Virus record (IMG/VR): IMGVR_UViG_3300021387_000529
Location: 90,811-154,810 of that record
Origin: a virus
Taxonomy: Duplodnaviria > Heunggongvirae > Uroviricota > Caudoviricetes
Length of the DNA stretch: 64,000 nucleotides
Strand: one strand, 5' to 3'
Shown: positions 1 to 64,000 of the stretch, one piece after another
How positions within the stretch are numbered: position 1 is the first letter of the stretch
Layout of the letters: every line of letters starts with the position of its first letter
Program-made: the position numbers and the translations under genes
Notes under the pieces: model-generated
Told to the model about the DNA's origin: nothing
The model's database searches: none
Seen by the model: the letters and a program-made list of their open reading frames with translations, nothing else

Positions 1-435
1 TATGACGCAAATGTAAAAGACTTTATTGCGAATATCAAACGTCTTTTAGTTGAAAATCACTATCCACGCTTAGTTCAAACTTTGTATGAAAATCACAAAA
101 AGACTAATGAAGAACTAGCACAAGAACTTGAAAATGGCGAAAAAGTTGACTCTTTGACGCAATATTGTGTAAAGAAAACAGGTGAAAGATTGTATCGTAT
201 CGACAAAGTTTTACCTTGGAAAAATATTGCAATTATCGTTCTTGAGCAAAGTTCTGTTCCTGGTGACAATGTCGGAACAGTTCTAAAATATTCATATCAA
301 AAGTCTTTGGTTTTATACCTGAAAAATTACCGCACTGGAGTTTTCAAAAATATTGACGAAGCTTCTGATGACTTCTTCAACAACAGTCTTTTAGTTTCTG
401 AAATTACTGTTAATCCTAATAATAAAGAGGACTAA
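1..435 (+). CDS. Hypothetical protein, 5' truncated by the window edge
   Basis: Frame is open from base 1 to TAA at 433-435. Confidence 0.7.
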   Translation, partial: YDANVKDFIANIKRLLVENHYPRLVQTLYENHKKTNEELAQELENGEKVDSLTQYCVKKTGERLYRIDKVLPWKNIAIIVLEQSSVPGDNVGTVLKYSYQKSLVLYLKNYRTGVFKNIDEASDDFFNNSLLVSEITVNPNNKED

Positions 436-436
436 A

Positions 437-838
437 ATGGAAACCATTATTTCTTTTATATTTTTTGTTATTATTGGGATTTCATGCTTTTTAATTTTGA
501 GAAAACAATCAAAACTTGAAGACATGCTCAAAAAGCTCACAGTTGCTGGTGAAGAAATCTTCAACGATAATGAGTTGAATACAGTTTTCATTCAAAAAGC
601 TTTGGACACTTTATCTGAAGCCGGGTATGAACCTGATATTAGTGTTGATGAAAATGGCCAACGTTGGATTACAGCTAAAGTTGCTGAAAACACAAATGTA
701 AACACAATCAAACTTTCAAAAGAATTATTTCAGTCTAAAAACTTTGGCCCGATTGAGAAGATTTTGAAAAATGAAATCAATGAAGTTTTGCCTTCATTTG
801 TAGAAAAAATTAAAGGAGAACAAAATGCTAAAAATTAA
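437..838 (+). CDS. Hypothetical protein with N-terminal transmembrane helix
   Basis: GAGG RBS; hydrophobic IISFIFFVIIGISCFLIL. Confidence 0.75.
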   Translation: METIISFIFFVIIGISCFLILRKQSKLEDMLKKLTVAGEEIFNDNELNTVFIQKALDTLSEAGYEPDISVDENGQRWITAKVAENTNVNTIKLSKELFQSKNFGPIEKILKNEINEVLPSFVEKIKGEQNAKN

Positions 839-1478
839 GAGTGTCACATATGACATAATGGACCATGGTCCTGCAATTGCACACCCAGTTATCACAATTG
901 ACTTTGAGCCTGTTGAGTCTTATGACGGAGATCTTTTTGAAGACTTGAAGAAAAAGATTACTGAAGCCAAACTTGATGATGTTTATGCTGAAGCAATCAA
1001 CTACAAACAGATTGTTTATTTCTTGTTTAAAGGCCGCATTTTCCAGAAAGAAAATATTCCAGTTTATCAAGACTTGTTTGATAAAATTTCACGTGAAGCT
1101 GCGAACATGCAGAAGCCTCTTTTGGAGTCACATACAATCACTGTCAACCAGATGAAGCCACCATTTTTCATGTGGGAAGGTTTGCCACAAGACTTCACTG
1201 GGATAGAAAGCGCATACAATGACTTCAATGTTCCATATGCAATTCTTGACGGAAGTTCAGAATACTCACCAATTGCTCTTCAGCAGATTATGAACCACCC
1301 TTATGGAACTGTTTTCATCGAATGGAACAGCAAAGCAAAAGAGCTTTACAAAGAAATTGAAGAGACTTTCCATGGTCTTAAGAGCTTCTTGATTGCAAGA
1401 GCTGGTTATGACTATAATGAAGCTAAGAAGTTTGCACTTGAAAATAAATGCTGCTTGTATATGAAAAATAATTATTAA
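825..1478 (+). CDS. Hypothetical protein
   Basis: AGGAG RBS, 217 aa, followed by a terminator. Confidence 0.75.
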   Translation: MLKIKSVTYDIMDHGPAIAHPVITIDFEPVESYDGDLFEDLKKKITEAKLDDVYAEAINYKQIVYFLFKGRIFQKENIPVYQDLFDKISREAANMQKPLLESHTITVNQMKPPFFMWEGLPQDFTGIESAYNDFNVPYAILDGSSEYSPIALQQIMNHPYGTVFIEWNSKAKELYKEIEETFHGLKSFLIARAGYDYNEAKKFALENKCCLYMKNNY

Positions 1479-1484
1479 AAAAAT

Positions 1485-1511
1485 AAAGGGACGCTTAAGC
1501 GTCCCTTTTTT
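1485..1511. terminator. Bidirectional rho-independent terminator
   Basis: AAAGGGACGC-TTAA-GCGTCCCTTTTTT between convergent genes. Confidence 0.8.
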
Positions 1512-1526
1512 ATGCTCTTTTATACG

Positions 1527-2471
1527 TTAGTTTGCATAAGAGTTTGGATCATTTGTCCATCTAAGTGAGAATACTTCACCTTGTGCAATACCGTATGGAT
1601 TGTCAATTGAGCAATTTTCTACTGTCATGTTCAAACCAACATTTGAAGGTCTAACTGAAACAGAGAATTCCCACTGTCTGTCAGCAGGCTGAGAAACTGC
1701 TGGGTCAGGAATAAATGTAATTACGCCTTCACCTGTAGACTCATCAATAGTCTTTGACTGCATTACAAAGTAATACTCACCAATGTTAGAAGCAACAAGA
1801 ACAAGACGGCCTGGGTACATAGAATATTCATCAAATGTGAGGTCGAATGTCCAACCACGATAAGAGTCAATGTAGCGACCATTTCTGATTTCAGGATTGA
1901 ACTCATATTTAGCATAGTAAGAAACTAATGTTGAGTATGGGTCGTAAACATCAATTGTTGACTGGAGTGACTTAGAAACAAGCTGACCACCATTGTCAGG
2001 GTCACCTTTATACCAACCAACAAATCTCCAACCAAATGGCTCAAATGCTGTGAAGATTACGTCTGTTCCGTTCTGAACTTCACTATGAACTGGAGTTGCA
2101 TAAGCACCTGAGTCAATGGCTCCAGATGGAGTAATGAATGTGTTGAAACCAACATTGTGAACTGGAACTGAAACAGCAACCATGCCTTTTACATATTTGA
2201 TAGTTGTTGGCTCTTGTGAGTCTTGACCAAATACGCCAGGCATTGTGAGGATTTTTGCAGCTTCTTTGATTGAGTTTGCTACAACTGAAACAGGATAGTC
2301 TCCCTCATCTGTTGAGAAATAACCTGTATACTGATTTAAAGTTCTAACTTCCTGGCCGCGTGGACGTCTACGTGCCATATCAATATCACGCATTGTTACG
2401 TCAACTTTTCCGTCACCGTTAACGTCCCAACCTGCAGGATTGTAAGAACCTGGAATGAATTGTGGTCCCAT
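1527..2471 (-). CDS. Putative virion/surface protein with a dockerin-like Ca-binding loop and an InlB B-repeat-like segment
   Basis: Motifs DVNGDGKVD and GWRFVGWYKG; start moved to ATG 2471 behind AGGAG. Confidence 0.55.
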   Translation of the reverse strand: MGPQFIPGSYNPAGWDVNGDGKVDVTMRDIDMARRRPRGQEVRTLNQYTGYFSTDEGDYPVSVVANSIKEAAKILTMPGVFGQDSQEPTTIKYVKGMVAVSVPVHNVGFNTFITPSGAIDSGAYATPVHSEVQNGTDVIFTAFEPFGWRFVGWYKGDPDNGGQLVSKSLQSTIDVYDPYSTLVSYYAKYEFNPEIRNGRYIDSYRGWTFDLTFDEYSMYPGRLVLVASNIGEYYFVMQSKTIDESTGEGVITFIPDPAVSQPADRQWEFSVSVRPSNVGLNMTVENCSIDNPYGIAQGEVFSLRWTNDPNSYAN

Positions 2472-2525
2472 ATTAAAATCTCCTATAGATATTAAAATAG
2501 TCGCTATATTCAAAAAGACAAAAGT

Positions 2526-2575
2526 TTATTGTAAAATTACCTTTTATTAGATTTCTTATTGTAAATTTACCTTTT
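2526..2575. repeat. Two 20-bp direct repeats with palindromic core (operator-like)
   Basis: TTATTGTAAAWTTACCTTTT at 2526 and 2556. Confidence 0.7.
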
Positions 2576-2606
2576 TTCGATGCCTACTAAATAATTACTA
2601 AATATT

Positions 2607-2882
2607 ATGAAACAAAGGAGACTACGAAGTGAAATTATTGACCTGAATACTGGCCAAAAATATCACAATGAAACAGAAGCTGCTGATGCAACTGGAGTTT
2701 CTCGCTATTTGATACACAAGAGCATTGAGAAACATAAGATTTGTAAAGGTGTTGCTTTTGCGGCATATTATTATGGAATTGACATTGAATTCATGAAAAA
2801 TATGTACAATGTTGATATTAGAAAGAAAAGAGACTTCGAAGCTGAAGTGAAAAATAGAAAGGAGAAAAAATTGAATGGCTGA
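2607..2882 (+). CDS. Small NUMOD1-like HTH DNA-binding protein
   Basis: IIDLNTGQKYHNETEAADATGVSRYLIHKSI pattern. Confidence 0.55.
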   Translation: MKQRRLRSEIIDLNTGQKYHNETEAADATGVSRYLIHKSIEKHKICKGVAFAAYYYGIDIEFMKNMYNVDIRKKRDFEAEVKNRKEKKLNG

Positions 2883-3987
2883 TGAATACTCACCAATAGC
2901 GCTCAACCCAAATATGGTTGAAAAAATGAATGAAGCAAATACTACTCTTAATGAGGTTAAAAATGCACCTCCAGGATATGTAAATATTAAATTATCAACA
3001 CGTGGAAAAGTTGGAGCACCAGAAAGCTTTTGGATTCGTAACTTTATTCCTGAAGATTTAGCAGTTCTTGCAACTACACCTGAAAATGACATGCCAATCA
3101 AAGTTGTTGAAATTCTTGATAGCATGGTTTGGAATCCAGACCCAAATAACATAATTTCTGTTAAAAACTTCCATGAGAAAGAAGTTATTGAGACATTGCT
3201 CGATATTTATGAAATCTTCTATACTTCTGTTTTTCCTGACCAAACGTGGGTTCCAACTGAAGAAGATGTTGCATTCCTTGAAAAGCAGTATGGTGGAAAA
3301 GACTCTGATGCTTTCCGTAAACAAATGAAAGCTCTTGAGAACGGAGATTGGAAGCCTAAATTTGACCTTGATATTTCAAAGCTTGACTATTATGAAATTC
3401 CAGATGATTTCAAAACATCAGTTCGTGTTAAAAAACGCATCGCTGGTGAAGATGTCTCTATTAAATTTTCACTTCCAAAATATGGTGACTTCGTTACATT
3501 GAAATTTTTCATCGATGAAATGTACAAGAAAGAAGATAGCCGCTACAGACGTATCGGTGAAATTATCAAGTTCCGTGAAGATGCAAAAGAACGCATTAGA
3601 CAAGGTGAAAATGTAAACTTAGCAGGAATTCCAGATGTTCCACAAAATGAGTATGATGAATATAAGAAATATGAGCAGGAAAAAGTAATCTTCACAATGA
3701 CTGCAACAAAAGCTCTCTATATTGAAGAGTTTCAAGGTGTTTCTTATGTTGGCAAATCTCTTGCTGAGAAGTTGGAAGTTGCCCGTGATCCTCGTATTAC
3801 ATATACATTATTCCAGCAAGCTCAGAAGTTGTTTGACACATTAAAATTCGGCTATAAAGAGGAAATTACTGTTTTCGACCCGATTATGCAAAAAGTCGTT
3901 ACCAGAAACTATACATTTCAACTCTCTGATTTACTTCAAGCCATTTCAAATCCAAGAGATATTGAGGCTGATCTATCTTTTGAGTGA
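2875..3987 (+). CDS. Phage protein, possibly baseplate hub/tail assembly related
   Basis: 370 aa, AGGAG RBS; function is a weak guess. Confidence 0.45.
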   Translation: MADEYSPIALNPNMVEKMNEANTTLNEVKNAPPGYVNIKLSTRGKVGAPESFWIRNFIPEDLAVLATTPENDMPIKVVEILDSMVWNPDPNNIISVKNFHEKEVIETLLDIYEIFYTSVFPDQTWVPTEEDVAFLEKQYGGKDSDAFRKQMKALENGDWKPKFDLDISKLDYYEIPDDFKTSVRVKKRIAGEDVSIKFSLPKYGDFVTLKFFIDEMYKKEDSRYRRIGEIIKFREDAKERIRQGENVNLAGIPDVPQNEYDEYKKYEQEKVIFTMTATKALYIEEFQGVSYVGKSLAEKLEVARDPRITYTLFQQAQKLFDTLKFGYKEEITVFDPIMQKVVTRNYTFQLSDLLQAISNPRDIEADLSFE

Positions 3988-4219
3988 GGATACGGGCTTC
4001 ACATTTGATGAGCTTTTTCACATGAGAATGGACTACTTGATGATGTTGAAAGATGTCAAAGACCAAATCATTGAAGAGCGCAACAAAGCTCAAGAAGAAG
4101 CTGAAGCTAAACAGTCTGGAGCAGGAACTAAACTTTCAAGTAATTCATTCAGTGCTTCATCGATTAAGTCTTTGGCTTCTAAGTATGGCGTTTCGATGCC
4201 TTCAGGTTTACATCTATAA
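3962..4219 (+). CDS. Small phage protein, possible tail/baseplate assembly chaperone
   Basis: GFTFDELFHMRMDYL followed by a charged helix; start uncertain. Confidence 0.4.
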   Translation: MRLIYLLSEDTGFTFDELFHMRMDYLMMLKDVKDQIIEERNKAQEEAEAKQSGAGTKLSSNSFSASSIKSLASKYGVSMPSGLHL

Positions 4220-4244
4220 AAATTATTAAAAGGTTCAATTATTT

Positions 4245-4283
4245 TTGAACCTTTTTTTATTTTCTCATATATTATGTACGTAA
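4245..4283 (+). promoter_or_regulatory. Repeated sigma70-type phage promoter
   Basis: TTGAAC-N17-TATATT-AT-N3-CGTAA; one of 11 copies. Confidence 0.8.
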
Positions 4284-4311
4284 ATCGACAATAAAAACAG
4301 GAGATACACAG

Positions 4312-5361
4312 ATGATAAACCAGGTAGAACAATCACAGGTTGAAAACAATGTTGGAAAATCACAGAGCTTCTCAATTGCTCAGAACATGAACATTCTCGA
4401 CATTCTTTCAAACAAGATGTATGAGCAGCCGATTGAAGCTATTGTTCGAGAGGTTTACAGTAACGCAATTGATGCGAACATCGAAGGTAAAACTTCTGGC
4501 AAAATTGATGTTGTCCTTCCGACTGAACAAAATCCTGTCTTCAGGGTAACAGACCATGGAATTGGTATGACTGATGAAAAAGTCAGAAAGGTTTACTGTG
4601 AGTATGGTAACTCAACTAAAGGTGACGACAACTCACAGATTGGTGGTTTTGGAATTGGTTGTAAAACACCTTTCGCTTACACTGACCAGTTCACTGTAAC
4701 AACTTCTAAGAATGGAAAGAAAAACTCATATGTTGCCTTCAAAGGTGACACTGGCTATGAGCTCGTTCCTGCTTCAAGTTCAGACTGCAATGAAAGCGGA
4801 ACTACAGTTGAAGTTCCAGTAAAACCTGAAGACATGGAAGACTTTATCGTAGCTGCTGTTAAAGTTTTCTTCTTCGCAAAAGAATTCCCGAATATGGATG
4901 AAGTTTCACTTGAAGCTTTTAAGTCATGGGTTCAAAGATGCCTTTTCCTTGAAAATAAAGATGAAGCAATGAAAGTCTATATGATTGAGCGTGTCAGAAT
5001 ACAGAATGGCTCATCATATTTCAAGAAGCTTCAGTTTGGAAACAATCTTCTTGCTGAAATTGGTGGTGTTGCATACGGTATTGACAGCAATGTTCTGAAA
5101 AATAACTTCTTCTCAGGAACAATTGTAATGCACATTCCTGTTGGTGAGGTTTCAGTTCAGGCATCTCGTGAAAAACTGAACTACAACAAAGACACAATTG
5201 CAAAGCTGAAGAAATACTTCTTGGAGTCACTCAGAAAGTTTGAAAAAGAGGTTGATGACATTCTTGAAGACAAGTCACTCAACTACATTGAAAAACACAA
5301 CTTCTGCAGACTCATCAATATTGGGCATTATGAAGATGCTGTAGACTTCTGCTGCAGATAA
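4312..5361 (+). CDS. rIIA: rIIA-like protein with GHKL (HSP90-like) ATPase domain, short form
   Basis: AIVREVYSNAIDA, DHGIGM, STKGD..QIGGFGIGCK, SGTTVEVPV, SREKL. Confidence 0.75.
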   Translation: MINQVEQSQVENNVGKSQSFSIAQNMNILDILSNKMYEQPIEAIVREVYSNAIDANIEGKTSGKIDVVLPTEQNPVFRVTDHGIGMTDEKVRKVYCEYGNSTKGDDNSQIGGFGIGCKTPFAYTDQFTVTTSKNGKKNSYVAFKGDTGYELVPASSSDCNESGTTVEVPVKPEDMEDFIVAAVKVFFFAKEFPNMDEVSLEAFKSWVQRCLFLENKDEAMKVYMIERVRIQNGSSYFKKLQFGNNLLAEIGGVAYGIDSNVLKNNFFSGTIVMHIPVGEVSVQASREKLNYNKDTIAKLKKYFLESLRKFEKEVDDILEDKSLNYIEKHNFCRLINIGHYEDAVDFCCR

Positions 5362-5400
5362 CGAAATAAAAGCTGGTTGCCATATGTTAATCTATTTTAT

Positions 5401-5610
5401 ATGGCAAACCAGATTTTAATAAAAACAAACGAGAAGGGCGAAAAAGAAATAAACATTAAACTTGAAAAAACAATTGATGCTTTCGACTTTCGCCGCGTGC
5501 TTGAATTGGTTCGAAACTCATGTGTAAACTTTGAAGCAGGAACTTATACTTTTAGCTATAATTTAAAAAACAGTGATTTAAATATTGACTCTTACACAGG
5601 AGCATATTGA
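5401..5610 (+). CDS. Hypothetical protein
   Basis: ORF from ATG 5401. Confidence 0.55.
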   Translation: MANQILIKTNEKGEKEINIKLEKTIDAFDFRRVLELVRNSCVNFEAGTYTFSYNLKNSDLNIDSYTGAY

Positions 5611-5993
5611 TGGCTGACACAAAAACTAATGATGAGCGTACAAAGACAATCACCATTCTTGGTGAAGAGTGGCTCATTATTTACAAAAAAGATGACCCTG
5701 CATTTGAGCATGCATTAGGTTATACAGTTGATGTTGACAGGACAATTATTGTTCAAGACATTGATGAAAACTTTGATGAAACAAATGCTGAGTTTAATGT
5801 TGTTCAGCAACATGCCAACCTCAAACGTGTTTTGAGGCATGAGATTGTACATGCATTTTTGATGGAAAGCGGTCTTGATGAAGACTCACACACTTATGAG
5901 AATGGTTGGGCCACAAATGAAGAGATGGTTGACTGGTTTGCGCGTCAAGCACCAAAAATCTATAAAGTTTACAAAGAACTTAAAATCATATAA
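5610..5993 (+). CDS. Phage protein with HExxH metallopeptidase-like motif
   Basis: VLRHEIVHAFLMESGL, NEEMVDWFA. Confidence 0.65.
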   Translation: MADTKTNDERTKTITILGEEWLIIYKKDDPAFEHALGYTVDVDRTIIVQDIDENFDETNAEFNVVQQHANLKRVLRHEIVHAFLMESGLDEDSHTYENGWATNEEMVDWFARQAPKIYKVYKELKII

Positions 5994-6009
5994 TCTTGGG
6001 GGTTGTGTT

Positions 6010-6480
6010 ATGCAGAGCAATGAAGAACTTCTCAACATTGAGTTTGAGAAATATTGGAATGTCGTAAAAAATGAAATTCCAACCAACAGCATTAAAGAAA
6101 TCGCAAAAATGTTTTTCATGCAGGGGCATGTTTGTAATGTTCCAGCTAGCAAAGAACTTTCAAAGAAAGAGTTCGAAGATTTCTGTTTCATGTCATTTGT
6201 TAAGGATTGTATTGAGCATCCTGAAGATATGGTAAACCAAACTGAGCAAACCGACTTTGTTGAAGTTACAGCGCCTTGTGGCGAGAAAGAAAAATGTGTT
6301 GCTTTCCCAGACCGCTGTGAAGATGCTGGCTGTGAAGCTCCAGGCGTATGCCGTCGTTACATCAATATCTCTAAACTTTGTGGAGTTGAGGATGCAGTTG
6401 TAGTAAATCGAAAAGACATTCTTTCTAAAAAAGAAATTGATGCACTTGCTGAAGCGCTTGCAAAAGCTCGAGGTGAATAA
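6010..6480 (+). CDS. Hypothetical Cys-containing protein
   Basis: ORF from ATG 6010. Confidence 0.6.
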   Translation: MQSNEELLNIEFEKYWNVVKNEIPTNSIKEIAKMFFMQGHVCNVPASKELSKKEFEDFCFMSFVKDCIEHPEDMVNQTEQTDFVEVTAPCGEKEKCVAFPDRCEDAGCEAPGVCRRYINISKLCGVEDAVVVNRKDILSKKEIDALAEALAKARGE

Positions 6481-6481
6481 A

Positions 6482-7252
6482 ATGAAATTTGATAACCAGA
6501 TAATTTATGGCGCTATTCTTGGTGATATTGCCGGCTCAACTTTGGAAAATAAGTTTCCAGACAAAACTGAGCCTTTCCGTGAAATGGTTAAAAAAGGACA
6601 TTTTACAGATGACACAGTTTTGACAATTGCTGTCCTTGATGCCCTCAAACATAAAAGAAAAATGGATGAAGCTTTCAAAGATTGGGGCTCACGCTATTTT
6701 AATGCTGGTTTTTCAACAAACTTCAAAGAAAACATAATCTATCCAGAAGTTCCAAAGACTGGTGAATGCCATAGCAATTCAAATGGCGCTTTGATGATGC
6801 TTTCGCCTTTTATTGCAGCTCATAAAAATGACAATGACTACAGGCAGCTTATTGACCGAATGCATGAAGCAGTTAAAGTTACACATAACTGCACTGAATG
6901 TAATGAACTTGCATATGAGCTTATTCAACTCGCACGAGGTCAAGCTTATGGTTTTGCTTATGCATGCAGTATGCGGTATGCTAGTATTGGAGTTTATGAA
7001 GAAATGCTCAAAACACGAAAGTTTGACATTTCAGCATATGGAACTATGCGCGAAGCAATTATCATAAGGTTTATTTCAAAAAGTTTTGGTGAAGCAATTG
7101 AAAAATCTCTCATTCTTGGCGGTGACACTGACACTCGAACTTGTTTGGTTGGCATGTTGGCGGCTGGAGCATGGGGAATTGATGAAGAAGATATTGAGCT
7201 CGTTCGTGATAAAATTCCTGGAGAAATGTTAAAAATTATTGAACTTCCTTAA
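6482..7252 (+). CDS. ADP-ribosylglycohydrolase (DraG/ARH family)
   Basis: GAILGDIAGS, FTDDT, SNGALM, THN, GGDTDTR. Confidence 0.9.
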   Translation: MKFDNQIIYGAILGDIAGSTLENKFPDKTEPFREMVKKGHFTDDTVLTIAVLDALKHKRKMDEAFKDWGSRYFNAGFSTNFKENIIYPEVPKTGECHSNSNGALMMLSPFIAAHKNDNDYRQLIDRMHEAVKVTHNCTECNELAYELIQLARGQAYGFAYACSMRYASIGVYEEMLKTRKFDISAYGTMREAIIIRFISKSFGEAIEKSLILGGDTDTRTCLVGMLAAGAWGIDEEDIELVRDKIPGEMLKIIELP

Positions 7253-7277
7253 AACTTTTCATATATTATTTCCGTAA
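7239..7277 (+). promoter_or_regulatory. Repeated sigma70-type phage promoter
   Basis: TTGAAC-N17-TATATT...CGTAA. Confidence 0.8.
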
Positions 7278-7287
7278 AGAGGTGAAT

Positions 7288-8109
7288 ATGAACTTGATTG
7301 AACTTTCAAAAGCACATAACTGGGGTCTTCCAACTGTTTGTCCAAAATGTGGTGGAGCTCTGGTTCTTTCAGAAAATCATAAACAGCTTTATTGTGGAAA
7401 CACAAACTGCAAATCTTACATCAGTGGTCGTTTGACGAAGTTTACCAACACTCTTGAAATCAAAGAGTTTGGAACAGCCACTGTTGAAAAAATCGCTGAA
7501 AAATTTGATAGTGTCAGCTGCATTTACAAAGATGATGTTTATGACTACCTCAAAACTCTTGATGGTTATGGTGAGCGCTCAATCGCTAAAATGCGAAAAG
7601 AAGTTGCTGCTCACAATGAAATGACTCTTGCAAAGTTTATCGCAGCTTTCAATATTGAAGACATTGGTGAAAAAGTTGCTCAGAAAATTATCGACAATGT
7701 TGCAGCCACAAGTCTTGAAGACCTGACTATTGCTGATGCTTCAAAATACATTGGTGATGGTGTAAAAGAAAAAACTGCTCAAAAACTTCGTGATGGCCTT
7801 GATGCTCTCAAAGATGACATGAAAGAAGTTTTGAAGTATGTCAAAATTGTTGGTGTTGAAGAACCAGTTCAGGGTAATCTCGGTGGTAAGTCATTCTGTT
7901 TCACTGGAGCTGCTTCTCGCCCACGTAAAGAACTTCAGCAGATGGTAAAAGATAATGGTGGTATTGTATTCGATTCTTGTAAAAAAGGTCTTGACTACCT
8001 CGTTCTTGCTGACCCGAACTCAACTTCTACGAAAGCTGTAAAAGCTCGCAAAGATGGCGTAAATCTCATCAGTGAAGAAGACTTCGTAAAAATGTGTGGA
8101 GGAAACTAA
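7288..8109 (+). CDS. ligA: NAD-dependent DNA ligase C-terminal part (Zn finger, HhH, BRCT), no adenylation domain
   Basis: PTVCPKCG..YCGNTNC; HhH repeats (DGYGERS, EDIGEKVA); BRCT LGGKSFCFTG..KARKDGVNLISEEDF. Confidence 0.85.
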   Translation: MNLIELSKAHNWGLPTVCPKCGGALVLSENHKQLYCGNTNCKSYISGRLTKFTNTLEIKEFGTATVEKIAEKFDSVSCIYKDDVYDYLKTLDGYGERSIAKMRKEVAAHNEMTLAKFIAAFNIEDIGEKVAQKIIDNVAATSLEDLTIADASKYIGDGVKEKTAQKLRDGLDALKDDMKEVLKYVKIVGVEEPVQGNLGGKSFCFTGAASRPRKELQQMVKDNGGIVFDSCKKGLDYLVLADPNSTSTKAVKARKDGVNLISEEDFVKMCGGN

Positions 8110-8112
8110 AAG

Positions 8113-8334
8113 ATGACACGAAACAATACAAATTTTCCAATTCGACCTTTGCGGAATAATTATGGTATTTCTGCAATTGTTGCTCCGGTCATCTATCTTG
8201 TTATATGTGCATTGAGTTCTGGAACACCAAATGATAAGTTTTCTACTTTCATCATGACGACTGGAGTTGTTGAGCTCTTCTTTTGGTTCATGTTTAATTT
8301 CTTTGGTGACTGGAGTAAGAAAAATGGACATTGA
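8113..8334 (+). CDS. Small membrane protein
   Basis: Two hydrophobic segments. Confidence 0.55.
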   Translation: MTRNNTNFPIRPLRNNYGISAIVAPVIYLVICALSSGTPNDKFSTFIMTTGVVELFFWFMFNFFGDWSKKNGH

Positions 8335-8659
8335 TTGGGGAGATATTCTAAACGAAAAAGAAGAGCATGAAAAGCTTCTTGCAGATTGCGAAAAAGCTGT
8401 TAGAAATGAGCCTGAACTTGAACACGATATGGTTGTGCGAAAGACTTGGGCAGAATATGCAAAAGACATCAACAGAATGCGTGCTCAACTTCGTTACATG
8501 AAAAAGTCTGTTGGCTACCGTGGTGGTTGTTATTCACCATATGAAAATCAAAGAGACATCATTGACTGCGAAAAAGAAATCAAACGGCTGTGCAAACTTC
8601 GAGACACTGCTAAAGCGATGGAAAAAGCATCTGGCAATAAAATGGGAGAGATGAAATAA
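8324..8659 (+). CDS. Hypothetical protein
   Basis: GGAG RBS before ATG 8324. Confidence 0.6.
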   Translation: MDIDWGDILNEKEEHEKLLADCEKAVRNEPELEHDMVVRKTWAEYAKDINRMRAQLRYMKKSVGYRGGCYSPYENQRDIIDCEKEIKRLCKLRDTAKAMEKASGNKMGEMK

Positions 8660-8826
8660 TGAAATTTCCATTCAAAATCAGCACAAAGAAAAAGGAAGAT
8701 TGCAGTAAGCTTTTACTCTCAACGTTCAGCTTTATCGCAAATTCTTCTAGTGACGGTAAGCCACAAGAAGTTTCATTAGACATTGATGGAATGCCAAAAA
8801 CTTTTACTGTAAGAATAGTAAAATAA
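8659..8826 (+). CDS. Small hypothetical protein (55 aa, MKFPFKIS...)
   Basis: TAATG coupling, ends just before a terminator. Confidence 0.5.
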   Translation: MKFPFKISTKKKEDCSKLLLSTFSFIANSSSDGKPQEVSLDIDGMPKTFTVRIVK

Positions 8827-8830
8827 AAAA

Positions 8831-8851
8831 ATGGGAGCTTCAAGCTCCCAT
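8831..8851. terminator. Bidirectional terminator
   Basis: ATGGGAGCTT-C-AAGCTCCCAT between convergent genes. Confidence 0.75.
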
Positions 8852-8858
8852 AACTTTT

Positions 8859-9149
8859 TTACCATCTTTTTGTTTTTTGCAATAGGACAAAGAAATAGTC
8901 TAAACCATCTTCTTCTTCCACAGGTTTGAATGTTCCTAAAAGCCGCGATTCAGCAGTTTCTTTAAGCTGTCTTACAAGCTCATCAGAATACTTAATTTTC
9001 CTGTCTTCAGAATAATTGCTTGCAACATCCTTTGCAACTTTCAAGAGAACTTCTTCATTTTTAAGGTCTTTACGAGCAGCAACAATCACAACAGCAATGT
9101 TACCAACTTCATTAAAGAATTTGAATTTAAATAAATTAAACTCATTCAT
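8859..9149 (-). CDS. Hypothetical protein
   Basis: AAGGAG RBS, 96 aa. Confidence 0.65.
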   Translation of the reverse strand: MNEFNLFKFKFFNEVGNIAVVIVAARKDLKNEEVLLKVAKDVASNYSEDRKIKYSDELVRQLKETAESRLLGTFKPVEEEDGLDYFFVLLQKTKRW

Positions 9150-9203
9150 AGGCTGTTCTCCTTATCTATAAAAATAGATTAACACAATCAATATATTAGT
9201 AAA

Positions 9204-9227
9204 AAAGGGGACCAAACGGTCCCCTTT
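9204..9227 (-). terminator. Terminator downstream of flagellin
   Basis: AAAGGGGACC-N4-GGTCCCCTTT with T-run on the minus strand. Confidence 0.75.
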
Positions 9228-9279
9228 GACAATTTTTAATTTAAGCTATCTGATAGAAACCCACCCTCGAAACTATCAG

Positions 9280-10131
9280 CTACCGAAGTAAGGCCAAAAC
9301 ATTCTGTGACTGTGAGTTTGCATTTGCAAGCATTGCAGTTGCAGACTGCTGCAAAATCTGGTTTTTAGTGTATTCAACCATTGATTTTGCCATATCTTCA
9401 TCACGAATGATAGACTCAGAAGATGTAATATTTTCGGCTGCGACATCAATTCCTTTCTTAGCTGTTTCCATTCTGTTTTGTACAGCACCTAAATCAGCAC
9501 GTTGTTTGTTTACAGCTTTCAATGCTTCATCAATTGTTGCAATTGTTGAATTAGCTTCGTCTGCAGACGCAATTGAAATTGTGTTTCCTTCTTCGCCCTG
9601 AATACCAGTTAAACCAAGAGCTGAAGCAGTTGCTGATGCTACATTGATTGAAATATTCTGGTCAACATTTGCACCAATCTGGAAACTCATTGCAATACCA
9701 CCTTCTTTTGCAAAGCGGCCTGTAAGCATGTTCATACCATTGAATTGAGCTGAAGAAGCAATACGGTCAACTTCTGAAACAAGCTGTGATACTTCTACTT
9801 GAATCTGCATTCTGTCTTCATCTGTATACAAACCATTTGCTGACTGAACAGCAAGCTCACGAATACGCTGAAGAATATCACCAGTTTCTGCAAGATAACC
9901 TTCTGTTGTCTGAATAAATGAAACACCATTTTGCACATTTCTTGAAGCCTGATTAAGACCACGAATTTGTGAACGCATCTTTTCCGAAATGGCAAGACCC
10001 GCAGCATCATCACCAGCTTTATTGATTTTCTGTCCTGATGAAAGTTTTTCCATTGATGACTGAAGAGCATTTGTGTTCAAGTTTTCCATTCTTGAAGCGA
10101 AAATGCTGCTCATATTATGATTGATAATCAT
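9280..10131 (-). CDS. flaB: Flagellin, spirochete FlaB-type filament core protein
   Basis: [77 protein letters not shown]; 283 aa. Confidence 0.97.
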
Positions 10132-10178
10132 TAAATCCTTCCTTGGAATTTTTCTGACTTTCCATTGTCTATATTATA

Positions 10179-10206
10179 TTATCGGCATAATTTAGCATAA
10201 AGTTTA
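10179..10206 (-). promoter_or_regulatory. sigma28 (FliA) promoter of flaB
   Basis: Minus strand TAAA-N16-GCCGATAA. Confidence 0.8.
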
Positions 10207-10213
10207 ATGTTTT

Positions 10214-10378
10214 TTAAACTAATAAATCAATTTTACTTTGTGCCTCTTCTTGTGGAGTTTGGATGTTTTCGATAGCCTCAGTTGCGCGTTCTTCTGTACG
10301 TTCTTTTATAGCTTCCTGAGGCTTTCCTTCTAACTGTGAAGCCAAAGATTGTGGCTTTACAATAGCTGAAACTTCCAT
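10214..10378 (-). CDS. Small protein (54 aa, MEVSAIVK...KIDLLV)
   Basis: GAGGT RBS; open frame below the ORF-track cutoff. Confidence 0.55.
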   Translation of the reverse strand: MEVSAIVKPQSLASQLEGKPQEAIKERTEERATEAIENIQTPQEEAQSKIDLLV

Positions 10379-10403
10379 AAGCAATACCTCTAAATAAGAT
10401 TAA

Positions 10404-11024
10404 TTACATTCCAAATTTATCCAAAATTCTTTTTCCAAGATAATAAAGGAAATCACTATCGAGCCTTGACTTAAAGAGAGCATTAACAATTGTCTTTGCC
10501 ATTGTAGCATAAGCGCCATCTTGCTCAACTTCATTAAAAATACTAGTAAGATTTTTGCGAAGCTCATTCAATCGTTCTGTAGAGCAATTTCCTTCATTCA
10601 AAGTAGACTCATGCAATGGTGAGTTAAAAATATCATCAACAAGAGCCTCACCTTTTTTAGTAAGCTTATAGCTGTTTCTTTCGCTCATCGTTGTGTCAAG
10701 AAGGTCTGTTTTCTTCAATGCTGTAAAGAAATTGCTAAAATAGTTTGGTGGCAAACCAATGCCATCAAGAATTTCTCTACGTGTGCATCCTGGATGCTCA
10801 GCAATAAATTTCAAAGCTTTTGCGCCACGCATGTTTGGTTTCATGTTTGTAAAGTGGTATGCTTGTGTGGCCCAAGCTCCACCTAATGCAAGTTTACTAT
10901 CATTCGCACGAGAAAAATTTTTTGGATGTCCAATAGACTTTACTTTTCCATATTTTGCAACTGTTCCCCATTGTGTATAACCAACATTGTGATGTTCATC
11001 ATCATATAACTGTTCAGGTGTCAT
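10404..11024 (-). CDS. Hypothetical protein with winged-HTH-like segment
   Basis: LKFIAEHPGCTRREIL...YKLTKKGEAL; AGGAG RBS. Confidence 0.6.
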   Translation of the reverse strand: MTPEQLYDDEHHNVGYTQWGTVAKYGKVKSIGHPKNFSRANDSKLALGGAWATQAYHFTNMKPNMRGAKALKFIAEHPGCTRREILDGIGLPPNYFSNFFTALKKTDLLDTTMSERNSYKLTKKGEALVDDIFNSPLHESTLNEGNCSTERLNELRKNLTSIFNEVEQDGAYATMAKTIVNALFKSRLDSDFLYYLGKRILDKFGM

Positions 11025-11055
11025 TCTAATTTCTCCTATATGTATTTAAATTAGT

Positions 11056-11089
11056 AAAAGACACCTGAAAATAAACAGGTGTCTTTTTT
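11056..11089 (-). terminator. Terminator after clpP
   Basis: AAAAGACACCTG-N7-CAGGTGTCTTTT. Confidence 0.7.
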
Positions 11090-11091
11090 AA

Positions 11092-11847
11092 TTATTCTGC
11101 TGCGTCAGGAGTAACTGCAGGTTTATCTTCTACAGGCTTTGACTTATTATTTTTTGTCTTTTTTGTTGATTTCACAATTGTAGGCGCATTCTCAATTTTC
11201 TTGAATTCTTCGCTCATCAATTTCTGATATTTATCAACAATTTCATTCATTGCATCCTGTTTTGCCATAGCATCTGCCTGGAAATTGTTAAGACGCTGAA
11301 CTGTCTCTTCAGATGAGAACCAAAAGTCTTTGCCATCAAGACATTGTTGGATTTCAGCTTCAGTCAAGAAATTCTTATAAATTTCTCTAAATTGAGGTTC
11401 CCAAACTTTTTCGTCAAATTTAAGCTGTTCTTTCAATTCATTCCATTTTCCATAAGTCCAAGATGTCCAAGCATGTATCATAACACGACAATGAGGGAAA
11501 ACTTTCCAAGTGTCAGCAGCAAGCATAATCATAGTCGCAGCTGAAGCACACATTCCTTCAATCCAGAATTCAACATATGCATCTGACAAATGAAGCGCAT
11601 CAAAAATGTTCAATGCAACATTTACATCACCACCATAGCAATTGCAATGTACACGAATTGTATCATCAGCACGAGCGCTTGAAACTTCACGTAAAAAGTC
11701 AATATAGTCTTCAACTGAGTCAATTTCTTCAGTTAAGAAAAAGTCGACTAGTTTTCCTTTATCTGTCTCAGATACACGAAGAACATCATTTTTGACATAT
11801 TCTTCATCAGATTTCATCTTTTTACAATTGTTATGAATAATTCCCAC
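11092..11847 (-). CDS. clpP: ClpP-family serine protease
   Basis: NCYGGDV, GMCASAATMI (catalytic Ser), VMIHA (His), DFWFSSEE. Confidence 0.88.
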   Translation of the reverse strand: MGIIHNNCKKMKSDEEYVKNDVLRVSETDKGKLVDFFLTEEIDSVEDYIDFLREVSSARADDTIRVHCNCYGGDVNVALNIFDALHLSDAYVEFWIEGMCASAATMIMLAADTWKVFPHCRVMIHAWTSWTYGKWNELKEQLKFDEKVWEPQFREIYKNFLTEAEIQQCLDGKDFWFSSEETVQRLNNFQADAMAKQDAMNEIVDKYQKLMSEEFKKIENAPTIVKSTKKTKNNKSKPVEDKPAVTPDAAE

Positions 11848-11910
11848 TACTATTATCTCCTTTAGTGTATATATTATAATATATTAATATTGAGAATTTC
11901 AGTATGTCTC

Positions 11911-11984
11911 TATATTACTATAATTTAAAATCTATAGGGTTTTCAAGTTTACTTACCCTTTTAAAGATTATTTAAACAGGTAAG
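11911..11984. repeat. Copy 1 of a dispersed two-hairpin element (copy 2 at 42208-42282)
   Basis: Identical 29-nt and 33-nt blocks. Confidence 0.85.
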
Positions 11985-12413
11985 TAACCATGTTTTCAAT
12001 TCATCATAATTTTCTCTATTATATAAAAAATCATTTTTAGGACTATATTCAGTATTCCAATTTTGGAACATATTATTATAAATGCCTAATTTTTTAAGTA
12101 AATCAATTCTCTCATAATTTGTAAATTTTTCGTCAATGTAAATTTTTATGTATAAGTCTTTTTCAAAATTTATAAACTTATCTGAGTATGAATTCACAAT
12201 AATTATCTTATCATTATGTGATTTTTCTTGGTTCAAAATTGATGTAGCCATAAATTCATAATGTTTTTCAAAAGTTTTTCCATTTGACATTTTTATATTT
12301 TTATCGATGTCTTCATAATGAAATACATTTGGAAAATCTTTTAATAGCTGATTTGATAAAGTTGATTTACCACTTCCAGAAGGACCAATGATAATTAAAA
12401 ATCTTGTGTTCAT
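11961..12413 (-). CDS. P-loop nucleotide kinase-like protein
   Basis: IIIGPSGSGKSTL near the N terminus. Confidence 0.65.
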   Translation of the reverse strand: MNTRFLIIIGPSGSGKSTLSNQLLKDFPNVFHYEDIDKNIKMSNGKTFEKHYEFMATSILNQEKSHNDKIIIVNSYSDKFINFEKDLYIKIYIDEKFTNYERIDLLKKLGIYNNMFQNWNTEYSPKNDFLYNRENYDELKTWLLTCLNNL

Positions 12414-12431
12414 TGTTAATATAGTTATATT

Positions 12432-12995
12432 ATGGGAAGAAGCAAACCAGTCTTTTATGAAGACACTCCAGACGAATTATATACAGTTGAAAAAACATAC
12501 TCAGAAGCAGAAGAGACACTCATAAAATTTGTTGAGAAGAAAATTGCTCAAATGAATGAGTCTCTTTTATTCAATGGTGATGACACGCCTGGTTTTGGAA
12601 AATTAAATCAGGCTTTGATGGAATATGAAAGTGTCATGCTTGGTCTTTTGACGTTGCATCAAGAAGCTCGTTTTAAGGCATCAGTCGCTCAGGAAAAATA
12701 CGATAATTTTTATGCTGAGAAATTTATTGAAGTTAAGACACGTGATGCGACATTAAATCCAAAGAAAATGATGGCTGCAAAAGAAATTGAAATGGCTGTT
12801 CGTAAAGAGAACATGACACAGCTTGCAAAATTGAAAGCAGATGTCCTTGAAACTGAAAATGAATACAATTTTATCAACCATCTTGTTGAAAGTTGGAAAG
12901 GCTATCAGTTTATCCTTGGAACATTGTCACGCAATTCACAAGCTGAAGCAGCAGCAACTGGCGTAGCATATCAAAATCCTTATGATGGAAACTAA
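12432..12995 (+). CDS. Helical phage protein, possibly a UvsY-like recombination mediator
   Basis: Size and C-terminal pattern (AKEIEMAV...FINHLVESWKGYQFIL) loosely resemble T4 UvsY. Confidence 0.4.
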   Translation: MGRSKPVFYEDTPDELYTVEKTYSEAEETLIKFVEKKIAQMNESLLFNGDDTPGFGKLNQALMEYESVMLGLLTLHQEARFKASVAQEKYDNFYAEKFIEVKTRDATLNPKKMMAAKEIEMAVRKENMTQLAKLKADVLETENEYNFINHLVESWKGYQFILGTLSRNSQAEAAATGVAYQNPYDGN

Positions 12996-13003
12996 TAAAA
13001 TAT

Positions 13004-13813
13004 ATGTTAGTTCCAAATAGTTTTTTTAGCTCAGACTTAGCGCAAAAGTATTTTATGACAAATAATATGATTGCGCTCAAAATTACAAATGAATGCCCTT
13101 TAGCATGCGCACACTGTCGTGAAAATGCATCTATGGACAATAAAGGCGTTGTCTCAAAAGAAGTTATTGACACAGTCATAAAACAAATTGTTGATGGTGG
13201 CGATGCTGATAAATGGGTTGTTTGTTTACAAGGTGGTGACCCATTATTATATCCAGACATTTGTGAGTATGTAGTTAAAGAATGTCAAAAACATAACATT
13301 GCAACAAATGTTTATACATCTGGTTGGTGGTGGAAAGAACATAAAAAATATGTGCCAATGATTTTAAATTGGAAGCCAACAATTGTTACAATTTCTGTGA
13401 ATGATTGGACAATTGAAAAGAATAACTGCGGTTTACAATATGTTGATACGATTGCAGAATATTTTCAAAGTAATGACACACCTATTTTGTTATATTCAGA
13501 GGTAAATTTAGACGGCGCAAAGTGGGGCCAACAATGTAAGTATAAAACATGCACAATTGCATATGAACTTGCAAAAGTTGGTCGTGCAAAAAATCTCGTT
13601 GGAACATATAAAGCACAAGGTAAAATAGAACGATGGATGGATACGTCTATTTGTGTATTAAGTGGTTTTGAAATAGGGATTGATGGAACAATATATCCAA
13701 ATTGTTGTGCAGCTTCTGGTGGCCCATGCAGATTTGGAAATGTTCTAAATGGCGACAATGTTTCAAAATTACGTGAGATAAACAGACATTCTAAAAAATG
13801 TAATATCTCATAA
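13004..13813 (+). CDS. Radical SAM protein
   Basis: TNECPLACAHC, QGGDP, TSGWW, C-terminal Cys cluster. Confidence 0.88.
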   Translation: MLVPNSFFSSDLAQKYFMTNNMIALKITNECPLACAHCRENASMDNKGVVSKEVIDTVIKQIVDGGDADKWVVCLQGGDPLLYPDICEYVVKECQKHNIATNVYTSGWWWKEHKKYVPMILNWKPTIVTISVNDWTIEKNNCGLQYVDTIAEYFQSNDTPILLYSEVNLDGAKWGQQCKYKTCTIAYELAKVGRAKNLVGTYKAQGKIERWMDTSICVLSGFEIGIDGTIYPNCCAASGGPCRFGNVLNGDNVSKLREINRHSKKCNIS

Positions 13814-14734
13814 ATATAAGTCTGAATAGTCTAAATTAGAACAACTAAAATGCTTACTTGGAGCATATTGAAATTTTTTCACACCAGGTGGCAATTTGTC
13901 ATCACTGCAACAGTTGAAGTCTGGATGTTCATCACACCACCACTCATTTGGAAAAACGTGAAAATATTCAAAGTTTTTTCCACAAGTAGTCAAATCATAA
14001 TTTTTGTCAAATACTGACGCAAAATTACAACTTATTTTTGAGTCATGACAACAATCAAATCCAATATCTCCATTTGGTTTTATAGAACATGCTACTTTGT
14101 GGCAACTTCCATAGTTAATTCTTTCTACATTTTTATCTTTATCATAGTCTGCTCTTCCCATTTCAAGAATTCCATCTTCATGAACTCTTAAATTTGGATA
14201 TAGACTTTTTAGTCTTTCAACTTTCGGATTTCCAATGAAAGAGCATGGAACAATATGTGTGTCATTTTGGAATTCATCTATGATTGGAATTATGTCCCTA
14301 TCTACATCATTATCATGGTAATTATCAACTGATAAGAAAATTAAATATGGCTTTACATTTTCATGTATACGTTTTCTTATCTCAGGGTTTGAGCCCCACC
14401 AACCATTTGAAAAAAGACTGACATCAAAATTTAATTCATGAACTTTTTTCGCCAAATATTCACATTTATCTAATTCAAGTGTTGGCTCACCTCCATATAG
14501 ACAAACAACAGGTTTTATTTTAGTCTTCTTAAAATCTTTAAGTTTTTCGACAAATGCGTCAATTACTTTATAAGAAATATTCCAACTATCATCACATGTG
14601 TGTTGAGCAGAATATGAACAAATTGAACATGAATAATTGCATCTGATTGTCATTAAAACATAGAAACCATAGCCTTTAATTGAACGTGCAAAATGGTATC
14701 TATAAGCTTCCTGATTTTCTTCATAAGAAAACAT
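13808..14734 (-). CDS. Radical SAM protein
   Basis: TIRCNYSCSIC, YGGEP, SNGWWG, LSVDNYH. Confidence 0.88.
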   Translation of the reverse strand: MFSYEENQEAYRYHFARSIKGYGFYVLMTIRCNYSCSICSYSAQHTCDDSWNISYKVIDAFVEKLKDFKKTKIKPVVCLYGGEPTLELDKCEYLAKKVHELNFDVSLFSNGWWGSNPEIRKRIHENVKPYLIFLSVDNYHDNDVDRDIIPIIDEFQNDTHIVPCSFIGNPKVERLKSLYPNLRVHEDGILEMGRADYDKDKNVERINYGSCHKVACSIKPNGDIGFDCCHDSKISCNFASVFDKNYDLTTCGKNFEYFHVFPNEWWCDEHPDFNCCSDDKLPPGVKKFQYAPSKHFSCSNLDYSDLYL

Positions 14735-14757
14735 ATAAAATTAGTAACTAAATCAAT

Positions 14758-15654
14758 ATGATTAAATTTGACTTCAATGACTTGGCTGACCTTGCGATGA
14801 ATGACTATAATAGACTTACATTTGAAATTATTATCACAAAAAAGTGCAATAGTAATTGTCCTCATTGCTTTATGGAAGGAAGCCAAGATGGAGTTATTAC
14901 AAAAGATATAATTGATATTGCTCTTGAAAAATGTAAAAAATTGAAAGATGATAATTGGATTGAGTTATTCGGTGGTGAGCCTATGCTTGAGCCAGAACTA
15001 TGTGCGTATACTTCTCAAAAAGCACATGAGCTTGGATTGAAAGTTTCATTATACACAAATGGATATTGGGGCAATTCACAGAAATTGATGGAATATGTTT
15101 GTAATGAAATAAAACCAGACTTTATTTTGATGTCAATAGATGACTTCCATACAATTCCAGACAGTTCTATAATGAGTATCTTAGAATTTTTTAATAATGG
15201 CAATACACCAAAAATTGGAATTTCTGCAGTAAAAGACCATTGCTCTAAATTAGAGACAAAATTTTTGCCAGCTTTTCCAGACTTAAATGTGTATTATATA
15301 CGTCTTCATGAAGTTGGAAAAAGCGTAAAATATGAGAATAATGAAAAAGACTATTGTAGAATAGAAGGTTGGATTATTTGCCCAGACGGAGATGTCAGAA
15401 TGGCATGTGAAAAAGGATATAAAGCATGCCGAGCTGGAAATATAAAAACATTAGATATTGTTAAGGCATATGATACTATAAAAGACATGTTTTTAGCATT
15501 TATGAGTGGCACACATTTATATGATTTTTGTAATAAAAATACAATAAATATTTTTGACAAGTCAACATTGTTAAGAAAAGACATTAAAATAATGTCATTA
15601 GCAGAAATAACTGCAAAAAAGTCGAATCTTAGAAAAGCTGTACTTACTGATTAA
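14758..15654 (+). CDS. Radical SAM protein
   Basis: TKKCNSNCPHC, FGGEP, TNGYWG, MSIDDFH. Confidence 0.88.
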   Translation: MIKFDFNDLADLAMNDYNRLTFEIIITKKCNSNCPHCFMEGSQDGVITKDIIDIALEKCKKLKDDNWIELFGGEPMLEPELCAYTSQKAHELGLKVSLYTNGYWGNSQKLMEYVCNEIKPDFILMSIDDFHTIPDSSIMSILEFFNNGNTPKIGISAVKDHCSKLETKFLPAFPDLNVYYIRLHEVGKSVKYENNEKDYCRIEGWIICPDGDVRMACEKGYKACRAGNIKTLDIVKAYDTIKDMFLAFMSGTHLYDFCNKNTINIFDKSTLLRKDIKIMSLAEITAKKSNLRKAVLTD

Positions 15655-15729
15655 TATAAATAACTAGATAATTTATATTATGTGGGAGAATAAAGCTCAC
15701 CTTTAATGGTGAGCATTTTTATCTAAAAG

Positions 15730-16497
15730 ATGAGTAAAAAAGTTTATAGAATTTTAATTGCAAGTGTTGTAGGAATTTGGGTGTTAGTTGTTATTGCTTT
15801 AGCATCATGCATGCGTTTATCAGCAAAAGAAGCAAACTTAGCGAGACAGGAAAATGCAATATATGTTCCATTACCAGAAAGATACAGACTTGAGCATGAG
15901 CATTTGAAAACAACTGAAATGGCAGAATACGCATCAAAAATTGTAAATATTCGCGCTATTAGATGTGAAGATATAGAATTCACATTCGAAGATGCATATG
16001 ACATTTTATACAAAATCGCATTTTATTCTGACAAGTATGACTTGTCATTAGTTGATGGTTTAATTATAGTTCATGTTGAGAGTGACTTCAAAGCTGATGC
16101 ATATAATCGATGGGGAAAAGCATATGGACTATGCCAAGTTACTAAGCCTTGTTTAGAAGAATACAACTGGAAACATGGAACCGACTACACTCTTGAAGAC
16201 ATGTATGATGTTAGCCTTAATTTAGAGGTTGGCTTTTGGTATTACAATAGAATTTTAACAAACTATGACAACCGCTATAATTATATAACAACAACATCAG
16301 ATGATAAGAAAATACGTGATGCTTATATTGCATACAATATTGGCGTTACAGTTTTTGATAAAGTTGGACGAGATGGAAGAAATATGCTTCGCAATGGAAA
16401 ATTTCCAATGAACGCATATGGTTATAGAAAAGGTGAAACTTATAGGCCAGTTCTTCGCCTATATGAAGTTTTAGATGATTGGGATTACTATTCATGA
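15730..16497 (+). CDS. Lytic transglycosylase (SLT domain) with N-terminal membrane anchor
   Basis: IVHVESDF, AYGLCQV, NLEVGFWY, AYNIG. Confidence 0.85.
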   Translation: MSKKVYRILIASVVGIWVLVVIALASCMRLSAKEANLARQENAIYVPLPERYRLEHEHLKTTEMAEYASKIVNIRAIRCEDIEFTFEDAYDILYKIAFYSDKYDLSLVDGLIIVHVESDFKADAYNRWGKAYGLCQVTKPCLEEYNWKHGTDYTLEDMYDVSLNLEVGFWYYNRILTNYDNRYNYITTTSDDKKIRDAYIAYNIGVTVFDKVGRDGRNMLRNGKFPMNAYGYRKGETYRPVLRLYEVLDDWDYYS

Positions 16498-16946
16498 AAA
16501 AGCCTGACTTGACAGAAATTGTCTGTAAAATTACTGGTGAAAAAGCTTTAATGTTTGTATCACATTGGGCAACAGATGATGATGTTTATAATGTCTCTTT
16601 TGTAAAAGAAAAATACGCGCATATAGAAAAACTTCAAAAACTTGATACTTTAATTCTAGATGGCTGGAAATTACGTGATCTTTGTAAATGGGTTCTCAAT
16701 CTTAAAAAAGGCGAATGGGACTCAAATGACTTCTTTTCTTCTAAAGGCAGCTTAGTTCTCGAATGCAATTGCCATAATGAAATGCTCATCACATATTATG
16801 ACTATGAAAGCGACATTATATATTTTGAGATTTTTGACAATTATTGGCTAAAACGAAAATATCGTAAAAAGATTACATCTGAGTTTTCAATTTGTAGAGA
16901 GGACGCACAAAAATCATTTAAGCTTCTTTTGAACATTTTTAAATAG
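16494..16946 (+). CDS. Hypothetical protein
   Basis: ATGA coupling. Confidence 0.6.
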   Translation: MKKPDLTEIVCKITGEKALMFVSHWATDDDVYNVSFVKEKYAHIEKLQKLDTLILDGWKLRDLCKWVLNLKKGEWDSNDFFSSKGSLVLECNCHNEMLITYYDYESDIIYFEIFDNYWLKRKYRKKITSEFSICREDAQKSFKLLLNIFK

Positions 16947-16966
16947 TTTCATATATTATTTACGTA
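16929..16966 (+). promoter_or_regulatory. Repeated sigma70-type phage promoter (leaderless downstream gene)
   Basis: TTGAAC-N17-TATATT...CGTATG. Confidence 0.75.
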
Positions 16967-17355
16967 TGATAACAGCTGAAAAGAAAGCAGAATTATTGAA
17001 AAGAGCACGAAAAAATGGTTTCATAAAAGTTTCAGTAAAATATGAAAGGGATGTTTCAGGCGGAACAGCTAAAAGAAAGCTCAACGGTGAAGCAACCTTC
17101 ATTATCAAAAAATCTGATAAAATTGAGACTGTGTGCCGTGCACTTATCAAAAAGTTTAGAGCAAAATTTGGACCAGGCTGTATAATTTGGTTTAAGCAGA
17201 ATGATGTCAATATTGAGCCAGCTGTTGAAGGAGTAGACTATGAATTGGCAATCACGAGCAGAGCAAAACGCTTCAAAGCTCGCAATCCGAAGGTTAAAAA
17301 ACCGCAGACAAATTATGAAGTAGTTGCAAAAAAAATTGCCAAGGAGCAGGCATAA
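16966..17355 (+). CDS. Basic hypothetical protein
   Basis: 129 aa ORF. Confidence 0.65.
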   Translation: MITAEKKAELLKRARKNGFIKVSVKYERDVSGGTAKRKLNGEATFIIKKSDKIETVCRALIKKFRAKFGPGCIIWFKQNDVNIEPAVEGVDYELAITSRAKRFKARNPKVKKPQTNYEVVAKKIAKEQA

Positions 17356-17356
17356 A

Positions 17357-17731
17357 ATGTATTTCAGGAAAAAAAGAAAGACGCTGAAAGAACAGTTGCG
17401 AAATTATTATTCTGAAGAAGCTCGACAAAAACGTAAGCCCATGAAAGTGCCGTTTTATATTCTTATTGACGACACTGATGGAAAAGTAATGACATTCCAT
17501 AGTCAATTTTACAATCATTATGCGAATGACAAAGAATTCCATGCTCCTCGCAGAATGAAGTATATTGAAACAGCAATCAGGTTTAAGGATGAAGTTTCAG
17601 AAGCTGAAAAGAAATACAAAAACATCAAAATCGTTCGTGTTACGACAACGATAAAAGCAACTCTTGAAGCTGCGTCACAAGGTTTGTTGAAGCAGAACAG
17701 CATTCAGGAAATTTTTTGGGAGTTTAATTAA
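17357..17731 (+). CDS. Hypothetical protein
   Basis: AGGAG RBS, ATG 17357. Confidence 0.6.
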   Translation: MYFRKKRKTLKEQLRNYYSEEARQKRKPMKVPFYILIDDTDGKVMTFHSQFYNHYANDKEFHAPRRMKYIETAIRFKDEVSEAEKKYKNIKIVRVTTTIKATLEAASQGLLKQNSIQEIFWEFN

Positions 17732-17746
17732 TCTATCTATAATATT

Positions 17747-18130
17747 ATGGAAGAACTTAAGTTTTACGGTTGGACCGACTTTGACAATTACAACTATCCA
17801 GACTTTGAGAAAGAAAACTTTCCAAACTTGAGTATGAGCCAATTCATGGAATTAAGCGAAAAAATTCGCCGTGTAGTTGTTGACCATATCCGTGAGAAAG
17901 GAATTAAGTTTGAAGGTGGCTATCATCAAAATGGAGATGATGGTTGTCCTCTTGTTCAGGTTGGTAATAAAATTGTTCGTGAAACATGTTCTTTTAGATT
18001 TTGGGGTGGAATTATAGCAGATGCAGGTTATGGTGAGTCTTATATTGATTGGGCGTGGAGTGATGCAGAAGATCCAGTTTATCCGCATTGCGTTAAAGGA
18101 GAGAATATCATTGTTCGGGAAGACTTGTAA
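17747..18130 (+). CDS. Hypothetical phage protein
   Basis: 127 aa ORF. Confidence 0.65.
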   Translation: MEELKFYGWTDFDNYNYPDFEKENFPNLSMSQFMELSEKIRRVVVDHIREKGIKFEGGYHQNGDDGCPLVQVGNKIVRETCSFRFWGGIIADAGYGESYIDWAWSDAEDPVYPHCVKGENIIVREDL

Positions 18131-18137
18131 AAGAAGA

Positions 18138-18395
18138 ATGACAATCTTTGAGAGGATTACTAAAACTAACCTCTATCGTATTTATTGTCCAGAATGCTCT
18201 GTTAAAAATGATAAACCAACTGCGTCATTACATCATGTGTATGATAAAGTTTATAAGAAAGATAAATTTTATTTGAAGTGCAATAAATGTAAATTAGCAA
18301 CTCCAGCATATGAAAATGACAAAGAAATCTTTGAACATTGGGACTATTACTTCACTAAGAAAGAAGACAAGCTCTTTGATGATGATGAGGACTAA
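18138..18395 (+). CDS. Small zinc-ribbon protein
   Basis: CPEC...CNKC. Confidence 0.6.
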   Translation: MTIFERITKTNLYRIYCPECSVKNDKPTASLHHVYDKVYKKDKFYLKCNKCKLATPAYENDKEIFEHWDYYFTKKEDKLFDDDED

Positions 18396-18397
18396 CT

Positions 18398-19147
18398 ATG
18401 GAAGATGAGACAATTTTAGAAGCATCACTTGAAAAAATCAAAAACTCAGAAGGTTGGGCTCGTGCTGATGAAATTGCCTACCTTATCAAGGTGATTGACG
18501 AACATCCAGGTATTCTTAGAAGAGCTATGAAGCGCTATCCTTATTTGGAATTAAGGAATGTTTTCAGTGATGAATTGTGCTATCCAGAAGACTCTGAGGA
18601 ATATCTGAGAGCAAACCATTGGACTTCTTGGAATGACAGTGGCTGGGAATACATTTGGAAACGTCTTATGATTGAGACGATGATTGTATACGATAACATG
18701 CCTGATGGGGCAAAAGAGTCTTTCAGAATTCTTGATACTAAAGAAAAGTATGGCTCTTTACGTATTTCATTTAGTGGTTACAATGAAGAGCTCAATACGC
18801 TTGAAACAGAAGCATCATTGCTTTCACAAATAACTTGTTTGAATTGTGGAAAAGTTTCACATGACAGCAAAGGAAACGCTCTCATCTACACAACTCGCGG
18901 TTGGATTGTTCCATATTGCCGCAAATGTTTCGATAATGATTGGAGCAGATCTCAAAAGAATATGACAAAAAAAGAGAAGCACGAATTACGAGAGCATCGT
19001 GCTTTATGTAGAGAAGTCTATAAGCAGTTCAGAACAGAACATTGGTCGCGTGATGACCATCATTATACAATTTGGAAATATCAATATGGCTGGGTCTATC
19101 CAGTAAAAACAGTTCCAATTATTGATGATAACAAAAAGGAAAGCTAA
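18398..19147 (+). CDS. Phage protein with KEKYGSLR motif and CxxC pairs
   Basis: KEKYGSLR, CLNCG, CRKC. Confidence 0.65.
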   Translation: MEDETILEASLEKIKNSEGWARADEIAYLIKVIDEHPGILRRAMKRYPYLELRNVFSDELCYPEDSEEYLRANHWTSWNDSGWEYIWKRLMIETMIVYDNMPDGAKESFRILDTKEKYGSLRISFSGYNEELNTLETEASLLSQITCLNCGKVSHDSKGNALIYTTRGWIVPYCRKCFDNDWSRSQKNMTKKEKHELREHRALCREVYKQFRTEHWSRDDHHYTIWKYQYGWVYPVKTVPIIDDNKKES

Positions 19148-19149
19148 AA

Positions 19150-19626
19150 ATGAATGAAATTATCACTATTAAAGACGAGCCTTTTAGAAAAGGTTTTGCA
19201 ATCAAAATGTCAAATGCTCAGACTGCATCAGAGTATTTTTCATATTATTTGGAGAATGTTATTACAAATGTTGGAAAAGTAGTTGAGTTCCCAAAAGAAG
19301 ACCCTCGAACATTGGTCTATGTTGCTGAAGCTCGCGATTGTAAAGACCGGCTTGAAAATTTCAAAGGTCTCTTTTTTGACAACAAGATGGACGCTGAAGA
19401 CTTGATTGAACTTGTAAATGTCTACCAAAACTATGACGAAAAACTTTGTGGTCCATTCAAAGAAGGCTGCCGTTTCAATTTTGAAATTGTTGAAACTGAA
19501 GCTCAGGTTGATAAATACACAGATTTGAAAGAAGACTTCTTAGACAAAAACAACCATATGGATTTCAATGTCGACCAAGATTTAACGAAAGCTCTGATTG
19601 ATAAAGAAATGAAGGTTGAAGGCTAG
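19150..19626 (+). CDS. Hypothetical protein
   Basis: 158 aa, RBS. Confidence 0.65.
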   Translation: MNEIITIKDEPFRKGFAIKMSNAQTASEYFSYYLENVITNVGKVVEFPKEDPRTLVYVAEARDCKDRLENFKGLFFDNKMDAEDLIELVNVYQNYDEKLCGPFKEGCRFNFEIVETEAQVDKYTDLKEDFLDKNNHMDFNVDQDLTKALIDKEMKVEG

Positions 19627-19842
19627 ATGTTACGAGCATTAGTTGGATTTGTTTTAGGCTTTATCTCAGGCATGATGGTGATGGTCTCAATAATTGCATC
19701 ATCAGCACAAGTTAGAGCAATGACATTAATCTTTTCAGTAATAATGTTGCTGTTAAGTGTAACATTTGCACATTTACATCACAAACGAAAAAGAAATGAA
19801 TATTATAATAAATTTAAAGGTGGTAAAATATGGCGTACTTAG
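19627..19842 (+). CDS. Small two-TM membrane protein
   Basis: Two hydrophobic helices. Confidence 0.6.
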   Translation: MLRALVGFVLGFISGMMVMVSIIASSAQVRAMTLIFSVIMLLLSVTFAHLHHKRKRNEYYNKFKGGKIWRT

Positions 19843-20966
19843 TAGGTAAAACATCAATTGACATTATTGATGAAGATGCAATTGACATTCGTAAAAAATT
19901 GCCAATTGGTATTTACAAACTTCAAGTTGCACAAATGCGTGGTTTTTTCCTTGAGAAAGCAGAATACAAAACTGAGCATGGAAAAATTTATGGTAAAGCT
20001 GACAACATTGCTTCGCATATTGTTGAGGCATACAATCGAAGCAGCGACAATCTCGGAGTCTTGCTTTCAGGTGGAAAAGGCCTTGGTAAGTCATTGACAT
20101 CGCGTTTGGTTGTTGAAAAGTTGGCAAAAGACCACCCAATTATCATCATCGACCAATTTATCAATGGAATGTTTGACTTCTTGTCAGGTATTTCAGATGC
20201 AGTCTATCTTTTTGATGAATTTGAAAAAATTATGGCCGGAAACATCGACGGAAGTGACAACAACACAAAAGCAACGTCTAAACAGGACGCAATGCTTTCA
20301 TTCCTTGACGGAACAGCAGTTGGAAGCCATAACTTGTATCTTTTAACATGTAATGAAACTCGTAGCCTCAACGATTGTTTGATGAGCCGTCCAGGTCGTA
20401 TTCGCTATCATTATCGTTATGAAAGCTGCGATGCTGAAACAATCAAAAAATATTGTGCAGACAACCTTGACAGAAAAGAACTTGAAAAAGAGGTTATTGA
20501 AGGATTGCTCGCAACACGTTATGTTTCAATTGACATTGTTAAAGCTCTTGTTGATGAACTTAACGCATTCGATGTGTCAGTTGAAGAAGCGCTTGATTAT
20601 CTCAATATTGAAAGTGAAAGAATCAATATCATGGCAAAAATCACTTGGAGGATTGGTGATACTGAAAAGACTTACACAGAATATCCAGGAACTTTCATAC
20701 CAGGAAGCAGCTCATTCGACATCTATCTTGAAAGTGATGAAGTTGAAGACAAAAATAAAATGGAATTCTGCGCAAACTTGCATGTTGACATGTCTGGAAA
20801 GACTATTCCAATGTATGGCGCTGTTGATGTTACAGACTCAACATATATGGAATACCATTATGGTGATGAAGAGCCAGAAATTGTCAAAGTTGAGTTGAGC
20901 GACCGTGAAAATGCAAAATACGACAATTACAAAAAAATTAGCCGTGTAGACGGCTTAGACTTCTAA
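19830..20966 (+). CDS. AAA+ ATPase
   Basis: Walker A GGKGLGKS, Walker B LFDEFEK, SRPGRIRY. Confidence 0.9.
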   Translation: MAYLVGKTSIDIIDEDAIDIRKKLPIGIYKLQVAQMRGFFLEKAEYKTEHGKIYGKADNIASHIVEAYNRSSDNLGVLLSGGKGLGKSLTSRLVVEKLAKDHPIIIIDQFINGMFDFLSGISDAVYLFDEFEKIMAGNIDGSDNNTKATSKQDAMLSFLDGTAVGSHNLYLLTCNETRSLNDCLMSRPGRIRYHYRYESCDAETIKKYCADNLDRKELEKEVIEGLLATRYVSIDIVKALVDELNAFDVSVEEALDYLNIESERINIMAKITWRIGDTEKTYTEYPGTFIPGSSSFDIYLESDEVEDKNKMEFCANLHVDMSGKTIPMYGAVDVTDSTYMEYHYGDEEPEIVKVELSDRENAKYDNYKKISRVDGLDF

Positions 20967-20978
20967 AGGAGATTGAAG

Positions 20979-21416
20979 ATGGTATCTTACAAGATTTTTA
21001 TTTTTATCACAATGATTTTTATGCATATTCTTGAGGATTTCCATCTTCAAGGCTGCTTGGCGAATTTGAAGCAGAAAGATTGGTGGGAGAAAAATGTCGC
21101 TAACTTAAAAGACACAATTTATGCTCGTGACTATGCAGTTGCGCTAATTACCCACTCAATTGAAAATTCTATTTTTGTCATAATGCCAATTGTCATTGAT
21201 AATTTAATTTACATGTGCAAAAATGGAATAGACACAAATGCTTGGAAATTGTGGGCAATCTTTATTTTGCTCAATACAGCTTTTCATACATTTGTGGACA
21301 GCGCAAAATGCAATAAGAAAATAATCAATCTGGTTGTTGACCAAGTGCTTCATTTTGCTATGCTTATCATGATATTTGTTGTAAGTTGGAAGTATCTCGG
21401 CCTCTGGTTAATATAG
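20979..21416 (+). CDS. DUF3307-like membrane protein
   Basis: HILEDFHLQ, HTFVDSAKC, DQVLH. Confidence 0.75.
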   Translation: MVSYKIFIFITMIFMHILEDFHLQGCLANLKQKDWWEKNVANLKDTIYARDYAVALITHSIENSIFVIMPIVIDNLIYMCKNGIDTNAWKLWAIFILLNTAFHTFVDSAKCNKKIINLVVDQVLHFAMLIMIFVVSWKYLGLWLI

Positions 21417-21548
21417 TCTATAACTAATTTTTTAGAGGACAGCAAGATTCCACCTTGTTGAGGGAAGTTTTCATCGAGCTTCCCTCTAACTCTTTTATAC
21501 TAATTATTTTATAGTGCCGTGGAAAGCACTTAAAAGGAGAAAATATCG

Positions 21549-22349
21549 ATGAATTACAGACACATCTATATGTGTATAATTACACATGCAAAGACTTCTA
21601 ATCGTAAACGTGGTGATGGGAATTATTATGAAAAACATCACATCCTTCCAAGAAGTTTATTTCCAAATTGGATAACAAAAGAATCAAATACAGTCTTATT
21701 AACAGCTAGAGAGCATTTCTTCTGCCATCAACTTTTAACTAAAATTTATCCTTCATTTGAAATGGAAAAGGCTCTAAGCATATTTTGTAAATTTAAACAA
21801 GATAAAAGAGCTTTGACTTCAAGACAATATGAAATTTGTAGAAAAGCTGCACATAGAGCAAATTTATTATGGTGGTCTGATGACTCAAACAGAGAACGAA
21901 TGAGAAAAAATTTACATGAAGCTCTGAAAACTAGAAAAATTGTTTTTAGTGAAAAAACCAAGCAACAAATGAGTGAAAGAAGCTCCAAGAGTCGTTGGTA
22001 TAATAATGGAGAACGAGAAACTTTTTCAGTTAAATGTCCTGATGGGTTTATTCCAGGTAGATTAAAACTAACGAAAGAACAAAAACAGCATAAATTAGAA
22101 GCTCTAAGAAAAAACAGAGCAAATAGAACTGAAGAAGAAAAACAGTTGGAATTTGAAAGACGATCTTTAGCTAATAAAAAGCGGCCTAAAAAACAAAAGA
22201 AAAATATTAATATAAGAAAATATACACTTGACGAATGGAATAATATACAGAAAAAGGCTAAGCTAACAGCTTTTGAAACTGGAAAGTCTTATTCAGAGTG
22301 TATTAATTTAATTAAAAAGGAGGTATGCCCATGTCGAAAATATGTATAA
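21549..22349 (+). CDS. HNH homing endonuclease (free-standing)
   Basis: YYEKHHILPRS...NTVLLTAREHFFCHQLL; WYNNG..GFIPGR tail. Confidence 0.88.
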   Translation: MNYRHIYMCIITHAKTSNRKRGDGNYYEKHHILPRSLFPNWITKESNTVLLTAREHFFCHQLLTKIYPSFEMEKALSIFCKFKQDKRALTSRQYEICRKAAHRANLLWWSDDSNRERMRKNLHEALKTRKIVFSEKTKQQMSERSSKSRWYNNGERETFSVKCPDGFIPGRLKLTKEQKQHKLEALRKNRANRTEEEKQLEFERRSLANKKRPKKQKKNINIRKYTLDEWNNIQKKAKLTAFETGKSYSECINLIKKEVCPCRKYV

Positions 22350-23374
22350 TTCCTGATATTCATGGTTCTCATGAGTGGGAAAAAGCTAAAGATTTAAAAG
22401 CTGACTATTATGTATTTCTCGGCGATCTTTGACTCGTTGATGCATGGAACAATAAATGGCCAGACCAAGGTGAAAACATTGCTGCTTTTGCTGCTTGGGT
22501 TCGGGAAGACCCTGAACATCGTATTTGGCTTTTAGGAAATCATGACTGGAGCTATCTTTCACAATCAAGAAATGGCGGAAATTGCAGTGGCCATCAAAAT
22601 GGAAAAGCTGGCGAAATCCGTTCTCTTTTACTTGCAAATAAAGACTTGATTAAATTGGCTTGGGAATGTGATGGTTGGGTATTTTCACATGCTGGTTTTA
22701 CAAATCATGCTATTGGTTACATGAAGAAAGTTATGCACAATCTTTTTGAAGTGCATCCAAAAGCTGAGAAAACCAATTTTGAAAGTCAAGAAGAATATAA
22801 AGCTTATATGGACGAATTGTATAAAGACTTCAAAGAATGGGATGAGTCTGAATACAGTATTGGCCTATTGAATAAAACTTTTGCAGAAAGAATGGCTGAA
22901 TATCCAGAAAATGCACATAAGTGGCTCGCTTTTGATGAGAAACTTGATTGGGACGGATGCTTTTCTGGAAGTGGTGATGAAGTGTCACAGTTCTGTTTAT
23001 GGGTTCGTCCCCATTCATTACTTGAAGATGCAGCTTATCCAAAACAGGTAGTTGGACATACTGAATATTGTTTCTGGAATAAACCTGAAGTTTTGACAAA
23101 AGGTGAGAATGTAGCTATTCTTATGGATAGCCGCGATCATCACATCATGATGTTTGATACACAAGACGTGCCAAAAGGCAGAACTGAACTTGACTTCAAT
23201 CGTGCTATTAAACAACTTGATAAACAGGTTTGTAATTTGAAGTCTGTTTTTGGTATGTTCACAATGGGTGATGACACACTTTCAGACGAAGAAAAACATG
23301 CTAAAGTTTTGGAAGAGTTTCCAGAAAATGGTGAGTTTATCTGGAAAAGTTTTTTCAAAAGTGAGGAATTGTAA
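22331..23374 (+). pseudogene. Calcineurin-like metallophosphoesterase interrupted by a single in-frame TGA at 22430 (pseudogene or recoded)
   Basis: DIHG, GDL*LVD, GNHD, SHAG and VGHT all lie in one frame. Confidence 0.8.
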
Positions 23375-24078
23375 TGGCAACACTTAAAACTGACATTTTG
23401 AACAAATATATCAATGCTAAGAATGAAGCAAAACAAATGCAGAATTTATATCTTTTGCAAATATCTTCTGTTAAATGTTTAGCTCGTTATCAAAATCAAA
23501 GCCTCGAAACTCAGAAAGAATTCAAGCAATTTGAAGATTGCAAAACTGATGAAGAAGCTATTAAACGATGGGATGAAACAACTCCTCATACGCGTCGACT
23601 TCGTAGCATGAAAGCTGAGTCATGTCGTAAAGCCAAATATGCTGCTCGTGATGCTCAGAGAAAAATGGCGAAAGCATATGAAGAGCTCACTCATTATTAT
23701 GAAAAACGCCCAGTTTGGTTTGTAGCATCTGTTCGTGACCATGATGAGATTGTCCCAAAAATTGAAGGCAAAGAAGAGCTTGCAGGAACTGTTTATCACA
23801 ATCATGATAGCAGATGTTGGGGTTTCTTCTATGACCTTGAAACTGCAATGGAAGCAATCCGCAACAATGTGACTGATTTAAATGAAGCTGGTTACTATGC
23901 TTATGCCGTGATTGAGCCAAAGGAACAAGGTTTGTGTTGTGTTGAGCCTTCATGCCTTAACAGATGGTTTAAGGCAAAATATGGCACAGACAAAGATGGC
24001 AATAAAATATGCACAGGCTATGTTGACTGTGAAGAGCCTGAATGGGCAAAACAAATTGTAGGATGGACAATATCATGA
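23374..24078 (+). CDS. Hypothetical protein
   Basis: 234 aa, TAATG coupling. Confidence 0.7.
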   Translation: MATLKTDILNKYINAKNEAKQMQNLYLLQISSVKCLARYQNQSLETQKEFKQFEDCKTDEEAIKRWDETTPHTRRLRSMKAESCRKAKYAARDAQRKMAKAYEELTHYYEKRPVWFVASVRDHDEIVPKIEGKEELAGTVYHNHDSRCWGFFYDLETAMEAIRNNVTDLNEAGYYAYAVIEPKEQGLCCVEPSCLNRWFKAKYGTDKDGNKICTGYVDCEEPEWAKQIVGWTIS

Positions 24079-24608
24079 CACGAAAAGAAGCAAAAAAGTT
24101 TAAGAAAATTGCAGAACTTGTAAACAAAGTTTGGAAAGTTGAAGAAGCAAACTATGATGAAGACATCAAGTCTAAGGTTTATGGTGACTGGGATAAAACT
24201 GGTGAAGGTCATGTTCATGTTTCTTCAGACATCATAAACATTTGTTTCAAACAAGGTGGAATAGTTTTTTATTCTGACAATTGGAAAAACTCAAGAGGTG
24301 AGCAGATTGTTGGTATAGTTGGCTACATTCCTGAGCACAAATTGGAAGTTTGGTTTGGTTGGCAGAAACGCTATAAGAAATTTTGCTGGAGTACAATTGT
24401 TGGATATAGCGGTTGCCATAGCTACCATGATGCTATTGTTGATGCGTATCTCTATAAAGTTCAAGATGCTGTCCTCCATTACATTATTGAAAACTTTGAC
24501 TATGAAAAAGTTGCGCTCTCATTATGTGGAGTAATGTCTGAAATAAGAAGAAAAGAATTTGGCCTCAATATAGCTGGCGATTCATATTTCAATAAGAAAA
24601 AAGATTAA
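24075..24608 (+). CDS. Hypothetical protein
   Basis: ATGA coupling. Confidence 0.65.
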   Translation: MTRKEAKKFKKIAELVNKVWKVEEANYDEDIKSKVYGDWDKTGEGHVHVSSDIINICFKQGGIVFYSDNWKNSRGEQIVGIVGYIPEHKLEVWFGWQKRYKKFCWSTIVGYSGCHSYHDAIVDAYLYKVQDAVLHYIIENFDYEKVALSLCGVMSEIRRKEFGLNIAGDSYFNKKKD

Positions 24609-24615
24609 AAAATTT

Positions 24616-24654
24616 TTGAACTATCTCTTGGGTTTTCATATATTATATTCGTAA
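24616..24654 (+). promoter_or_regulatory. Repeated sigma70-type phage promoter
   Basis: TTGAAC-N17-TATATT...CGTAA. Confidence 0.8.
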
Positions 24655-24678
24655 ATCAAACTTAAGAGGTAGTTAACC

Positions 24679-25005
24679 ATGGCAAGAACAAAAGAAGAAA
24701 AGCTCGCTATTGCTGAAAAGAAGACATATTACACATACACTTACGACTATGTCCGCCACAATCCACAAACCGGAACATATCATGCATCATCAACAGTAAT
24801 CGCATCAAGCGACAAGGAAGCTGAAAAGCTTGCTCGCAAAAACTGCGACAATGTACTTTATGGCTCAAATGTTTTTGACCATATCGAAAAAAGAAGCGAT
24901 GCTTTGGTTCGTGATGTTGACTACATCCTCAAAGCTATTTCACGCCGTGACCGTTATGGTTACCCAACCGGTGTATATGACATTATTGCTCAGGAAATCT
25001 ATTAA
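24679..25005 (+). CDS. Hypothetical protein
   Basis: GAGGT RBS. Confidence 0.7.
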   Translation: MARTKEEKLAIAEKKTYYTYTYDYVRHNPQTGTYHASSTVIASSDKEAEKLARKNCDNVLYGSNVFDHIEKRSDALVRDVDYILKAISRRDRYGYPTGVYDIIAQEIY

Positions 25006-25017
25006 GGAGATAAACTA

Positions 25018-25185
25018 ATGGAACAGAAATCATTATTTGACGGAATACGCGATGGCAAGCCAATTCCAAATCAACCTATCGCAACAGTCGTTCTTCCACG
25101 AAGTCAAGTATCTGGCTTTAATCTTCCAATAGTTGAAGGACTTCCGCCTAAGAAAATTGAAAAGTTGTTATCTAACTCGATCTAA
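25018..25185 (+). CDS. Small hypothetical protein (55 aa)
   Basis: AAGGAG RBS, open frame. Confidence 0.55.
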   Translation: MEQKSLFDGIRDGKPIPNQPIATVVLPRSQVSGFNLPIVEGLPPKKIEKLLSNSI

Positions 25186-25203
25186 CATAACGGGAGCAAA
25201 ATA

Positions 25204-25632
25204 ATGAAAGTTAAGACTAAGGTAATTTACGTTGCGCACGACGGAAAGGAATTCGAAACAGAAGAAATGTGCAAAGTCTATGAAGCAAACAACACAATTC
25301 CTGGTTTGCGCAATGTCATCAACAATGAAGAATTGCATCGTAGAAATTCTGTGAGCCGCAAAAATCATCTTAAAAACTGCAAACTTCCTCAGCTTGAAAA
25401 AGACATCAAGCTTTATTCGAGTGAGATTGATAAAGCTCTGTTAAAAGGCGCATACAAACTTAAACCAAAAGAGATTATCAGAATCAGAAATTTGATGAAC
25501 AAACTTGAAGAAGCAAAGTCTTCACAGGCAGCTCACATCAGAGCTTTGCAGTCATGCAGAGAAGATATTCGCAATCGTCGTAAAACAATTCTCAAAATCC
25601 AGAACAAGATTAACGAGTTGGAGGGAAAGTAA
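25204..25632 (+). CDS. Hypothetical coiled-coil protein
   Basis: GGAG RBS; YVAHDGKEFETEEMC. Confidence 0.7.
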   Translation: MKVKTKVIYVAHDGKEFETEEMCKVYEANNTIPGLRNVINNEELHRRNSVSRKNHLKNCKLPQLEKDIKLYSSEIDKALLKGAYKLKPKEIIRIRNLMNKLEEAKSSQAAHIRALQSCREDIRNRRKTILKIQNKINELEGK

Positions 25633-25636
25633 AAAA

Positions 25637-25675
25637 TTGAACTTCTTGTAAAACTTCCATATATTATGTATGTAA
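25637..25675 (+). promoter_or_regulatory. Repeated sigma70-type phage promoter
   Basis: TTGAAC-N17-TATATT...TGTAA. Confidence 0.8.
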
Positions 25676-25699
25676 ATCAAACTTAAGAGAGGTCCTAAA

Positions 25700-25984
25700 A
25701 TGAAGAAGAGCGAAGCTTACGTTAATCTTTTAGCGAAAGAATTTGGCATTCCAGTTGAAACGGCTGAAGCTATCTATAAAGCCATCAACAAATTCGACTG
25801 GGAAGTTTTCTGCTCTTACATGGCGGATGACAGGGACCATCCTGAAGAGCGTAAAGCTGCCAGAAAAAAGCTGATTTCAATCAGAGAAAAATATGACACT
25901 GAGCTTTTCGATAAAATCGAAGCTTATATGTCAGACGATAATAATTACAGCATTCATCACATGGAGGAAGAAGTAGATGAGTAA
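25700..25984 (+). CDS. Hypothetical protein
   Basis: GAGGT RBS. Confidence 0.7.
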   Translation: MKKSEAYVNLLAKEFGIPVETAEAIYKAINKFDWEVFCSYMADDRDHPEERKAARKKLISIREKYDTELFDKIEAYMSDDNNYSIHHMEEEVDE

Positions 25985-26567
25985 AGCAGGCACAATTGTC
26001 ATTACAATTGCAGCAGTTGTTCTTGTAACACTTGCTGTTGTGGTTGGAGTGTTCACAACACAGAACACAGCACTTTCAAAAGAACAGGCGGTAACTGAGC
26101 AGCTTGATGTGATTGCAGTTTCTCAGAATGAGATGTTCAATTCACTTGAAGCTTTGGTTGCGTCGGTAAAAGACTACAAGAACTATGAGGGTGAAGCTCT
26201 CGAAAAGATTGTGGCCGCACGTGTTGGTGGAAATTCATCAGCAGCAATTTCTAAGAACAGCGAAACATTGGCAAAGGCAAATGAACAGGCGAAGATTTAT
26301 ATCAATGCAGTACATGAAGCTTATCCAGAACTTAAAGCAGCAGAACTATACAAAGAATATATGACAGCTGTACAGCGATACAATTCAAAAGTTGCGCAAA
26401 GTCATAAAGCATATGCACGAGCAAAAGCAGACTATCGAAGATGCACACGAGCTTGGCCTCGCCGCAATTTCCTCGAAATGGTTGGTTATGAAATCATCGA
26501 GTTTGAAGACCTCTATGATGGTTCATCAGTAAAACTTCCAAACCAGGGTAAACCTACAACACTTTAA
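25977..26567 (+). CDS. lemA: LemA family protein
   Basis: N-terminal TM, YEGEALEKIVAAR, EAYPELKA. Confidence 0.8.
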   Translation: MSKAGTIVITIAAVVLVTLAVVVGVFTTQNTALSKEQAVTEQLDVIAVSQNEMFNSLEALVASVKDYKNYEGEALEKIVAARVGGNSSAAISKNSETLAKANEQAKIYINAVHEAYPELKAAELYKEYMTAVQRYNSKVAQSHKAYARAKADYRRCTRAWPRRNFLEMVGYEIIEFEDLYDGSSVKLPNQGKPTTL

Positions 26568-26578
26568 GGAGACATAAA

Positions 26579-27409
26579 ATGAATAAACATCCGACTGTTT
26601 TGTTCTATCTTCCAGGTTATGGCGAAATTACAGCACGAGAACTGATTTTCGGAATTGGTATTCTCGCCATCTACATAATCTTGGGAATGTTCATTCACGG
26701 AAAGATTGTGACTTCGATTGACAAGCACAACTTGAAGTATATGAATGCCTACGTAATCCAAGACAATGACACATTCAAACAGGCCTACGAGACGGAACAG
26801 GGAGCGGATGTTTTCGCTTATGGAAAGCTCGAAGCTGTTGGATATGTAACTGCTGAAAGTTGGGTAAACCATTACAACAAAAATGAGAGCGGTATGAGAG
26901 CTGCTGTTAACCAGGCAAATGGCAAATACTCAGTCATCGGCATCGAGAAAGAACATTACACACGCCATACACGAATTGTGCATTATACAGTCAATGGAAA
27001 AACACATACACGTACTGAAGTCTATTACACATGGGACACTGTTTGGAACAATTGGCTCCATGTTGGAAAAACAAAGTTTGCAGGTATAGAATTTCCATAC
27101 GGCACATTCAAGTTCAATGGCTGCCATCAAGTTGGTTACAATCGTTCTGGAAGCGACAGATGGACAATTCGAGCTTATCCGCTTGAGTGTTCAGGAATTA
27201 CGTTCATAAACATCAACAACAAAGATGTTGGAACTGACAACGCAATCTATAATAAAAATAACACACCAGAAGACTTTGAAGCACTTCGTGAAGACATGCT
27301 TATGGGAAATGGCTGGTTAGTCTTCTTCTGGATAACATTCATCGTGGTTGGTATTGCTCTCATCTTCTTATGGGCAATGCTTGATAACAGTTGGCTCAAC
27401 GAATTGTAA
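26579..27409 (+). CDS. Membrane protein with N- and C-terminal TM helices, next to lemA
   Basis: Two TM segments; HYTRHTR...EVYYTWD. Confidence 0.7.
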   Translation: MNKHPTVLFYLPGYGEITARELIFGIGILAIYIILGMFIHGKIVTSIDKHNLKYMNAYVIQDNDTFKQAYETEQGADVFAYGKLEAVGYVTAESWVNHYNKNESGMRAAVNQANGKYSVIGIEKEHYTRHTRIVHYTVNGKTHTRTEVYYTWDTVWNNWLHVGKTKFAGIEFPYGTFKFNGCHQVGYNRSGSDRWTIRAYPLECSGITFININNKDVGTDNAIYNKNNTPEDFEALREDMLMGNGWLVFFWITFIVVGIALIFLWAMLDNSWLNEL

Positions 27410-27585
27410 TGGAAGGAGAAAAAGATGGAAATGTCAATGATTGAAAGAGCACGTGAAATTGCCGACTTGGCGAGCAGCGAGTATGCTTCAGACAAAGAGC
27501 TCGCTGTTCTCAGTGAGAAGTTTTTTGCCGACTTTGGTTGTCATTGGACAGAAATTCTTAATTAATCTTTTAAAAGGAGGTTATT

Positions 27586-28176
27586 ATGATACATCCAAAT
27601 GGTTCACTTTCTTTGTACCAACTCTCTAACATGCTCAAGTCAGATGAATATGTCATCTATTTTGAGCCAAATGACGAGCCAGAAGATTGGGATTGGAGAC
27701 ATAAAGGTTTTTGGCGTTCGCCAAATCGTGTCCAGCTTACGAATATCAATAAGCTTCTTTGGGCACTTGAAAGTGAGTACAACAAACAAGGTTCAATCAT
27801 TTATGACATGACAGAAAACTACTTCAAAAATCATCCATATGAAGGTGAAGAAGTTTCACATGTTGACACAACTTTCAATTGGCAATACAGTTCGCCATAC
27901 GGTAAGAAATACTGCTATAAGATTTGCCCATGCACCTATCTTGGTGAAGCTCCAAAACATATTCCACTTGAGATTGTATGCTATGATAACGGTTTCAAAG
28001 GAAGCTGCTTCCAGATTGGTTCTTGGAAACGTGACAAAGAAGGTTATGAATTCCATTCTTGTGGAAATCGCCTTTGGAAATACGTTGACGAAAAAGACAT
28101 TCCAGTCATTTGGAACATTTTGAAAGAAGTTGACGAGTTTCTTGCAAAAAAATTTATTGATGAAGGAGACGACTAA
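27586..28176 (+). CDS. Hypothetical protein
   Basis: AGGAGG RBS. Confidence 0.7.
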   Translation: MIHPNGSLSLYQLSNMLKSDEYVIYFEPNDEPEDWDWRHKGFWRSPNRVQLTNINKLLWALESEYNKQGSIIYDMTENYFKNHPYEGEEVSHVDTTFNWQYSSPYGKKYCYKICPCTYLGEAPKHIPLEIVCYDNGFKGSCFQIGSWKRDKEGYEFHSCGNRLWKYVDEKDIPVIWNILKEVDEFLAKKFIDEGDD

Positions 28177-28181
28177 CACAT

Positions 28182-28781
28182 ATGTTTTTCCATAAACAAA
28201 AGAAAATCATTAGAAAAGTAATGTACGTCATTACTGACTATGATGACAAAATTATCAAAAGCTTTGAAAGCGATACAGACCTTAAAGACTATGTTGATGC
28301 ACATTACACTCGCATTCGACAAAGAGACAACTTCGACTTTGCCAAAGATGAAATGTTCTTTTCGCATAAATACACATATGAGAATGACGAGCTTGTAAGC
28401 GACCGAAGCGTTTTTGGCGAAATGTTTGTTAAAGATGATTTTCTTAAATCGCATGGTTTTGTTGAAGTTGATGACTCAGAACTTTATAATTTTGCAAGAG
28501 ACTTTGGTTTCAGAACACTTCAAACAGGAAACTTTGGCTGCGCAGTTCATAAAGAAGACCTCGAAAAAGTCAAAAACATCGCTCAAGCTGATTACAAACC
28601 TTTTGTTTTGAAAGGAAGTGACTGGCCGTATTGGTTCAAGGTAGACGGTAAGCTTATTAAGAGCAGAACTTCTTCTTGGAAAAACCACATTTACACAATG
28701 TATGGTTACATCACTGAAGAATCTCTTGAGGAATATAATGGCCCAGATAAATGCAAGGAGCACGTAAATGATAGCCTATAG
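28182..28781 (+). CDS. Hypothetical protein
   Basis: 199 aa ORF. Confidence 0.7.
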   Translation: MFFHKQKKIIRKVMYVITDYDDKIIKSFESDTDLKDYVDAHYTRIRQRDNFDFAKDEMFFSHKYTYENDELVSDRSVFGEMFVKDDFLKSHGFVEVDDSELYNFARDFGFRTLQTGNFGCAVHKEDLEKVKNIAQADYKPFVLKGSDWPYWFKVDGKLIKSRTSSWKNHIYTMYGYITEESLEEYNGPDKCKEHVNDSL

Positions 28782-29061
28782 TCTTCTTAAAATTGTTGGT
28801 ATATCATTCGCTTACATTTTTTGTGCTGTTGCTTCTTTCTATTGTGGAATGTTCATAACCTATCTTATTCGTGATAAAGAATATTCTTTGTACAATTTCA
28901 AGAAATGGAAAGAAGACAATCCAACTGGCTGCATCTTTGAGGTGATGATTATATCACTTGTATGGCCAGTAACTGTTCCACTTACATTGGCTGTATTAGC
29001 TGTTTGGGGTTCAATCAAACTTTGCAGCTGGCCATTTCAAAAAATATTGTACAGGTTTTAA
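28768..29061 (+). CDS. Small membrane protein
   Basis: Two hydrophobic helices, AGGAG RBS. Confidence 0.65.
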   Translation: MIAYSLLKIVGISFAYIFCAVASFYCGMFITYLIRDKEYSLYNFKKWKEDNPTGCIFEVMIISLVWPVTVPLTLAVLAVWGSIKLCSWPFQKILYRF

Positions 29062-29062
29062 T

Positions 29063-29701
29063 ATGAAATCAAATTGGAACGCAAATAAGAATTATCTCAT
29101 GTACTCTGGAGCTGACTTTCTAGGTTTTGTTAAGCCAGTAGTTGGCTTACATGGTTTAGAATACATCGCATGGCTCGCAAAAGATGATCAAAGAACTTGT
29201 ATATTGCACAGAAATTCTCTTAAAGAATGCATTGATAAAGTTGAGAGCTTTTTCGCAATGCCAATCAGTGAGCAGCGTTTCATTTTTGAAGCAAGAAAGA
29301 AGGATGACACTAAAGTTGCGCATCTTCTTATTGGTGAGCCAAACTATGGCTGGATTAAAAGATATGACATTCAGCGATTTAGTCCAGATTACATAAGATG
29401 TGATGTGACATATGATAAAAGCATTATTGTTTGTGATGCATTTACAAAAGTTGTAGATGCTGTAGTACTTTGTCATAGGCTTAGACAGCTTGGTTTCAGC
29501 ATCTATGTTCATCATGTGTTCCGTCTTACATTTGATGAGAGCTTTAAGCCAGTGATTGACCCAGATGAATGGAAAAAAATCAACATGTTTCTTTTGAATG
29601 AATATGAAGCCGACAAAATCGACTATGAGCATATTTGTTGTGGAAAAGATGAATATTCATTCCATGATGCTGAAGAACTTTTATATGGAGAGTTAATCTA
29701 A
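29063..29701 (+). CDS. Hypothetical protein
   Basis: 212 aa ORF. Confidence 0.65.
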   Translation: MKSNWNANKNYLMYSGADFLGFVKPVVGLHGLEYIAWLAKDDQRTCILHRNSLKECIDKVESFFAMPISEQRFIFEARKKDDTKVAHLLIGEPNYGWIKRYDIQRFSPDYIRCDVTYDKSIIVCDAFTKVVDAVVLCHRLRQLGFSIYVHHVFRLTFDESFKPVIDPDEWKKINMFLLNEYEADKIDYEHICCGKDEYSFHDAEELLYGELI

Positions 29702-29706
29702 TCATT

Positions 29707-30348
29707 ATGGAAGTAGAAATGAAAGCGAAAATTTCCATGCAGCAGGTTTTTGACTTGTTAGATGGAAAGTTTGAAAAATTTAGAATCTCACGTGGTGGTG
29801 GCTGGCATGCTATCCACAAAGTTGATGCGTATTACTCATTCGGAGGAATTGCACCAAAAAAACCAAAAGACATTATTCGTGTCCGTTCTGAAGCTCTAGT
29901 TGACCCATCATATCCAGTTGAAGACATCGTTCGGCAGCATTACAATTTTAAGATTGATGAAAACTTCAAGAGTTTCCTCACTGTTAAAGCAAAAAACACA
30001 GAAGCAGATGGAACTGAAGTCAATGAAGAATATGAAGGCGAATTGAACATTGACGCAACTAACGCATTTTTGCGTGCTATGGAAGTCACCAATTTCAAAC
30101 AGTGGTTTAGAAAAGTTAAAACTTCAATTTCATTCTATGTTGAAGAAAATTCAACAAACAGAGAAATTCACTGTGAAATTGTTACAGTTAATGAGATTGG
30201 CCCATTCCTTGAAGTTGAATGTGTTATTGATGACCCGAACGCAGCAAAAGCAGCTTCATCAACAATCAAGAAGTTCTTTAAGACAGCTCTTGGAATAACT
30301 GACTTCGAAAAGAGAGATTGGCCAACAATTATTGAGCAAGGTTCATGA
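29707..30348 (+). CDS. CYTH-like (class IV adenylate cyclase/triphosphate tunnel) protein
   Basis: EVEMKAK, DAYY, IIRVR, LTVK, EEYE, IGPFLEVE. Confidence 0.75.
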   Translation: MEVEMKAKISMQQVFDLLDGKFEKFRISRGGGWHAIHKVDAYYSFGGIAPKKPKDIIRVRSEALVDPSYPVEDIVRQHYNFKIDENFKSFLTVKAKNTEADGTEVNEEYEGELNIDATNAFLRAMEVTNFKQWFRKVKTSISFYVEENSTNREIHCEIVTVNEIGPFLEVECVIDDPNAAKAASSTIKKFFKTALGITDFEKRDWPTIIEQGS

Positions 30349-30593
30349 TTATGAGAAGCGGACATACATTGCCTCGGCTCTATACAACATTTAGAGCTGA
30401 GATGTTCCAAGTTGGCGAGCATGACTTTATTACCATCTATGATGCGGATGATGAGGTTTTGTGCCGACTTGCGAAAGAAAAAGGAATATTCTTCTGGAAA
30501 TACCAGATAAAACATATTACAAAGCTTGAGCTCATAAATGAGATTTATGCTTATTTAAAAGAACAAGGAATTCGATATGCAAAAATTCGATAG
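30345..30593 (+). CDS. Hypothetical protein
   Basis: ATGA coupling. Confidence 0.6.
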   Translation: MIMRSGHTLPRLYTTFRAEMFQVGEHDFITIYDADDEVLCRLAKEKGIFFWKYQIKHITKLELINEIYAYLKEQGIRYAKIR

Positions 30594-30912
30594 TCAGATG
30601 ATTGACACCATATGCAAAAAATATCCAAGTGTTTTTGGTATGCAGCCAACAAGCTATATCAGTGAAATGGCATGCGAAATTGCATTTCTTGACTCTTTGG
30701 ATGAAGATTTCTATTGTAAGCATAAATGTAAAGACGTTTGTGAAATGATGGATAAAATTGAAGACATTGTCGAAGATGACTATAAAAAATTCTGTAATGG
30801 GCTTTTTGACAGTCATGTTTTCAATTGTGTCAACCAAGATGAATTCGCAGATTTCATGCGTGATAAGTTTGGCTGGCAATTCCATGAAGTAACAACACTT
30901 TATTTTTGGTAG
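30577..30912 (+). CDS. Hypothetical protein
   Basis: AAGGA RBS. Confidence 0.65.
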   Translation: MQKFDSQMIDTICKKYPSVFGMQPTSYISEMACEIAFLDSLDEDFYCKHKCKDVCEMMDKIEDIVEDDYKKFCNGLFDSHVFNCVNQDEFADFMRDKFGWQFHEVTTLYFW

Positions 30913-30924
30913 GAGATTAAAAAG

Positions 30925-31617
30925 ATGGATTGTGCTGTTGTATTCAACTCTAGTATTGTTTCTCTACATGAGTGTGGTGCAGATGTTAAACATTATCCTT
31001 ATGCAATTTACAAAGATTGTGATAATGAACTTCATTTTTGTACAGGCGAAACTATTGTAAGTGATTGGCATTTTATCGCTCGTTGTGACTCAAAAGAAAC
31101 TGCAATGCGGTACATGGATTGTCTTGAAAATAAGCCAGGTCCTTGGCACATTTATGAAGACTTAACTAAAAGTCCACATACAACATTTGCTATGGCTCAA
31201 CAAGTAGTTGATTGTATTTCGCAGTCTTGCTATATTTTACGTTTTATAGTTTTCGACTATGATGCAGCTAAGGAAATTGTGGACAGACTCAATACAAATA
31301 AGCGTGTATTTTATAATATTGTGTACGATAAATTAACTGTTTTCAAGTGGTTATCAGAGGGAAAAACTATTCTTCGAAGACTATGTCACCCTGGAATTTC
31401 AAACGAAGAAATGGGAAATGAAGGCTGGGAGACTTATGACCCAACAGAAGACTTATTCAGTGAAGACTTTGAATATATGAGAGAAGACGAGCTTTGGCCA
31501 GCAAAAAAGCATATTTCGTTCGATGCTAATTTTAAGACTAAGGAAGAGCTTGAAGAATTTCTTGAAAAAATTGAAGATGTTGCTGTACAAGGCACTGTAA
31601 ATGTTTTGAGGATTTAA
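30925..31617 (+). CDS. Hypothetical protein
   Basis: AGGAG RBS, 230 aa. Confidence 0.7.
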   Translation: MDCAVVFNSSIVSLHECGADVKHYPYAIYKDCDNELHFCTGETIVSDWHFIARCDSKETAMRYMDCLENKPGPWHIYEDLTKSPHTTFAMAQQVVDCISQSCYILRFIVFDYDAAKEIVDRLNTNKRVFYNIVYDKLTVFKWLSEGKTILRRLCHPGISNEEMGNEGWETYDPTEDLFSEDFEYMREDELWPAKKHISFDANFKTKEELEEFLEKIEDVAVQGTVNVLRI

Positions 31618-31695
31618 AAATGGCGCCCGTAATTTTTACATGCATTATGATTGCGATATTAATCTGTTTAATGACATGCTAAAGAGGTAGTTTTT

Positions 31696-31980
31696 ATGAA
31701 CTTTGAAGAATGGCTAGAAGCAAATGGATTGGAGACAGGAATAACTATGAGCCCATCCTCAATCATAACTCGAAAAGATGGTAAACCAGCTTGGAGTAAA
31801 AACGGACATGATTTCATTGCATATTCAGATAAGATGATTTATGAAGCTGGTCAGAAAAATGCCTTTACAAAAGAAGAGCTTTCAAGATTGTTGCTTCATC
31901 TTGGTCCAAGAAATATAGACCATCCAAACGAGCATGATAGTCTTGTTGACAAAATAAGAAACTTATTGGAGGAAAAATAA
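31696..31980 (+). CDS. Hypothetical protein
   Basis: GAGGT RBS. Confidence 0.65.
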   Translation: MNFEEWLEANGLETGITMSPSSIITRKDGKPAWSKNGHDFIAYSDKMIYEAGQKNAFTKEELSRLLLHLGPRNIDHPNEHDSLVDKIRNLLEEK

Positions 31981-31983
31981 ATT

Positions 31984-32187
31984 ATGGAATTTTATATTCG
32001 CAATACAAAATTGAATGAAATTCAGGAAGAGCCATTCAAGACAAAAGAAGATGCTGAGAAAACTATTGCTGAGTTGAAAGAAATGTTCGGTGACTATTTT
32101 GAGGTTACAACTGAAAAATATGTTGAGCCTGTAAAACCTGAAAGAAAAGAAATTTTCATTCCAAAATCTAAGAAAGAAGACGAATAA
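31984..32187 (+). CDS. Hypothetical protein
   Basis: GGAGG RBS. Confidence 0.65.
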   Translation: MEFYIRNTKLNEIQEEPFKTKEDAEKTIAELKEMFGDYFEVTTEKYVEPVKPERKEIFIPKSKKEDE

Positions 32188-32235
32188 AATAAAATATTCC
32201 ATTACTGCAATCTTGTAATTGCAAAGGAGAAAATT

Positions 32236-32928
32236 ATGACAGAAAGACACAGAAACTTCACTGGTAAGAGTGACTTTTTTGACTGGTGTAACATGCACAA
32301 TAGACCAGAAGAAGTCATTTCTAAAGCAAAAGTCTATCTTGGTGATGCAAAAATTGAGCTCAAAAAGCCAGAAGACTTAATTCCTTACTACACACATTTG
32401 GTTGCTTCAGCAGCTTGTAATGGGACATCACAAACAATCAATCTTACACGAAAATCATACATCAACATAGAAGAAGCTGAACATATTGGCAATCATGTTT
32501 ACGATGCAATTTATTGGTACAGAAAAGCAAAAAGAGAGAAAGTTCCATTTAACTATGCTTTTGCTCAACGCCAGAAAAACTTTTGGTGTCCAGAAAAACC
32601 TGTTATGGAGTCTATAATCGCAATCATCAATAAAAACCCAAACATTACAAAATTTCATCTTGATAGTGACTACAGAAAAGCACTCGACTTCATTACTGAG
32701 TATATAATTCCACATTATTTCTCTAAAGTTCATGATGCTATGCATACTCGACAGCGAGAAGAGTTTGTAAAATACGCTTCAGAAAATGGATATTGTGCAT
32801 TTTCTTGGAATTTTGAAACTGGTGAAGTTGGCTATCAAAATCAAGGTGAGTGGCATCCAGTTATTCGCGATATGTGTTTCGATATTGCTGACTATCATAA
32901 AATGGTGAAGGAAGGAAAAATATCATGA
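32236..32928 (+). CDS. Hypothetical protein
   Basis: AGGAG RBS, 230 aa. Confidence 0.7.
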   Translation: MTERHRNFTGKSDFFDWCNMHNRPEEVISKAKVYLGDAKIELKKPEDLIPYYTHLVASAACNGTSQTINLTRKSYINIEEAEHIGNHVYDAIYWYRKAKREKVPFNYAFAQRQKNFWCPEKPVMESIIAIINKNPNITKFHLDSDYRKALDFITEYIIPHYFSKVHDAMHTRQREEFVKYASENGYCAFSWNFETGEVGYQNQGEWHPVIRDMCFDIADYHKMVKEGKIS

Positions 32929-33269
32929 TTGGAATGGATTGGTGTTACGCTTGTGCAGAGCATTACTGTGAAAAAACAGTTGACAAACTTTTTGCATGGA
33001 TTTTAATCGACAACTTCAGAAGATTTCCAAACTACTACCTTGTTGAAGAAGCAAAAGATGGAAATAGTGCTACGTTGACAATTTTTTTGTCATATTTTAA
33101 TGAGCATCCAGTCGCTAAAATTATGCATGACAGTGAAAGGTATTGGTGGCTTGCTGAAATTTTCAGAAACAGTTTAGTTCTTTCTGGAAAAGGTGATGTT
33201 TCGATTGATGACATAACTTGTGATGTTGATGAAACTCAGGTTATCGTAAAATGGAAGAGAGGAAAATAA
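32925..33269 (+). CDS. Hypothetical protein
   Basis: ATGA coupling. Confidence 0.65.
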   Translation: MIGMDWCYACAEHYCEKTVDKLFAWILIDNFRRFPNYYLVEEAKDGNSATLTIFLSYFNEHPVAKIMHDSERYWWLAEIFRNSLVLSGKGDVSIDDITCDVDETQVIVKWKRGK

Positions 33270-33841
33270 TGATGGCATTCTTTGATGACTTAATGGCTAT
33301 TCCACTTAATGTTGCCGACTTCGAATATGTTCGTAAAACTGCTGATGATTTTAATTCTAATGTATCAGAAATGTTTAAAGACATCGATAAACTTTTAGTA
33401 AAGCAGAATAAACTACTTCGGTTATTGCTATGCTTGCGCAATCTCAATCTTTTATTTGCAAGCATTTGTTGTGGTTCTGCAATTGCTGTTTTTGCAACAC
33501 AGAGCATGGTTTGGCGCATTATCAATATCGTTTCTTGTCTTGTTGTTGTTGTATTTTTTATTATAATTGGATGCACTGACAGCAAACAAAAATCTGTTGA
33601 ATATAAACGTGAAAAACTTGAGTATGAAGTCAAACTTCTACAATTAAGAGCTTCACTTATTGTGGCTGAACGAAAAAACTATACATTGAACAATGTTTAT
33701 AGTGACGTGCATAAAGTTATTGACAAGCTTTGTGAAACTCCTGGAATTGAAGAGAAAATTAATCTTATAAAGAAAGAGCTTGGAATAGACTTCAGCTATC
33801 TTGACAAAGAAATTAAAGAAATGGAGGACCTTATAAAATGA
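33269..33841 (+). CDS. Two-TM membrane protein
   Basis: Central hydrophobic hairpin. Confidence 0.65.
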   Translation: MMAFFDDLMAIPLNVADFEYVRKTADDFNSNVSEMFKDIDKLLVKQNKLLRLLLCLRNLNLLFASICCGSAIAVFATQSMVWRIINIVSCLVVVVFFIIIGCTDSKQKSVEYKREKLEYEVKLLQLRASLIVAERKNYTLNNVYSDVHKVIDKLCETPGIEEKINLIKKELGIDFSYLDKEIKEMEDLIK

Positions 33842-34389
33842 TACTTGAAAACAGAATATGCAATCTTGAAGGTAAGGTTAAAAAACTCAGTGGAAGCGTT
33901 GAAGAACTCACTAAGCAGGTTCAAGAACTTGTAAGCCGCCTCTCTAAAGAAGAGACTACTGAGACTAAGGTAATAGACCTCCGTGAGATGATTTGTCGTA
34001 TTGTCATCGATGGGATTTATTCTTATTTTTACCAGGCTGTTTATCAAGACTTTGGCGGAAAAGGACACGACACAACTGAGCAAGCAATCTACAAAGCAAA
34101 TGACTTGATTGCACGAGTTGGAATTGTTTCAGTCCAAACAGAAAATTATGATAAAGCATTTATCTATGCTTTAAATCCATATCTTTTAATAGACTATGAT
34201 AAAGGCAAACTTTGGGATTTTCTGTGTGACCGTGTAAAGAACTACCATTATCATATGCTTCTTGCAATTGGAGTATATAAATTTGGCGATGGCGATGAAG
34301 ATGATTTCTATGGAAAATACATGAATATTCTTGCAAGAGAATACTGCGAAAAACAAGATGAAAAACTCCGACAGTTAGAGGACTCATAA
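33838..34389 (+). CDS. Hypothetical protein with N-terminal coiled coil
   Basis: GGAGG RBS. Confidence 0.7.
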   Translation: MILENRICNLEGKVKKLSGSVEELTKQVQELVSRLSKEETTETKVIDLREMICRIVIDGIYSYFYQAVYQDFGGKGHDTTEQAIYKANDLIARVGIVSVQTENYDKAFIYALNPYLLIDYDKGKLWDFLCDRVKNYHYHMLLAIGVYKFGDGDEDDFYGKYMNILAREYCEKQDEKLRQLEDS

Positions 34390-35660
34390 TGAAAGCAAAT
34401 GTTTTTTATATTGATGATAATAAAATAATCTTTAATTTTAGCGCCGACAGAAAAATCTTACGACAACATGTTTTTACTAAAATTGATGGTGGAAAAAAAT
34501 ACGCAATTATTGTCAATTATTGTTCTGCAACTAAAGAGTATCATGTTTTCGCTAGGCTGAATGACGGCGTAAGATTTCATACGCTTTGGTCTTGGGACGT
34601 TCCTTATGTCTGCAATAGGCAACAATATGAATTTCGTTATGACATTAAAAAAGGAATTCAACCTATTATTGAAGCTTATGATATTGATGCTGCTGTTGAA
34701 ACACAAAAAAGAAATACAACTGAGATTTCAGTTGATGGTGGTCATCTTAAAATTACGATTTTCATGAGTCCAAAAAATGCTAAGTATGTATATACAGACA
34801 TTAAGAGACACCACTATGTTTCACCAATGTATTGGGACCGCTGGATTGACTGGTTTGACTGTAAATGCAAAGCATGTGAAGGAAAAGAACATCATTCTTG
34901 GCTCAGCAATCCAGATATAGGCTATGTTCGAAATCCAATAACTGGTGGAAATATAAGTTTCAGAACATTTATCTATCGTGACAGCGCTTATACACCAATT
35001 GATGACAATGAATACGAAACTTTAGTATTCTACAATCGTGACGAATATCAAAGAGATGTTTTAGACTATTATTATCCAGAGCTTGAGTATTGTAAATGGT
35101 ACAGCAGGAAAGAACTTAATGTTAAAATTAAGAACAATCCAAAATGGGCTGATATGTATGTTGGTACAGACACATTTGACTCTCTTTGGAATGCTCAAAA
35201 GATGTATCGTTTCGTAAATGGCAATCTTCGTGGAAAGGTCTATAAAGAAGGTGAGATTTCTGAAGAAGATAAAAAACTCATGACAGAAAGCACAATGTCT
35301 GAAAAAGTTGTGACATTGGCATATAAGCAATATGAGAAAACTTACATGCCATTTGATGAACTTTGGAAAACTTCTGTTCCACAAGAAGATATTGATGAAA
35401 ACGCAAATGCATTTGGTGGAGCTTGGAGGCATATTCATAACAAGAAAAATGTTTTGCAAAAAGATGATGCTTATCAGTTTGAGAAAAATGACTTTGAAAA
35501 AGTTGTGACACTCGGTTATCATCGAACACAAGTTGATGATGCAATTGAGTGCCCAGTTTGCCGTGACTTATATGATATTATGAGAAGCGGTTATGAAATG
35601 GTTCCTTGGTACAAGCGTCTTATTGTGCCATATTATAGATGGAAATATAGGGATAAGTAA
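34389..35660 (+). CDS. Hypothetical protein
   Basis: 423 aa ORF. Confidence 0.75.
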   Translation: MKANVFYIDDNKIIFNFSADRKILRQHVFTKIDGGKKYAIIVNYCSATKEYHVFARLNDGVRFHTLWSWDVPYVCNRQQYEFRYDIKKGIQPIIEAYDIDAAVETQKRNTTEISVDGGHLKITIFMSPKNAKYVYTDIKRHHYVSPMYWDRWIDWFDCKCKACEGKEHHSWLSNPDIGYVRNPITGGNISFRTFIYRDSAYTPIDDNEYETLVFYNRDEYQRDVLDYYYPELEYCKWYSRKELNVKIKNNPKWADMYVGTDTFDSLWNAQKMYRFVNGNLRGKVYKEGEISEEDKKLMTESTMSEKVVTLAYKQYEKTYMPFDELWKTSVPQEDIDENANAFGGAWRHIHNKKNVLQKDDAYQFEKNDFEKVVTLGYHRTQVDDAIECPVCRDLYDIMRSGYEMVPWYKRLIVPYYRWKYRDK

Positions 35661-35662
35661 AA

Positions 35663-36013
35663 ATGGCTATAATGACTGAAGAAGGCGATATTCGAGCGCG
35701 TCAAGCTTATATTTCATCATTTGAAGACTTAGAGATGCGAAAAGTCGCTATCAATGGATTTGAACATGGTTTTACGCAAGCCCGAAAATCTTATAAATGG
35801 ATTTTTAATGATGACTTTACTATTGGCTATTATGAGCCGATTGAGAGACATGGCTTCGATACATTTTTGATACGAAAAGTTTCAGAACAAAAATGGGCAG
35901 TCATTGTGATGTTTGAAGCTAATCAATATCATTATGAAGTTGTTCATGGAATGGATAAAGCTATGAAAACTTTGGTTAATTTATTTAATGAGGTTAGGAA
36001 GATAAATGGATGA
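35663..36013 (+). CDS. Hypothetical protein
   Basis: 116 aa ORF in an operon. Confidence 0.65.
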   Translation: MAIMTEEGDIRARQAYISSFEDLEMRKVAINGFEHGFTQARKSYKWIFNDDFTIGYYEPIERHGFDTFLIRKVSEQKWAVIVMFEANQYHYEVVHGMDKAMKTLVNLFNEVRKING

Positions 36014-36209
36014 TAAACAGCTTACAGTTGCAGACTTGTGCTCACAATTGCAGTCTATTGCGCATGAAGGTTACGCTATTCATGCAATTGAGCTTTTAGT
36101 TGAATGCGATAAATGTTCTTCAGACTTAACGTTAGACAATCCTCGATTAGAAATTTTGAAGTCTGAGAATAATCATTCTGTAAAACTATTATTTAGGAAT
36201 AAGGACTAA
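36006..36209 (+). CDS. Hypothetical protein
   Basis: 67 aa, AGGA RBS. Confidence 0.55.
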   Translation: MDDKQLTVADLCSQLQSIAHEGYAIHAIELLVECDKCSSDLTLDNPRLEILKSENNHSVKLLFRNKD

Positions 36210-36216
36210 ATTTAAA

Positions 36217-37095
36217 ATGAAACATCCTTTACGCGAAATAAAAAGAGTAATTTCTCAGTGGATAGAACGCAGATATTGGTATGATTTTCGTGCTTATAAA
36301 ACTTTTTGGTTCAATGATGAAACTAATAAATATGAAGAACGAAAAGACCGTGGCTATGAAAAGTTGAATATCACTTGGGACGGCGAAAACGATATTCTTG
36401 GTATAATGCTTATGAAAATTGAGCACATGTACCATAATCTTAAACATTATGGTGTTCAATGTGACTTCTATCTTGACTCACATAATGTTATCAAATACGG
36501 AAATGAAAAAGACATCAATTGGGCATTCCATGCAGTTATGAATGATAATGACCCATTCAAAGAAGAGAATAAAAAAGATTGGCTTCTTGGACAATTTAAT
36601 TATCTGAATGAAGATGGCTCAAAAGAAAGCCGTTTCATCTATGGCTGGGATAATAATGAGCATTCATTAAAAGTTGTCATGAAATGGGTCGCAAAAGGCT
36701 GCTTTAAATGTTATACATATGATGCAGACGGAAATGAAGTTGAATTTCATGGTGATGTAGTTTCTACTTTTGGAAAAGGCATTGTTGAGAATGTATATTC
36801 TATCACAGTTCCAGTTACAGAATATAAAGATTTGAGTGATGCGCTCAAACCTCATGTTCGTGGAAACAGAAGAACTTTGACCCAGCTTTTACATCTTCGC
36901 CATCTTGTAAAAAGATTGTACTGTTTGGAAGATACAGATGACAAATATTTTAACATGTGGAAAGACATTCAAGATAAAGACTTACAGTATGAGAAAATGA
37001 TTGAAGCTGAAAAACTTTATGAAAGTGACAGAAGAAAGCTTTATCTTGAAATTGCTGAATTTATGGCAGAACATGGTAGAGGCTGGTGGGATTAA
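36217..37095 (+). CDS. Hypothetical phage protein
   Basis: 292 aa, ends with GWWD. Confidence 0.75.
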   Translation: MKHPLREIKRVISQWIERRYWYDFRAYKTFWFNDETNKYEERKDRGYEKLNITWDGENDILGIMLMKIEHMYHNLKHYGVQCDFYLDSHNVIKYGNEKDINWAFHAVMNDNDPFKEENKKDWLLGQFNYLNEDGSKESRFIYGWDNNEHSLKVVMKWVAKGCFKCYTYDADGNEVEFHGDVVSTFGKGIVENVYSITVPVTEYKDLSDALKPHVRGNRRTLTQLLHLRHLVKRLYCLEDTDDKYFNMWKDIQDKDLQYEKMIEAEKLYESDRRKLYLEIAEFMAEHGRGWWD

Positions 37096-37100
37096 AATTT

Positions 37101-37139
37101 TTGAACTTTATATCACTTCTTCATATATTATATATGTAA
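37101..37139 (+). promoter_or_regulatory. Repeated sigma70-type phage promoter
   Basis: TTGAAC-N17-TATATT...TGTAA. Confidence 0.8.
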
Positions 37140-37151
37140 CGAGGTGATTGA

Positions 37152-37487
37152 ATGTCAAAATACAAGTTTACTTGGCAAAAAGAAGAAGACGTTAATGACT
37201 ACAAAGCTTGGGCAGAATGTATGAATTTTCATGTTGATGAAATCATCAGCGAAAATCCAAAAGCTTTGTTTTGGGCAACAATCCGATGTATTAAAGACGT
37301 TTATCAAATCACCTGCATCACACTTTATGACAAGGTAAACAAAGTTGCTTACACTTGTTTCAGCGAAAATGACAGAACTGTTGGCTCTGATGATTGCCAT
37401 GCTTTTGAGCATTGGTGCTTCCGACAGTTCGACAGACTTTGCGACAAACTTGGCTACAAACCTGAAACGCTTGAGTTTGTGGAATAA
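37152..37487 (+). CDS. Hypothetical protein
   Basis: GAGGTG RBS; own promoter and terminator. Confidence 0.75.
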   Translation: MSKYKFTWQKEEDVNDYKAWAECMNFHVDEIISENPKALFWATIRCIKDVYQITCITLYDKVNKVAYTCFSENDRTVGSDDCHAFEHWCFRQFDRLCDKLGYKPETLEFVE

Positions 37488-37507
37488 AAATTTTTACCTC
37501 TTACACT

Positions 37508-37533
37508 GGCCTGGAGAAATCCAGGCCTTTTTT
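37508..37533 (+). terminator. Rho-independent terminator
   Basis: GGCCTGGA-GAAA-TCCAGGCC-TTTTTT. Confidence 0.85.
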
Positions 37534-37551
37534 GTTAATATTATATAATAT

Positions 37552-38349
37552 ATGGATAAAAAACCTGAAGACATGGATGTAGATGAGCTTATGGCGCTCA
37601 TCAGTAAACTTGATAAAGAATTTGATGAAAATGGCGCAAGCTGGAGTAATGAAGAACGCAACAAACGTTTTGAAGAATTGAGCAGACTTGATAAGATTCT
37701 TGACTCAAAGTATGATAGTCTTGCTGAAAAAGTTATCGCTGAACGTGAAGCAAAAGAAGCCGACTATCAGAAAATCGACTTTAGTGATGGTCTTCATCTT
37801 GAGCTCATCAAACACGTTCTCGAAACTGGAGAAAGACTATATACGCAAAACTTTAGGTATGCAGCTTGGATGCAGCTTATTCCTTCTAAATGGTTTGAAG
37901 ACGTAGAAGGTGGTGACAATGAAGCAGTTCTCAATTTCTATAATAAAGTTATGGATGAGCTCTTCGAATTTTTTGAGCATCTCTGCAACTTTCAAGAAGA
38001 CGTTGGTGAGCATTTCCCTGTGAAAGAAATCAAACTTTTCTTAAATGGATATGGAACATTTATTCTTGGAAAAGCTGATGGACAAGGAACAGATTTCTAC
38101 ATCGAGAAAGACAATGACCACAATTTCAGAATGGTTTTGAATTGGGAAGAAGCTCTTAAATACGCGAAAATGAGCTCTTTCGAGCAGGCAAAAGAATATG
38201 CTAGTATGCTTTACAATATGATTGGCGATTGCTCTTTTATACGAAAGCATTGGGATAAATTAATGTTCTGTTTAGGACAATGTACAACAGCTGGTTTGTG
38301 CTTTCAGGCCAGAATAAATAAAGATAATTATAAAGAGGTGCTATCATGA
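37552..38349 (+). CDS. Hypothetical protein
   Basis: 265 aa ORF. Confidence 0.7.
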   Translation: MDKKPEDMDVDELMALISKLDKEFDENGASWSNEERNKRFEELSRLDKILDSKYDSLAEKVIAEREAKEADYQKIDFSDGLHLELIKHVLETGERLYTQNFRYAAWMQLIPSKWFEDVEGGDNEAVLNFYNKVMDELFEFFEHLCNFQEDVGEHFPVKEIKLFLNGYGTFILGKADGQGTDFYIEKDNDHNFRMVLNWEEALKYAKMSSFEQAKEYASMLYNMIGDCSFIRKHWDKLMFCLGQCTTAGLCFQARINKDNYKEVLS

Positions 38350-38612
38350 AACTTGAAGACGTAAAAATTAAAGGTTATCATTTTGACCCAGAAACTCAGG
38401 ATAAACTTGGTTCTTTCTATTTCATTTCTGATGACTGTGAAGATGATTGGGTTCGTGTTTCTCCAATCTCAAACATGAAGTCAATGTATGTTGTCACAGT
38501 TGTCAGAGGTTGTGAAGACTCTACTATGTATGTAACATCAATTGATGGTGAGCATGAACTCAACTTGAAAAACTTTGAAACATGGATTAACAAGGAGGTA
38601 AAAGCAGCATGA
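38346..38612 (+). CDS. Hypothetical protein
   Basis: GAGGTG RBS. Confidence 0.65.
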   Translation: MKLEDVKIKGYHFDPETQDKLGSFYFISDDCEDDWVRVSPISNMKSMYVVTVVRGCEDSTMYVTSIDGEHELNLKNFETWINKEVKAA

Positions 38613-39349
38613 CAGTAACAGAACTTCGTAATATTGTAAACTACCTCAAAGACAACAAATACAAATTTTGGAGCGGCGATAAAGATGGCTTTCATGAAAT
38701 GGAAACAATTCGCTTTCCAGCACATATTGAGTTAATGTCAAAGTTTGCAGCTGGAAAAAGTTTCGACCTTAATGAAAAAGAATGCGAATATTTACATGAT
38801 GTTATTCCTGAAAGCTATTCAGACTATGTTCATTATCGTGGCAATTTCTACATCATTGACTATGGTATTGGAAAAGCTGGACATGTTGAAAAAGAACAGA
38901 TTGATAAAAATGTAAAAATTTTCGATTTCAGCCATACAGAACTTGAGACTTTGGCAATTTCAGCTGCAACTGCTGCCAATCTTCTTACACAGGCTCTTGA
39001 GAGATATGAAAGAAACAGTGTTTATGATGAGTTCAATTACAGCATTATAAAAGAGCTTGAAAGACCAAATAGTGCATACAGTAAATATTATTCTCTTTCT
39101 GCTGAGCAGGAAAAGTCTGTCAACGAATGGAAACATATTCACAATAAGAAGTATCACAAAAAAGGTTTTGGCTACCAAGGTGCTTCTCCAGTTTCCAATT
39201 TCGAAGTGCGGTTTGGCGCATGTTCAATTGGTGATTGGGCAAACTGTGTATGCTTAAATTGTTTGAAGAAAGCTGAAGAAGAAACTGATGCGAAAAAGAA
39301 AGACAAGATTAAAAAGGCAGCTTCATTTGAGATTTTCAACAATATGTAG
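38609..39349 (+). CDS. Hypothetical protein
   Basis: AGGAGG RBS. Confidence 0.7.
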   Translation: MTVTELRNIVNYLKDNKYKFWSGDKDGFHEMETIRFPAHIELMSKFAAGKSFDLNEKECEYLHDVIPESYSDYVHYRGNFYIIDYGIGKAGHVEKEQIDKNVKIFDFSHTELETLAISAATAANLLTQALERYERNSVYDEFNYSIIKELERPNSAYSKYYSLSAEQEKSVNEWKHIHNKKYHKKGFGYQGASPVSNFEVRFGACSIGDWANCVCLNCLKKAEEETDAKKKDKIKKAASFEIFNNM

Positions 39350-39363
39350 TCACTAATTATTAT

Positions 39364-39555
39364 GTGAGAAAGCAGTTCAAAGATGAGGGAAATTTAGAGC
39401 CTCCTGTCACAGAGATGTGCGACGTCTGCGGAAAGGATTGTGAGATGCCTATTCCGCGGTTTTATTTTCTTGCTCAAAATGGAATAGTCTATGTTGTTCG
39501 TCATCATTTGAACTGCAATCCATATGATGCTTTAAGAAGGATTGGTGTATGTTGA
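39364..39555 (+). CDS. Small hypothetical protein (CxxC)
   Basis: 63 aa ORF after an ACTAATT motif. Confidence 0.45.
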   Translation: MRKQFKDEGNLEPPVTEMCDVCGKDCEMPIPRFYFLAQNGIVYVVRHHLNCNPYDALRRIGVC

Positions 39556-39705
39556 ATTGGGAATTGTACAAAAGAGATGGAGATACTGGAATTGAACTTT
39601 GGAAAACTCCAACAAAGTTTTTAGTTTGTCAAAAATATTTATTTAAATTTAAATTCAGAAACACACTTCAAGAAGCCATGGAACTTTATAGAGGGGTTAC
39701 AAGAG

Positions 39706-40038
39706 GTGGGAAAGAGCTTTAAGAAAGTAATTGCATTTGGTAAGTCTACACGTGGTGGGCAAGCACGCCATAACAAAACTTGGGGAGATTGGTTAGCTGA
39801 AAAAGCACGAAAAGAAAATAAGCCAATTATACGCCAGCATCATCGTCATTTTCTTCAAACTTATGAAGATTACATAGATTATGTATTAAATCATATGTTT
39901 ATTGAGACGCCATACAATGACATGTATGACAGAAGACGATATGAAAATTATAAAAAGTTTTTAAATGGTCGAGAGGAGACGCCATCTCTTATTGAAGAAT
40001 TTGCAAAAATGCTCTTCAATAAGGACAGGTCTAAATAA
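39706..40038 (+). CDS. Hypothetical basic protein
   Basis: 110 aa, GTG start. Confidence 0.6.
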   Translation: MGKSFKKVIAFGKSTRGGQARHNKTWGDWLAEKARKENKPIIRQHHRHFLQTYEDYIDYVLNHMFIETPYNDMYDRRRYENYKKFLNGREETPSLIEEFAKMLFNKDRSK

Positions 40039-40053
40039 AAAATAACAATAGCA

Positions 40054-40677
40054 TTATGGATTGTTATCTTTTTTATACATTCTTGAAGGCACGAAGTTTG
40101 CTCCAGTATTATTATGTGGACAATGAACAAATTTGACAGTTGGTTCTTCATATGTAAACCTCGGGTCACAGAAATAGCTCGTGTTGAAAGATGATGTATT
40201 TCCATCAAATGAAACTTTCTTGTCAGGAATAACCAAAGAAATTGGATTGTCAGCAAAATAATTTCCCATTATTTGATAATTTAAGCTTTCCAAGTTCATG
40301 CATAAACTCCAAACAAGATTATGCTCATTTAGAGTCTTAATGATTTCAAGTTTTTTAGAAAATGGCGGATTAGACAACACTAAGTCTACATTTCCAATTG
40401 TCTTAATTCTTTCGAAAAAGTCACCATTTTCTTCTGAGATATGTGAATGTATCAGTTTAATATTTGTTCCAAACTTTTCTTTTAGAGCATAGACAAATTC
40501 AGACTCTTCAGTATCAAATGGACACCAAACTCGAGGTACAGGTTTGGTTGGGTTCCAGTTTGAATATAGCTTATCAATATAGCTTTCAACAAATGGCATT
40601 ATGACATCAACCAAAACTTTTGGTGTGTATAATTCGTCATTATCTCTTTTCATCGCTTTATTTAATGATGTTGGCAT
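40054..40677 (-). CDS. Phage adenine-specific methyltransferase-like protein
   Basis: DELYTPK, VWCPFDTEESEFV, GDFF, SNPPFSKK. Confidence 0.75.
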   Translation of the reverse strand: MPTSLNKAMKRDNDELYTPKVLVDVIMPFVESYIDKLYSNWNPTKPVPRVWCPFDTEESEFVYALKEKFGTNIKLIHSHISEENGDFFERIKTIGNVDLVLSNPPFSKKLEIIKTLNEHNLVWSLCMNLESLNYQIMGNYFADNPISLVIPDKKVSFDGNTSSFNTSYFCDPRFTYEEPTVKFVHCPHNNTGANFVPSRMYKKDNNP

Positions 40678-40690
40678 GAAGATTTAGTTT

Positions 40691-40721
40691 AAAGAAAAGA
40701 AAGGGACTCCGAAGAGTCCCT
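40691..40721 (-). terminator. Terminator with UUCG loop
   Basis: Minus strand AGGGACTC-TTCG-GAGTCCCT-TTCTTTT. Confidence 0.75.
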
Positions 40722-40815
40722 GTGAGTGTTTCGTCTCTTTGGGAAACACACAAACCCGAACATCCACGGCAAAAAATAAAACCGCCGCTTCAAAAAGACC
40801 ATGATTGTGGTCTCA

Positions 40816-40965
40816 TTATCTTTTAACAAACAACTTAAAACATGCAACTCCGACAATATTTCCAAGAGCGTTTCCAACAAGCGCATATGTTAACATTGGA
40901 CTTACTCGAAAAAGAGCTATTCCAACAAGAACTTCAACTGCAAGAACTGCCAAAGCTTTTCGCAT
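40816..40965 (-). CDS. Small hydrophobic protein (49 aa, MRKALAVLAVEVLVG...)
   Basis: GAGG RBS and its own repeated promoter. Confidence 0.6.
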   Translation of the reverse strand: MRKALAVLAVEVLVGIALFRVSPMLTYALVGNALGNIVGVACFKLFVKR

Positions 40966-40991
40966 GTTCGTTTCCTCTCATTTAGTATGAT

Positions 40992-41030
40992 TTACGAATA
41001 TAATATATGAGACTAATGGCAATTATTCAA
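40992..41030 (-). promoter_or_regulatory. Repeated sigma70-type phage promoter
   Basis: Minus strand TTGAAT-N17-TATATT...CGTAA. Confidence 0.8.
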
Positions 41031-41108
41031 AAAATAGTATAAAACCTATAAAAATTCCTATGAAAAAACCAATAAAGTTTACAAGAATTGAGATGACTTT
41101 AGCCTTCA

Positions 41109-41804
41109 TCAGAAGTGCCCAAACCTACAGAAAATTTTAATGTCACCATGCTCAAATTTAATATTCTTGTAAATGTCTTTATTGTTATAGCCGAAGTCTT
41201 TTGGAACTGAACGAACAACATCTTGAACAACTTGTGTATCTTCTTCACTTACAGGTTCTTCAAAATTAAAATATATGCAATCGCCTTCATAATAATGATG
41301 AATGATTTTTGGACCTTTTGCAATCTTATTATACAAGTATTCCCAAGTCTTTCCAAGCTTTTCAAGGAAATATGCATCACCATCTTCAGCTTGGCGATAG
41401 TCTGTTCGCATCAACTCATTTTGTTTGTGCCATGAGATTGCTGTTACTTTTCCATCTTGTGTAAGCGCAACTTTTAGATAAATATATTTTTTCTTTCCAT
41501 CTGGAAGTGGAACTGTTACAGAGAAAAGATAGAGCTCTTCATTTGGGTTGTTTCTGTTTTCAAGAACTGCAACCATATTTTTTGGCTGCAAAAATTTTTC
41601 AATAATCAATTTTGAAGTTTGTTCATTTATATGTTCTTCATGCATAAAGTCGAGATTTTTATCTCTGTTCAAAATCTTAAACTTATATCTTTTAATAGAG
41701 TCTTTAATACAATCAACAACTGCGCATGCTTCTTCATATGAATGATGACGAATTGGATTTACTTTAGTCTCTATTAAAATGCTTTCGAATAGTTGGCTGT
41801 ACAT
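41109..41804 (-). CDS. Protein with MqsR/RelE-like RNase domain (tentative)
   Basis: RDKNLDF...ELYLFS...YIYLKV...AISWH pattern. Confidence 0.5.
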   Translation of the reverse strand: MYSQLFESILIETKVNPIRHHSYEEACAVVDCIKDSIKRYKFKILNRDKNLDFMHEEHINEQTSKLIIEKFLQPKNMVAVLENRNNPNEELYLFSVTVPLPDGKKKYIYLKVALTQDGKVTAISWHKQNELMRTDYRQAEDGDAYFLEKLGKTWEYLYNKIAKGPKIIHHYYEGDCIYFNFEEPVSEEDTQVVQDVVRSVPKDFGYNNKDIYKNIKFEHGDIKIFCRFGHF

Positions 41805-41821
41805 TATAAATATTTAGTAAA

Positions 41822-41850
41822 AAAGGGAGCGTTTAGCTCCCTTTATTTTT
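41822..41850 (-). terminator. Terminator
   Basis: AAAGGGAGC-GTTTA-GCTCCCTTT. Confidence 0.7.
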
Positions 41851-42158
41851 TACTTTGTAGTTTCTTCTGTAATTGCTGTTGTTACCTTACCCTTCAATTT
41901 TTCAATAGCAGCTTTGAACAATTTCAAAACGAAATTGTAAGAAGTCTGTGTCAAACCAACAACACCAATTGTATTCATTACAATTTTAATTGGGTCGATT
42001 TTGAAAGCAATTCCATAAGCTACTGGAACTACTACAGCAAGACCAAGTGAAATTCCACTTGAAACACGTTTGTCAACATTTTCAGGAAGATAGTTTTTGA
42101 TTACTTCCATCAAACCAACTACTACAACAGAAATAAAACCAATGATTACATAGTCCAT
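41850..42158 (-). CDS. Holin-like small membrane protein
   Basis: About three hydrophobic helices with a charged C terminus. Confidence 0.55.
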   Translation of the reverse strand: MDYVIIGFISVVVVGLMEVIKNYLPENVDKRVSSGISLGLAVVVPVAYGIAFKIDPIKIVMNTIGVVGLTQTSYNFVLKLFKAAIEKLKGKVTTAITEETTK

Positions 42159-42207
42159 GTTTTTGATTTCTCCTATTAATGAATTTAGTGATTTTTAAAT
42201 TTCCCTA

Positions 42208-42282
42208 TATATTACTATAATTTAAAATCTATAGGGAAGTGTGGAACTGCTTACCCTTTTAAAGATTATTTAAACAGGTAAG
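42208..42282. repeat. Copy 2 of the dispersed two-hairpin element
   Basis: Shares blocks with 11911-11984. Confidence 0.85.
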
Positions 42283-42290
42283 CAAAAAGA

Positions 42291-42932
42291 TTAAATATTT
42301 TTATAAAGATTTTCATCTCCATATCCACAATGGTATTTCGCACAGCCATTGAAAATTACATCCTTTATAGCTTTTGAATTACTGTACTTAGCTTCACCAA
42401 CATGAACAACAATAGGTGAATTAGAATACCACCAAGGCAAATTTGGAACTAAGTCACTTCCATTTTCGAAGTTTTTAGAGTCATCTGTCATGTACTGGCG
42501 AATTGCACATGTTCCACGAGAGTCTTTAGCAACTCGAGGTGCGCCCCATGTAATGCATAAAACCTTCTTCTTGAAGTGCCAACCAATGTCTTCAACAGCT
42601 AACAAAGCCATAGCTCCACCAAGAGAATGGCCGAGAATAGTAAACTCATCGCCTTCTTGATAAAGCTCATAGCATTTATCCAAAACTTCATCACGACAAG
42701 AATAGTATGCCTTCTTAAAACCTGCATGGGCTTCCCAATCAGCTCCATCATAAGCAGCAACTTTTGACTGGAAAAAACATAAGTCTATCAAAGCGTCTTT
42801 GAAAGAATGTGTGCCTTCAAAGCGAACATATATTCTCTTTTCATTATTCATGCGCCATACTGCCCAATCAGCATCAGTTTCCTTTACCTTTATGTAATAT
42901 GGCTCATCTTTATATAATTTTGCGTAGTCCAT
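42291..42932 (-). CDS. Class 3 lipase (alpha/beta hydrolase)
   Basis: FEGTHS, AHAGF, GHSLGGA, TWGAPRV, DLVPNLP. Confidence 0.9.
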   Translation of the reverse strand: MDYAKLYKDEPYYIKVKETDADWAVWRMNNEKRIYVRFEGTHSFKDALIDLCFFQSKVAAYDGADWEAHAGFKKAYYSCRDEVLDKCYELYQEGDEFTILGHSLGGAMALLAVEDIGWHFKKKVLCITWGAPRVAKDSRGTCAIRQYMTDDSKNFENGSDLVPNLPWWYSNSPIVVHVGEAKYSNSKAIKDVIFNGCAKYHCGYGDENLYKNI

Positions 42933-42933
42933 T

Positions 42934-43221
42934 TTATTTGCCTTCTTCCTCTTCTTGAGCTTCAGCTTTATCGCTTTTTCTTTTTGGCTCAAATCCTTGC
43001 AAAGCTTTTGTTGTTGTTATAAATCCAGTAAGAATGCCAAGAAGCATTGCAACTGAACCATAAAAGCTGCTGTCAAGTGGTTTTCCAAGAAAATGGCCAA
43101 CAATTCCTGTAATAATTGTGATGAGGATTATCACAATGTCAAATTTGACAATAGACGCAAAGGCCCATCTTGTTGATGAGATTGAAGACTTGTCATCTGA
43201 AATTTCTCTGATTGTAACCAT
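42934..43221 (-). CDS. Two-TM holin-like protein
   Basis: SSTRW motif then two TM helices; AAGGAG RBS. Confidence 0.55.
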   Translation of the reverse strand: MVTIREISDDKSSISSTRWAFASIVKFDIVIILITIITGIVGHFLGKPLDSSFYGSVAMLLGILTGFITTTKALQGFEPKRKSDKAEAQEEEEGK

Positions 43222-43278
43222 ATATTTGTTCTCCTTATATAATTTAGTTTTTCGAATTAATATAATATTTATCGAATT

Positions 43279-43788
43279 ATGGACTTGACAAAAATAGGAA
43301 TAATTATTTTCGGTATATTTATAGCTTGGACTTTTTGTGGAATGCCAATTATTACAGCCCACAAAGTGAAAATAAACTTCACTGACCCAGATAGCCCATT
43401 GGCAAAAAAGCTTAGAGCAAAACGAATAGACCTTGACTTAAAATTTAACATTTTCCATGGCCTTAATGGTGTTAAAGCATCTTTAGATGAATTGGTCGCA
43501 CATAAAAATTTTTATGATTATGTGATAAACCATTTGAGAATTACAGACGCATCAAAGCTTGTAATATGTGAGTCTTTACGTTCATTCAAAGAAGTTTCAA
43601 AATATATGAAGAAAGGCAGAAGCTTTTATGAATGGAAGTTTTTTACAAATGGAAATGATAAATTGAAGACACTTCATGCTTTGTTAGATGAGCATATAAA
43701 GTGGTTTAATGAACTATATGAGCTTGAAACTGAATTGAAGAAAATCCGTATAGGATATGAAGAAGCTACTCACGAAAAAGTTGATTAA
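43279..43788 (+). CDS. Hypothetical protein with N-terminal TM
   Basis: 169 aa ORF. Confidence 0.65.
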   Translation: MDLTKIGIIIFGIFIAWTFCGMPIITAHKVKINFTDPDSPLAKKLRAKRIDLDLKFNIFHGLNGVKASLDELVAHKNFYDYVINHLRITDASKLVICESLRSFKEVSKYMKKGRSFYEWKFFTNGNDKLKTLHALLDEHIKWFNELYELETELKKIRIGYEEATHEKVD

Positions 43789-43810
43789 TGTATAATATAA
43801 GGAATTAAAA

Positions 43811-44911
43811 ATGGAACAGGAAGAAGACAAGACAGAAATCAGTGTAGAGATTTTAATGCGTCTTCAAGTTATTAGAACTAAACCAACAAAAGACCAGATT
43901 TTAATTAAATGTCTGAATGAAGCACATAATGACCATCATGCTTCAATGTCAGTGTCACTTAAAAAAGGCGTTTGCTATTGTTTCACATGTGGTTATTCAA
44001 AACCACTTACATCAATCTATTATGAGAGAACTGGAACATCTATATACAAAGACCTTGGAATGAATAGGCCAACGCACCAGCTTGGTTTTACTCGTAGGCA
44101 TAAACCAGACTACATCACTTATGAGCAATTACCTTCAACAGACTTCACTTTCAAAGGACAATTGCATCCTGTTCGCAATTCAGAATATGCTATAAATTGG
44201 GCCAAATCTCGTGGCTTTACACCTGAATTTTGTGAATTGAATGGCATCAAATTTACATCAAACAGCTTGACATATCAGACTTCTGACCCGAATAACAAAA
44301 AAGAAATGTCGTTCTTCTATAATTGTGTCATTATTCCAGTTTTCGAGAAGAACAGGTTGATTTCTTTTGAAGCTCGTGATACACTTGGAAAAGAAGCTTG
44401 GAAGCAAAGAATGCTCGCAGCTAAAAAAGACGTTGATGAAAAAGAATACAAAAAAGTATTATATCCAAAACATACGTCTATCAACACACTTTTCCAATAT
44501 GAGAAATTGGACACAGATAAAACCTTATACATTACAGAAGGTTTAATGGATATGTTTTCATTGCGAACTAATCCAGCTTTTAAGAATAGCTCGTGCATGT
44601 TCCATTGTAATCCAACACAACGTCAAGTTTACTTGTTGAAGAAGTTTAAGGAAATTGTTTACATCGTAGATAATGATGTTCCAGGATGGCGAGCATGTTT
44701 GAAGTTGATGGATGCTATTCCAGGTAAGGTTAAGTTTTTACGGCCACCAGAAAGAAAAGGAATAAAAGACATCAATGACATTCTTCAAGGAAAAGACCCA
44801 TATATTAAGTCTGTTGATGACCTCATCAAGATGGGTTGGATGAAAAAGATTTCAGATGATAAAAGCGTTCTCAATCTTTTAATTGAAGAAAAAACAAAAG
44901 AATTGAAATAA
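43811..44911 (+). CDS. DNA primase (Zn finger + TOPRIM)
   Basis: C..H.D..ASM..CYCFTCG; ITEGLMD; VDND; KDIND. Confidence 0.85.
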   Translation: MEQEEDKTEISVEILMRLQVIRTKPTKDQILIKCLNEAHNDHHASMSVSLKKGVCYCFTCGYSKPLTSIYYERTGTSIYKDLGMNRPTHQLGFTRRHKPDYITYEQLPSTDFTFKGQLHPVRNSEYAINWAKSRGFTPEFCELNGIKFTSNSLTYQTSDPNNKKEMSFFYNCVIIPVFEKNRLISFEARDTLGKEAWKQRMLAAKKDVDEKEYKKVLYPKHTSINTLFQYEKLDTDKTLYITEGLMDMFSLRTNPAFKNSSCMFHCNPTQRQVYLLKKFKEIVYIVDNDVPGWRACLKLMDAIPGKVKFLRPPERKGIKDINDILQGKDPYIKSVDDLIKMGWMKKISDDKSVLNLLIEEKTKELK

Positions 44912-44914
44912 TTT

Positions 44915-44953
44915 TTGAATATTTTAAAAATTTTTCATATATTATAAACGTAA
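44915..44953 (+). promoter_or_regulatory. Repeated sigma70-type phage promoter
   Basis: TTGAAT-N17-TATATT...CGTAA. Confidence 0.8.
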
Positions 44954-44978
44954 CAAACAATCAAACAGCGAGGTTACG

Positions 44979-45197
44979 ATGCAAAAACCAACAACACCAG
45001 AAATTATCATCAACTGGGGAAATCAATCACCAGAAAATGAGAAAGAATGGAAAGTTTGGGTTGCTGATATGATACGGTATGCCGTTCATAATACAGATGA
45101 AATCGACAACATCGCTCGAGATATTTTTGATGAGGTTCATCACGTTGGTTATACCGAAGGTTATGACTCATGTGAATGTGAAGGCGAGGGACTATAA
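44979..45197 (+). CDS. Hypothetical protein
   Basis: GAGGT RBS. Confidence 0.65.
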   Translation: MQKPTTPEIIINWGNQSPENEKEWKVWVADMIRYAVHNTDEIDNIARDIFDEVHHVGYTEGYDSCECEGEGL

Positions 45198-45210
45198 GGA
45201 CTAAATCTAT

Positions 45211-45609
45211 ATGGCAAAATTAACACCTTATGGAAAAGTTCTTGTGATGATGAGTGTCATTGACGAAAACTTCGCAAGAGTTTTTCTTCAAGCGACACCA
45301 TTACGTGAAGCAGTTCAAGCATCTATTGACTTAGATGACTTCACAAATCGTATAAACCAACTTCAAAGATATTCAACTTCTGTATTCAACAGTATCTCAC
45401 GTGATGAAGATGTTGATTTGGAATTTTTACAAAAAGAAGTAAACTGGAGTATTCAACAGTGCGATAAGAACTTGAAGCTTCTTGTTCCAACTGAGAATAA
45501 AACAGATACATTGCAGGTAACAAACGCGAAAACAGTTTTGCGATTGTTGATGAATTACCGGCAGGTTTTGGCAGCAATGTTGAACCGTATTAAAGTTCTG
45601 ACTAAGTAA
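45211..45609 (+). CDS. Hypothetical protein
   Basis: AAGGA RBS. Confidence 0.65.
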   Translation: MAKLTPYGKVLVMMSVIDENFARVFLQATPLREAVQASIDLDDFTNRINQLQRYSTSVFNSISRDEDVDLEFLQKEVNWSIQQCDKNLKLLVPTENKTDTLQVTNAKTVLRLLMNYRQVLAAMLNRIKVLTK

Positions 45610-45629
45610 TTTAGAAGGAGAAACAAAAA

Positions 45630-45833
45630 ATGTTGAGAGCGTATTTGACATTTAACGAGAACATTGATGCTGAGTCTTTAGCTGGCGACTTGAATGAAAT
45701 TGGCTATGATGCTGAACGTGAAGGTGACCAAGTTGCTGTTAATCTATCAGACATAAGTGAAGCAAAAAACCTTTTGGAAGAAATTTACAACGAAGATGAG
45801 GACATCATGTCTGTCAATTTCGTACGCCCTTGA
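45630..45833 (+). CDS. Small acidic protein
   Basis: AGGAG RBS. Confidence 0.65.
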   Translation: MLRAYLTFNENIDAESLAGDLNEIGYDAEREGDQVAVNLSDISEAKNLLEEIYNEDEDIMSVNFVRP

Positions 45834-45869
45834 AAAGGAGAGAAAAACTCTAAAACAGGTTGAAATAAG

Positions 45870-45989
45870 AGAAAAGAGAGGTGGAGCTGCTACCTGTTGC
45901 TGAAGGCTCCCATCCAACAACTACATGTCCCCCAAGTTGTTGGACGCTCTAGAACTTTCGGTTATGTACCGTTCTAGAGTGGCTTTTCT
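45870..45989 (+). ncRNA. Candidate four-way-junction structured RNA
   Basis: Four complementary stems visible by eye. Confidence 0.45.
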
Positions 45990-46012
45990 AAAAGTTAAAG
46001 GAGAAAAACAAT

Positions 46013-46165
46013 ATGCCATATGCTTCGTATGTTGATGAAATGGAAGATTTGTTTGGGTCTCTTGGCGACGATGCCAACAGTATAAATGAAGATGCGTATT
46101 CTTCAGAAGATGAAGTATTTTTGCACTTCGATGCTGTTGAAGAACTTTTAGATGAGACATTGTAA
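46013..46165 (+). CDS. Very acidic 50-aa peptide
   Basis: AAGGAG RBS; MPYASYVDEMEDL... Confidence 0.6.
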   Translation: MPYASYVDEMEDLFGSLGDDANSINEDAYSSEDEVFLHFDAVEELLDETL

Positions 46166-46172
46166 TTTATTT

Positions 46173-46550
46173 GGGGCATTCCTGGTTTCGACAGCTAGGT
46201 GATGTATCAAATGGTTCATGCACAGTGGTTATGACACCCTAAAAGTCAACGTAAGTAAACGACGCTAACTGTTACGAAGATGTTCGCATGGCTGCTTAGT
46301 CAGACTATGTGAATGTTGTTGGAGCAAAAAGACCCCAACCGTCAACTATCACAGGTGTTGGTAGTAAGATAGATTGGCGACACAACCACCATCTTGGAAA
46401 TCGTAGATGCGGAGCGAGAGCATGTAACGATAACGACAAAACTTGGGCAGAAACCGGTAGCTATCCCGAATCGAAAACTAGCTTAAGCATGTATAGAAGA
46501 CTATTTGTGAAAGTCTAGTATGGACATCGGTTCAATTCCGATATGCTCCA
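46173..46550 (+). ncRNA. ssrA: tmRNA, tag (A)DANCYEDVRMAA
   Basis: 5' GGGGCAT pairs with 3' ATGCTCC-A including G3:U70; GGTTTCGAC; T-arm ATCGGTTCAATTCCGAT; tag ORF 46261-46299 after the TAAAC resume motif. Confidence 0.93.
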
Positions 46551-46559
46551 CTCTAAGAT

Positions 46560-46910
46560 AAACTGCAAAACTTGCTGTTAATCTTAAAAATGAGGTATTT
46601 GGTTGTTCAGCTTCCTCACCAAAATAAAACAACCTGGTGGAGATTGGAAACCGTAAATACGGCATCCAGTTAAAAGCGGTCGGTTCGCCGAATGAAAAAC
46701 TCGATGACTTTGCTTACAATTGTGACCAAGGTTAGAGGCTCAAAAGTTAAACGTCTTGACACCGCCAAGATTGATACTTGCGAAGTTTCGGTACTTGTGA
46801 AGATGCCAGCTTCAATGGCTGGTAAGTAATGCCCATAAGTAGTTTGGGTGAGGTTGAGCTTCGCGCAAGGCTCTCAATGGAAGTTACCAAAATTAAGTAA
46901 AGACTTCCAA
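46560..46910 (+). ncRNA. Candidate structured ncRNA downstream of tmRNA
   Basis: Non-coding, raised GC, series of hairpins. Confidence 0.4.
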
Positions 46911-47033
46911 ATTTTTTGTGAAAAACTTGTTGAAGTTATGTTAATCTATTCAATGTAACATCAACTAAATAATAAAATTAAGTTGCATTTTTGGAGGTGC
47001 TACTAATTATTTTATAAGGAGAATTCATTTTCT

Positions 47034-47159
47034 ATGAGACAAACAACAACTTTATGGTTGACATTGCAAAATCCTCAAACTACTCAGAATGAAGATAGAA
47101 GAAGTCTCAATACACCAGATTTGTATAATGAAGATGAATATTACAAGAAGCGTTGCTGA
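47034..47159 (+). CDS. Putative Thr-rich leader peptide (41 aa)
   Basis: AAGGAG upstream; MRQTTTLWLT...; stop region pairs with the terminator arm. Confidence 0.5.
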   Translation: MRQTTTLWLTLQNPQTTQNEDRRSLNTPDLYNEDEYYKKRC

Positions 47160-47196
47160 TAAGAAAAATTACAAAATAAAATGTAATAAAGTTCTT

Positions 47197-47228
47197 AAAA
47201 GCAACCGCAAAAAACGGTTGCTTTTTTT
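47197..47228 (+). terminator. Terminator (attenuator) before the tRNA array
   Basis: AAAAGCAACCG-CAAAAAA-CGGTTGC-TTTTTTT. Confidence 0.85.
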
Positions 47229-47261
47229 ATGCTCTTTGACAATTTAGAGATTGGAAAACTT

Positions 47262-47343
47262 CGGGGAATGGCGGAATTGGTATACGCAACTGTCTCAAAC
47301 ACAGTCGCCGCAAGGATTGAGAGTTCAAGTCTCTCTTCCCCGA
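47262..47343 (+). tRNA. tRNA-Leu(CAA)
   Basis: Cloverleaf with long variable arm. Confidence 0.9.
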
Positions 47344-47349
47344 TTATAG

Positions 47350-47480
47350 ATTGCTAATGCAGTTACTGAGAGTTCCTTCGTGAAATGGTAAACACATTAG
47401 ACTGAAAATCTGACGCCTTTTAGGCTTGTGGGTTCGACTCCCACAGGAAATAAAAACCTCTTGGTGTTTTTCTTAGCAAT
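47350..47480 (+). ncRNA. Y-RNA-like handle RNA 1 (tRNA-Phe(GAA)-like cargo)
   Basis: ATTGCTAA/TTAGCAAT, TGCAG, ACTGAGAG/CTCTTGGT, TTCCTTC; internal D, anticodon and T arms. Confidence 0.7.
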
Positions 47481-47486
47481 TTTTAT

Positions 47487-47560
47487 GCTACCTTAGCTCT
47501 TAACGGTAGAGCACATGACTTGTAATCTTGGGGTTGTGGGTTCGAATCCCTCAGGTAGCT
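47487..47560 (+). tRNA. tRNA-Thr(TGT)
   Basis: Cloverleaf. Confidence 0.9.
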
Positions 47561-47743
47561 TACAAAGAGTTAACATGCACTCTTCAAAAAAAGCTGCGGT
47601 GACTCCATACCGAAATATGGTTGGCGCATCCCAAAGTGCACTATGCGTCATAAAACGGGCGGTTAGTGAAGCAGAAACCGTATAAAAATAGCTATTCTGC
47701 TTTTCGTAGGGTTTTGCATGCTTAAAAATCTTACAACTTTCAT

Positions 47744-47817
47744 GGGGCTATGGTGGAGTTGGTTACCACGCCTGCCTGTCACGCAGGAGGTCGCGAGTTC
47801 GATTCTCGCTAGTCCCG
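47744..47817 (+). tRNA. tRNA-Asp(GTC)
   Basis: Cloverleaf. Confidence 0.92.
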
Positions 47818-47820
47818 AAT

Positions 47821-47954
47821 AAAAACCAAAAGCAGTTGCAAAGAGTTACTTCGCAAATCGGTAATGCATTTCACTGTTAATGAAAAATTGGCTGGTTCAA
47901 CTCCAGCAGTAAAAGCCTTAAATGGTTACCTCTTTGTTCTATTCTTTGGTTTTT
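47821..47954 (+). ncRNA. Y-RNA-like handle RNA 2 (tRNA-Asn(GTT)-like cargo)
   Basis: AAAAACCAAA/TTTGGTTTTT, AGCAG, GCAAAGAG/CTCTTTGT, TTACTTC. Confidence 0.7.
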
Positions 47955-47958
47955 TCTT

Positions 47959-48031
47959 TGGGCCGTCGTCAAGTGGTAAGACCCGGGAATTTGGATCCCG
48001 TATTCCGCAGGTTCGAATCCTGCCGGCCCAG
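47959..48031 (+). tRNA. tRNA-Gln(TTG)
   Basis: Cloverleaf, U1-A72. Confidence 0.9.
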
Positions 48032-48036
48032 CTATT

Positions 48037-48283
48037 AAAAAGTGGCACAGGAAAACGTCCTGTGTTAACACGATAGGCAGTGAGGTTAAGAAATAAGCCT
48101 TCTTAGGAGTTCAAGCGAAACTGCAGTCACTTGTTCAACCGACCTTGCTGTAGGACCCCGATGAGTTGCAAATCTAGGGGATAAGGTACACCCTGTTATT
48201 AGAAGTGAGCTTACGTAGCAAGAGTCTTCTCGAAAGCGTGATAGTGCGTGGCCACGCTGAAGAAACATCATGTGTCACTTTTT
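48037..48283 (+). ncRNA. Candidate ~245-nt structured ncRNA
   Basis: Ends pair: AAAAAGTGGCACA/TGTGTCACTTTTT. Confidence 0.45.
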
Positions 48284-48288
48284 ATTAT

Positions 48289-48360
48289 GGCCGCCTCGTC
48301 TAGTGGTTAGGACGCGAGGTTTTCATCCTTGTAACAGCAGTTCGATTCTGCTGGTGGCTA
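48289..48360 (+). tRNA. tRNA-Glu(TTC)
   Basis: Cloverleaf. Confidence 0.9.
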
Positions 48361-48366
48361 AAATAT

Positions 48367-48463
48367 AAAATGTTTTAATGCAGTGTTAAACGGTTACTTC
48401 TACTTTTCTTTTCAGGAAAAATATAGGATATACCAACCGTTTTCGTTTTTCTTAAAACATTTT
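48367..48463 (+). ncRNA. Y-RNA-like handle RNA 3 (minimal cargo)
   Basis: AAAATGTTTTAA/TTAAAACATTTT, TGCAG, AAACGG/CCGTTT, TTACTTC. Confidence 0.65.
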
Positions 48464-48469
48464 TTATAT

Positions 48470-48541
48470 GGTTCCGTCGGCTAACGGTTAGGCCATCTGG
48501 TTTTCATCCAGAGAACGAGTGTTCGACTCACTTCGGAACTA
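48470..48541 (+). tRNA. tRNA-Glu(TTC)
   Basis: Cloverleaf. Confidence 0.88.
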
Positions 48542-48728
48542 ACGCGCTCACCTGAACTTAGCACTAGGACGGTGAGAATAGTTGGTTATAGCTAAGTAAC
48601 GCGAACTATAGGTTGCAAAGTAAGCAGAGGTGAACGCCAAGCCAAATGCTCATGATGAATACCTGCTATAAGCTCGAAGGATGCTGCGGCAAGCCAGTGT
48701 TTAAGCTCGAAAGTTCATCAACTTTTTT

Positions 48729-48800
48729 CGGAATGTGGGCCAAAGGTTGGTCGCTAGTTTTGGGAACTAGATTATGATAGTTCGAGTCTATTCATTCCGA
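48729..48800 (+). tRNA. tRNA-Pro(TGG)
   Basis: Cloverleaf, CGG start. Confidence 0.82.
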
Positions 48801-48932
48801 CTTTGAAATCCGCAGTTGTTTATCCATGGTAAGGGCAGCTGAAAACTATATCAAGCTTTTAGTATTGGAGCGAAAGTTTGGCTAGAATGTCTTTGATATA
48901 GAGGTTAAGTATGGTCTTAGCCAACCCTATTT

Positions 48933-49016
48933 GGGATGTTATACCGTAAGTGGTAGCGGGGCAGACTGTAAATCTGTTGCCTTCGGGCTCGGGGAGTTCG
49001 ACTCTCTCACATCCCA
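48933..49016 (+). tRNA. tRNA-Tyr(GTA)
   Basis: Cloverleaf with long variable arm. Confidence 0.88.
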
Positions 49017-49019
49017 TCA

Positions 49020-49214
49020 CAGTTTCTTCATAGAGTACGGCGGCGTCAAGCATAGGCGCCCTAAGGTATCAACCAAATGCATGGCCGGAGAACGGAGCTT
49101 CGTGAGACAGCACATTTGCAAAATCGTACCTTTTATAAGCTGTCAGGTGCTTCATTGGAAGAAAGGACTGAGATTAAACGATAACTCAGCTCGGGGCCGT
49201 TGACGAAGAAACTG
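49020..49214 (+). ncRNA. Candidate ~195-nt structured ncRNA
   Basis: CAGTTTCTTC/GAAGAAACTG and ACGGC/GCCGT close the element. Confidence 0.45.
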
Positions 49215-49221
49215 CTTTTAT

Positions 49222-49306
49222 GCTACAGTCGCATAGCGGTTGATTGCGCCGGATTTGTAATCCGGAGGTGTAAAAGCCCACGGGGGTTCGAATCCCTCCT
49301 GTAGCT
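49222..49306 (+). tRNA. tRNA-Thr(TGT) with unusual long variable arm
   Basis: Cloverleaf; variable region AGGTGTAAAAGCCCAC. Confidence 0.85.
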
Positions 49307-49439
49307 TCGAGACGTAACACGATGGTGAGTAAGCGTTAGTCATGTGTTAAAACCATCAAAAATGGTTATGTTAAAGAGAAGTTTAGCAAAATCGTTAAGT
49401 GACCTCAATTTTCACGTGGTCGATTAGCATAACTTTTAT

Positions 49440-49513
49440 GGCCTATTAGCTCTAATGGTCAGAGCGGATCCCCGTTAAGGATACGGTTGCAGGTTCGAGT
49501 CCTGCATAGGCCG
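49440..49513 (+). tRNA. tRNA-Asn(GTT), C33 variant
   Basis: Cloverleaf; loop CCGTTAA. Confidence 0.85.
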
Positions 49514-49528
49514 CATACAATGTTTTAT

Positions 49529-49601
49529 GGGATGTTAGCTCTAGCGGTAGAGCGGAGGACTGTTAATCCTTAGGTCGCAGGTTCGAACCCTGCACATCCC
49601 G
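49529..49601 (+). tRNA. tRNA-Asn(GTT)
   Basis: Cloverleaf. Confidence 0.92.
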
Positions 49602-49732
49602 TCTTTTACCAACCTTCTTCTATGTTGGTTGGTCGGTGCTTAAACTACGATTACCGAAAGGTTAGAGTCCCACCACAAAGCCATGTTGGTTGTTGAGTTC
49701 ACGGCTATAAAATGCAACTCAACTTCTGTTTT

Positions 49733-49807
49733 GGTGCTGTAGTTCATCTGGATCAGAACAAATGACTTCTAATCATTAGGTAGGGGGTTCAAGTCCCTCC
49801 AGCATCA
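49733..49807 (+). tRNA. tRNA-Arg(TCT)
   Basis: Cloverleaf. Confidence 0.9.
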
Positions 49808-49835
49808 AAAAAAAATAAAAATATTTCAAAATTTT

Positions 49836-49874
49836 TTGAATATTTTTGAATTTCTTCATATATTATAATCGTAA
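49836..49874 (+). promoter_or_regulatory. Repeated sigma70-type phage promoter driving a non-coding region
   Basis: TTGAAT-N17-TATATT...CGTAA. Confidence 0.8.
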
Positions 49875-49876
49875 AT

Positions 49877-50410
49877 CAGCTGCTGATAACGATAAGCTGC
49901 TCGGTTAAATAAGTGAGGGAAAATATGACGTAGGTACGGTGAGTTATTCAACGCAAATAAGTCGTAACGGTGAGATGCTGAAAAGCTCACATCGGTAACA
50001 AAGAGACCATGATGAAATGGTTGGCCGGATTGGTTCACAATAAGGAAGTGTGGTTCACTTCACGAAAATGAGACCGAATCAATTAAAAGTTCTTCACTCT
50101 AAGCTTGAGCCGAAAGGTAGAAATAGCTACGAGAAAGGTTTTTGAAGAACTTCCAGCTGGTAGTAACAGCTGACTGTAAAGACAGAATTACGAACCATGT
50201 AGAAAATGTTGGATCCGTGAAGCTCACAAAGCTGGAGTAACGGCAAGGTTCAAGTCCTTGTTCTACATTGAGATGGGTTCTATACAGTGTCCCACCTGAA
50301 ATGACAAAAGACTGGAGTAACCCCTAGCTATGGGAAGGTTAAACTGGACCTGCAAATAGCAAAAAGGCATACGGGTAATTCCTTTCCCACTGGGTTCCTT
50401 ATACCTACAA
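49877..50410 (+). ncRNA. Candidate large (~530 nt) structured ncRNA with embedded tRNA-like module
   Basis: Own promoter, no ORF, long-range stems, T-arm/acceptor module at 50197-50268. Confidence 0.55.
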
Positions 50411-50417
50411 TTTTTTT

Positions 50418-50502
50418 GGGTTTGTCCGCTAATTGGCAAAGCCTGCAGTTAAAGCCTACAATGGAGAGCTGCAGAATGTGAGTTCGAGTCTCATCAAATC
50501 CA
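50418..50502 (+). ncRNA. tRNA-like RNA with ~20-nt anticodon loop
   Basis: Acceptor GGGTTTG/CAAATCC, D loop, T arm, CTGCAG stem with enlarged loop. Confidence 0.65.
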
Positions 50503-50700
50503 CTATTACAAAGTTCTGAGAGGCATCTTAGAAAATACTTTGTGAGAAACGATTCTTCATAAAAAGGTGAGATAACAGCCAGTAGGTGAATAATAATCAC
50601 CATCTCGTTGAGCGCCTGGCATACGAAACCGAAGAGTAAGGACGAAGGCCAAGACCTGAAACGGAGAACGAATAGACCCGAGGGTACGGGGTCTCTAAAG

Positions 50701-50900
50701 CGATGAGCTACCGAGTGTAAATGCGTAAAAAGAGAGTAGAGCTTGTAACTCGAAATCTGGGATATGGGAAAGTCCTCGCTGGAAGAAACAAACTGAAGCG
50801 GAAGTTGCTAGCCAAAAGTAAGTTTGCAGAAATCGGGAATACTAGGGTCCACCACGGTGGAAACATGGTTATGCTGAAGGTTCGACTCCTTCTCCATCGA
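50701..50900 (+). ncRNA. tRNA-like RNA with large internal insertion (tentative)
   Basis: T arm GAAGGTTCGACTCCTTC; CGATG/CATCG acceptor-like closure. Confidence 0.4.
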
Positions 50901-51021
50901 CTTCTGGGTGTTGATACTTGTGAGCTCGCGGGGTTCCTTTCACAAGTGTAGCCTGCCCCGCAAATATGAAGGACTGGGACTATTCGCGATTGTTCTGGTC
51001 TGGGGGAAACGCGTTCCCCAC

Positions 51022-51181
51022 TGCAGTGTAGTGTAAACGGTGCACAGGAGCTGCTAGTAAGTGACAATAGGGCCTGACAATAGTCTACGACCTGCTTTGA
51101 GCAGATGACGGGACGACGATAGGGCCTGACGATAACCGAACCACAGCTCCAGGAGCGAGGTTCAAATCCTTGTTACTGCAA
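51022..51181 (+). ncRNA. tRNA scaffold with ~90-nt insert in the anticodon loop carrying a duplicated motif
   Basis: TGCAGTG/TACTGCA, D arm, GGAGCTG/CAGCTCC, T arm. Confidence 0.7.
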
Positions 51182-51184
51182 TAA

Positions 51185-51364
51185 AAAAGCTACAAAGCAG
51201 AATGAGACAGTTACTTCAAAATCATGCTTTGGGTGCCGTGTGTTGTAGGTTCGAGTCCTACCAGCTCTCTATAAAGCCTATTAAGGTGTGAGAGATGTAG
51301 CTCAATGGTAGAGCAACGTAAAAAATTTCGAAACTATACTGTTTCGCTTATTCTTGTAGCTTTT
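51185..51364 (+). ncRNA. YrlA-like Y RNA (handle RNA 4, permuted T-acceptor-D module)
   Basis: Handle motif plus T arm GTAGGTTCGAGTCCTAC upstream of D arm GCTCAATGGTAGAGC. Confidence 0.8.
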
Positions 51365-51370
51365 GTTTTT

Positions 51371-51443
51371 GGGATATTGGTAAAATGGTGCATACGCCTG
51401 ACTGTCACTCAGGAGAGCGCGAGTTCAATTCTCGCATATCCCG
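51371..51443 (+). tRNA. tRNA-Asp(GTC)
   Basis: Cloverleaf. Confidence 0.88.
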
Positions 51444-51677
51444 TACGTTAAAGTTCCAGACCAATCACACGCAAAATCCAGAACTGAAACTGAGACGTAA
51501 AAAACGGTTGTAAAACAAGCATGTTAACCAGAGTTGGCCGTAATAATCAAACTCGAGCATGTGCTACCACGACAGGTTACGGTGATATTTGTGTGGTTCC
51601 GACGGAAAGTGCAGGTTGCAAATAATGAACCTGTCCCTGCACTTAGCTTTTTACTTTGAAAAACGGAGGCAAAACTT

Positions 51678-52175
51678 ATGAAAAATAAACCTTCTAAGTT
51701 TTATGTCTATTGGATAGAGTTCAAAATGAAAGATGGTTCTATTAAGAACAACACTTTCATATATGACTTCAAAAATAAACGTGTCGTAATTGACACTAAA
51801 AAAACAATTGGTAAGTTCTTCTATTTTGGAGACTGGGCAAACCTTTTAACTGGTAAACCACGACCAAATGTAACTTACAGAGGAAAGTTTGCACGCAGAA
51901 ATGCTAAAACATATGCTGAGTACATCCAGTATGAGTTGGAATATGATGCAAAGGGATTTCAGCAAAAAGTTGATGCTGGTCTGAAAGCAATTCCAGATGC
52001 TGTATCAGCTAAAGTACGGTTTGGCCGTGCAAATTCAAAATGTGTTCCATTCAAAAGTGATGTTCGAGAAATCGACCGTTACAGAATGAACAAAAAGACT
52101 AGGATTGGTTTTTGTAGCAATATATTGCGAGAAATTCCAAATCGTAGCCAAGTAACTTCGGCGCTATATAGTTAA
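51678..52175 (+). CDS. Basic hypothetical protein inside the RNA island
   Basis: GGAGG RBS, 165 aa. Confidence 0.7.
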   Translation: MKNKPSKFYVYWIEFKMKDGSIKNNTFIYDFKNKRVVIDTKKTIGKFFYFGDWANLLTGKPRPNVTYRGKFARRNAKTYAEYIQYELEYDAKGFQQKVDAGLKAIPDAVSAKVRFGRANSKCVPFKSDVREIDRYRMNKKTRIGFCSNILREIPNRSQVTSALYS

Positions 52176-52195
52176 TCTATATAACATATATTTTT

Positions 52196-52728
52196 GCCCT
52201 TCGCCATTTAGGGCCCCCAGAGAGTTGCGCAACTCGTTTGAATGGGAGTCTGGCGTATCCAAGCGGTGAATGGAGGGTGAATGTGCGTGTATTTTCGGAG
52301 ACGCCTTCACTTAGTAGTTCACTGGCAGAATGTCGAAATCGAGGTGATTATCATCCGAATGAATCCCTCATGCGCTTCTTGGAAAAAGGTTAAACCAGTA
52401 CAGTGCGGGTCATGCCGTGGAAGGGCGCTACTGCAATTATAAGTCTTACGGAATGAAGAGTTGGTAACTCTCGTAATCCTGCGCAAGCGTGTAAAAAGCG
52501 CCCCGAGATTCAGGTGAGAAACGGAAAAACTTCCAATGTAAGAGAGTGAGAGTGGTTACAACCTAGACTACACACTCAAGTAAGTTGCTGCTTATCAAGA
52601 TGAAAGTTAATATCTTGTTGGGAATTTGCAATCCTGTAAAAAGACTGGAGTATGAGGTCATTCCGAAAGAAACAGACAACGATGCACGTGAAACAACTGC
52701 GTAGCTAACACGTAAAATAAGACTGCGT
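52196..52728 (+). ncRNA. Candidate large structured ncRNA(s), two closed domains
   Basis: GCCCTTC/GAAGGGC; AGTCTTA/TAAGACT; CGGAATGA/TCATTCCG. Confidence 0.5.
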
Positions 52729-52732
52729 GCCA

Positions 52733-52806
52733 CGGGCAATAGACCAGTTGGTTAAGCCGCTTCGCCTGGGACGAAGAGATCGGGGGTTCGAATCCCTCTT
52801 GCCCGA
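52733..52806 (+). tRNA. tRNA-Pro(TGG), C33 variant
   Basis: Cloverleaf; loop CCTGGGA. Confidence 0.85.
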
Positions 52807-52878
52807 AAATCGAGAGAGTCGACTATCTCGAGAGTAGACTACATGTTTATTGTGTACAGGTATCATGCAGTTGAATAA

Positions 52879-52950
52879 TGGACTATAGTTTAGCTGGAAG
52901 AATGCTGGCCCTTAGTGCTGGAGGCGTAAGTTCGGATCTTACTAGTCCAT
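52879..52950 (+). tRNA. Atypical tRNA with TTA anticodon (pseudo-tRNA or ochre suppressor)
   Basis: TGGACTA/TAGTCCA; loop CCTTAGT; T loop TTCGGAT. Confidence 0.55.
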
Positions 52951-53001
52951 CTATATGGAGGAAATGCTTATGACTTATCATTAGGATAGGAGATTATCCA
53001 A

Positions 53002-53280
53002 ATGAGTAATAGTTATACAGAGTCCGCATTTTATCGTGAAAACATTCGTTACAGAAATCGTGGAACACGGAAAGGTAAAATTTTCAATCGTGTTTGGACA
53101 CGATACATGAAGCGAGCAGTTGTTTCGACTAACAATTGGTTGATTAACCAGAAAAAGTCGTATAGACGTCAAGAATTGAAAAGAATTGACATCAATTCTG
53201 ACGACGAATTGATTGAGGTAATCGAGGCCAATATTGCTGACACTTACAAAGATGTTGCACAATGGTATTGGTTCGATTAA
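53002..53280 (+). CDS. Hypothetical protein
   Basis: AGGAG RBS. Confidence 0.65.
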   Translation: MSNSYTESAFYRENIRYRNRGTRKGKIFNRVWTRYMKRAVVSTNNWLINQKKSYRRQELKRIDINSDDELIEVIEANIADTYKDVAQWYWFD

Positions 53281-53338
53281 TATAATTGTTGATTGGGCCT
53301 CTTGAACAGCTTTCGAAAGAGAGACAAGAGGTCATTAT

Positions 53339-53468
53339 AAAAAGCTTTATCAACGTTGGTTCGATTCCAACCGACTTCTCATCCGTGAGGGTACATGTAT
53401 GGCTTGCAGAAATTGAATGCAGGTAGAGGAGCCGTAGTTTAGTATGGCGAGAACCAGTAGAGTTTTTT
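53339..53468 (+). ncRNA. Second permuted tRNA mimic (YrlA-like topology, no handle motif)
   Basis: 12-bp closing stem; T arm GTTGGTTCGATTCCAAC precedes acceptor stem and D arm. Confidence 0.6.
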
Positions 53469-53473
53469 ATTAT

Positions 53474-53545
53474 GGTTCGTTAGAACAGTGGTTAGTTTGC
53501 AAGACTCTCAATCTTGAGACATGGGTTCGAATCCCTTACGAACTA
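53474..53545 (+). tRNA. tRNA-Glu(CTC)
   Basis: Cloverleaf. Confidence 0.85.
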
Positions 53546-53572
53546 GAAATCCATTTTTATACTAATTATTCT

Positions 53573-54190
53573 ATGGAAAGAATAAGGTATATTTATGAGA
53601 TTAAAAATTTGGTTAATGGAAAAACTTACATTGGCCAGCATACTTTGAGGGAAGGACGCACTTTTGAAACTGATGTTTATTATGGTTCTGGAGTTCTTAT
53701 AAATAGAGCTCAAAGAAAATACGGTTTAGAAAACTTTGAAAAAACGATTGTTATTTCAGGATTTTTTACTAAAGAGCAAATAAACCGTTTTGAAAGGTGC
53801 ATGATTAGGATTGAACGATTCTTAGGAAAAGCAGAATATAATATTGCTGACGGTGGTGAAGGTTGGAGTGAAGGCATGAGAGAAGCTCATAAAGCATCCA
53901 TGACACCAGAACACAATCAGAAAATATCAGAAGCCAATAAAGAGCGTTTAGCAAAAATGTCACCTGAAGAGCGTTCAAAAAAATGTTTTGGCGGTAAGCA
54001 TAATAGTTTTCTTGGACGTCATCATACAGATGAGTATAAAAAATACATGTCTGAACGAATGAAAGGAAATCTTATTGGTTCTAAGAACGGCTCTTTTGGA
54101 AAGAGATGGTGGACAAATGGAAAAGAAAATATAAAAGCTGAAGTTTGTCCTGAAGGTTTTAGGCCTGGAAGGACTTGTCGAACTAAATAA
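53573..54190 (+). CDS. GIY-YIG homing endonuclease with NUMOD3-like tail
   Basis: YIYEIKNLVNGKTYIGQH, YYGSG, YNIADGG, GRHHTDE; start moved to ATG 53573. Confidence 0.9.
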   Translation: MERIRYIYEIKNLVNGKTYIGQHTLREGRTFETDVYYGSGVLINRAQRKYGLENFEKTIVISGFFTKEQINRFERCMIRIERFLGKAEYNIADGGEGWSEGMREAHKASMTPEHNQKISEANKERLAKMSPEERSKKCFGGKHNSFLGRHHTDEYKKYMSERMKGNLIGSKNGSFGKRWWTNGKENIKAEVCPEGFRPGRTCRTK

Positions 54191-54196
54191 CTATAT

Positions 54197-54270
54197 AGGT
54201 GAGTGGCTACAATGGTACAGCAGCGGTCTCCAAAACCGCCATTTTGCAAGTTCGAGTCTTGCCTCGCCTA
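54197..54270 (+). tRNA. tRNA-Trp(CCA)
   Basis: Cloverleaf. Confidence 0.9.
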
Positions 54271-54278
54271 ATACACAT

Positions 54279-54355
54279 AGCAGGTTGAAGCACTGGTTGT
54301 GGCTTACGAGGCTCATAACCTCGACATCAGGGTGGTTCGATTCCACCACCTGCCA
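54279..54355 (+). tRNA. tRNA-Met(CAT), initiator-like
   Basis: Cloverleaf with 1:72 mismatch (A:C). Confidence 0.85.
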
Positions 54356-54356
54356 T

Positions 54357-54514
54357 AAAAACATAAAAAGCAGATGTTGCGGTTACTTCTATACAAATTA
54401 AGCAAATTTGGTCGCTCAATTAAAATAGGCTGACTGCGCATTATAATCGGGGCACAGAGCGCTGTGTGACTCAGCAAATCCCGTTTCCCGCGACGAGTAT
54501 TCTTTTATGTTTTT
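54357..54514 (+). ncRNA. Y-RNA-like handle RNA 5
   Basis: AAAAACATAAAA/TTTTATGTTTTT, AGCAG, GTTGCGG/CCGCGAC, TTACTTC, TATTC. Confidence 0.7.
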
Positions 54515-54520
54515 TCATAT

Positions 54521-54593
54521 TCTCCCGTAGCATAGTTGGTAGTGCATCGGACTCTGGATCCGTATCGGGTGCGTTCGAGTCGTACCGGGAGAA
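54521..54593 (+). tRNA. tRNA-Gln(CTG)
   Basis: Cloverleaf, U1-A72. Confidence 0.82.
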
Positions 54594-54782
54594 CTTAAAA
54601 GTAGATGCTGCGAAAGCGTGAAGTCAAGCGTTAGTAGTACCATAAAGCATAAAGTGAAATCTTTCAATGCGCTGAAATGCGAGGGTCTATTTTTCGAATA
54701 GAATAGGCTGCATTGGAGGAAAGTCTTCATGAATGACAAGTGGAGTCACAAGTTCTAGTTGGTTACTTGTCTAGAACACCAA

Positions 54783-54868
54783 CGGTCTGTGGTGCAACTG
54801 GCTGAGACACATCGCGCTTAGAACGCGACACATTAGAAACATTGAGAGTTCAAATCTCTCCGGGCCGA
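54783..54868 (+). tRNA. tRNA-Leu(TAG)
   Basis: Cloverleaf with long variable arm. Confidence 0.88.
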
Positions 54869-54891
54869 TTAATCTATAAATTATAAAATCC

Positions 54892-54980
54892 TACTTCTAA
54901 AAGCGGGATTAGCTGTTACTTCATTTTGAACTCATATCTCAAATAACAAGCTAAACAGCAATCAATTTTCTTTGGAGGTA
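54892..54980 (+). promoter_or_regulatory. Handle RNA 6 in the Ro60 leader, sequestering the Shine-Dalgarno sequence
   Basis: TACTTCTAAA pairs with TTTGGAGGTA; AGCGG, GCTG/CAGC, TTACTTC, TTTTC. Confidence 0.7.
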
Positions 54981-54986
54981 TTCTAT

Positions 54987-56648
54987 ATGTCAAGAATCTC
55001 AAAAGCTGCAAAAGCAGTTCGTGAGTCAGAGGTTTTGCGCTCTGACGAAATCGTTAAAAACTTCATGGGTGGCGACTCTTACAAGCTCGACCCACTTTCT
55101 ACACTTCGCGTCATCGCTGCATCTTCAATTTTTGGTGAAGCATCTTATTACAGAGACAACGTAAAAGACTCCAAAGTTGAGACAATAGACCTTGGTGCTC
55201 GTTTTGGCACAGACAGTGATGAACTCAACAAATGGCTCAAGTCTTTTAATGGCCAGTCAACTACAACTGTATTCACAAAAGCGATTGATGCTGCTTTGGA
55301 CTATGACTTCGAAGGAACTTTGAAGCTCGCAGTAGAACTTCGTAAGAACTACAATATGCGCCTCAATCCTCAGGTTATCATGGTTCGTGCATCAACAAAT
55401 GCAAAGCGTGCTGCTTTCACTGAGAAAAATCCAGGAAAATTCTTGGAGTATGAGTCACAGGTAATGTCACGCGCTGATGAGCCAATCACTCAGCTTGCCT
55501 ATTACATCGCAACTAACAAAGGCAAGAAAAAGATGCCAACAATCTTGAAGAAAGCGGTTGCTAAAAAGCTCAGCTCTCTTGATGCATTTGCAGTTAACAA
55601 ATATAAGAATGCTGAAATCGGTATGATTAACGCAGTTCGTTTGTCACACGCAAATTCTGCAGTTCTTGATGAGTTGATGAAAACTGGTTCAGTTAAAGTC
55701 GAGGAAAATTCTAAGACTTGGGAACAGTTGAAGTCTGAAGGAAAAACTTGGAAGGAAATCCTTTCAACAATCAAACTTGGACATATGGCACTTTTGCGCA
55801 ACCTTCGTAACATCTTCACAGAGATTGACGACACAGAACTTTGTAAAGAGGTTCTCGACCAGTTGAAGAAAGGCGTTGTTAAAGGCAAGCAGTTCCCATT
55901 CCGCTATTACAGCGCTTACAAGATGATTGAGCAGGCTGACAAGATGCATCACAGACCAATGGTTCTTGATGCTCTTGAAGAGTGTATCGACATCTCTATT
56001 GCAAATATGCCACACTTGAAAGGCAAAACAATGTGTTTGTCTGACAATTCAGGTTCTGCTTGGGGCACTGTTACAACTGAGTATGGTTCTGTACGTATTG
56101 CTGAGATTGACAACTTGTCATCAGTTATTACAGCTATGGCCTCAGATGAGGGATATGTCGGTAAGTTTGGTGACAAATTGATTGTAAAACCAGCATCAAA
56201 GAGAAATGGCGCACTTGCACAGACAAAAGAGCTTACACACAATAAATGTGATGATGTTGGTGGTGGAACTGAGGGTGGTATCTGGGAGTTCTTCAAGAAT
56301 GCTATCGACAACAAAGAGAAGTATGATAACATCATAATCTACAGTGATATGCAGGCTGGAACTGGTGGACTTTATGGTACAGATAAGCACATCTCAGAAT
56401 ATCGTAAACGTGGATATGACATCGGCTCACATGTAAATGTGTACAAACTTATCCAGGACTACCGTAAGAAAGTCAACCGTAAATGCAATGTAATGTGCGT
56501 ACAAACAGCAGGTTATGACAATATGGTTGTTCCACAGATGTCATATCGTACAGCACTTTGTACTGGTTGGACTGGAAAAGAAGCATCTTTCTTGGACGCT
56601 TATGCAAAAGAGTGGGATGCTGTTGAAAATAAGAACAACAAGCAGTAA
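54987..56648 (+). CDS. rsr: Ro60 / TROVE-domain RNA-binding protein with vWA domain
   Basis: ~553 aa; NFMGG.SY, LR..YNMRLNP, TWEQLKS, MALLRNLRN, QFPFRYYSAY, MIDAS DNSGS, IYSDMQ; start ATG 54987 after GGAGG. Confidence 0.92.
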   Translation: MSRISKAAKAVRESEVLRSDEIVKNFMGGDSYKLDPLSTLRVIAASSIFGEASYYRDNVKDSKVETIDLGARFGTDSDELNKWLKSFNGQSTTTVFTKAIDAALDYDFEGTLKLAVELRKNYNMRLNPQVIMVRASTNAKRAAFTEKNPGKFLEYESQVMSRADEPITQLAYYIATNKGKKKMPTILKKAVAKKLSSLDAFAVNKYKNAEIGMINAVRLSHANSAVLDELMKTGSVKVEENSKTWEQLKSEGKTWKEILSTIKLGHMALLRNLRNIFTEIDDTELCKEVLDQLKKGVVKGKQFPFRYYSAYKMIEQADKMHHRPMVLDALEECIDISIANMPHLKGKTMCLSDNSGSAWGTVTTEYGSVRIAEIDNLSSVITAMASDEGYVGKFGDKLIVKPASKRNGALAQTKELTHNKCDDVGGGTEGGIWEFFKNAIDNKEKYDNIIIYSDMQAGTGGLYGTDKHISEYRKRGYDIGSHVNVYKLIQDYRKKVNRKCNVMCVQTAGYDNMVVPQMSYRTALCTGWTGKEASFLDAYAKEWDAVENKNNKQ

Positions 56649-56815
56649 TTTACAATGGTGACAGTTTGCTACTGAGCAATGAGGCCATGCGTTACGGAAA
56701 TGGCCTCATAAAATTGCAAAAAGCTAAACTGCAGAGCATGCTATGGGAGTCGTAACCTCTCATTTCAGCCAACTGTTTAAGAGCGGTTTCACCTGCGTCA
56801 GGTTGGCAATTTTTT

Positions 56816-56897
56816 CGGTCAGTGGCGGAATTGGCATACGCATCTGATTTAAGCTCAGACGCCGTGAGGATTGAGAGTTCAAGTCTCTCCTGGCCGA
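56816..56897 (+). tRNA. tRNA-Leu(TAA)
   Basis: Cloverleaf with long variable arm. Confidence 0.9.
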
Positions 56898-56907
56898 CTA
56901 TATTCTT

Positions 56908-57183
56908 ATGATGAATGAAGAACTACTTAAAGACATTGTTGAAAGCAACTTAAGTGCAGATGCAAAAGTTGAGCTCATGAAGCTTCTTCTCAGAGATAAA
57001 GAAAAGATTGCTCAGCCTTATGAAGTAGTCTATCCTTATATTATTGAGAAAAGAATTACACCACAGGATTGGGACCCTTACAAAGTTACATGTGAAGAAA
57101 GCGGTGACTCTCTATGGTGGAAGCAACACATAGCAAATGCAGCTGCAGATTGTGTAACAAATAATCCTGTAGTCTATAACTAA
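56908..57183 (+). CDS. Hypothetical protein
   Basis: 91 aa ORF. Confidence 0.6.
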   Translation: MMNEELLKDIVESNLSADAKVELMKLLLRDKEKIAQPYEVVYPYIIEKRITPQDWDPYKVTCEESGDSLWWKQHIANAAADCVTNNPVVYN

Positions 57184-57192
57184 ATTTTTAAT

Positions 57193-57588
57193 GTGAGGCA
57201 CATGATGAAGACAAATGTTGCGCTATATAAATTTTTCTGCGCAATTGTGAAACATGGTTTTCTTCAATATTCTGAAGAAAACAGAAATGGCGAAACGCCT
57301 TGGATAATTCTATCTTCTCTTTTAGAAGAAGATGAGGTCGTCCGTTTCAGCAAAGAATACAGCGCAATTATTGACTTCGTTGACAAAAAACAATTTTTTA
57401 ATTTGCATAAAACATATTCACTTTCTGTACGGAATGCGGATTTAGATATTTTCTTCAAAGAACTGTTCGCATATTCGCGTCTTCATTGGAGAGCTGACAA
57501 ACCAATTCAGTTTTTCATATTTAAAGTGTTTATTTCTAAACTTTGGAAATTAAGAATGCGCCTTGCATTAAAAGTGAGGAAAGCATGA
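57193..57588 (+). CDS. Hypothetical protein
   Basis: 131 aa ORF; start may be a downstream ATG. Confidence 0.6.
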   Translation: MRHMMKTNVALYKFFCAIVKHGFLQYSEENRNGETPWIILSSLLEEDEVVRFSKEYSAIIDFVDKKQFFNLHKTYSLSVRNADLDIFFKELFAYSRLHWRADKPIQFFIFKVFISKLWKLRMRLALKVRKA

Positions 57589-57845
57589 TGAAACTAAAGT
57601 TTGTTAAAGCGTTGCTTGAAGTTTGTGAGACACCAGACGAAATCGATGAAGTTTTCGATATGGCTGGATACGATATGTTCACAGATAGATGTGCTCTCTT
57701 AATTGAAAGAGATTGTAAATATTTTGACTTACCAAAAGAGCCAGCCGCTCAGTATGAGGCTCTGAAAATAATGTACACAAATAGCAGCAGCCGTATGCAT
57801 CGAAAAATACAAAATGCAAAAGACATTATAAATGAAGCTTTATAG
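57585..57845 (+). CDS. Hypothetical protein
   Basis: GAGGA RBS, ATGA coupling. Confidence 0.65.
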   Translation: MMKLKFVKALLEVCETPDEIDEVFDMAGYDMFTDRCALLIERDCKYFDLPKEPAAQYEALKIMYTNSSSRMHRKIQNAKDIINEAL

Positions 57846-57860
57846 TGTTAATATATAATA

Positions 57861-58635
57861 ATAAAAAGAGTGATGGTTGTGCCAAGTGCTCAATCATTAA
57901 GAGGTCGATTTTTTCGATACTCTTTAGAGAATGGCCAGGGAGTCCTAACAGATGCTGGACGGCTTAATCATCTTGCTGAACGGTGGCAAGGCATTCTCTT
58001 AACGTTTTAGTTATTATCGTAAAATAACTTGGCGGTCGGGAGTGCTTCTGGCACTCGACTATTCGGCTTAGAGAATTAAAACCTAAGCAATTGAACAAGG
58101 AAAAGTTCTAAAAATCCGCGGATAACACAAGTTGGCGTGATATTCTTGTGGAACGGCCTATTGCATATTAGTTTCCGGTGGAAATCCGGCAGCGAGCAAG
58201 TATGAAGGCATAGGGGCAACGAGATAATGAGAGTTCATTATCCAATCGAATTTAAGATTCGGATAAAGCTAAGGGTCTGCAGCTCTAGAAACCCAAAGCA
58301 TGAAAGCCCAACAACGGTTAGAGTCGGGCAACATTCCATTGACAGTACCCGCCGTAGTGTTATAAAAACCCACTAGGACGGAGGCATGTTGATAACGAAC
58401 AGATAAGATGGAACTCAACGACTCGGATAGTTTTACCAATAAGCTGCTTGTCTCCGAACACTAAGGGTAATATGATGTTGCGCTAGTCCCTCACGGTGGT
58501 GGACAGAAAAACTACGGAAACTTACATGTGGGCGATGAAGCCCACCTTCATTAAAAGGAACCTGGTTCGGTAATCTCAGTATCCATCTGAAAGCCTGTGT
58601 CGCGTAATGCTAGTCAGGAAAGTGCCACTTTTTAT
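57861..58635 (+). ncRNA. Candidate giant (~775 nt) ornate ncRNA (GOLLD/ROOL size class)
   Basis: No ORF, raised GC, more than ten hairpins, next to a tRNA array. Confidence 0.55.
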
Positions 58636-58680
58636 TTGTGGCCACCGAACTTGCTTTTATTTTTCAGACTAATTTTAATT

Positions 58681-59109
58681 ATGGGAAACTTATTTAGACT
58701 TTTTGAAAACGCAACTTCAGATGATATTGTTTATGTTCGTATAAATCAAAAAGGTGGCGACTACTTCATGCCTTGTGATGAATATGGTAACCCAACTGAA
58801 GATTTCGATTCACGAACAGCTGAGCTTGATAACGTTCTTGAAATTTTTGACTCTTATGGTGAGCCTCAGATGCTTTCACATAGAGGTGATCCAGAAAGTG
58901 GCCCATCTGAAAATGATATTTTCAACGATGGCGTTTATAAAATGTCTTTAGGCAACTTAAAAGCTGCTGTTGAAGAAAGTGGCATTGATACAGACTTCCT
59001 CGAAGTTGGAGATGGTCTATCAACAGCTTATGATGAAGGTGAGCCTTCACATGTTATTACTGACCAATATGACGACATCAATTCTTTGATTTGGGATGCT
59101 GATGAATAA
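58681..59109 (+). CDS. Acidic hypothetical protein
   Basis: ATG 58681 after an ACTAATT motif. Confidence 0.7.
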   Translation: MGNLFRLFENATSDDIVYVRINQKGGDYFMPCDEYGNPTEDFDSRTAELDNVLEIFDSYGEPQMLSHRGDPESGPSENDIFNDGVYKMSLGNLKAAVEESGIDTDFLEVGDGLSTAYDEGEPSHVITDQYDDINSLIWDADE

Positions 59110-59306
59110 AAAATAAAAGGTGTGTTCTGACCTAGCTTGGATTGGCGAGATGGGAAATCTAAGCGCTAAGAACTAAAGAGAAAAGATAAGAGGTAGTTAC
59201 TAAAAGTATGCGATAATTATCGAGGACCTCCGGAGCTGTTTTTTACACTTCGCAAGAGGGCAACTGCATTACGATTGCCCATTAAAGATGCATCTCATCA
59301 TCGGGC

Positions 59307-59336
59307 AATGCCACCTTTTTGGTGGCATTTTTTTTT
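59307..59336 (+). terminator. Rho-independent terminator
   Basis: AATGCCACC-TTTTT-GGTGGCATT-T-run. Confidence 0.85.
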
Positions 59337-59373
59337 GAATTTTTCTGCCTTTCCTCATATATTATACATGTAA
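59335..59373 (+). promoter_or_regulatory. Repeated sigma70-type phage promoter
   Basis: TTGAAT-N17-TATATT...TGTAA. Confidence 0.8.
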
Positions 59374-59384
59374 AGAGGTAAACG

Positions 59385-59906
59385 ATGCTCAAAGAAAAAG
59401 ACTTCCTTGTTAAATTAGCGAATGAAATCAAACTCGAATATCCGCAACTCACAGTGAATGTAGACTATGGTGAGTTCAAATACAGCACAATCACAATCAA
59501 AGGTGAAGGTGTAAATGAAGAGTCTGAGTTCTTTGACTTTAAGCTTCCTGAAGGACTTCGTTTCCTCATTGAGACACAAGCTGATGAAAATGGTTTCGAG
59601 ATTGACTCACTTCGTGGCGTAAGCCAAGCTGAGCTTCGTGATGAATGGCTCAAGAAAAATCCATGCCCAATTAAGCCTGAAGCTCCGAAAGTTGATAAAA
59701 GAACAAAAGCTGGCAAAATTGCCGCAACAGAATATGAAATTGAGCTTGAACAGTTCAAACTCAATCTTGACAAATGGCGAAAATTCCGTGATGAAAATCA
59801 GCCTAAGCCTTATGCTCGTGGAGTTGCGGTTGTTGGTTTTGCTGAGAAAGGACACGCTGAAGAAGTGATGAATTTCTATCGAGACACAAAATATTGGGGA
59901 GACTAA
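59385..59906 (+). CDS. Hypothetical protein
   Basis: GAGGT RBS. Confidence 0.7.
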   Translation: MLKEKDFLVKLANEIKLEYPQLTVNVDYGEFKYSTITIKGEGVNEESEFFDFKLPEGLRFLIETQADENGFEIDSLRGVSQAELRDEWLKKNPCPIKPEAPKVDKRTKAGKIAATEYEIELEQFKLNLDKWRKFRDENQPKPYARGVAVVGFAEKGHAEEVMNFYRDTKYWGD

Positions 59907-59908
59907 TC

Positions 59909-60088
59909 ATGAAATACTATGATGTCAAGTTCGTATGTGCATTTGCAAGAAACACACGCCACATTTATGCAAAGTCTTCAAGCGATGCATTAATCTCATG
60001 TATGAATAATCTTTCAAACATGTATGGTGATGGCGTTCATACAATTCCAGCATCATATGTCGTTAAAGTTTCAGAAAATCAGGAGTAA
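59909..60088 (+). CDS. Small hypothetical protein
   Basis: GGAG RBS. Confidence 0.55.
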   Translation: MKYYDVKFVCAFARNTRHIYAKSSSDALISCMNNLSNMYGDGVHTIPASYVVKVSENQE

Positions 60089-60090
60089 GC

Positions 60091-61041
60091 ATGTCTTATT
60101 ATTATTTTAATACATCAAAAATCATTGACAGGGCCACAGAACGGAACAAAACACAGAAATATGTCCGGCTCTTTTTCAAAGTTCCAATGAGAACTGTTCG
60201 TTACTATAAAGATAAGACTATATATGGCCATTTCACAAAAGCAAGAATTGAATGGGAACTAAAAGAGTCTTATGAAGACTATGTAAAATCACCAACATTT
60301 TCGCTTAAAGACGACAACTATCAGAAACATTTGCTGCGGCCAGAAGACAAGGAAGTTCTTTTCACAGATGACGAGAAAAATTTCCATAAGTTCTGTGAAG
60401 ACAACCATCTGGAATTCGATATTTTTCCAACTGGCTCTAACTATGAAAAGGAAAATTATTTCTATAACAACATGCATAAAGTTCGCAGCCGCGGTGAAGT
60501 TGTAATGCTCAACTTCTTCAATGCTCTAGCTTCAGAGTATGATGATGTTCTTTTTTCAGATAATGAAATATACTGTTCTTGGAACTCTAATTTTGAAAAT
60601 CTCCAGTTTGAGTTCCTCTTGTATATTCCTGAATGGGGTGAAAAGACACCAACTGAAATTCAGAAGCTTTTAGCAGCTGAGTTTGACAAATACAACCTCT
60701 TCAAAATCCTTGAAGACTTATACAGATGCCCACTTCCTGCGATTGAGATTACAATTAAAAACGCTGCTGTTCGAAAGACTACAATTGCAAAATGTGACTT
60801 CTCAAAGCCATTGAAAGACCAGTACGGTGTTGACATTGAAAAAGACGATGTTGTTATCTATCCTCATGGTGGTGACCATAATTTCTACGGATGTAAATTC
60901 GGTACTGTTGTAGAATGGGGTGACTCAATGGTTGTACTAAAAAGTGGAACAAAAAGACGCCATGATAAAATGGTTGTTGTTAGCTCTAGCAACAAGAACA
61001 AGAAACTTGGGTGGGAGTTGGATGGAAAGAAAGATGATTAA
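60091..61041 (+). CDS. Hypothetical protein
   Basis: AGGAG RBS, 316 aa. Confidence 0.75.
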   Translation: MSYYYFNTSKIIDRATERNKTQKYVRLFFKVPMRTVRYYKDKTIYGHFTKARIEWELKESYEDYVKSPTFSLKDDNYQKHLLRPEDKEVLFTDDEKNFHKFCEDNHLEFDIFPTGSNYEKENYFYNNMHKVRSRGEVVMLNFFNALASEYDDVLFSDNEIYCSWNSNFENLQFEFLLYIPEWGEKTPTEIQKLLAAEFDKYNLFKILEDLYRCPLPAIEITIKNAAVRKTTIAKCDFSKPLKDQYGVDIEKDDVVIYPHGGDHNFYGCKFGTVVEWGDSMVVLKSGTKRRHDKMVVVSSSNKNKKLGWELDGKKDD

Positions 61042-61405
61042 CAGTATTGATGACTTAAAGGTTGGCACGATTTTCAGATGTTCTTGGAATGGAATGGCTG
61101 ACTATTATCAACTTCTTGCTAAAACTCCAAAGTCGGTTAAGTTGATTGAGATCGATTGGGAAACTTGCGCTGCTCCAGAAGGTGAAAAAAATGATGACCC
61201 AACCTATCGTTGGACACGCATCAAACGTGATGAAAATGGAAAAGCTATCCCATATGTTGATTCTTTCACAGGAAAGACAAATGTATGTATTAAGCGAATT
61301 ATTAATCTACCTAAAGGTGGCGTAACATTTAAGTCACCAAATTATTCTGGTGATGCTCATGTTAGTATTGCCACAAATGACTATATGCAAATGTATTGGG
61401 GTTGA
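61034..61405 (+). CDS. Hypothetical phage protein
   Basis: LKVGTIFRCSW...DYYQLL. Confidence 0.65.
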   Translation: MINSIDDLKVGTIFRCSWNGMADYYQLLAKTPKSVKLIEIDWETCAAPEGEKNDDPTYRWTRIKRDENGKAIPYVDSFTGKTNVCIKRIINLPKGGVTFKSPNYSGDAHVSIATNDYMQMYWG

Positions 61406-61409
61406 TATA

Positions 61410-61811
61410 ATGAGCAAAACAAAAGTAAATAAACTTGTTCGTGATAAAATACCAAATATCCTTATCAAAGAAGGAAAAGCTTTTAAAGCATCTCATGTTC
61501 AGTTTAATGGCTCTTTCAGAAAAGAGCTTGCCAGAAAACTTGTTGAAGAAGCAGGCGAAACTTTGGAATGTGTTAATTGGTTTGACCATTTAAGCGAAGT
61601 TGAGCCAATGAGCGATAGTGAATGTGACCATCACATTGCTCGAATTACTGAAGAAATGGGTGACTTGCTTGAAGCGTTCATCACACTTGCAAAGTCGTAT
61701 AATATCTCAACTAACCAACTCTTTGATGCTGTGGCAGCGAAACGCGCACGATTTGGAAAATATGATGATGGTATTTTTCTTGAATGGGTAGAGGATAAAA
61801 AAGAAAAATAA
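61410..61811 (+). CDS. MazG-like nucleotide pyrophosphohydrolase (phosphoribosyl-ATP pyrophosphohydrolase-like)
   Basis: NKLVRDKIP, KLVEEAGE, EEMGDLLE, KRARFG. Confidence 0.85.
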   Translation: MSKTKVNKLVRDKIPNILIKEGKAFKASHVQFNGSFRKELARKLVEEAGETLECVNWFDHLSEVEPMSDSECDHHIARITEEMGDLLEAFITLAKSYNISTNQLFDAVAAKRARFGKYDDGIFLEWVEDKKEK

Positions 61812-61817
61812 AAAAAA

Positions 61818-61837
61818 ATGGGACCATATGGTCCCAT
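61818..61837. terminator. Bidirectional terminator
   Basis: ATGGGACC-ATAT-GGTCCCAT between convergent genes. Confidence 0.75.
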
Positions 61838-61849
61838 CATTATCATTTT

Positions 61850-62587
61850 TTAAATCGAGTCATAAGCTTCTTTTACATCATGCTCAAACTCTTCAATTGA
61901 AACACCAGCCCATTTTCCTTCAAGATTTGCCATGTTGTAAAGTTCAAATTTGTATTTTCCAGTGTTGTAATTCACTTTCAAGTCAAGATAAGCATCTTTA
62001 TCTTTAAACCAAATTGTCCATTCACCTTTTGCAAGCTCTTTCTCAATCTCGCCAACAAATTCAAGGTCGCGAAGAACAGTTGTGAGTTCACCTTCACTAG
62101 CAAGAATATTGTGTGAAACTTTAAATTCTTTCAAAGGCTCCATGTCTTTAACTGCAGCAACAGCGGCTTCAAGTCTTTTACGAACAATATCTGAAGACTC
62201 ACTGAGAACAACTTTTCCATCTTTAATGTTTCCAGCAACTTGTGCAGTTTTAATAAGGTCTGTCAAGTCGTGCTCAAACTCTTCAGTTGTATGACTTTCC
62301 CAATAGCTGCCTTCGCCAGCAAGAGCTGAACCCAAGAAGATTGTTGTTTCAGGCTCAGTTCCAACAGACCTTCTATATATTGTTGCTAAGATGTCATCAT
62401 CGTATTTCGAGCCTTCAAGGCCAATTTCAAAAATAGAGTCTGGACCTGCACCATGTGTAGGATGAACTCTAATATGACGCATTGTGAGTCCGAAATCATA
62501 TTTAAGAACATTTATAAAACATTCTTTTATTTCTCCATCACTAATACGGTCATTCTCTAAATTTTGGCGTGTTTCATTTAATACCAT
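61850..62587 (-). CDS. Hypothetical protein with two similar halves
   Basis: EEFEHD occurs twice. Confidence 0.7.
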   Translation of the reverse strand: MVLNETRQNLENDRISDGEIKECFINVLKYDFGLTMRHIRVHPTHGAGPDSIFEIGLEGSKYDDDILATIYRRSVGTEPETTIFLGSALAGEGSYWESHTTEEFEHDLTDLIKTAQVAGNIKDGKVVLSESSDIVRKRLEAAVAAVKDMEPLKEFKVSHNILASEGELTTVLRDLEFVGEIEKELAKGEWTIWFKDKDAYLDLKVNYNTGKYKFELYNMANLEGKWAGVSIEEFEHDVKEAYDSI

Positions 62588-63333
62588 TATTTTCTTCCTT
62601 TTAGAATTGACTCGAACAATGTGCTTTCTTTCAAGCCTACATCATAGAAGTCTCTACCATCATCTCTGTTACCTTCTTCATAGTCGTATGCATTCATATA
62701 GAATCCACCCATACCGTTAGAAGTATCAGTGTCACAGCTTTGATGCATGAGCTCTTCCCAGTCTTTTTCTGCAAGGTCTGGTCCAGCTGCAGCTTGCTCA
62801 TTTCTCCATGCAATTGGATAGTCTTTTGCAGGTGCGTCTGGGTCGTCCAAAGCGTCCCAACCTTCAAGCTCACGTGAGTCAGCTGCATAGTCTAGTTCAG
62901 ATGGATGATAACGATGTTTTCCAATTGGTCTGCCTGTCAATTCTCCAGTATAAACATCTGTTATTGGCTCATCAGTTTCTTCACCATATCCAAGAAGGTC
63001 ATCATCGTCGTCAGCTTCACGAATACGTGATTCGCCTAAGAATTCTTTCTCTGAGTCTGACAAATCATTCTTATGAACTCTCTCGCTAAAGTTTTTCTGC
63101 ATAAGAGTTACAACTTTAGTAAGTCCAGCTTCCAAGTCGTCATTTCCAAGTTTTCTAAGAAGTGGAATATACTTTTTGTTAGACTTGAGCCAAGGTATAG
63201 CAACAAATTTCATAAGTGTTTCAATTGAGCTATCTGCGATTCTTTTTTGGTCGAAGTGCATGCTGTATGCGTATCTTGCTAGGCTCATTGGCATTGTGAT
63301 TGAGTCCAAAAAGCCTTCATTAAGTTTAGCCAT
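62587..63333 (-). CDS. Acidic hypothetical protein (possible internal head protein)
   Basis: GAGGAG RBS; LNE/LKE/LFE motifs. Confidence 0.7.
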   Translation of the reverse strand: MAKLNEGFLDSITMPMSLARYAYSMHFDQKRIADSSIETLMKFVAIPWLKSNKKYIPLLRKLGNDDLEAGLTKVVTLMQKNFSERVHKNDLSDSEKEFLGESRIREADDDDDLLGYGEETDEPITDVYTGELTGRPIGKHRYHPSELDYAADSRELEGWDALDDPDAPAKDYPIAWRNEQAAAGPDLAEKDWEELMHQSCDTDTSNGMGGFYMNAYDYEEGNRDDGRDFYDVGLKESTLFESILKGRK

Positions 63334-63370
63334 TTTTTTTCTCCTCTAATAAAAAAATTAGTAGAAACTT

Positions 63371-63409
63371 TTAAACTTATTACATTAATCTCATATATTA
63401 TGTACGTAA
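63371..63409 (+). promoter_or_regulatory. Repeated sigma70-type phage promoter
   Basis: TTAAAC-N17-TATATT...CGTAA. Confidence 0.75.
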
Positions 63410-63419
63410 AGAGGTACAT

Positions 63420-63620
63420 ATGACTAAGAACGAACAGACCGTTTTTGAAGATATTCTTGAAAAACTTGGTTTTGGAATTAACGACGTTGATGACGGAAAA
63501 TATACCATTACACACCCTGAAACAATCCATCAGTCTGTAATTCAGACAAAAGGTTACAACTTGCGCTATTCAGTTCGAGCACTTACAAACTCAGAAATTT
63601 ACAAGGAGATTTGCCTTTAA
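63420..63620 (+). CDS. Small hypothetical protein
   Basis: GAGGT RBS. Confidence 0.65.
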   Translation: MTKNEQTVFEDILEKLGFGINDVDDGKYTITHPETIHQSVIQTKGYNLRYSVRALTNSEIYKEICL

Positions 63621-63621
63621 T

Positions 63622-64000
63622 ATGAAAATAAAAGAAATCTTAAAACAGAACGTTTTATACCCAATTGAAGAGGCTGGTTTCAAAGCTTACTTCGTTGGTG
63701 GATGCGTTCGTGATGCTATCATCGGAATTGAGCCTCACGACTATGATATTTGCACAGATGCAACTCCAGAAGACTTGCACAAAATCTTCAAGAAATTCAG
63801 CAATGTTTCTGACAACAGCGAGCCGTTCGGTGTCACAATGCCATTGGTTGAAATGAACAATGGCCATCTTGAAGAAGTTGAGATTGCAACTCTGCGAAAA
63901 GACATCACTAAAGGCCGCCACCCAAAAATTGAGTTTACAAAGAGCGTTGCAGAAGATGCTTCACGTCGTGACTTCACAATAAATGCAATTTTTGAAGATG
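63622..64000 (+). CDS. cca: CCA-adding tRNA nucleotidyltransferase / poly(A) polymerase family, 3' truncated
   Basis: AYFVGGCVRDA, HDYDICTDATP, EIATLRKD, EDASRRDFTINAI; not in the ORF track because it runs off the window. Confidence 0.92.
   Translation, partial: MKIKEILKQNVLYPIEEAGFKAYFVGGCVRDAIIGIEPHDYDICTDATPEDLHKIFKKFSNVSDNSEPFGVTMPLVEMNNGHLEEVEIATLRKDITKGRHPKIEFTKSVAEDASRRDFTINAIFED

Follow-up and report, generated by a model that had tools for sequence, protein, structure and literature searches.

The closest published case to the locus described here is the Enterobacter prophage FRphi, a temperate siphovirus whose own flagellin isoform (FliC-P) replaces the host flagellin and alters filament architecture and motility, and whose RNA-guided repressor TldR, a nuclease-dead TnpB, silences host fliC (PMC13418256). 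Phage flagellin that feeds a host filament is known for this one enterobacterial prophage family and not for spirochaetes, and our search of the literature on jumbo and huge phages with flagellin and on Treponema phages with flagella found no such case. On the host side, Treponema possesses three FlaB paralogues, FlaB1, FlaB2 and FlaB3 (T. denticola TDE1477, TDE1004 and TDE1475; PDB 10PL, 10PP and 9PIM). The mapped flaB2 promoter of T. denticola, with a -35 element TTAA and a -10 element CCGATAA, depends on FliA (TDE2683), and the same species has a fliW-csrA cluster, with CsrA sites close to the ribosome-binding regions of flaB1 and flaB2 (PMC9481697). The phage analysed here likewise carries a full-length flagellin isoform, encoded by a single copy of flaB that forms a separate lineage from the three host paralogues. 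Unlike FRphi, however, this Treponema phage has a genome of 301 kb with terminal repeats and neither a TldR-type domain nor a tyrosine integrase; the filament concerned is periplasmic, a sheath gene comes alongside, and control apparently runs through host sigma28 and CsrA signals.

The window, a stretch of 64,000 nucleotides, belongs to a record of 300,878 bp that has direct terminal repeats, is rated 100% complete by CheckV, and contains genes for a baseplate wedge protein, NrdD, SbcC and a helicase. These features bear out the preliminary description, made from the sequence of the window, in which the flagellin was called phage-encoded; flaB is the only flagellin gene in the genome. The host is a gut or rumen Treponema. 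A search of the genome for integrases of the tyrosine type found none, and the phage is apparently non-temperate. We found no PF07282 match in the genome and no TnpB/TldR-type domain among the flaB neighbours with Pfam and PHROG. Furthermore, the genome yielded no sigma-70-family gene, no genes for FliW, CsrA or FliS and no Maf-type flagellin glycosyltransferase, so that host factors would be needed in place of the sigma factor, FliW, CsrA and FliS; FliW was present in all six Treponema genomes tested. Read coverage across the gene junctions had been proposed as a check on the assembly. Both flaB junctions are bridged by contigs of separate origin, namely a 3,678-nt contig from another sample that spans 8600-10900 with 19 differences and a 24.8-kb contig from a different study that spans 8600-10763 with 60 differences.

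The flaB gene (9280..10131, minus strand) encodes a 283-aa core flagellin of the spirochaete FlaB type, as judged by Pfam and the nearest structures, and was correctly described as full-length. Its product matches Flagellin_N (PF00669, 3.4e-41) and Flagellin_C (PF00700, 8.4e-24) and consists of the D0 and D1 domains only, with both helical domains, a short D1 insert and no D2/D3, in keeping with a family length of about 285 aa. Among solved structures, the closest chains are those of T. denticola FlaB3 (10PP, 353 bits) and FlaB1 (10PL, 345 bits), both aligned end to end with E values of 1e-105 to 1e-102, and the Treponema proteins share the two-domain architecture and length; identity to Treponema genome copies is 65-73%. 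The short D1 loop is also found in FlaB3, the isoform of unsheathed filaments in T. denticola, whereas FlaB1 has an N147 loop that the phage protein lacks. The N-terminus retains the conserved MIINHNMS and has no signal peptide.

We compared 127 phage-lineage members with 247 host sequences, using the residue numbering and contacts of T. denticola FlaB1 (PMC13439194). The inter-subunit contacts of FlaB1 involve Q88, R91, E92, D106, R223, E225, R244 and N277 (PMC13439194), and phage FlaB keeps six of these eight. Across the 127 members there is little or no variation at the longitudinal contacts Q88, R91, E92, D106 and E225, at one of the three lateral contacts (R223) and at the FlaA contact D162; in phage FlaB, R244 is replaced by Ile, and the N277 position is occupied by Gln, as in most host sequences. 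Among the five O-glycosylation sites, three show no variation (S115, S126 and T137), T171 is replaced by Ser, and S152 is Ala, a position at which FlaB3 also lacks a glycan (PMC13439194). The Asn that binds FliW (N237 of T. pallidum; PMC12327847), which corresponds to Asn234 of the phage protein, is invariant across the lineage. Moreover, the conservation profile along the phage-lineage protein matches that of host FlaB. A 76-member subclade that includes phage flaB departs from this pattern at positions nearly invariant in the 247 host sequences, with R244I/V in 76/76, Y220V in 75/76 and M172A in 76/76; T171S is also fixed there. The 51 more basal members retain the host residues at R244, Y220 and M172.

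The phage flaB clade comprises 127 leaves (FastTree support 0.996, stem 0.113), and no locus in it comes from a named Treponema genome. A reduced IQ-TREE tree recovered the clade (SH-aLRT 81.4), and an interim, non-converged IQ-TREE tree, which has no support values, placed 31 phage-lineage rows together. Flanking DNA is available for ten of the 127 members, and in all ten flaB is surrounded by homologues of further genes from this phage; among the longest contigs that carry the 118 database proteins in the lineage, many measure 290-335 kb. Pairwise dN/dS was 0.10-0.20 where dS is unsaturated. The GC3 of phage flaB is 0.257, compared with 0.281 +/- 0.059 for phage genes and 0.48 for host flaB. 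The phylogeny and dN/dS comparisons, like the search for the gene in related phages, had been suggested as checks in the preliminary description, and they show that phage flaB is under purifying selection and belongs to a phage-only lineage. Lineage, dN/dS and GC3 together reject the idea of a neutral gene that was captured recently and is missing from relatives. With the phage helicase alone as query, a scan of viral contigs for relatives found none, and a three-sequence alignment of another shared phage protein recovered two further relatives; among the matches listed in the metagenome scan, most were host-type loci. One candidate phage copy with 60% identity (L005) was set aside, being classed as a provirus in IMG/VR and carrying a flagellin that groups with host sequences.

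The phage also has a FlaA-like sheath gene, with a score of 33.4 bits on PF04620 (cut-off 25) and a Sec-type N-terminus. It lies 52 kb from flaB in this genome and directly follows flaB in seven related loci (L002, L003, L006, L087, L120, G001 and G002). HNH endonuclease genes adjoin flaB in five loci (L006, L128, L120, G001 and G002), where the flaB alleles are mosaic, and a homing-endonuclease gene stands directly upstream of flaB in L006, L120, G001 and G002; no endonuclease gene was found beside flaB in this phage.

Upstream of flaB, an exact match to the sigma28 class III pattern (TAAA, 15-16 nt, GCCGATAA) was observed at 10179..10206 on the minus strand, with TAAA at 10206-10203 and GCCGATAA at 10186-10179, 48 nt upstream of the gene. 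The arrangement TAAA-N16-GCCGATAA occurs once in the 300,878-bp genome, with 0.28 occurrences expected over both strands, which agrees with the sigma28-type promoter noticed earlier. The motif has the form TAAA-N16-GCCGATAW, which it shares with 51 of the 117 sister-clade flaB loci of Treponema, its spacing matches that at flaB in rumen and gut Treponema, and it resembles the T. denticola flaB2 promoter in its -35 (TTAA/TAAA), its -10 ((G)CCGATAA) and its place upstream of flaB. Promoters vary among the relatives, and the region upstream of flaB in L002 looks sigma70-like by eye. Host RNA polymerase with FliA (sigma28) would most likely initiate at this TAAA-N16-GCCGATAA.

Farther upstream, the 54-aa acidic ORF ending in KIDLLV was found where it had been reported (10214..10378, minus strand; 56 aa if read from a TTG at 10384), its stop lying 8 nt before the -35 element; it has no Pfam or PHROG family, and no homologue stands beside flaB in related loci. 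It is preceded by the gene for a 206-aa winged-helix-like protein (10404..11024, minus strand; weak MarR-type PHROG match, 2.8e-4), which in turn is preceded by the phage motif ACTAATT (11055-11049, minus strand). We found no terminator-like site on the minus strand from 10214 to 10131, a gap that the preliminary description had overlooked. Since no terminator separates flaB from the upstream unit headed by ACTAATT, FliA may not be the only factor that drives the gene, and read-through from that unit into flaB is also possible.

Downstream, flaB has its own intrinsic terminator, as had been noted, at 9224-9201 on the minus strand (GGGGACC-GTTT-GGTCCCC followed by T6, with a 7-bp G+C stem), 55 nt after the flaB stop; the hairpin is also listed in the plus orientation. 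Beyond it, a 96-aa ORF for which no family was found (8859..9149, minus strand) forms a separate unit with a terminator at 8831-8851. Contigs from RNA libraries cover 9862-10145 at flaB (run X17, 9 differences) and, over the downstream ORF, 8868-9076 (X19, 0 differences) and 8936-9107 (X17, 1 difference); these contigs are few and of low depth, their libraries may include DNA, and contigs cannot show transcription starts. The RNA runs also gave short fragments of 36-47 nt at 90-95% likeness, most of which represent conserved parts of other flagellins and were set aside as uninformative, and stretches that lack RNA cover should not be read as silent.

Assuming a transcription start some 7 nt past the -10 element, the 5′ leader (10132..10172, minus strand) would be about 40 nt long, compared with 124 nt in T. 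denticola and about 155 nt at rumen Treponema loci. The two GGA motifs described earlier are present, one in ATGGA (GGA at 10163-10161) and the other in AAGGAAGGA (10144-10136) over the ribosome-binding site. In all, GGAs occupy 10163-10161, 10142-10140 and 10138-10136, the first two being 21 nt apart, so that the leader has at least two, including an overlap with the Shine-Dalgarno sequence; one more GGA within 28 nt of A-rich sequence is unremarkable by a rough estimate. The TGGAA/TTCCA hairpin proposed in the preliminary description did not hold up: the 55-nt leader folds with a minimum free energy of -4.6 kcal/mol, no better than shuffled sequence (z = -0.35), and the minimum-energy fold neither uses this pairing nor contains a hairpin that displays a GGA. 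By comparison, a GGA sits in a hairpin loop in the relatives L002, L003, L128 and L093 and in host Treponema flaB leaders; the leader folds of L002, L003 and L093 reach z values of -2.6 to -5.2, and the hairpins of L002 and L003 differ by one compensatory G-C to A-U change. Furthermore, a leader block, GACAATGGAAAGTC...AAAAATT(C/T)CAAGGA, is common to this phage and phage locus L004 although synonymous sites between the two flaB genes are near saturation (pS 0.72), which argues for constraint on the leader.

In the CsrA-FliW-flagellin switch of B. subtilis hag and B. burgdorferi flaB (PMC12327847), GGAs both precede and cover the ribosome site, and flagellin has a FliW-binding Asn; both are also present in the phage, which differs in bringing flagellin alone and in having an upstream GGA without a significant hairpin. 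A leader repressible by CsrA would fit a homeostatically controlled secreted subunit, and translation of flaB is probably under the host CsrA-FliW-flagellin feedback. The earlier proposal that the gene is wired into the host flagellar regulon stands in part: its transcriptional side is well supported by the unique host-like sigma28 motif and the lack of a phage sigma-70 gene, whereas CsrA control is only plausible given the lack of a significant hairpin.

Taken together, we favour, with a probability of roughly 0.55, a functional core flagellin that infected Treponema cells produce and that serves as a filament subunit, maintaining or remodelling the periplasmic flagella. The retained flagellin N-terminus and the lack of a signal peptide suggest that the protein is exported by way of the type III gate of the host flagellum. 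It would then polymerise onto the ends of periplasmic flagella beside host FlaB proteins, and the Sec-exported FlaA-like phage protein may coat it. As a consequence, the filament would be kept up or changed in stiffness, supercoiling or sheath coupling, with effects on how the infected cell moves or on its shape. Because the assembly surface and glycosylation sites are conserved and a secreted FlaA-like gene is linked, alteration of the filament appears to fit the data better than titration of FliW/CsrA. Several points count against the filament reading: filaments grow only at the tip, so that a benefit within one lytic cycle is hard to see; the R244I/V, Y220 and M172 changes in the 76-member subclade mean that the protein could disturb rather than support the filament; and the phage's own leader lacks a significant hairpin, and promoters differ among relatives.

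The titration of FliW would make phage FlaB a regulatory decoy, which we regard as unlikely. Cytoplasmic phage FlaB would bind FliW (and FliS), free CsrA and shut down host flagellin translation, possibly with effects on other CsrA targets, so that resources are saved or host translation is rewired with no need to enter the filament. The build-up of cytoplasmic FlaB in B. burgdorferi does sequester FliW, and the released CsrA blocks FlaB synthesis (PMC12327847); consistent with such a role, the FliW-binding Asn is invariant, and the phage has no FliW, CsrA or FliS of its own where host genomes carry FliW. A decoy, however, needs chaperone-binding surfaces only, whereas the polymerisation contacts, glycosylation sites and FlaA contact are conserved under a host-like profile, and the linked Sec-exported FlaA-like gene would be left unexplained. 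Moreover, the GGAs at the ribosome site of the phage mRNA, displayed by a hairpin in relatives, mean that freed CsrA would silence the decoy too. That phage FlaB instead poisons or caps the filament, entering it and then destabilising or stopping it so that cells are immobilised or reshaped (kept, for example, in a dense host population), seems to us quite improbable. The three substitutions of the 76-member subclade, set against near-invariance in the host, speak for it, R244 being a named lateral contact of FlaB1 (PMC13439194), but all other contacts are intact, and the 51 basal members keep the host residues with flaA still beside flaB (L120), which argues that the derived state is not needed for retention. 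Bacillus-type flagellins (Hag) have Val at the Y220 position, which also weighs against a poisonous subunit.

We give very little credence to a selfish or neutral passenger, captured recently from the host or carried by a homing endonuclease with no benefit to the phage. The HNH genes and mosaic alleles at the five related loci would suit it, but dN/dS stays at 0.10-0.20 over a divergence deep enough to saturate dS, GC3 has shifted to the phage level, and the lineage is monophyletic and found on phage DNA only (context from 10 of 127 members); in this phage, moreover, flaB has no endonuclease gene as a neighbour. Homing endonucleases are usually found in genes that are conserved and useful, which likewise weighs against a passenger. 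We found nothing in support of an artefact, whether a Treponema chromosomal fragment mis-assembled into a viral contig or a record that is host DNA, although the provirus record L005 does have a host-type flagellin. The spanning contigs from another sample and another study, the complete record with terminal repeats and the relatives that carry the gene among phage genes reject a chimeric assembly and leave an artefact with hardly any probability.

A bolder version of the filament reading, which we consider improbable on present evidence, is that a matched FlaB/FlaA pair of a Treponema phage clade with genomes of about 300 kb rebuilds the endoflagellum and so controls how the infected cell swims and what shape it takes. 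The fixed changes R244I/V, Y220V and M172A, at and near the lateral interface of the core, and the divergence of the pair from that of the host, would be in line with it. The spirochaete endoflagellum also acts as a cytoskeleton. If true, such rebuilding might, for example, disperse the cell or, since the cell is very thin, create the space that very large capsids need.

For these jumbo phages of rumen and gut, a group without cultured members, the results provide a firm host assignment, Treponema, and identify flaB as a conserved phage gene exploited by homing endonucleases. Remodelling of a motility organelle would here appear in a new setting, that of a large, apparently non-temperate phage and a cell-shaping periplasmic flagellum, with core and sheath subunits and with apparent reliance on the flagellar sigma factor and translational feedback of the host. 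The lineage-specific changes at R244, Y220 and M172 mark residues worth testing, and if the phage isoform enters the filament, it would constitute a natural experiment on the core-core and core-sheath contacts that set endoflagellar curvature.

The open reading frame at window positions 9280-10131 (-) encodes a 283-aa protein in which Pfam Flagellin_N (3.4e-41) and Flagellin_C (8.4e-24) domains are separated by nothing except a short D1 insert, in agreement with the full-length FlaB of the preliminary description. The nearest solved relatives, all aligned end to end, are T. denticola filament chains (entries assigned according to PMC13439194): FlaB3 (PDB 10PP/9PIL; 353 bits), FlaB1 (10PL; 345 bits) and a third chain, 9PIM (286 aa). 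The protein also matches PHROG 16088 (2.6e-56). No other flagellin gene occurs in the 300,878-bp IMG/VR virus record, of which the window covers positions 90811-154810. The record has direct terminal repeats and is 100% complete by CheckV, and among its genes are those for a baseplate wedge protein, NrdD, SbcC and a helicase; no tyrosine integrase was found in the genome. Accessory genes surround flaB, encoding an ADP-ribosylglycohydrolase, a ligase-type Zn-finger/HhH/BRCT protein, a ClpP-like protease and an SLT transglycosylase. Also nearby, at a distance of 3 kb from flaB (13004-15654), are three radical SAM genes in a row that alternate in strand, and we found no tie between this trio and flagellin modification.

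We considered whether the gene could be an assembly artefact or a recent capture. An artefact was ruled out by independent Logan contigs covering flaB and both flanks, one of 3,678 nt from another sample (19 differences) and one of 24.8 kb from a different study (60 differences). The closest database proteins share 98-75% identity, many of them on 290-335 kb contigs. Among 185,579 species genomes, the best matches were Treponema FlaBs (65-73% identity), with the sole exception of a 306-kb contig in a 'Candidatus Fimenecus' MAG that carries homologues of this phage's genes. This contig (L006; JAZNWZ010000130.1, 306,108 bp), bearing a phage-lineage flaB and a FlaA-like gene, is most likely a complete, mis-binned jumbo phage genome. 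A 374-sequence tree grouped the window gene with every viral-contig copy and 118 database proteins in a clade of 127 leaves (support 0.996, stem 0.113). Loci from named Treponema genomes all fell outside this clade, which a reduced IQ-TREE tree recovered (SH-aLRT 81.4). Phage-gene homologues flank every lineage flaB with known context (the window, L002/L087, L003, L004, L006, L093, L120, L128, G001 and G002), and across these related loci the flagellins are 68-85% identical, against only 27-62% for other shared phage genes. The flaB dN/dS was 0.10-0.20 wherever dS was unsaturated, and its GC3 (0.257) matches that of phage ORFs (0.281 +/- 0.059) and differs from that of host flaB (0.48). The separate clade, the phage context in relatives, the dN/dS and the phage-like GC3 together rule out recent capture. 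Both conditions that the preliminary description named as refuting, a chimeric assembly and a recent neutral capture absent from relatives, were rejected. In an IMG/VR 'provirus' (L005; IMGVR_UViG_3300010049_000872), the flagellin clusters with host sequences and the leader forms a hairpin displaying AGGA; some host DNA probably lies within the provirus borders. Separately, RNA libraries from bovine and sheep gut yielded contigs that match window 8868-9107, within the 96-aa ORF that lies downstream of flaB, at 0-1 differences; the samples appear to have contained this phage or a near-identical one, possibly in an active state.

The predicted sigma28-type promoter was located as previously described, with TAAA at 10206-10203 and GCCGATAA at 10186-10179 (-) separated by 16 nt, 48 nt before the flaB ATG. 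The exact TAAA-N16-GCCGATAA pattern occurs once in the genome (0.28 expected), and the octamer alone only three times. Since no sigma-70-family gene was found in the phage genome, this promoter would have to be read by host FliA. It has the form used by the host: of the 117 Treponema flaB loci in the sister clade, 51 have TAAAGT-N14-GCCGATAW, with positions clustering 150-165 nt upstream of the ATG, and the mapped T. denticola PflaB2 (-35 TTAA, -10 CCGATAA) is bound by FliA (TDE2683) (PMC9481697). The gene also has its own terminator, as claimed, at 9224-9201 (-), with a 7-bp G+C stem and T6, 55 nt after the stop codon. The upstream 54-aa ORF ending KIDLLV (10378-10214, -) does exist as an ORF, but it belongs to no family and nothing like it adjoins flaB in relatives. 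Together with a gene for a 206-aa winged-helix-like protein it forms a unit preceded by ACTAATT (11055-11049, -). This motif has 61 other sites in the genome, often a few bases upstream of start codons (ATG within 25 nt at 40 of 62 sites, versus 42% for shuffled 7-mers), and also precedes the baseplate wedge gene, several giant ORFs and a nuclease-flaA unit; it is probably a phage promoter class. Given this motif and the absence of a detectable terminator between the 54-aa ORF and flaB, read-through transcription into flaB is possible, a route that the preliminary description did not consider.

The two GGA-containing leader motifs are present (GGA at 10163-10161 and AAGGAAGGA at the ribosome site), but the proposed TGGAA/TTCCA hairpin, the one observation in the preliminary description that failed, is missing from the minimum-energy fold (-4.6 kcal/mol, z = -0.35). 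In host Treponema flaB leaders, a hairpin loop displays AAGGA and the ribosome site downstream of it is rich in GGA; strong hairpins of this kind occur in the phage loci L002, L003, L128 and L093 (z -2.6 to -5.2), with one compensatory change, G-C to A-U, between L002 and L003. The window leader shares the block GACAATGGAAAGTC...AAAAATT(C/T)CAAGGA with L004, even though synonymous sites of the two flaB genes are near saturation (pS 0.72). From this comparison of leaders, CsrA-type control of flaB is likely across the phage lineage and plausible in the window's phage. In Treponema tandem pairs (L007-L085), the ~155-nt leaders of the first flaB have in common a block, GATGTAGCCTTGTAA, that lies between the sigma28 promoter and the AAGGA-displaying hairpin; the second flaB has another type of leader, which contains GGGGCGCA and has CATGGAGG as its ribosome site.

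In several relatives (L120:2393-4402; L185, G001:C1:84000-86300; L186; L006:2286-2978; L128:8886-9500), flaB is adjoined by a gene for an HNH homing endonuclease from the same family as window 21549-22349. In L120, what is left of one flaB allele is a 5′ piece of 75 codons; the endonuclease gene comes next, and then an entire flaB of a different type. In G001 and G002 the endonuclease gene lies directly upstream of a mosaic flaB, L120-type over approximately the first 60 codons and ~99% L003-type from codon 81 (breakpoint near codons 60-80); the upstream DNA and flaB 5′ end are 91% identical to L120 over 498 nt. The remnant and the mosaic suggest that homing, accompanied by co-conversion, has targeted a site in flaB near codon 75, by which flaB alleles would be exchanged among these phages.

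The best-supported reading is that phage FlaB is a genuine filament subunit. Keyed to the T. denticola structures (PMC13439194) and FliW work (PMC12327847), Q88, R91, E92, D106, R223 and E225, the glycosylated S115, S126 and T137, the FlaA contact D162 and the FliW-binding Asn are retained in essentially all 127 lineage members, the conservation profile along the chain is that of host FlaB, and the D1 loop (site of N147 in FlaB1) is short, as in FlaB3. The phage also encodes, outside the window, a 277-aa FlaA-like sheath protein with a Sec-type N-terminus (G000:C1:48082-48915, +; L178:283-1116), scoring 33.4 bits on PF04620 (cut-off 25 bits). In this phage its gene is 52 kb away from flaB and is preceded by ACTAATT and an ORF for a secreted nuclease-like product; a flaA homologue is directly downstream of flaB in L002, L087, L003, L006, L120, G001 and G002. 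The alternative put forward in the preliminary description, titration of FliW/CsrA by phage FlaB, has a real mechanistic basis (PMC12327847), and FliW is present in 6/6 Treponema genomes tested; no gene for FliW, CsrA, FliS, a Maf-type transferase or a TnpB/TldR-type protein was found in the phage genome. Titration leaves unexplained, however, why the assembly surface and the glycosylation sites are conserved, why a secreted FlaA is linked to flaB and why the phage mRNA retains CsrA-type sites. The interpretation given in the preliminary description is, as a whole, partly supported. Within the 76-member subclade that includes the window gene, M172A (76/76), Y220V (75/76), R244I/V (76/76) and T171S (69/76) are fixed, at positions where 247 host and 51 more basal phage sequences retain M, Y, R (or K) and T. 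These fixed changes, alongside the kept contacts and profile, look like functional divergence after acquisition rather than decay. R244 is a named lateral contact of FlaB1 (PMC13439194), and because of its change we keep open a variant of the filament-subunit reading in which FlaB would act as a poison subunit.

Phage-borne flagellins are in principle already known: the Enterobacter prophage FRphi, with TldR, swaps host flagellin for its own isoform, changing motility, immune recognition and gut colonisation (PMC13418256). The present phage differs in type (301 kb, terminal repeats, neither integrase nor TldR), in organelle (periplasmic, sheathed, shape-giving), in cargo (core plus sheath) and, as read from sequence, in a control logic that would use host sigma28 and CsrA-type signals; we found no description of such a phage flagellin system in the literature searched. 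In the mechanism that we propose, flaB would be transcribed by host FliA, perhaps also by read-through, and its synthesis held under the host's flagellin feedback; the product would be exported by way of the flagellar type III gate and, along with the phage sheath protein, become part of the periplasmic flagella, so that the filament may be maintained or altered during infection.

What the first reader, a model, noticed from the sequence alone, without database searches (positions are those of the whole stretch)
47016..47228. Leader-peptide attenuator gating the phage tRNA array
Seen: a 41-codon ORF with 7 Thr (ACA ACA ACT at codons 4-6), then a strong terminator 33 nt before the first tRNA. 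The end of the ORF (GCGTTGCT-GA-TAAGAA..ATTACA) can pair with TGTAAT..TTCTTA..AGCAACCGC, a long alternative hairpin that consumes the 5' terminator arm. Knowledge: this is the layout of classic translation-coupled attenuation. Inference: when translation stalls (e.g. host tRNA cleavage or depletion) the antiterminator forms and the tRNA/Y-RNA array is transcribed. The array contains two tRNA-Thr(TGT) genes that read ACA.
Basis: partly seen in the sequence, partly recalled or inferred. Interest (0 to 1): 0.72.

Follow-up and report, generated by a model that had tools for sequence, protein, structure and literature searches.

The report
Codon-matched leader attenuators gating phage tRNAs
In a 301-kb phage that probably infects gut or rumen Treponema, each of the two tRNA gene clusters sits behind a tiny test gene spelled almost only in the amino acids that cluster's tRNAs carry, followed by a switchable transcription stop. 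The phage therefore probably makes its tRNAs only when ribosomes decode those codons slowly, a trp-operon-style control I could not find in print for tRNA genes.

Summary
A Shine-Dalgarno site and a 41-codon ORF (47034-47159) precede the only strong plus-strand terminator in 14 kb (47197-47228). tRNA-Leu(CAA) starts 32 nt further on.

The reading as a leader-peptide attenuator is supported but too narrow, because the leader is not Thr-specific. 37 of its 41 residues are amino acids whose tRNAs lie in the array behind it (background 0.57). No 41-residue window of the phage proteome reaches that.

The genome holds a second tRNA array (G000 723-5387, minus strand). It has its own 48-codon leader, terminator and nested antiterminator, and 40 of 48 residues match that array's complementary tRNA set. 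Array-exclusive residues split 31:4 against 2:28 (Fisher 7e-12).

In both modules the last codons plus a tandem stop form the 5' strand of an antiterminator nearly isoenergetic with the terminator. A ribosome modelled at the stop frees the terminator arm. A ribosome held anywhere earlier leaves the arm sequestered.

Divergent strains keep the module almost unchanged. Distant relatives lack it. Nothing is shown experimentally.

This scan has reported the same design on other phage DNA. I re-saw it in phiCbK. I found no published account. Confidence about 0.65.

The parts
46941..46949 (+). Promoter-like motif TTAATCTAT, about 90 nt upstream of the leader ATG
   Evidence: 16 copies in the genome, mostly intergenic and shortly upstream of genes. 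One copy also lies upstream of the second leader. Conserved in strains L018/L019. Promoter function is inferred.
47002..47009 (+). Second recurrent upstream motif ACTAATTA
   Evidence: 18 copies in the genome, most 5-30 nt before an ATG, and also before leader 2. In L018/L019 it reads ACTAAATA, so it is weak as an essential element here.
47016..47021 (+). Shine-Dalgarno site AAGGAG, 12 nt before the ATG
   Evidence: Read directly. Invariant in L018/L019.
47034..47162 (+). Leader ORF: 41 codons (P0001), stop TGA plus in-frame TAA
   Evidence: 37/41 residues fall in the array-1 amino-acid set, and it is the only such short ORF in the genome. Gene callers called it on 34 public contigs. There is one synonymous change in divergent strains.
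47150..47209 (+). Antiterminator hairpin. Its outer stem pairs the last two codons and stop with the 5' arm of the terminator. Inner stems are TAAGAA/TTCTTA and ATTACA/TGTAAT.
   Evidence: Minimum-energy fold of the nascent RNA. -18.9 kcal/mol in isolation. Whole-segment states are -18.7 against -20.7 kcal/mol. The switch has p = 0.003 against shuffles. Invariant in L018/L019.
47197..47228 (+). Intrinsic terminator: 11-bp stem, 7-nt loop, T7
   Evidence: The stem core AAGCAAC...GTTGCTT occurs in the genome only here and at the terminator of leader 2.
47230..47242 (+). boxA-like element TGCTCTTTGACAA between terminator and first tRNA
   Evidence: The only match to TGCTCTTTRACAA in the window. 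It shares the core TCTTTGA with the box found about 205-230 nt before 16S in Treponema rrn leaders. Conserved in L018/L019. Function is inferred, moderate confidence.
47261..56898 (+). tRNA array 1: 24 ARAGORN calls starting with tRNA-Leu(CAA), interleaved with other RNAs, a homing-endonuclease ORF and a Ro60/TROVE gene. The dense first block is 47261-49808.
   Evidence: Internal TTAATCTAT motifs at 52172 and 54869 suggest the attenuator gates mainly the part before about 52 kb.

Best explanation
Each tRNA array of this phage is one transcription unit that opens with a translated leader ORF and a terminator/antiterminator switch. RNA polymerase transcribes the leader while a ribosome follows it.

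If the ribosome decodes the 41 codons (array 1) or 48 codons (array 2) quickly, it reaches the tandem stop in time. There it covers the last codons, which are the 5' strand of the antiterminator. The terminator hairpin then forms and transcription ends before the first tRNA.

If the ribosome is slowed anywhere in the first 35-41 codons or so, the antiterminator forms first and polymerase runs into the tRNA genes. The same happens if the leader is not translated at all.

Each leader is written almost only in amino acids whose tRNAs lie in its own array. The delay therefore reports shortage of exactly those tRNAs, for example from host tRNA depletion or cleavage, or from heavy phage codon demand. 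The circuit is a negative feedback on tRNA supply, one sensor per array. In array 1 a boxA-like element just after the switch may then make polymerase resistant to termination across the long untranslated array.

Shown: the sequence anatomy, the composition match, the predicted alternative folds and conservation among strains. Inferred: translation of the leaders, the promoters, the kinetic coupling, and regulation itself.
For: 1. Composition.
- Leader 1 has 37/41 residues in the array-1 amino-acid set (background 0.566, binomial 3e-6).
- 0 of 80,108 41-residue windows of the phage's large ORFs reach 37. Only 1 of 1263 short ATG ORFs in the genome does, and that is the leader itself.
- Leader 2 (P0005; L020 5614-5468, minus strand) has 40/48 in the array-2 set (background 0.458, binomial 9e-8). 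2 of 1263 short ORFs reach this.
- The cross-matches are poor: 10/41 and 14/48.
- Residues exclusive to one array split 31:4 in leader 1 and 2:28 in leader 2 (Fisher 6.8e-12).
- Leader 2 was examined after the idea arose from leader 1, so it served as a test.
- Given its peptide, leader 2 also prefers the synonymous codons its array reads (p = 0.008). All four of its Leu codons are CTY, read by the array's first tRNA, Leu(GAG).

2. Anatomy, found twice: RBS, short ORF with a tandem stop (5.8% of large ORFs have one), nested antiterminator whose outer 5' strand is the end of the ORF, terminator, first tRNA.

3. Folding.
- Before the terminator's 3' arm exists, the minimum-energy fold is the antiterminator. 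P(5' arm paired) is 0.70 for leader 1 and 0.78 for leader 2.
- This holds for a ribosome anywhere up to about codon 35 (leader 1) or 41 (leader 2). It falls to 0.24 and 0.05-0.10 with the ribosome at the last codons or stop.
- The two states are nearly isoenergetic: -20.7 against -18.7, and -22.1 against -22.3 kcal/mol.
- The leader-1 switch has p = 0.003 against shuffles.

4. There is no room for a separate promoter. At array 2 the T-tract ends at 5388 and the tRNA starts at 5387. At array 1 the 32 nt hold no sigma-70-like site and no phage motif.

5. Conservation.
- In strains whose flanks differ at 5-15 sites per 100 nt, 47040-47240 has one change, a synonymous ACA to ACG.
- In L021/L022 the leader-2 changes outside the ORF all fall in unpaired parts of the switch, and every stem is invariant.

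6. The same layout is visible in the cultured phage phiCbK. Annotated terminators sit directly before its tRNA blocks. A mini-ORF carrying the run QFVRQIQVV lies before the Phe-Val-Ile-Ile-Val-Gln-Gln block.
Against: - No expression data exist. Translation of the leaders and partial termination are not shown.
- At equilibrium, once the 3' arm is present, the terminator is predicted to dominate whatever the ribosome position. The model therefore rests on kinetics that cannot be computed here.
- For leader 2 the shuffle test of the switch is weak (delta p = 0.18; sequestration p = 0.04).
- Given its peptide, leader 1 shows no extra synonymous-codon match (p = 0.28). Three of its Thr codons and one Pro codon need U34 four-way wobble.
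- Leader 1 has no Phe codon, although tRNA-Phe is the second gene of the array.
- No clear pause hairpin or 1:2-type protector was identified.
- Distant relatives (Ro60 54-60% identical) start their tRNA arrays directly behind sigma-70-like promoters, with no mini-ORF or terminator. The design is therefore not conserved across the wider clade.
- The few natural peptide variants include out-of-set substitutions.
- The idea for leader 1 was formed after seeing its composition.
Confidence: 0.65

Rival explanations
1. Constitutive leaky terminators. The two terminators set a fixed low read-through level, or insulate the arrays from upstream transcription. The short ORFs are translated or not, but sense nothing.
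For: At equilibrium the terminator is predicted to win at every ribosome position. Many ordinary terminators in this AT-rich genome also show some upstream pairing of the 5' arm in nascent-RNA folds. Distant relatives manage with a plain promoter.
Against: It does not explain why the two ORFs have complementary compositions that each match their own array. It also does not explain why both stop codons sit inside the antiterminator's 5' strand, or why the whole module is frozen among strains.
Confidence: 0.12
2. Ordinary small protein genes with their own terminators. The 41-aa hydrophilic and 48-aa hydrophobic peptides are the functional products, and the tRNAs are made by incidental read-through or from unrecognised promoters.
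For: Both ORFs have Shine-Dalgarno sites and were called as genes on more than 30 public contigs each. Leader 2 looks like a small hydrophobic peptide. The peptides are conserved among strains.
Against: Searches of 5.8 billion proteins found only the near-identical strain variants. Array 2 has no room for a promoter. The composition match to the arrays would be a double coincidence of roughly 1e-5 to 1e-6. Conservation extends through the non-coding switch.
Confidence: 0.1
3. Factor-dependent antitermination. A phage or host protein, or an RNA, recognises the shared hairpin core AAGCAAC...GTTGCTT or the boxA-like element and controls both terminators. The ORFs are incidental.
For: The stem core occurs only at these two terminators in 301 kb. 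A boxA-like element follows terminator 1.
Against: The boxA-like element lies downstream of the terminator, so it cannot act on it, and array 2 has none in that position. The shared core could simply reflect duplication of the module. This reading leaves the composition match unexplained.
Confidence: 0.08
4. A threonine-specific attenuator. Only the ACA ACA ACT run matters, and it senses tRNA-Thr(UGU).
For: Thr is the most enriched residue (7/41, p = 0.007). There are three consecutive Thr codons, and the array has two tRNA-Thr(TGT) genes.
Against: The remaining residues are just as restricted to the array's set: 30 of the other 34. The second leader has one Thr and follows the same rule with a different set. 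A stall at any of the first 35 codons or so has the same predicted structural effect.
Confidence: 0.05

Closest known systems
Multivalent leader-peptide transcription attenuators of enterobacterial amino-acid operons (thr: Thr/Ile; ilvGMEDA: Ile/Val/Leu; also trp, his, leu, pheA). Textbook knowledge.
   Same: A short translated leader, a terminator before the first structural gene, and an antiterminator that competes for the terminator's 5' arm. Ribosome position decides the fold. The leader is enriched in codons tied to the operon's product.
   Different: The product here is the tRNAs themselves, not an amino acid. There are 9-11 different amino acids spread over 41-48 codons instead of a tight run of one to three. 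No 1:2 protector was found, so an untranslated leader is predicted to read through rather than super-attenuate. There is no Rfam leader family match (Phe_leader 22 bits against a cut-off of 55).
Leader-peptide and T-box control of aminoacyl-tRNA synthetase genes (pheST leader pheM; T-box riboswitches). Own knowledge.
   Same: Translation-apparatus genes switched by transcription attenuation in response to tRNA status.
   Different: Those systems sense charging of one tRNA and control a protein gene. No T-box match reached Rfam's gathering score in the window.
Inducible long tRNA array of Anabaena sp. PCC 7120 (PMC8421152)
   Same: A supernumerary tRNA array that is silent by default and induced when translation is impaired.
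   Different: [quoted passage not shown] The paper's text contains none of the words leader, attenuat- or terminat-.
rrn-type boxA / Nus-factor antitermination (PMC3177189, PMC4807359)
   Same: A boxA-like 13-mer at the 5' end of a long untranslated RNA operon. Its first 8 nt equal the E. coli rrn boxA as I recall it. The purine at position 9 is tolerated according to PMC3177189. The core TCTTTGA is shared with Treponema rrn leaders.
   Different: Only array 1 has it. It differs from the Treponema rrn box at 4 of 13 positions. Binding of NusB/NusE is untested.
Mini-ORF plus terminator modules before tRNA blocks in other phages, reported earlier by this scan (unpublished AI notes) and seen here in Caulobacter phage phiCbK, JX100813
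   Same: A terminator directly before each tRNA block, and a mini-ORF enriched in the block's amino acids.
   Different: The sequences and hosts are unrelated. The phiCbK leaders use short dense runs, whereas this phage spreads the cognate codons over the whole ORF. The two modules here partition the phage's whole tRNA set between them.

Membership tests
Leader-peptide (ribosome-mediated) transcription attenuator | Short ORF with a ribosome-binding site at the 5' end of the regulated transcription unit | tested here: met
   AAGGAG 12 nt before the ATG of a 41-codon ORF. AAGGA 8 nt before the ATG of the 48-codon ORF at array 2.
Leader-peptide (ribosome-mediated) transcription attenuator | Leader enriched in codons whose decoding reports the operon's product | tested here: met
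   37/41 and 40/48 residues lie in the array's own amino-acid set. Both leaders are genome-wide outliers. Exclusive residues split 31:4 against 2:28.
Leader-peptide (ribosome-mediated) transcription attenuator | Intrinsic terminator between the leader ORF and the first structural gene, with no promoter in between | tested here: met
   No promoter-like site lies in the 32-nt gap. At array 2 the gap is 0 nt. Phage-specific promoters of unknown type cannot be excluded at array 1.
Leader-peptide (ribosome-mediated) transcription attenuator | Mutually exclusive antiterminator that uses the terminator's 5' arm | tested here: met
   Against shuffles, p = 0.003 for leader 1 and 0.04-0.18 for leader 2.
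Leader-peptide (ribosome-mediated) transcription attenuator | A ribosome at the end of the leader blocks the antiterminator, while a ribosome stalled earlier permits it | tested here: met
   In silico only. P(5' arm paired) is 0.70 falling to 0.24 (leader 1) and 0.78 falling to 0.05-0.10 (leader 2).
Leader-peptide (ribosome-mediated) transcription attenuator | Pause or protector (1:2) hairpin that synchronises ribosome and polymerase | tested here: inconclusive
   A TATTACA/TGTAATA pairing appears in one fold. It is not the favoured nascent structure.
Leader-peptide (ribosome-mediated) transcription attenuator | Read-through depends on leader translation and on supply of the cognate tRNA | not testable with these tools
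   This needs Term-seq, reporters or a defined in-vitro system.
Leader-peptide (ribosome-mediated) transcription attenuator | Conservation of the module in relatives | tested here: inconclusive
   Nearly invariant in divergent strains. Absent from distant relatives.
Curated Rfam leader families (Trp, His, Thr, Leu, Phe leaders) | Score at or above the family's gathering threshold | tested here: not met
   The best is Phe_leader at 22.3 bits against 55, E = 0.38, driven by the terminator hairpin.
T-box riboswitch | Match to the T-box covariance model (specifier loop, T-box sequence) | tested here: not met
   No match at gathering score in the window. None up to E = 5 in 46500-47300.
rrn-type boxA antitermination site | boxA consensus in the transcribed leader of a non-coding RNA operon | tested here: inconclusive
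   TGCTCTTTGACAA at 47230-47242. 9 of 13 positions, including the core, match the Treponema rrn boxes. About 0.9 sites with at most one mismatch are expected per genome by chance.

The most novel reading that the evidence does not exclude
Large phages run a tRNA-supply homeostat. The tRNA genes are partitioned into arrays, and each array is gated by its own leader ORF that acts as a stopwatch for decoding that array's codons. The phage can therefore sense which part of the host tRNA pool is failing, through depletion, anticodon-nuclease defence or codon demand, and switch on only the matching replacement set. This would be ribosome-mediated attenuation applied to tRNA genes. It appears to have evolved independently in unrelated phage groups: this Treponema-type phage, phiCbK-like Caulobacter phages, and others noted by the scan.
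Probability: 0.5. Interest if true: 0.88.

Novelty: new variant of a known kind. Interest (0 to 1): 0.8.

Why it matters
How phages regulate their tRNA genes is largely unknown. The genes are usually discussed as codon-usage compensation or as spares against host tRNA cleavage.

A cis-acting sensor that measures decoding of exactly the codons an array serves would give both ideas a concrete, testable mechanism. It would extend classical attenuation from amino-acid supply to tRNA supply. It would also explain why tRNA genes are grouped as they are.

The modules are about 200 nt and self-contained, so they could be tested in reporters or defined translation systems. They might also serve as sensors of tRNA availability.

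The paired, complementary leaders of this genome are an unusually clean internal control. The same phage carries two sensors and two disjoint amino-acid sets.

Tried and rejected
- Relatives of the leader region. blastn against 50,697 phage records found nothing. An exact scan for the terminator in IMG/VR found nothing. The neighbouring primase-like gene has no IMG/VR relative.
- Relatives reached through the Ro60 gene (54-60% identical) have non-homologous array starts with no mini-ORF or terminator. Covariation between leader and array content across a clade could therefore not be tested.
The 34 and 32 public contigs carrying the exact peptides could not be fetched. Only four variant loci were obtained.
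- Equilibrium folding with a masked ribosome does not discriminate, because the terminator always wins. I replaced it with nascent-RNA folds.
- A genome-wide terminator control was confounded: most terminators lie 6-12 nt after a stop codon, so the ribosome mask covers them directly. I replaced it with shuffles.
- TTGACA at 47237 is not a -35 box. No -10 fits before the tRNA. It is part of the boxA-like element.
- I recalled that the E. coli tRNA-Phe gene pheV has a Phe-rich leader. I checked and rejected this: a promoter directly abuts the tRNA.
- The exact phage boxA-like 13-mer is not enriched in five Treponema genomes, and none of the ten hit loci I screened holds an rRNA gene. The real rrn boxes there read GTTCTTTGAAA.
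- Six literature searches, together with the papers read, found no leader-peptide control of tRNA genes.

Full report
**What is there**

The window is bases 90811-154810 of a complete 300,878-bp virus record with direct terminal repeats. A tmRNA gene lies at 46173-46553. An array of 24 tRNA calls runs from 47261 to 56898 on the plus strand. In it or beside it are a GIY-YIG endonuclease ORF and a Ro60/TROVE gene.

Between the tmRNA and the first tRNA lies the finding:
- AAGGAG at 47016-47021.
- ATG at 47034, then a 41-codon ORF (P0001) ending TGA-TAA at 47157-47162.
- A long imperfect hairpin at 47150-47209.
- An 11-bp terminator stem at 47197-47225 with seven T to 47228.
- After 32 nt, tRNA-Leu(CAA) at 47261.

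The terminator is the only strong plus-strand one in 44500-58500.

**The leader mirrors the array, not just threonine**

Thr is enriched (7/41, p = 0.007), but the restriction is general. The array encodes tRNAs for D, E, F, L, M, N, P, Q, R, T, W and Y, and 37 of the 41 leader residues belong to this set. The set makes up 56.6% of the phage's large ORFs (binomial 3e-6).

No 41-residue window in 80,108 reaches 37; the maximum is 35. Among all 1263 ATG ORFs of 30-70 codons in six frames of the genome, only this one does. The four residues outside the set are Ser24 and the last-but-two residues Lys-Lys and Cys. The final codons sit inside the antiterminator strand, where a stall could not signal anyway. 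Eleven of the twelve amino acids are sampled, and Phe is missing.

**An independent test in the same genome**

ARAGORN on the whole genome showed a second array on the minus strand at 723-5387. It encodes tRNAs for Leu(GAG), His, Gly, Leu(TAA), Ala, Phe, Ser, Cys, Met and Lys. These are essentially the amino acids missing from array 1.

Directly upstream I found the same module:
- AAGGA, then an ATG at 5614.
- A 48-codon ORF (P0005) ending TAA-TAG.
- A nested hairpin whose outer stem pairs GCTTGGG (the last codons) with CCCAAGC.
- A 9-bp terminator sharing AAGC with that stem.
- A T-tract that ends one base before the tRNA.

40 of its 48 residues are in the array-2 set (background 45.8%, binomial 9e-8; 51 of 77,931 windows; 2 of 1263 short ORFs). 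All nine amino acids are sampled.

The cross-matches are poor (10/41 and 14/48). Residues exclusive to one array split 31:4 in leader 1 and 2:28 in leader 2 (Fisher 6.8e-12).

Given its peptide, leader 2 also prefers the synonymous codons its array reads (39 observed against 34.5 expected, p = 0.008). All four of its Leu codons are CTY, read by Leu(GAG). Leader 1 uses TTG three times and TTA once, read by Leu(CAA) and Leu(TAA). Leader 1 shows no such synonymous excess (p = 0.28).

An earlier first-reader note of this scan (e1-5594948) had flagged the array-2 module. I saw that note only after finding the module myself.

**The switch**

Folded alone, the antiterminators are more stable than the terminators: -18.9 against -13.7, and -16.4 against -12.3 kcal/mol. 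As whole-segment states the two alternatives are nearly isoenergetic: -20.7 against -18.7, and -22.1 against -22.3.

In the nascent RNA, before the terminator's 3' arm is made, the antiterminator is the minimum-energy fold. This holds for a ribosome footprint anywhere up to about codon 35 (leader 1) or 41 (leader 2), and without a ribosome. With the ribosome on the last codons or the stop, the terminator's 5' arm is freed. P(paired) falls from 0.70 to 0.24 and from 0.78 to 0.05-0.10.

Against dinucleotide shuffles of the intervening segment, the leader-1 switch has p = 0.003. For leader 2 only sequestration is nominally significant (0.04), and the delta has p = 0.18.

At full equilibrium the terminator wins everywhere, as in classical attenuators, so the decision must be kinetic. 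That part is inference.

Both leaders end in tandem stops, which only 5.8% of large ORFs do. This is sensible for a switch anchored on the stop codon in a phage that encodes an ochre-suppressor-like tRNA (52879-52951).

**No separate promoter**

The sigma-70 scan finds nothing between terminator and tRNA. The two recurrent intergenic motifs of this phage, TTAATCTAT and ACTAATTA, lie upstream of both leaders and not downstream of the terminators. Array 2 has no space at all.

The TTGACA in the gap belongs to TGCTCTTTGACAA (47230-47242). That 13-mer differs at one position from the E. coli rrn boxA as I recall it. It is the only such site in the window. It shares the core TCTTTGA with the box I found about 205-230 nt before 16S in Treponema parvum and T. 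pectinovorum.

The phage flagellin's best matches are Treponema genomes at 65-75% identity, so a Treponema host is plausible. A boxA placed after the decision point would make sense for a 10-kb untranslated operon. This remains a moderate-confidence inference, because about 0.9 sites with at most one mismatch are expected per genome.

**Conservation**

Both peptides are in the public protein collection, exact on 34 and 32 contigs, with only a few one-residue variants.

- Two metagenome contigs (L018, L019) differ from the window at 5-15 sites per 100 nt in the flanks, tRNAs included. From 47040 to 47240 they have a single change, ACA to ACG in codon 4. It is synonymous and still read by tRNA-Thr(UGU).
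- In L021/L022 the leader-2 region has two changes in the ORF: Ser to Leu, still in the set, and a synonymous TCA to TCG. It also has four changes in unpaired parts of the antiterminator. All stems are invariant.
- These are few sequences, and recombination could produce uneven divergence.
- Distant relatives found through Ro60 do not have the module. Their arrays start behind CTTTAC-N17-TATAAT promoters and a small hairpin.
- The two terminators share a stem core found nowhere else in the genome, so the modules may be paralogues.

**Comparison with what is known**

The logic is that of ribosome-mediated attenuation, closest to the multivalent thr and ilvGMEDA leaders. There are three differences:
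- The regulated genes are tRNAs.
- The cognate codons cover 9-11 amino acids spread along a long leader, which acts as a stopwatch rather than a single stall site.
- I found no protector hairpin, so an untranslated leader should read through.

No Rfam leader or T-box model matches.

Six full-text searches and the papers I read gave no description of leader-peptide control of tRNA genes. The nearest is the stress-induced tRNA array of Anabaena, which was mapped to promoter repeats (PMC8421152). My recollection of a Phe-rich leader before E. coli pheV was wrong.

This scan has reported the same design in several other phages (AI notes, unpublished). I checked one cultured case myself. In phiCbK (JX100813) annotated terminators directly precede the tRNA blocks. 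The ORF before the Phe-Val-Ile-Ile-Val-Gln-Gln block contains the run QFVRQIQVV. The 45-aa gp083 before the Pro-Lys-Leu-Ser block is 51% P, K, L or S by my count.

**Verdict**

The attenuator reading is supported and broadened to a two-sensor, codon-matched control of both tRNA arrays. I put the probability that these modules regulate array transcription through leader translation at about 0.65. The main alternatives are constitutive leaky terminators, small protein genes and factor-dependent control.

Relative to the literature I could search, this is a new variant of a known kind of switch. One tool (look-up of encoding contigs) was closed, which limited the population-level analysis.

Noticed in passing
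L020 (G000:C1) 5700-5388, minus strand: A second leader/attenuator module before tRNA array 2: a 48-codon ORF at 5614-5468, an antiterminator pairing GCTTGGG with CCCAAGC around a nested AGGATG/CATCCT stem, and a terminator at 5419-5398 whose T-tract abuts tRNA-Leu(GAG). It lies outside the window but is central to the argument.
   Followed up: yes
window 47230-47242: A boxA-like 13-mer TGCTCTTTGACAA between terminator and first tRNA. It shares its core with the Treponema rrn leader boxes.
   Followed up: partly
window 47157-47162; L020 5470-5465 (minus strand): Both leaders end in tandem in-frame stops (TGA-TAA and TAA-TAG). Only 5.8% of large ORFs in the genome do.
   Followed up: partly
window 52879-52951: A tRNA with anticodon TTA (ochre-suppressor type) inside array 1, although ORFs tile normally under the standard code and TAA is the commonest stop (181 of 242 large ORFs).
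   Followed up: no
window 46173-46553: A phage-encoded tmRNA (tag DANCYEDVRMAA) lies about 480 nt upstream of leader 1. The stretch 46554-46930 between them has no annotation and varies among strains.
   Followed up: no
window 53444-54190 compared with L011 3433-3592: A GIY-YIG endonuclease ORF fills the 650-nt gap between tRNA-Glu(CTC) and tRNA-Trp. In the 97%-identical contig L011 the two tRNAs are 11 nt apart, so this is an insertion polymorphism.
   Followed up: no
whole genome; e.g. window 46941, 52172, 54869: Two recurrent intergenic motifs, TTAATCTAT (16 copies) and ACTAATTA (18 copies, mostly 5-30 nt before an ATG), look like two promoter classes of this phage. They occur fused as ACTAATTAATCTAT at genome 5676 and 45457.
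   Followed up: partly
genome 138009-138037 and 5419-5398: The hairpin core AAGCAAC...GTTGCTT occurs only at the two leader terminators in 301 kb. The modules may be paralogues or share a recognition element.
   Followed up: partly
L023 600-680, L024 650-720, L016 2700-2767: In distant relatives the tRNA arrays begin about 45 nt behind CTTTAC-N17-TATAAT promoters. They are preceded by a conserved small hairpin (for example GTGAGAGAGAAATCTCTCAC). This is a different, unexplained 5' element.
   Followed up: no
L129 (phiCbK JX100813) 2341-2570 and 4140-4303: The cultured Caulobacter phage phiCbK has annotated terminators directly before its tRNA blocks, and mini-ORFs enriched in each block's amino acids. 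It is a tractable model for the same design.
   Followed up: partly
L020 5654-5632, minus strand: The 5' UTR of leader 2 holds a hairpin (GCTGCTG/CAGCAAC) whose 3' strand repeats GCAACTC, the 5' arm of the terminator 220 nt downstream. Its meaning is unknown.
   Followed up: no

Follow-up and report, generated by a model that had tools for sequence, protein, structure and literature searches.

Introduction

Ro60 is an RNA-binding protein shaped as a ring, which takes up Y RNA on its outer surface and the ends of misfolded RNAs in its cavity; Y RNAs depend on this binding for their stability. Y RNAs follow an established pattern, in which several RNAs share one Ro site and carry different modules. 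The metazoan Y RNAs (Y1, Y3, Y4, and Y5) combine one protein with several RNAs, which have a conserved terminal helix interrupted by a bulge or internal loop; their distal part varies, and its loop recruits different partners. The metazoan motif GGUCCGA is related to the motif GNCGAAN0-1G of the bacterial RNAs. The latter, located near the 5' end, has been proposed as the site of Rsr, the bacterial Ro60 (Chen 2014, PMC4201824), and in M. smegmatis, the YrlA and YrlB RNAs share one precursor, with YrlA being cut by RNase P (PMC4201824). Ro60 proteins with Y RNAs have already been published for phages as well (Chen 2014, PMC4201824; phiLo, PMC12135203). The Ro60 of the Thermus phage phiLo is reported to bind the host PNPase, and the phiLo RNAs were chosen in that study by a CGAA motif placed in a large bulge (PMC12135203); the same paper attributes to Chen 2014 the Y RNA-like ncRNAs of Bacillus phage G.

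Here, we describe the Ro60 locus of a Caudoviricetes phage with a complete genome of 300,878 bp, of which a stretch of 64,000 nt, called the window hereafter, contains the Ro60 gene and six RNA elements (E1 to E6), all on the + strand, that share a common terminal structure called the handle. These six elements are probably Y-RNA-like partners of the phage's own Ro60, forming a clade-specific expanded family predicted from sequence to dock on this protein. The system is a diverged and multi-copy form of the known Ro60/Y-RNA partnership and not a new kind of system.

Results

Architecture of the Handle RNAs

The six elements share the same order of parts, namely an outer stem, AA, WGCRG, 9–10 nt including the inner stem, TTMCTTC, and a variable cargo, after which come the inner stem, TWTTC, TT, and the outer stem as the 3' half of the handle. 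The spacing from GCRG to TTMCTTC is 9–10 nt, and on the 3' strand, the inner stem and the sequence through TWTTC together span 15 nt, in both cases in 6/6 copies, a geometry tighter than the one given in a preliminary description of the locus. The elements measure 89–180 nt, and according to folds and covariation, their paired ends form a long stem with an internal loop, to which a variable distal module is added; the broad Y-RNA layout of 80–180 nt with a long terminal stem and an internal loop or bulge is found in all six. The outer and inner stems appear in the MFE folds of E1, E2, E3, and E6 and in the centroid fold of E5; in the MFE fold of E4, the outer stem persists, but the inner-stem region is refolded, with an alternative local hairpin preferred at 51329–51346. 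The TTMCTTC motif by itself is not enriched (27 matches vs. 23.4 expected); the composite GCRG-N8-11-YTMCTTC has seven matches vs. 1.76 expected in the 300,878-bp genome, six of them clustered within 7.6 kb on a single strand and the seventh, at genome position 288322, lacking both a 3' partner and a covariance model (CM) match. No copy beyond the six was found with the CM over the complete genome.

E1 (47348–47482, +), found by regex and stem search and by CM R1 (33.3 bits, E 7e-5), carries a degenerate tRNA-Phe(GAA)-like cloverleaf (Rfam tRNA 48.4 bits; ARAGORN call) whose variable arm is long, whose D stem has 3 bp, and whose acceptor contains a G.A mismatch, and the E1 motif variant TTCCTTC makes up acceptor positions 3–7 plus U8. 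E2 (47821–47954, +; CM R1 32.8 bits; MFE fold) has as its cargo a tRNA-Asn(GTT)-like body, the acceptor of which is weak and truncated (Rfam tRNA 44.5 bits at model positions 3–68; ARAGORN fold). The anticodon and T arms of both cloverleaves are good, the acceptor of E2 is incomplete, and the 3' end continues into the handle. The cargo of E3 (48367–48463, +; CM R1 62.1 bits, E 6e-12; MFE fold) is one hairpin of 36 nt. E4 (51185–51364, +) has 6/6 inner and 8/8 outer pairs and gives only a partial CM match of 16.3 bits because its cargo is long; this cargo is a YrlA-type tRNA mimic, in which a T arm is followed by a closed acceptor-like stem and then by a D arm. E5 (54357–54514, +), identified by regex and centroid fold, also with 6/6 inner and 8/8 outer pairs, was missed by the CM because of its cargo length; the cargo comprises 98 nt with several hairpins of no known family, and E5 is kept in the close relatives L002 and L009. 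E6 (54892–54980, +), with a 33-nt loop as its cargo, is the best CM match of the genome (69.5 bits, E 1e-13). The preliminary description had placed six elements at these positions, and the outer-stem extension now refines their coordinates; all the stem pairs that it listed do pair, and its cargo calls hold for all six elements according to Rfam, ARAGORN, and the folds.

E6 doubles as the 5' leader of the Ro60 mRNA, and its outer stem has the Ro60 Shine–Dalgarno sequence in the 3' strand (TTTGGAGG). In the MFE fold, GGAGG is paired, and the Ro60 ATG at 54987 lies 8 nt past it. This sequestration of the Shine–Dalgarno sequence by the last copy occurs only in the lineage of the window, L002, and L009 and is absent from the other genomes.

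Covariation of the Handle

Compensatory changes were found in 13 of the 14 handle pairs. In 13 hand-picked copies, 91.7% of the cells are paired vs. 35–50% in slid controls, and in 51 copies, 94.1% are paired vs. 33–48%, a value reached by none of 500 shuffles; the stems, which the preliminary description noted as differing between copies and yet pairing, covary strongly. The closing pairs are AA/TT in all six window copies and GA/TC in every other genome, and all seven copies of phage G have GCGG and a 3' ...ATC/...AAC ending instead of the usual ...TTC. In addition, UUACUUC shows no variation among loci whose Ro60 proteins are only 50–60% identical. The concerted loop changes within a genome fit co-evolution with a genome-encoded factor.

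Linkage of the Handle to Ro60

The handle was found within ~8 kb of Ro60, and always on its strand, in Bacillus phage G, in ~16 uncultured large-phage contigs, and in 35 of 80 Ro60 loci from Bacillota genomes or MAGs; in these Bacillota loci, most matches lie no more than ~0.7 kb from the gene. In the phage's own complete genome, the CM matches are confined to the 7.6 kb upstream of Ro60, and in five related genomes of 161–497 kb, 23/23 matches are within ~8 kb of Ro60, with no elements away from Ro60 in these six complete or near-complete genomes. Across 15 Ro60 loci, 60/60 matches share the strand of Ro60. Three further large contigs came from a motif-first scan of IMG/VR, all with a Ro60 that is 61% identical and with 4–6 elements immediately downstream of it. 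The only ORF of the 40–64 kb part of the window with homologues in 13/13 loci is Ro60. The handle is not phage-specific, since it adjoins Ro60 in one Bacillus isolate contig and in many Clostridia MAGs, and no handle match was found in the distant Ro60 phages SRB7757, cr111_1, CcrColossus, and phiLo. The handle encloses a YrlA-type module not only in the window but also in phage G and several further loci (e.g., L009, L013, L147, L148, and L149). The handle RNAs form one structured family with an exclusive genomic linkage to Ro60, and the co-occurrence of motif and Ro60 that the preliminary description implied was seen in every complete or near-complete related genome tested, near the gene and on the Ro60 strand only.

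The Ro60 Protein

The gene at 54987–56648 (+, 553 aa) is a genuine Ro60 (Rsr/TROVE2) orthologue, with the TROVE HEAT-repeat ring and a vWA/MIDAS domain, and is the sole TROVE gene of the genome. It matches Pfam TROVE PF05731 (2.5e-11, 43.8 bits vs. a cut-off of 23), PHROG 850 over residues 20–532 (1.2e-47), and, by phmmer against the PDB, 9KOP/9L5Y (1.2e-16). The best 13 Foldseek PDB matches of its AF2 model (pLDDT 79) are all Ro60 proteins, from phiLo, Xenopus, human, and Deinococcus, with E values of 5e-16 to 1.5e-9 and TM-scores of 0.53–0.76. The model has a Rossmann-like beta/alpha region from residue 344, with vWA domains among the lower-ranked Foldseek matches, and the MIDAS residues D353-N-S355-G-S357 are invariant in 12 homologues, in which the N-terminus is conserved too. 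RtcB and an Rnl2-type ligase were looked for in the phage genome, and neither was found.

The tRNA Array

The handle RNAs are bracketed by a tRNA array at 47261–54868 (+; ARAGORN and Rfam), examples of which are, all on the + strand, tRNA-Leu (47261–47344), tRNA-Thr (47487–47560), tRNA-Asp (47743–47818), tRNA-Gln (47959–48032), tRNA-Glu (48288–48361 and 48469–48543), tRNA-Asp (51370–51444), tRNA-Met (54278–54356), tRNA-Gln (54521–54594), and tRNA-Leu (54783–54868). The gap to the upstream tRNA is 3 nt for E1, 2 nt for E2, 5 nt for E3, and 0 nt for E5, and E4 begins 4 nt past position 51180, the 3' end of a tRNA-like sequence left uncalled by ARAGORN; a downstream tRNA follows E1–E5 within 4–6 nt. 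The adjacency to tRNAs noticed earlier is, in this way, confirmed for E1–E5, with gaps of 0–6 nt. Across genomes, a tRNA lies ≤12 nt upstream of 16/59 elements and ≤12 nt downstream of 15/59.

Discussion

Comparison with Described Ro60/Y-RNA Systems

Like the Rsr loci with YrlA and YrlB (RF02553), the window has a Ro60 gene and several same-strand small RNAs within 4 kb, with E4 ending at 51364 and Ro60 starting at 54987, both on the + strand. E4 resembles YrlA in having a T-arm/acceptor-like stem/D-arm mimic inside a terminal stem, and the other window RNAs keep the stem and vary the module, as YrlB and Yrn2 do; as with the Rsr Y RNAs, a common precursor is apparently processed. In Rfam, the E4 cargo matches RF02553 YrlA at 51217–51349 with 38 bits (E 1.6e-5), short of the gathering score of 69; the cmscan alignment spans YrlA model positions 1–114 and matches the T loop, GGTTCGAGTCC, as well as the D arm, TAGCTCAATGGTAGAGC. 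The YrlA-like matches of phage G, at 36 bits, and of CcrColossus, at 42 bits, likewise fall short of this threshold. The low score and the absence of an rtcBA neighbour are differences from the described Rsr loci. The handle itself matches no Rfam family. Unlike YrlA and YrlB, present in one or two copies, the handle family has 6–9 copies per genome, interleaved with real tRNAs, some of its cargoes are whole cloverleaf mimics with anticodon loops, and its stem has WGCRG/UUACUUC/TWTTC in place of GNCGAAN0-1G. Neither E4 nor the handle region of any of the 59 copies contains this canonical motif, whose one occurrence is within a cargo, in agreement with the previous remark that the motif of the elements does not look like the known Ro site; the handle has a weak C-N-G resemblance to the residues protected by D. 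radiodurans Rsr (PMC4201824).

Like that of phiLo (with Yrl1/Yrl2), this Ro60 is phage-encoded with Y-like RNAs adjoining the gene, and the phiLo protein (9KOP, 9L5Y) is the nearest solved structure; unlike in phiLo, where the handle CM finds nothing at the locus, the RNAs carry the handle, and the two proteins are only ~20–26% identical. The nearest named relative is the gp540 locus of Bacillus phage G, with a Ro60 that is 50% identical and seven copies of the same handle, five of them in tandem in a 1-kb gap upstream of gp540, one enclosing the YrlA-like module, and one sitting in a tRNA/tmRNA cluster. It differs from the window in its GA/TC closing pairs, GCGG, and ...ATC/...AAC endings and in its mostly tandem copies. 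We found no paper in the literature on the other six phage G copies or on the shared handle. The window RNAs also share with the metazoan Y RNAs the scheme of one protein and several RNAs with a terminal helix and a variable distal part, differing in the sequence motif, in the transcription and processing route, and in the tRNA-like modules. The earlier proposal of one Ro protein loaded with interchangeable RNAs is upheld in part, inasmuch as the six RNAs are one Ro60-linked family. Its claim of a new system is not, given that E4 is YrlA-type, phage Ro60 proteins with Y RNAs are published, and the handle is not restricted to phages.

A Putative Docking Module and Its Alternatives

The common docking module would consist of a closing helix, an asymmetric internal loop (5' W-GCRG, 3' TWTTC), an inner helix of 6–8 bp, and the invariant single-stranded UUACUUC at the junction. 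This handle module is, we infer, where the Ro60 proteins of this clade bind the RNA; its place corresponds to that of the Ro-binding stem in YrlA and other Y RNAs. By analogy with the Ro60–Y RNA–PNPase particles, the distal modules (the YrlA-type mimic, the two cloverleaf mimics, and the hairpins) may gate Ro60 or link it to various host partners, of which enzymes of RNA decay and enzymes that recognise tRNAs are the most plausible. The handle RNAs would be co-transcribed with the tRNA array, and their ends would be generated by maturation of the flanking tRNAs, with RNase P acting on the tRNA that follows and 3' processing on the tRNA that precedes; the layout of the array is compatible with such a release. 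E6, as the Ro60 mRNA leader, would hide the Shine–Dalgarno sequence, and free Ro60 could repress its own translation.

The handle might instead be bound by a factor other than Ro60, such as a host RNase or a tRNA-processing or modifying enzyme, or be a mere scaffold stabilising its inserts, with the proximity to Ro60 reflecting a shared RNA-metabolism operon. The missing canonical Ro-site motif would agree with this, the tie of the handle to Ro60 is one of genomic linkage, and the invariance of UUACUUC across such divergent Ro60 proteins would also suit a highly conserved host protein, e.g., the S1/KH domain of PNPase. We consider this unlikely, however, since Ro60 is the sole gene common to all loci, the elements are never away from it in the six complete or near-complete genomes, the concerted loop changes within genomes point to a genome-encoded partner, and the part that encloses the YrlA module is the very place of the Ro site in known Y RNAs.

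Two other readings take the neighbouring tRNAs as their starting point. E1 and E2, situated within a tRNA array and called as tRNAs by ARAGORN and Rfam (48 and 44 bits), could be working tRNA genes with the handle as a leader–trailer pairing signal for precursor processing and the other copies as decayed tRNA genes; this is very improbable, because the genome has two ordinary-looking tRNA-Phe(GAA) and two tRNA-Asn(GTT) genes elsewhere, the D stems of E1 and E2 are 3 bp long, their acceptors have mismatches and a strand set by the invariant motif, ~38 of the 59 family members lack a recognisable T arm, and the phage G copies are in tandem with no tRNA between them. These tandem arrays, having no tRNAs to process, equally oppose the idea that the internal loop and junction are a small self-cleaving or catalytic RNA helping to cut the tRNA array, for which the published tRNA-linked phage ribozymes would be a precedent. 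In its favour, variable stems with invariant loop nucleotides recall small ribozymes, and the elements tightly adjoin tRNAs. Since no Rfam ribozyme family matched, even at E up to 10, and this reading would explain neither why the handle keeps so strictly to Ro60 nor why it encloses YrlA modules, we give a ribozyme hardly any credence.

Possible Meaning for the Phage

Beyond the Y-RNA-like partnership with Ro60, there is a small chance that in this phage, as in its relatives, one Ro60 ring uses the interchangeable tRNA-shaped cargoes as decoys or adaptors in a tRNA conflict, with its own level set by the leader. If this were true, the cargoes could absorb anticodon nucleases of the host or further defences aimed at tRNAs or, as an alternative role, route damaged tRNAs to decay, and the Y-RNA mimic in the Ro60 leader would match the Ro60 level to the RNA supply.

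Layout and Covariation of the Handle

Six plus-strand RNA elements sharing one layout had been proposed in the preliminary description, and all six were found at their sites by direct sequence reading and by a stem-aware search. They are named here in coordinate order E1 (47348-47482), E2 (47821-47954), E3 (48367-48463), E4 (51185-51364), E5 (54357-54514), and E6 (54892-54980). In every copy, the 5' strand of the shared "handle" runs through an outer stem of at least 8 bp ending in AA, the motif W-GCRG, 9-10 nt of which the last 6-8 form the inner stem with a G at its end, and TTMCTTC. After a variable insert, or cargo, of 33-121 nt, the 3' side consists of the inner-stem strand and a spacer ending in TWTTC, together exactly 15 nt long, then TT and the outer-stem strand. 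As first claimed, the stem sequences have nothing in common between the window copies and the loops are constant in all six, and for this reason we reject the alternative that these RNAs arose as copies of a mobile repeat. Genome-wide, 7 matches to the composite 5' motif compare with 1.76 expected, and 6 of the 7 cluster here on one strand; the TTMCTTC heptamer by itself is not enriched. Minimum free energy folds recover the handle of E1, E2, E3, and E6, and the centroid fold recovers that of E5; in E4, a local hairpin competes with it.

The stems covary. In a plain MAFFT alignment of 13 sequences, 91.7% of the cells pair, against 35-50% with slid partners, and 13 of the 14 handle pairs show double changes; in 51 copies aligned with the covariance model (CM) of the handle, an alignment fitted to that model, the figures are 94.1% and 33-48%, double changes occupy 234 cells, and none of 500 shuffles reached the observed score. 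The loop consensus was taken from 59 well-formed copies in 14 genomes, with 7 of 66 elements left out for a mis-assigned 3' partner, and reads GA, W, GC, R, G, N, inner stem, G, and UUACUUC on the 5' side, and inner stem, N4, (U)AUUC, and UC on the 3' side. All six copies of the window lineage have AA/TT in place of GA/TC, a concerted compensatory change, and all seven copies of Bacillus phage G have GCGG with a 3' ...ATC/...AAC ending; loop changes concerted in this way within one genome argue that the partner is encoded in the same genome. Between the R of GCRG and base three of the 3' pentamer, the combination is mostly A-T, twice G-C, and several times G-T; phage G has G.A in every copy, and A.C turns up three times. 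Such covariation is only suggestive of a helix with a bulged W, comprising one G-C, one R-U, and one G.A pair and a C.U mismatch, which would recall the bulged helix bound by Ro in animal Y RNAs. The handle was thought not to resemble the known Ro site of Y RNAs, and indeed none of the 59 copies has the published bacterial motif GNCGAAN0-1G (Chen 2014, PMC4201824) in its handle region, the single match lying inside a cargo.

Cargo Modules

The cargoes of E1 and E2 are called as tRNA-Phe(GAA) and tRNA-Asn(GTT), respectively; both are degenerate, with 3-bp D stems and mismatched acceptors whose 5' strand is the invariant handle motif (positions 3-7 plus U8), and ordinary-looking genes for tRNA-Phe(GAA) and tRNA-Asn(GTT), two of each, are present elsewhere in the genome. 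E3 and E6 hold a small hairpin, and E5 holds about 98 nt that form several hairpins and fit no known family. E4 has the order T arm, closed acceptor-like stem, D arm, and aligns end to end with Rfam YrlA, scoring 38 bits (E 1.6e-5), short of the gathering score of 69. The tRNA calls and the YrlA alignment thus agree with the Phe-like, Asn-like, and permuted T-acceptor-D cargoes as originally read. Searched with cmscan, Rfam gave only tRNAs and the tmRNA at gathering thresholds, and at E up to 10 no meaningful overlap with the elements besides tRNA and the sub-threshold YrlA of E4. Across genomes, about 21 of the 59 cargoes include a T arm, and this points to partners that recognise tRNA. Copies with a short cargo in different phages (E6 and the Ro60 loci L006:19606-19688, L011:11847-11930, and L001:11256-11340) resemble one another in a small hairpin (CAA...TTGAAA) and, ahead of the inner stem, an A-rich tail (...CTAWA), and because of this they look like orthologues of one "minimal" member and not unrelated inserts.

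The Ro60 Gene and the tRNA Array

The genome around the window (G000) is that of a complete phage of 300,878 bp with direct terminal repeats and 35% G+C. A tmRNA and 24 tRNA calls (ARAGORN) lie at 46173-56898, on the plus strand throughout, and among them sits the Ro60 ORF (54987-56648, +), the only TROVE gene of this genome. The ORF matches Pfam TROVE, PHROG 850 "RNA-binding protein" (residues 20-532), and the solved Ro60 structure of Thermus phage phiLo; an AlphaFold2 model from 11 homologues (mean pLDDT 79) has Ro60 structures as its 13 best PDB matches, and both the N-terminus MS(R/K)xS and the D-N-S-G-S of the MIDAS are conserved. Pfam and PHROG searches of the neighbour genes gave no function. 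A gene of the CCA-adding enzyme/poly(A) polymerase family (63622-64000, +, running off the window; G000:C1:154495-154872; PF01743, 107.6 bits) lies about 7 kb downstream of Ro60, and phage G has a gene of this family as well (gp522), some 10 kb upstream of its own Ro60. Neither RtcB nor an Rnl2-type ligase is encoded in the 300,878-bp genome, and therefore the analogy with the rsr-yrl-rtcBA repair operon, drawn before the whole genome was checked for rtcB, does not carry over.

The handle RNAs adjoin tRNAs, as was said of them, with gaps of 0-6 nt in the window; across genomes, a tRNA lies within 12 nt upstream in 16 of 59 elements and within 12 nt downstream in 15 of 59, and the others mostly stand in tandem. 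E4 starts 4 nt after a tRNA-like gene (51022-51181, +) not called by ARAGORN, which has acceptor, D, and T arms and an anticodon stem enclosing about 90 nt.

The array has further features of its own. It is headed by the tmRNA (46173-46553, +; tag peptide DANCYEDVRMAA; Rfam 68 bits), and a strong terminator-like hairpin of 11 bp followed by a T run (47197-47225, +) stands 35 nt before its first tRNA. The "tRNA-Phe(AAA)" call at 50418-50503 (+) has too large a loop and scores low in Rfam, at 34.9 bits. With its TTA anticodon, the tRNA at 52879-52951 (+) would decode the stop codon TAA, and phage G has an equivalent annotated tRNA (tta). Directly 3' of tRNA-Glu(CTC) (53473-53546) is a GIY-YIG homing endonuclease (53444-54190, +; PHROG 314, 1.8e-26; Pfam SegE-like), whose true start is probably further downstream, given that the listed start overlaps that tRNA. 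Long ORF-poor spacers in and after the array (47561-47742, 48033-48287, 48544-48728, 52196-52728, and 57861-58635) have no Rfam match and no handle; additional structured RNAs may lie in them. Near the genome end, outside the window, 18 further tRNA genes, two of them for tRNA-Phe(GAA), form a second cluster (G000:C1:723-5387, - strand) free of handle RNAs.

Linkage to One Ro60 Clade

The closest named relative of the window Ro60 is gp540 of Bacillus phage G (50% identity). This phage has five tandem handle copies in the 1-kb gap upstream of gp540, a sixth 2 kb upstream that encloses a YrlA-like module, and a seventh in its tRNA/tmRNA cluster. Megablast of 47200-57000 against GenBank phages gave short tRNA matches only and no near relative. 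Among 14 IMG/VR loci retrieved via the Ro60 protein, 12 carry 2-7 handle copies by regex, and the CM, built from 13 short copies, added variant-motif copies, three of them in L010. The 60 CM matches in the fetched loci, a lower bound given that the CM penalises long cargo (E5 is missed and E4 half-aligned), are all on the Ro60 strand. The CM found no handle away from the window cluster in the complete 300,878-bp genome, and its 23 matches in five related genomes (161-497 kb) all lie no more than about 8 kb from Ro60, so that the expected co-occurrence with a TROVE gene is upheld. A motif-first scan of IMG/VR (15 specified bases) returned mostly chance matches; among the 80 matches listed, at least four loci pass the CM well and at least one weakly, one of these being a contig already in the set and at least three being further large contigs, each with a Ro60 61% identical and 4-6 elements directly downstream. 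Some other neighbouring protein might have been the partner of the handle, and this we reject, since Ro60 is the sole ORF of window 40-64 kb with homologues in 13 of 13 loci. Distant phage Ro60 loci (SRB7757, cr111_1, CcrColossus, and phiLo) have no handle match by CM; that of CcrColossus has a YrlA match at 42 bits, sub-threshold like that of E4.

The same Ro60 clade (50-61% identity) was found in 140 bacterial genome or MAG stretches, mostly of rumen and gut Clostridia and some from isolates. CM matches (E up to 0.001) are present in 35 of 80 fetched bacterial loci, always on the strand of Ro60 and, with few exceptions, next to the gene. The handle family is thus not confined to phages, although many of these bacterial contigs may themselves be phage or prophage DNA. 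On a 743-kb contig of Bacillus sp. Brlt_9 (L235), an isolate, three handle copies (5398-5824) lie just upstream of Ro60 and a microbial-type PARG gene (7724-8560) just downstream; the other neighbours have no Pfam match, and hence this locus may be a prophage or island.

Proposed Mechanism and Significance

These RNAs form a covarying family with a motif of fixed geometry, tied exclusively to one Ro60 clade, and in it the YrlA module sits at the position of the distal domain of Y RNAs. We consider it quite likely that the handle is the Ro60 docking site and that the RNAs are Y RNAs in function. The handle of each RNA would dock on the phage Ro60, and the RNA ends would be made by maturation of the flanking tRNAs, as suggested by the 0-6 nt gaps of the window and by the tRNA adjacency across genomes. 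RNase P is reported to cut YrlA of M. smegmatis internally (PMC4201824). The cargo modules may gate Ro60 or tether it to host enzymes, by analogy with Ro60-Y RNA-PNPase of D. radiodurans and Salmonella, and with phiLo (PMC4201824, PMC12135203). E6, the best CM match in the genome, pairs the Ro60 Shine-Dalgarno sequence within its outer stem, which suggests Ro60 autoregulation via this leader; such pairing by a handle copy is confined to one lineage (window, L002, and L009).

The candidate new Ro/Y-RNA system of the preliminary description therefore stands as a real family tied to Ro60, but not as a new kind of system, given that E4 is YrlA-type. It is best classed as a form of the Ro60/Y-RNA partnership that has diverged, expanded, and become specific to one clade. 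The literature searched contains no description of the handle motif or of the phage G array, and as far as searched the family is undescribed; Rfam lacks it.

To our knowledge, RNA recognition by Ro60 has been worked out in very few cases outside animals, and little is settled, as far as we know, about the partners recruited by the variable regions of Y RNAs. Here, well over a hundred natural variants, each with a compact candidate docking motif (W-GCRG, UUACUUC, and TWTTC) in fixed geometry, adjoin one Ro60 clade of phage G-like phages and many Bacillota, and their cargoes make up a natural series from bare hairpin to T arm, to YrlA, and to full cloverleaf. The CM could annotate RNAs at present missed by Rfam, and Ro60-RNA recognition, partner recruitment, and possible autoregulation become testable in a Bacillus system.
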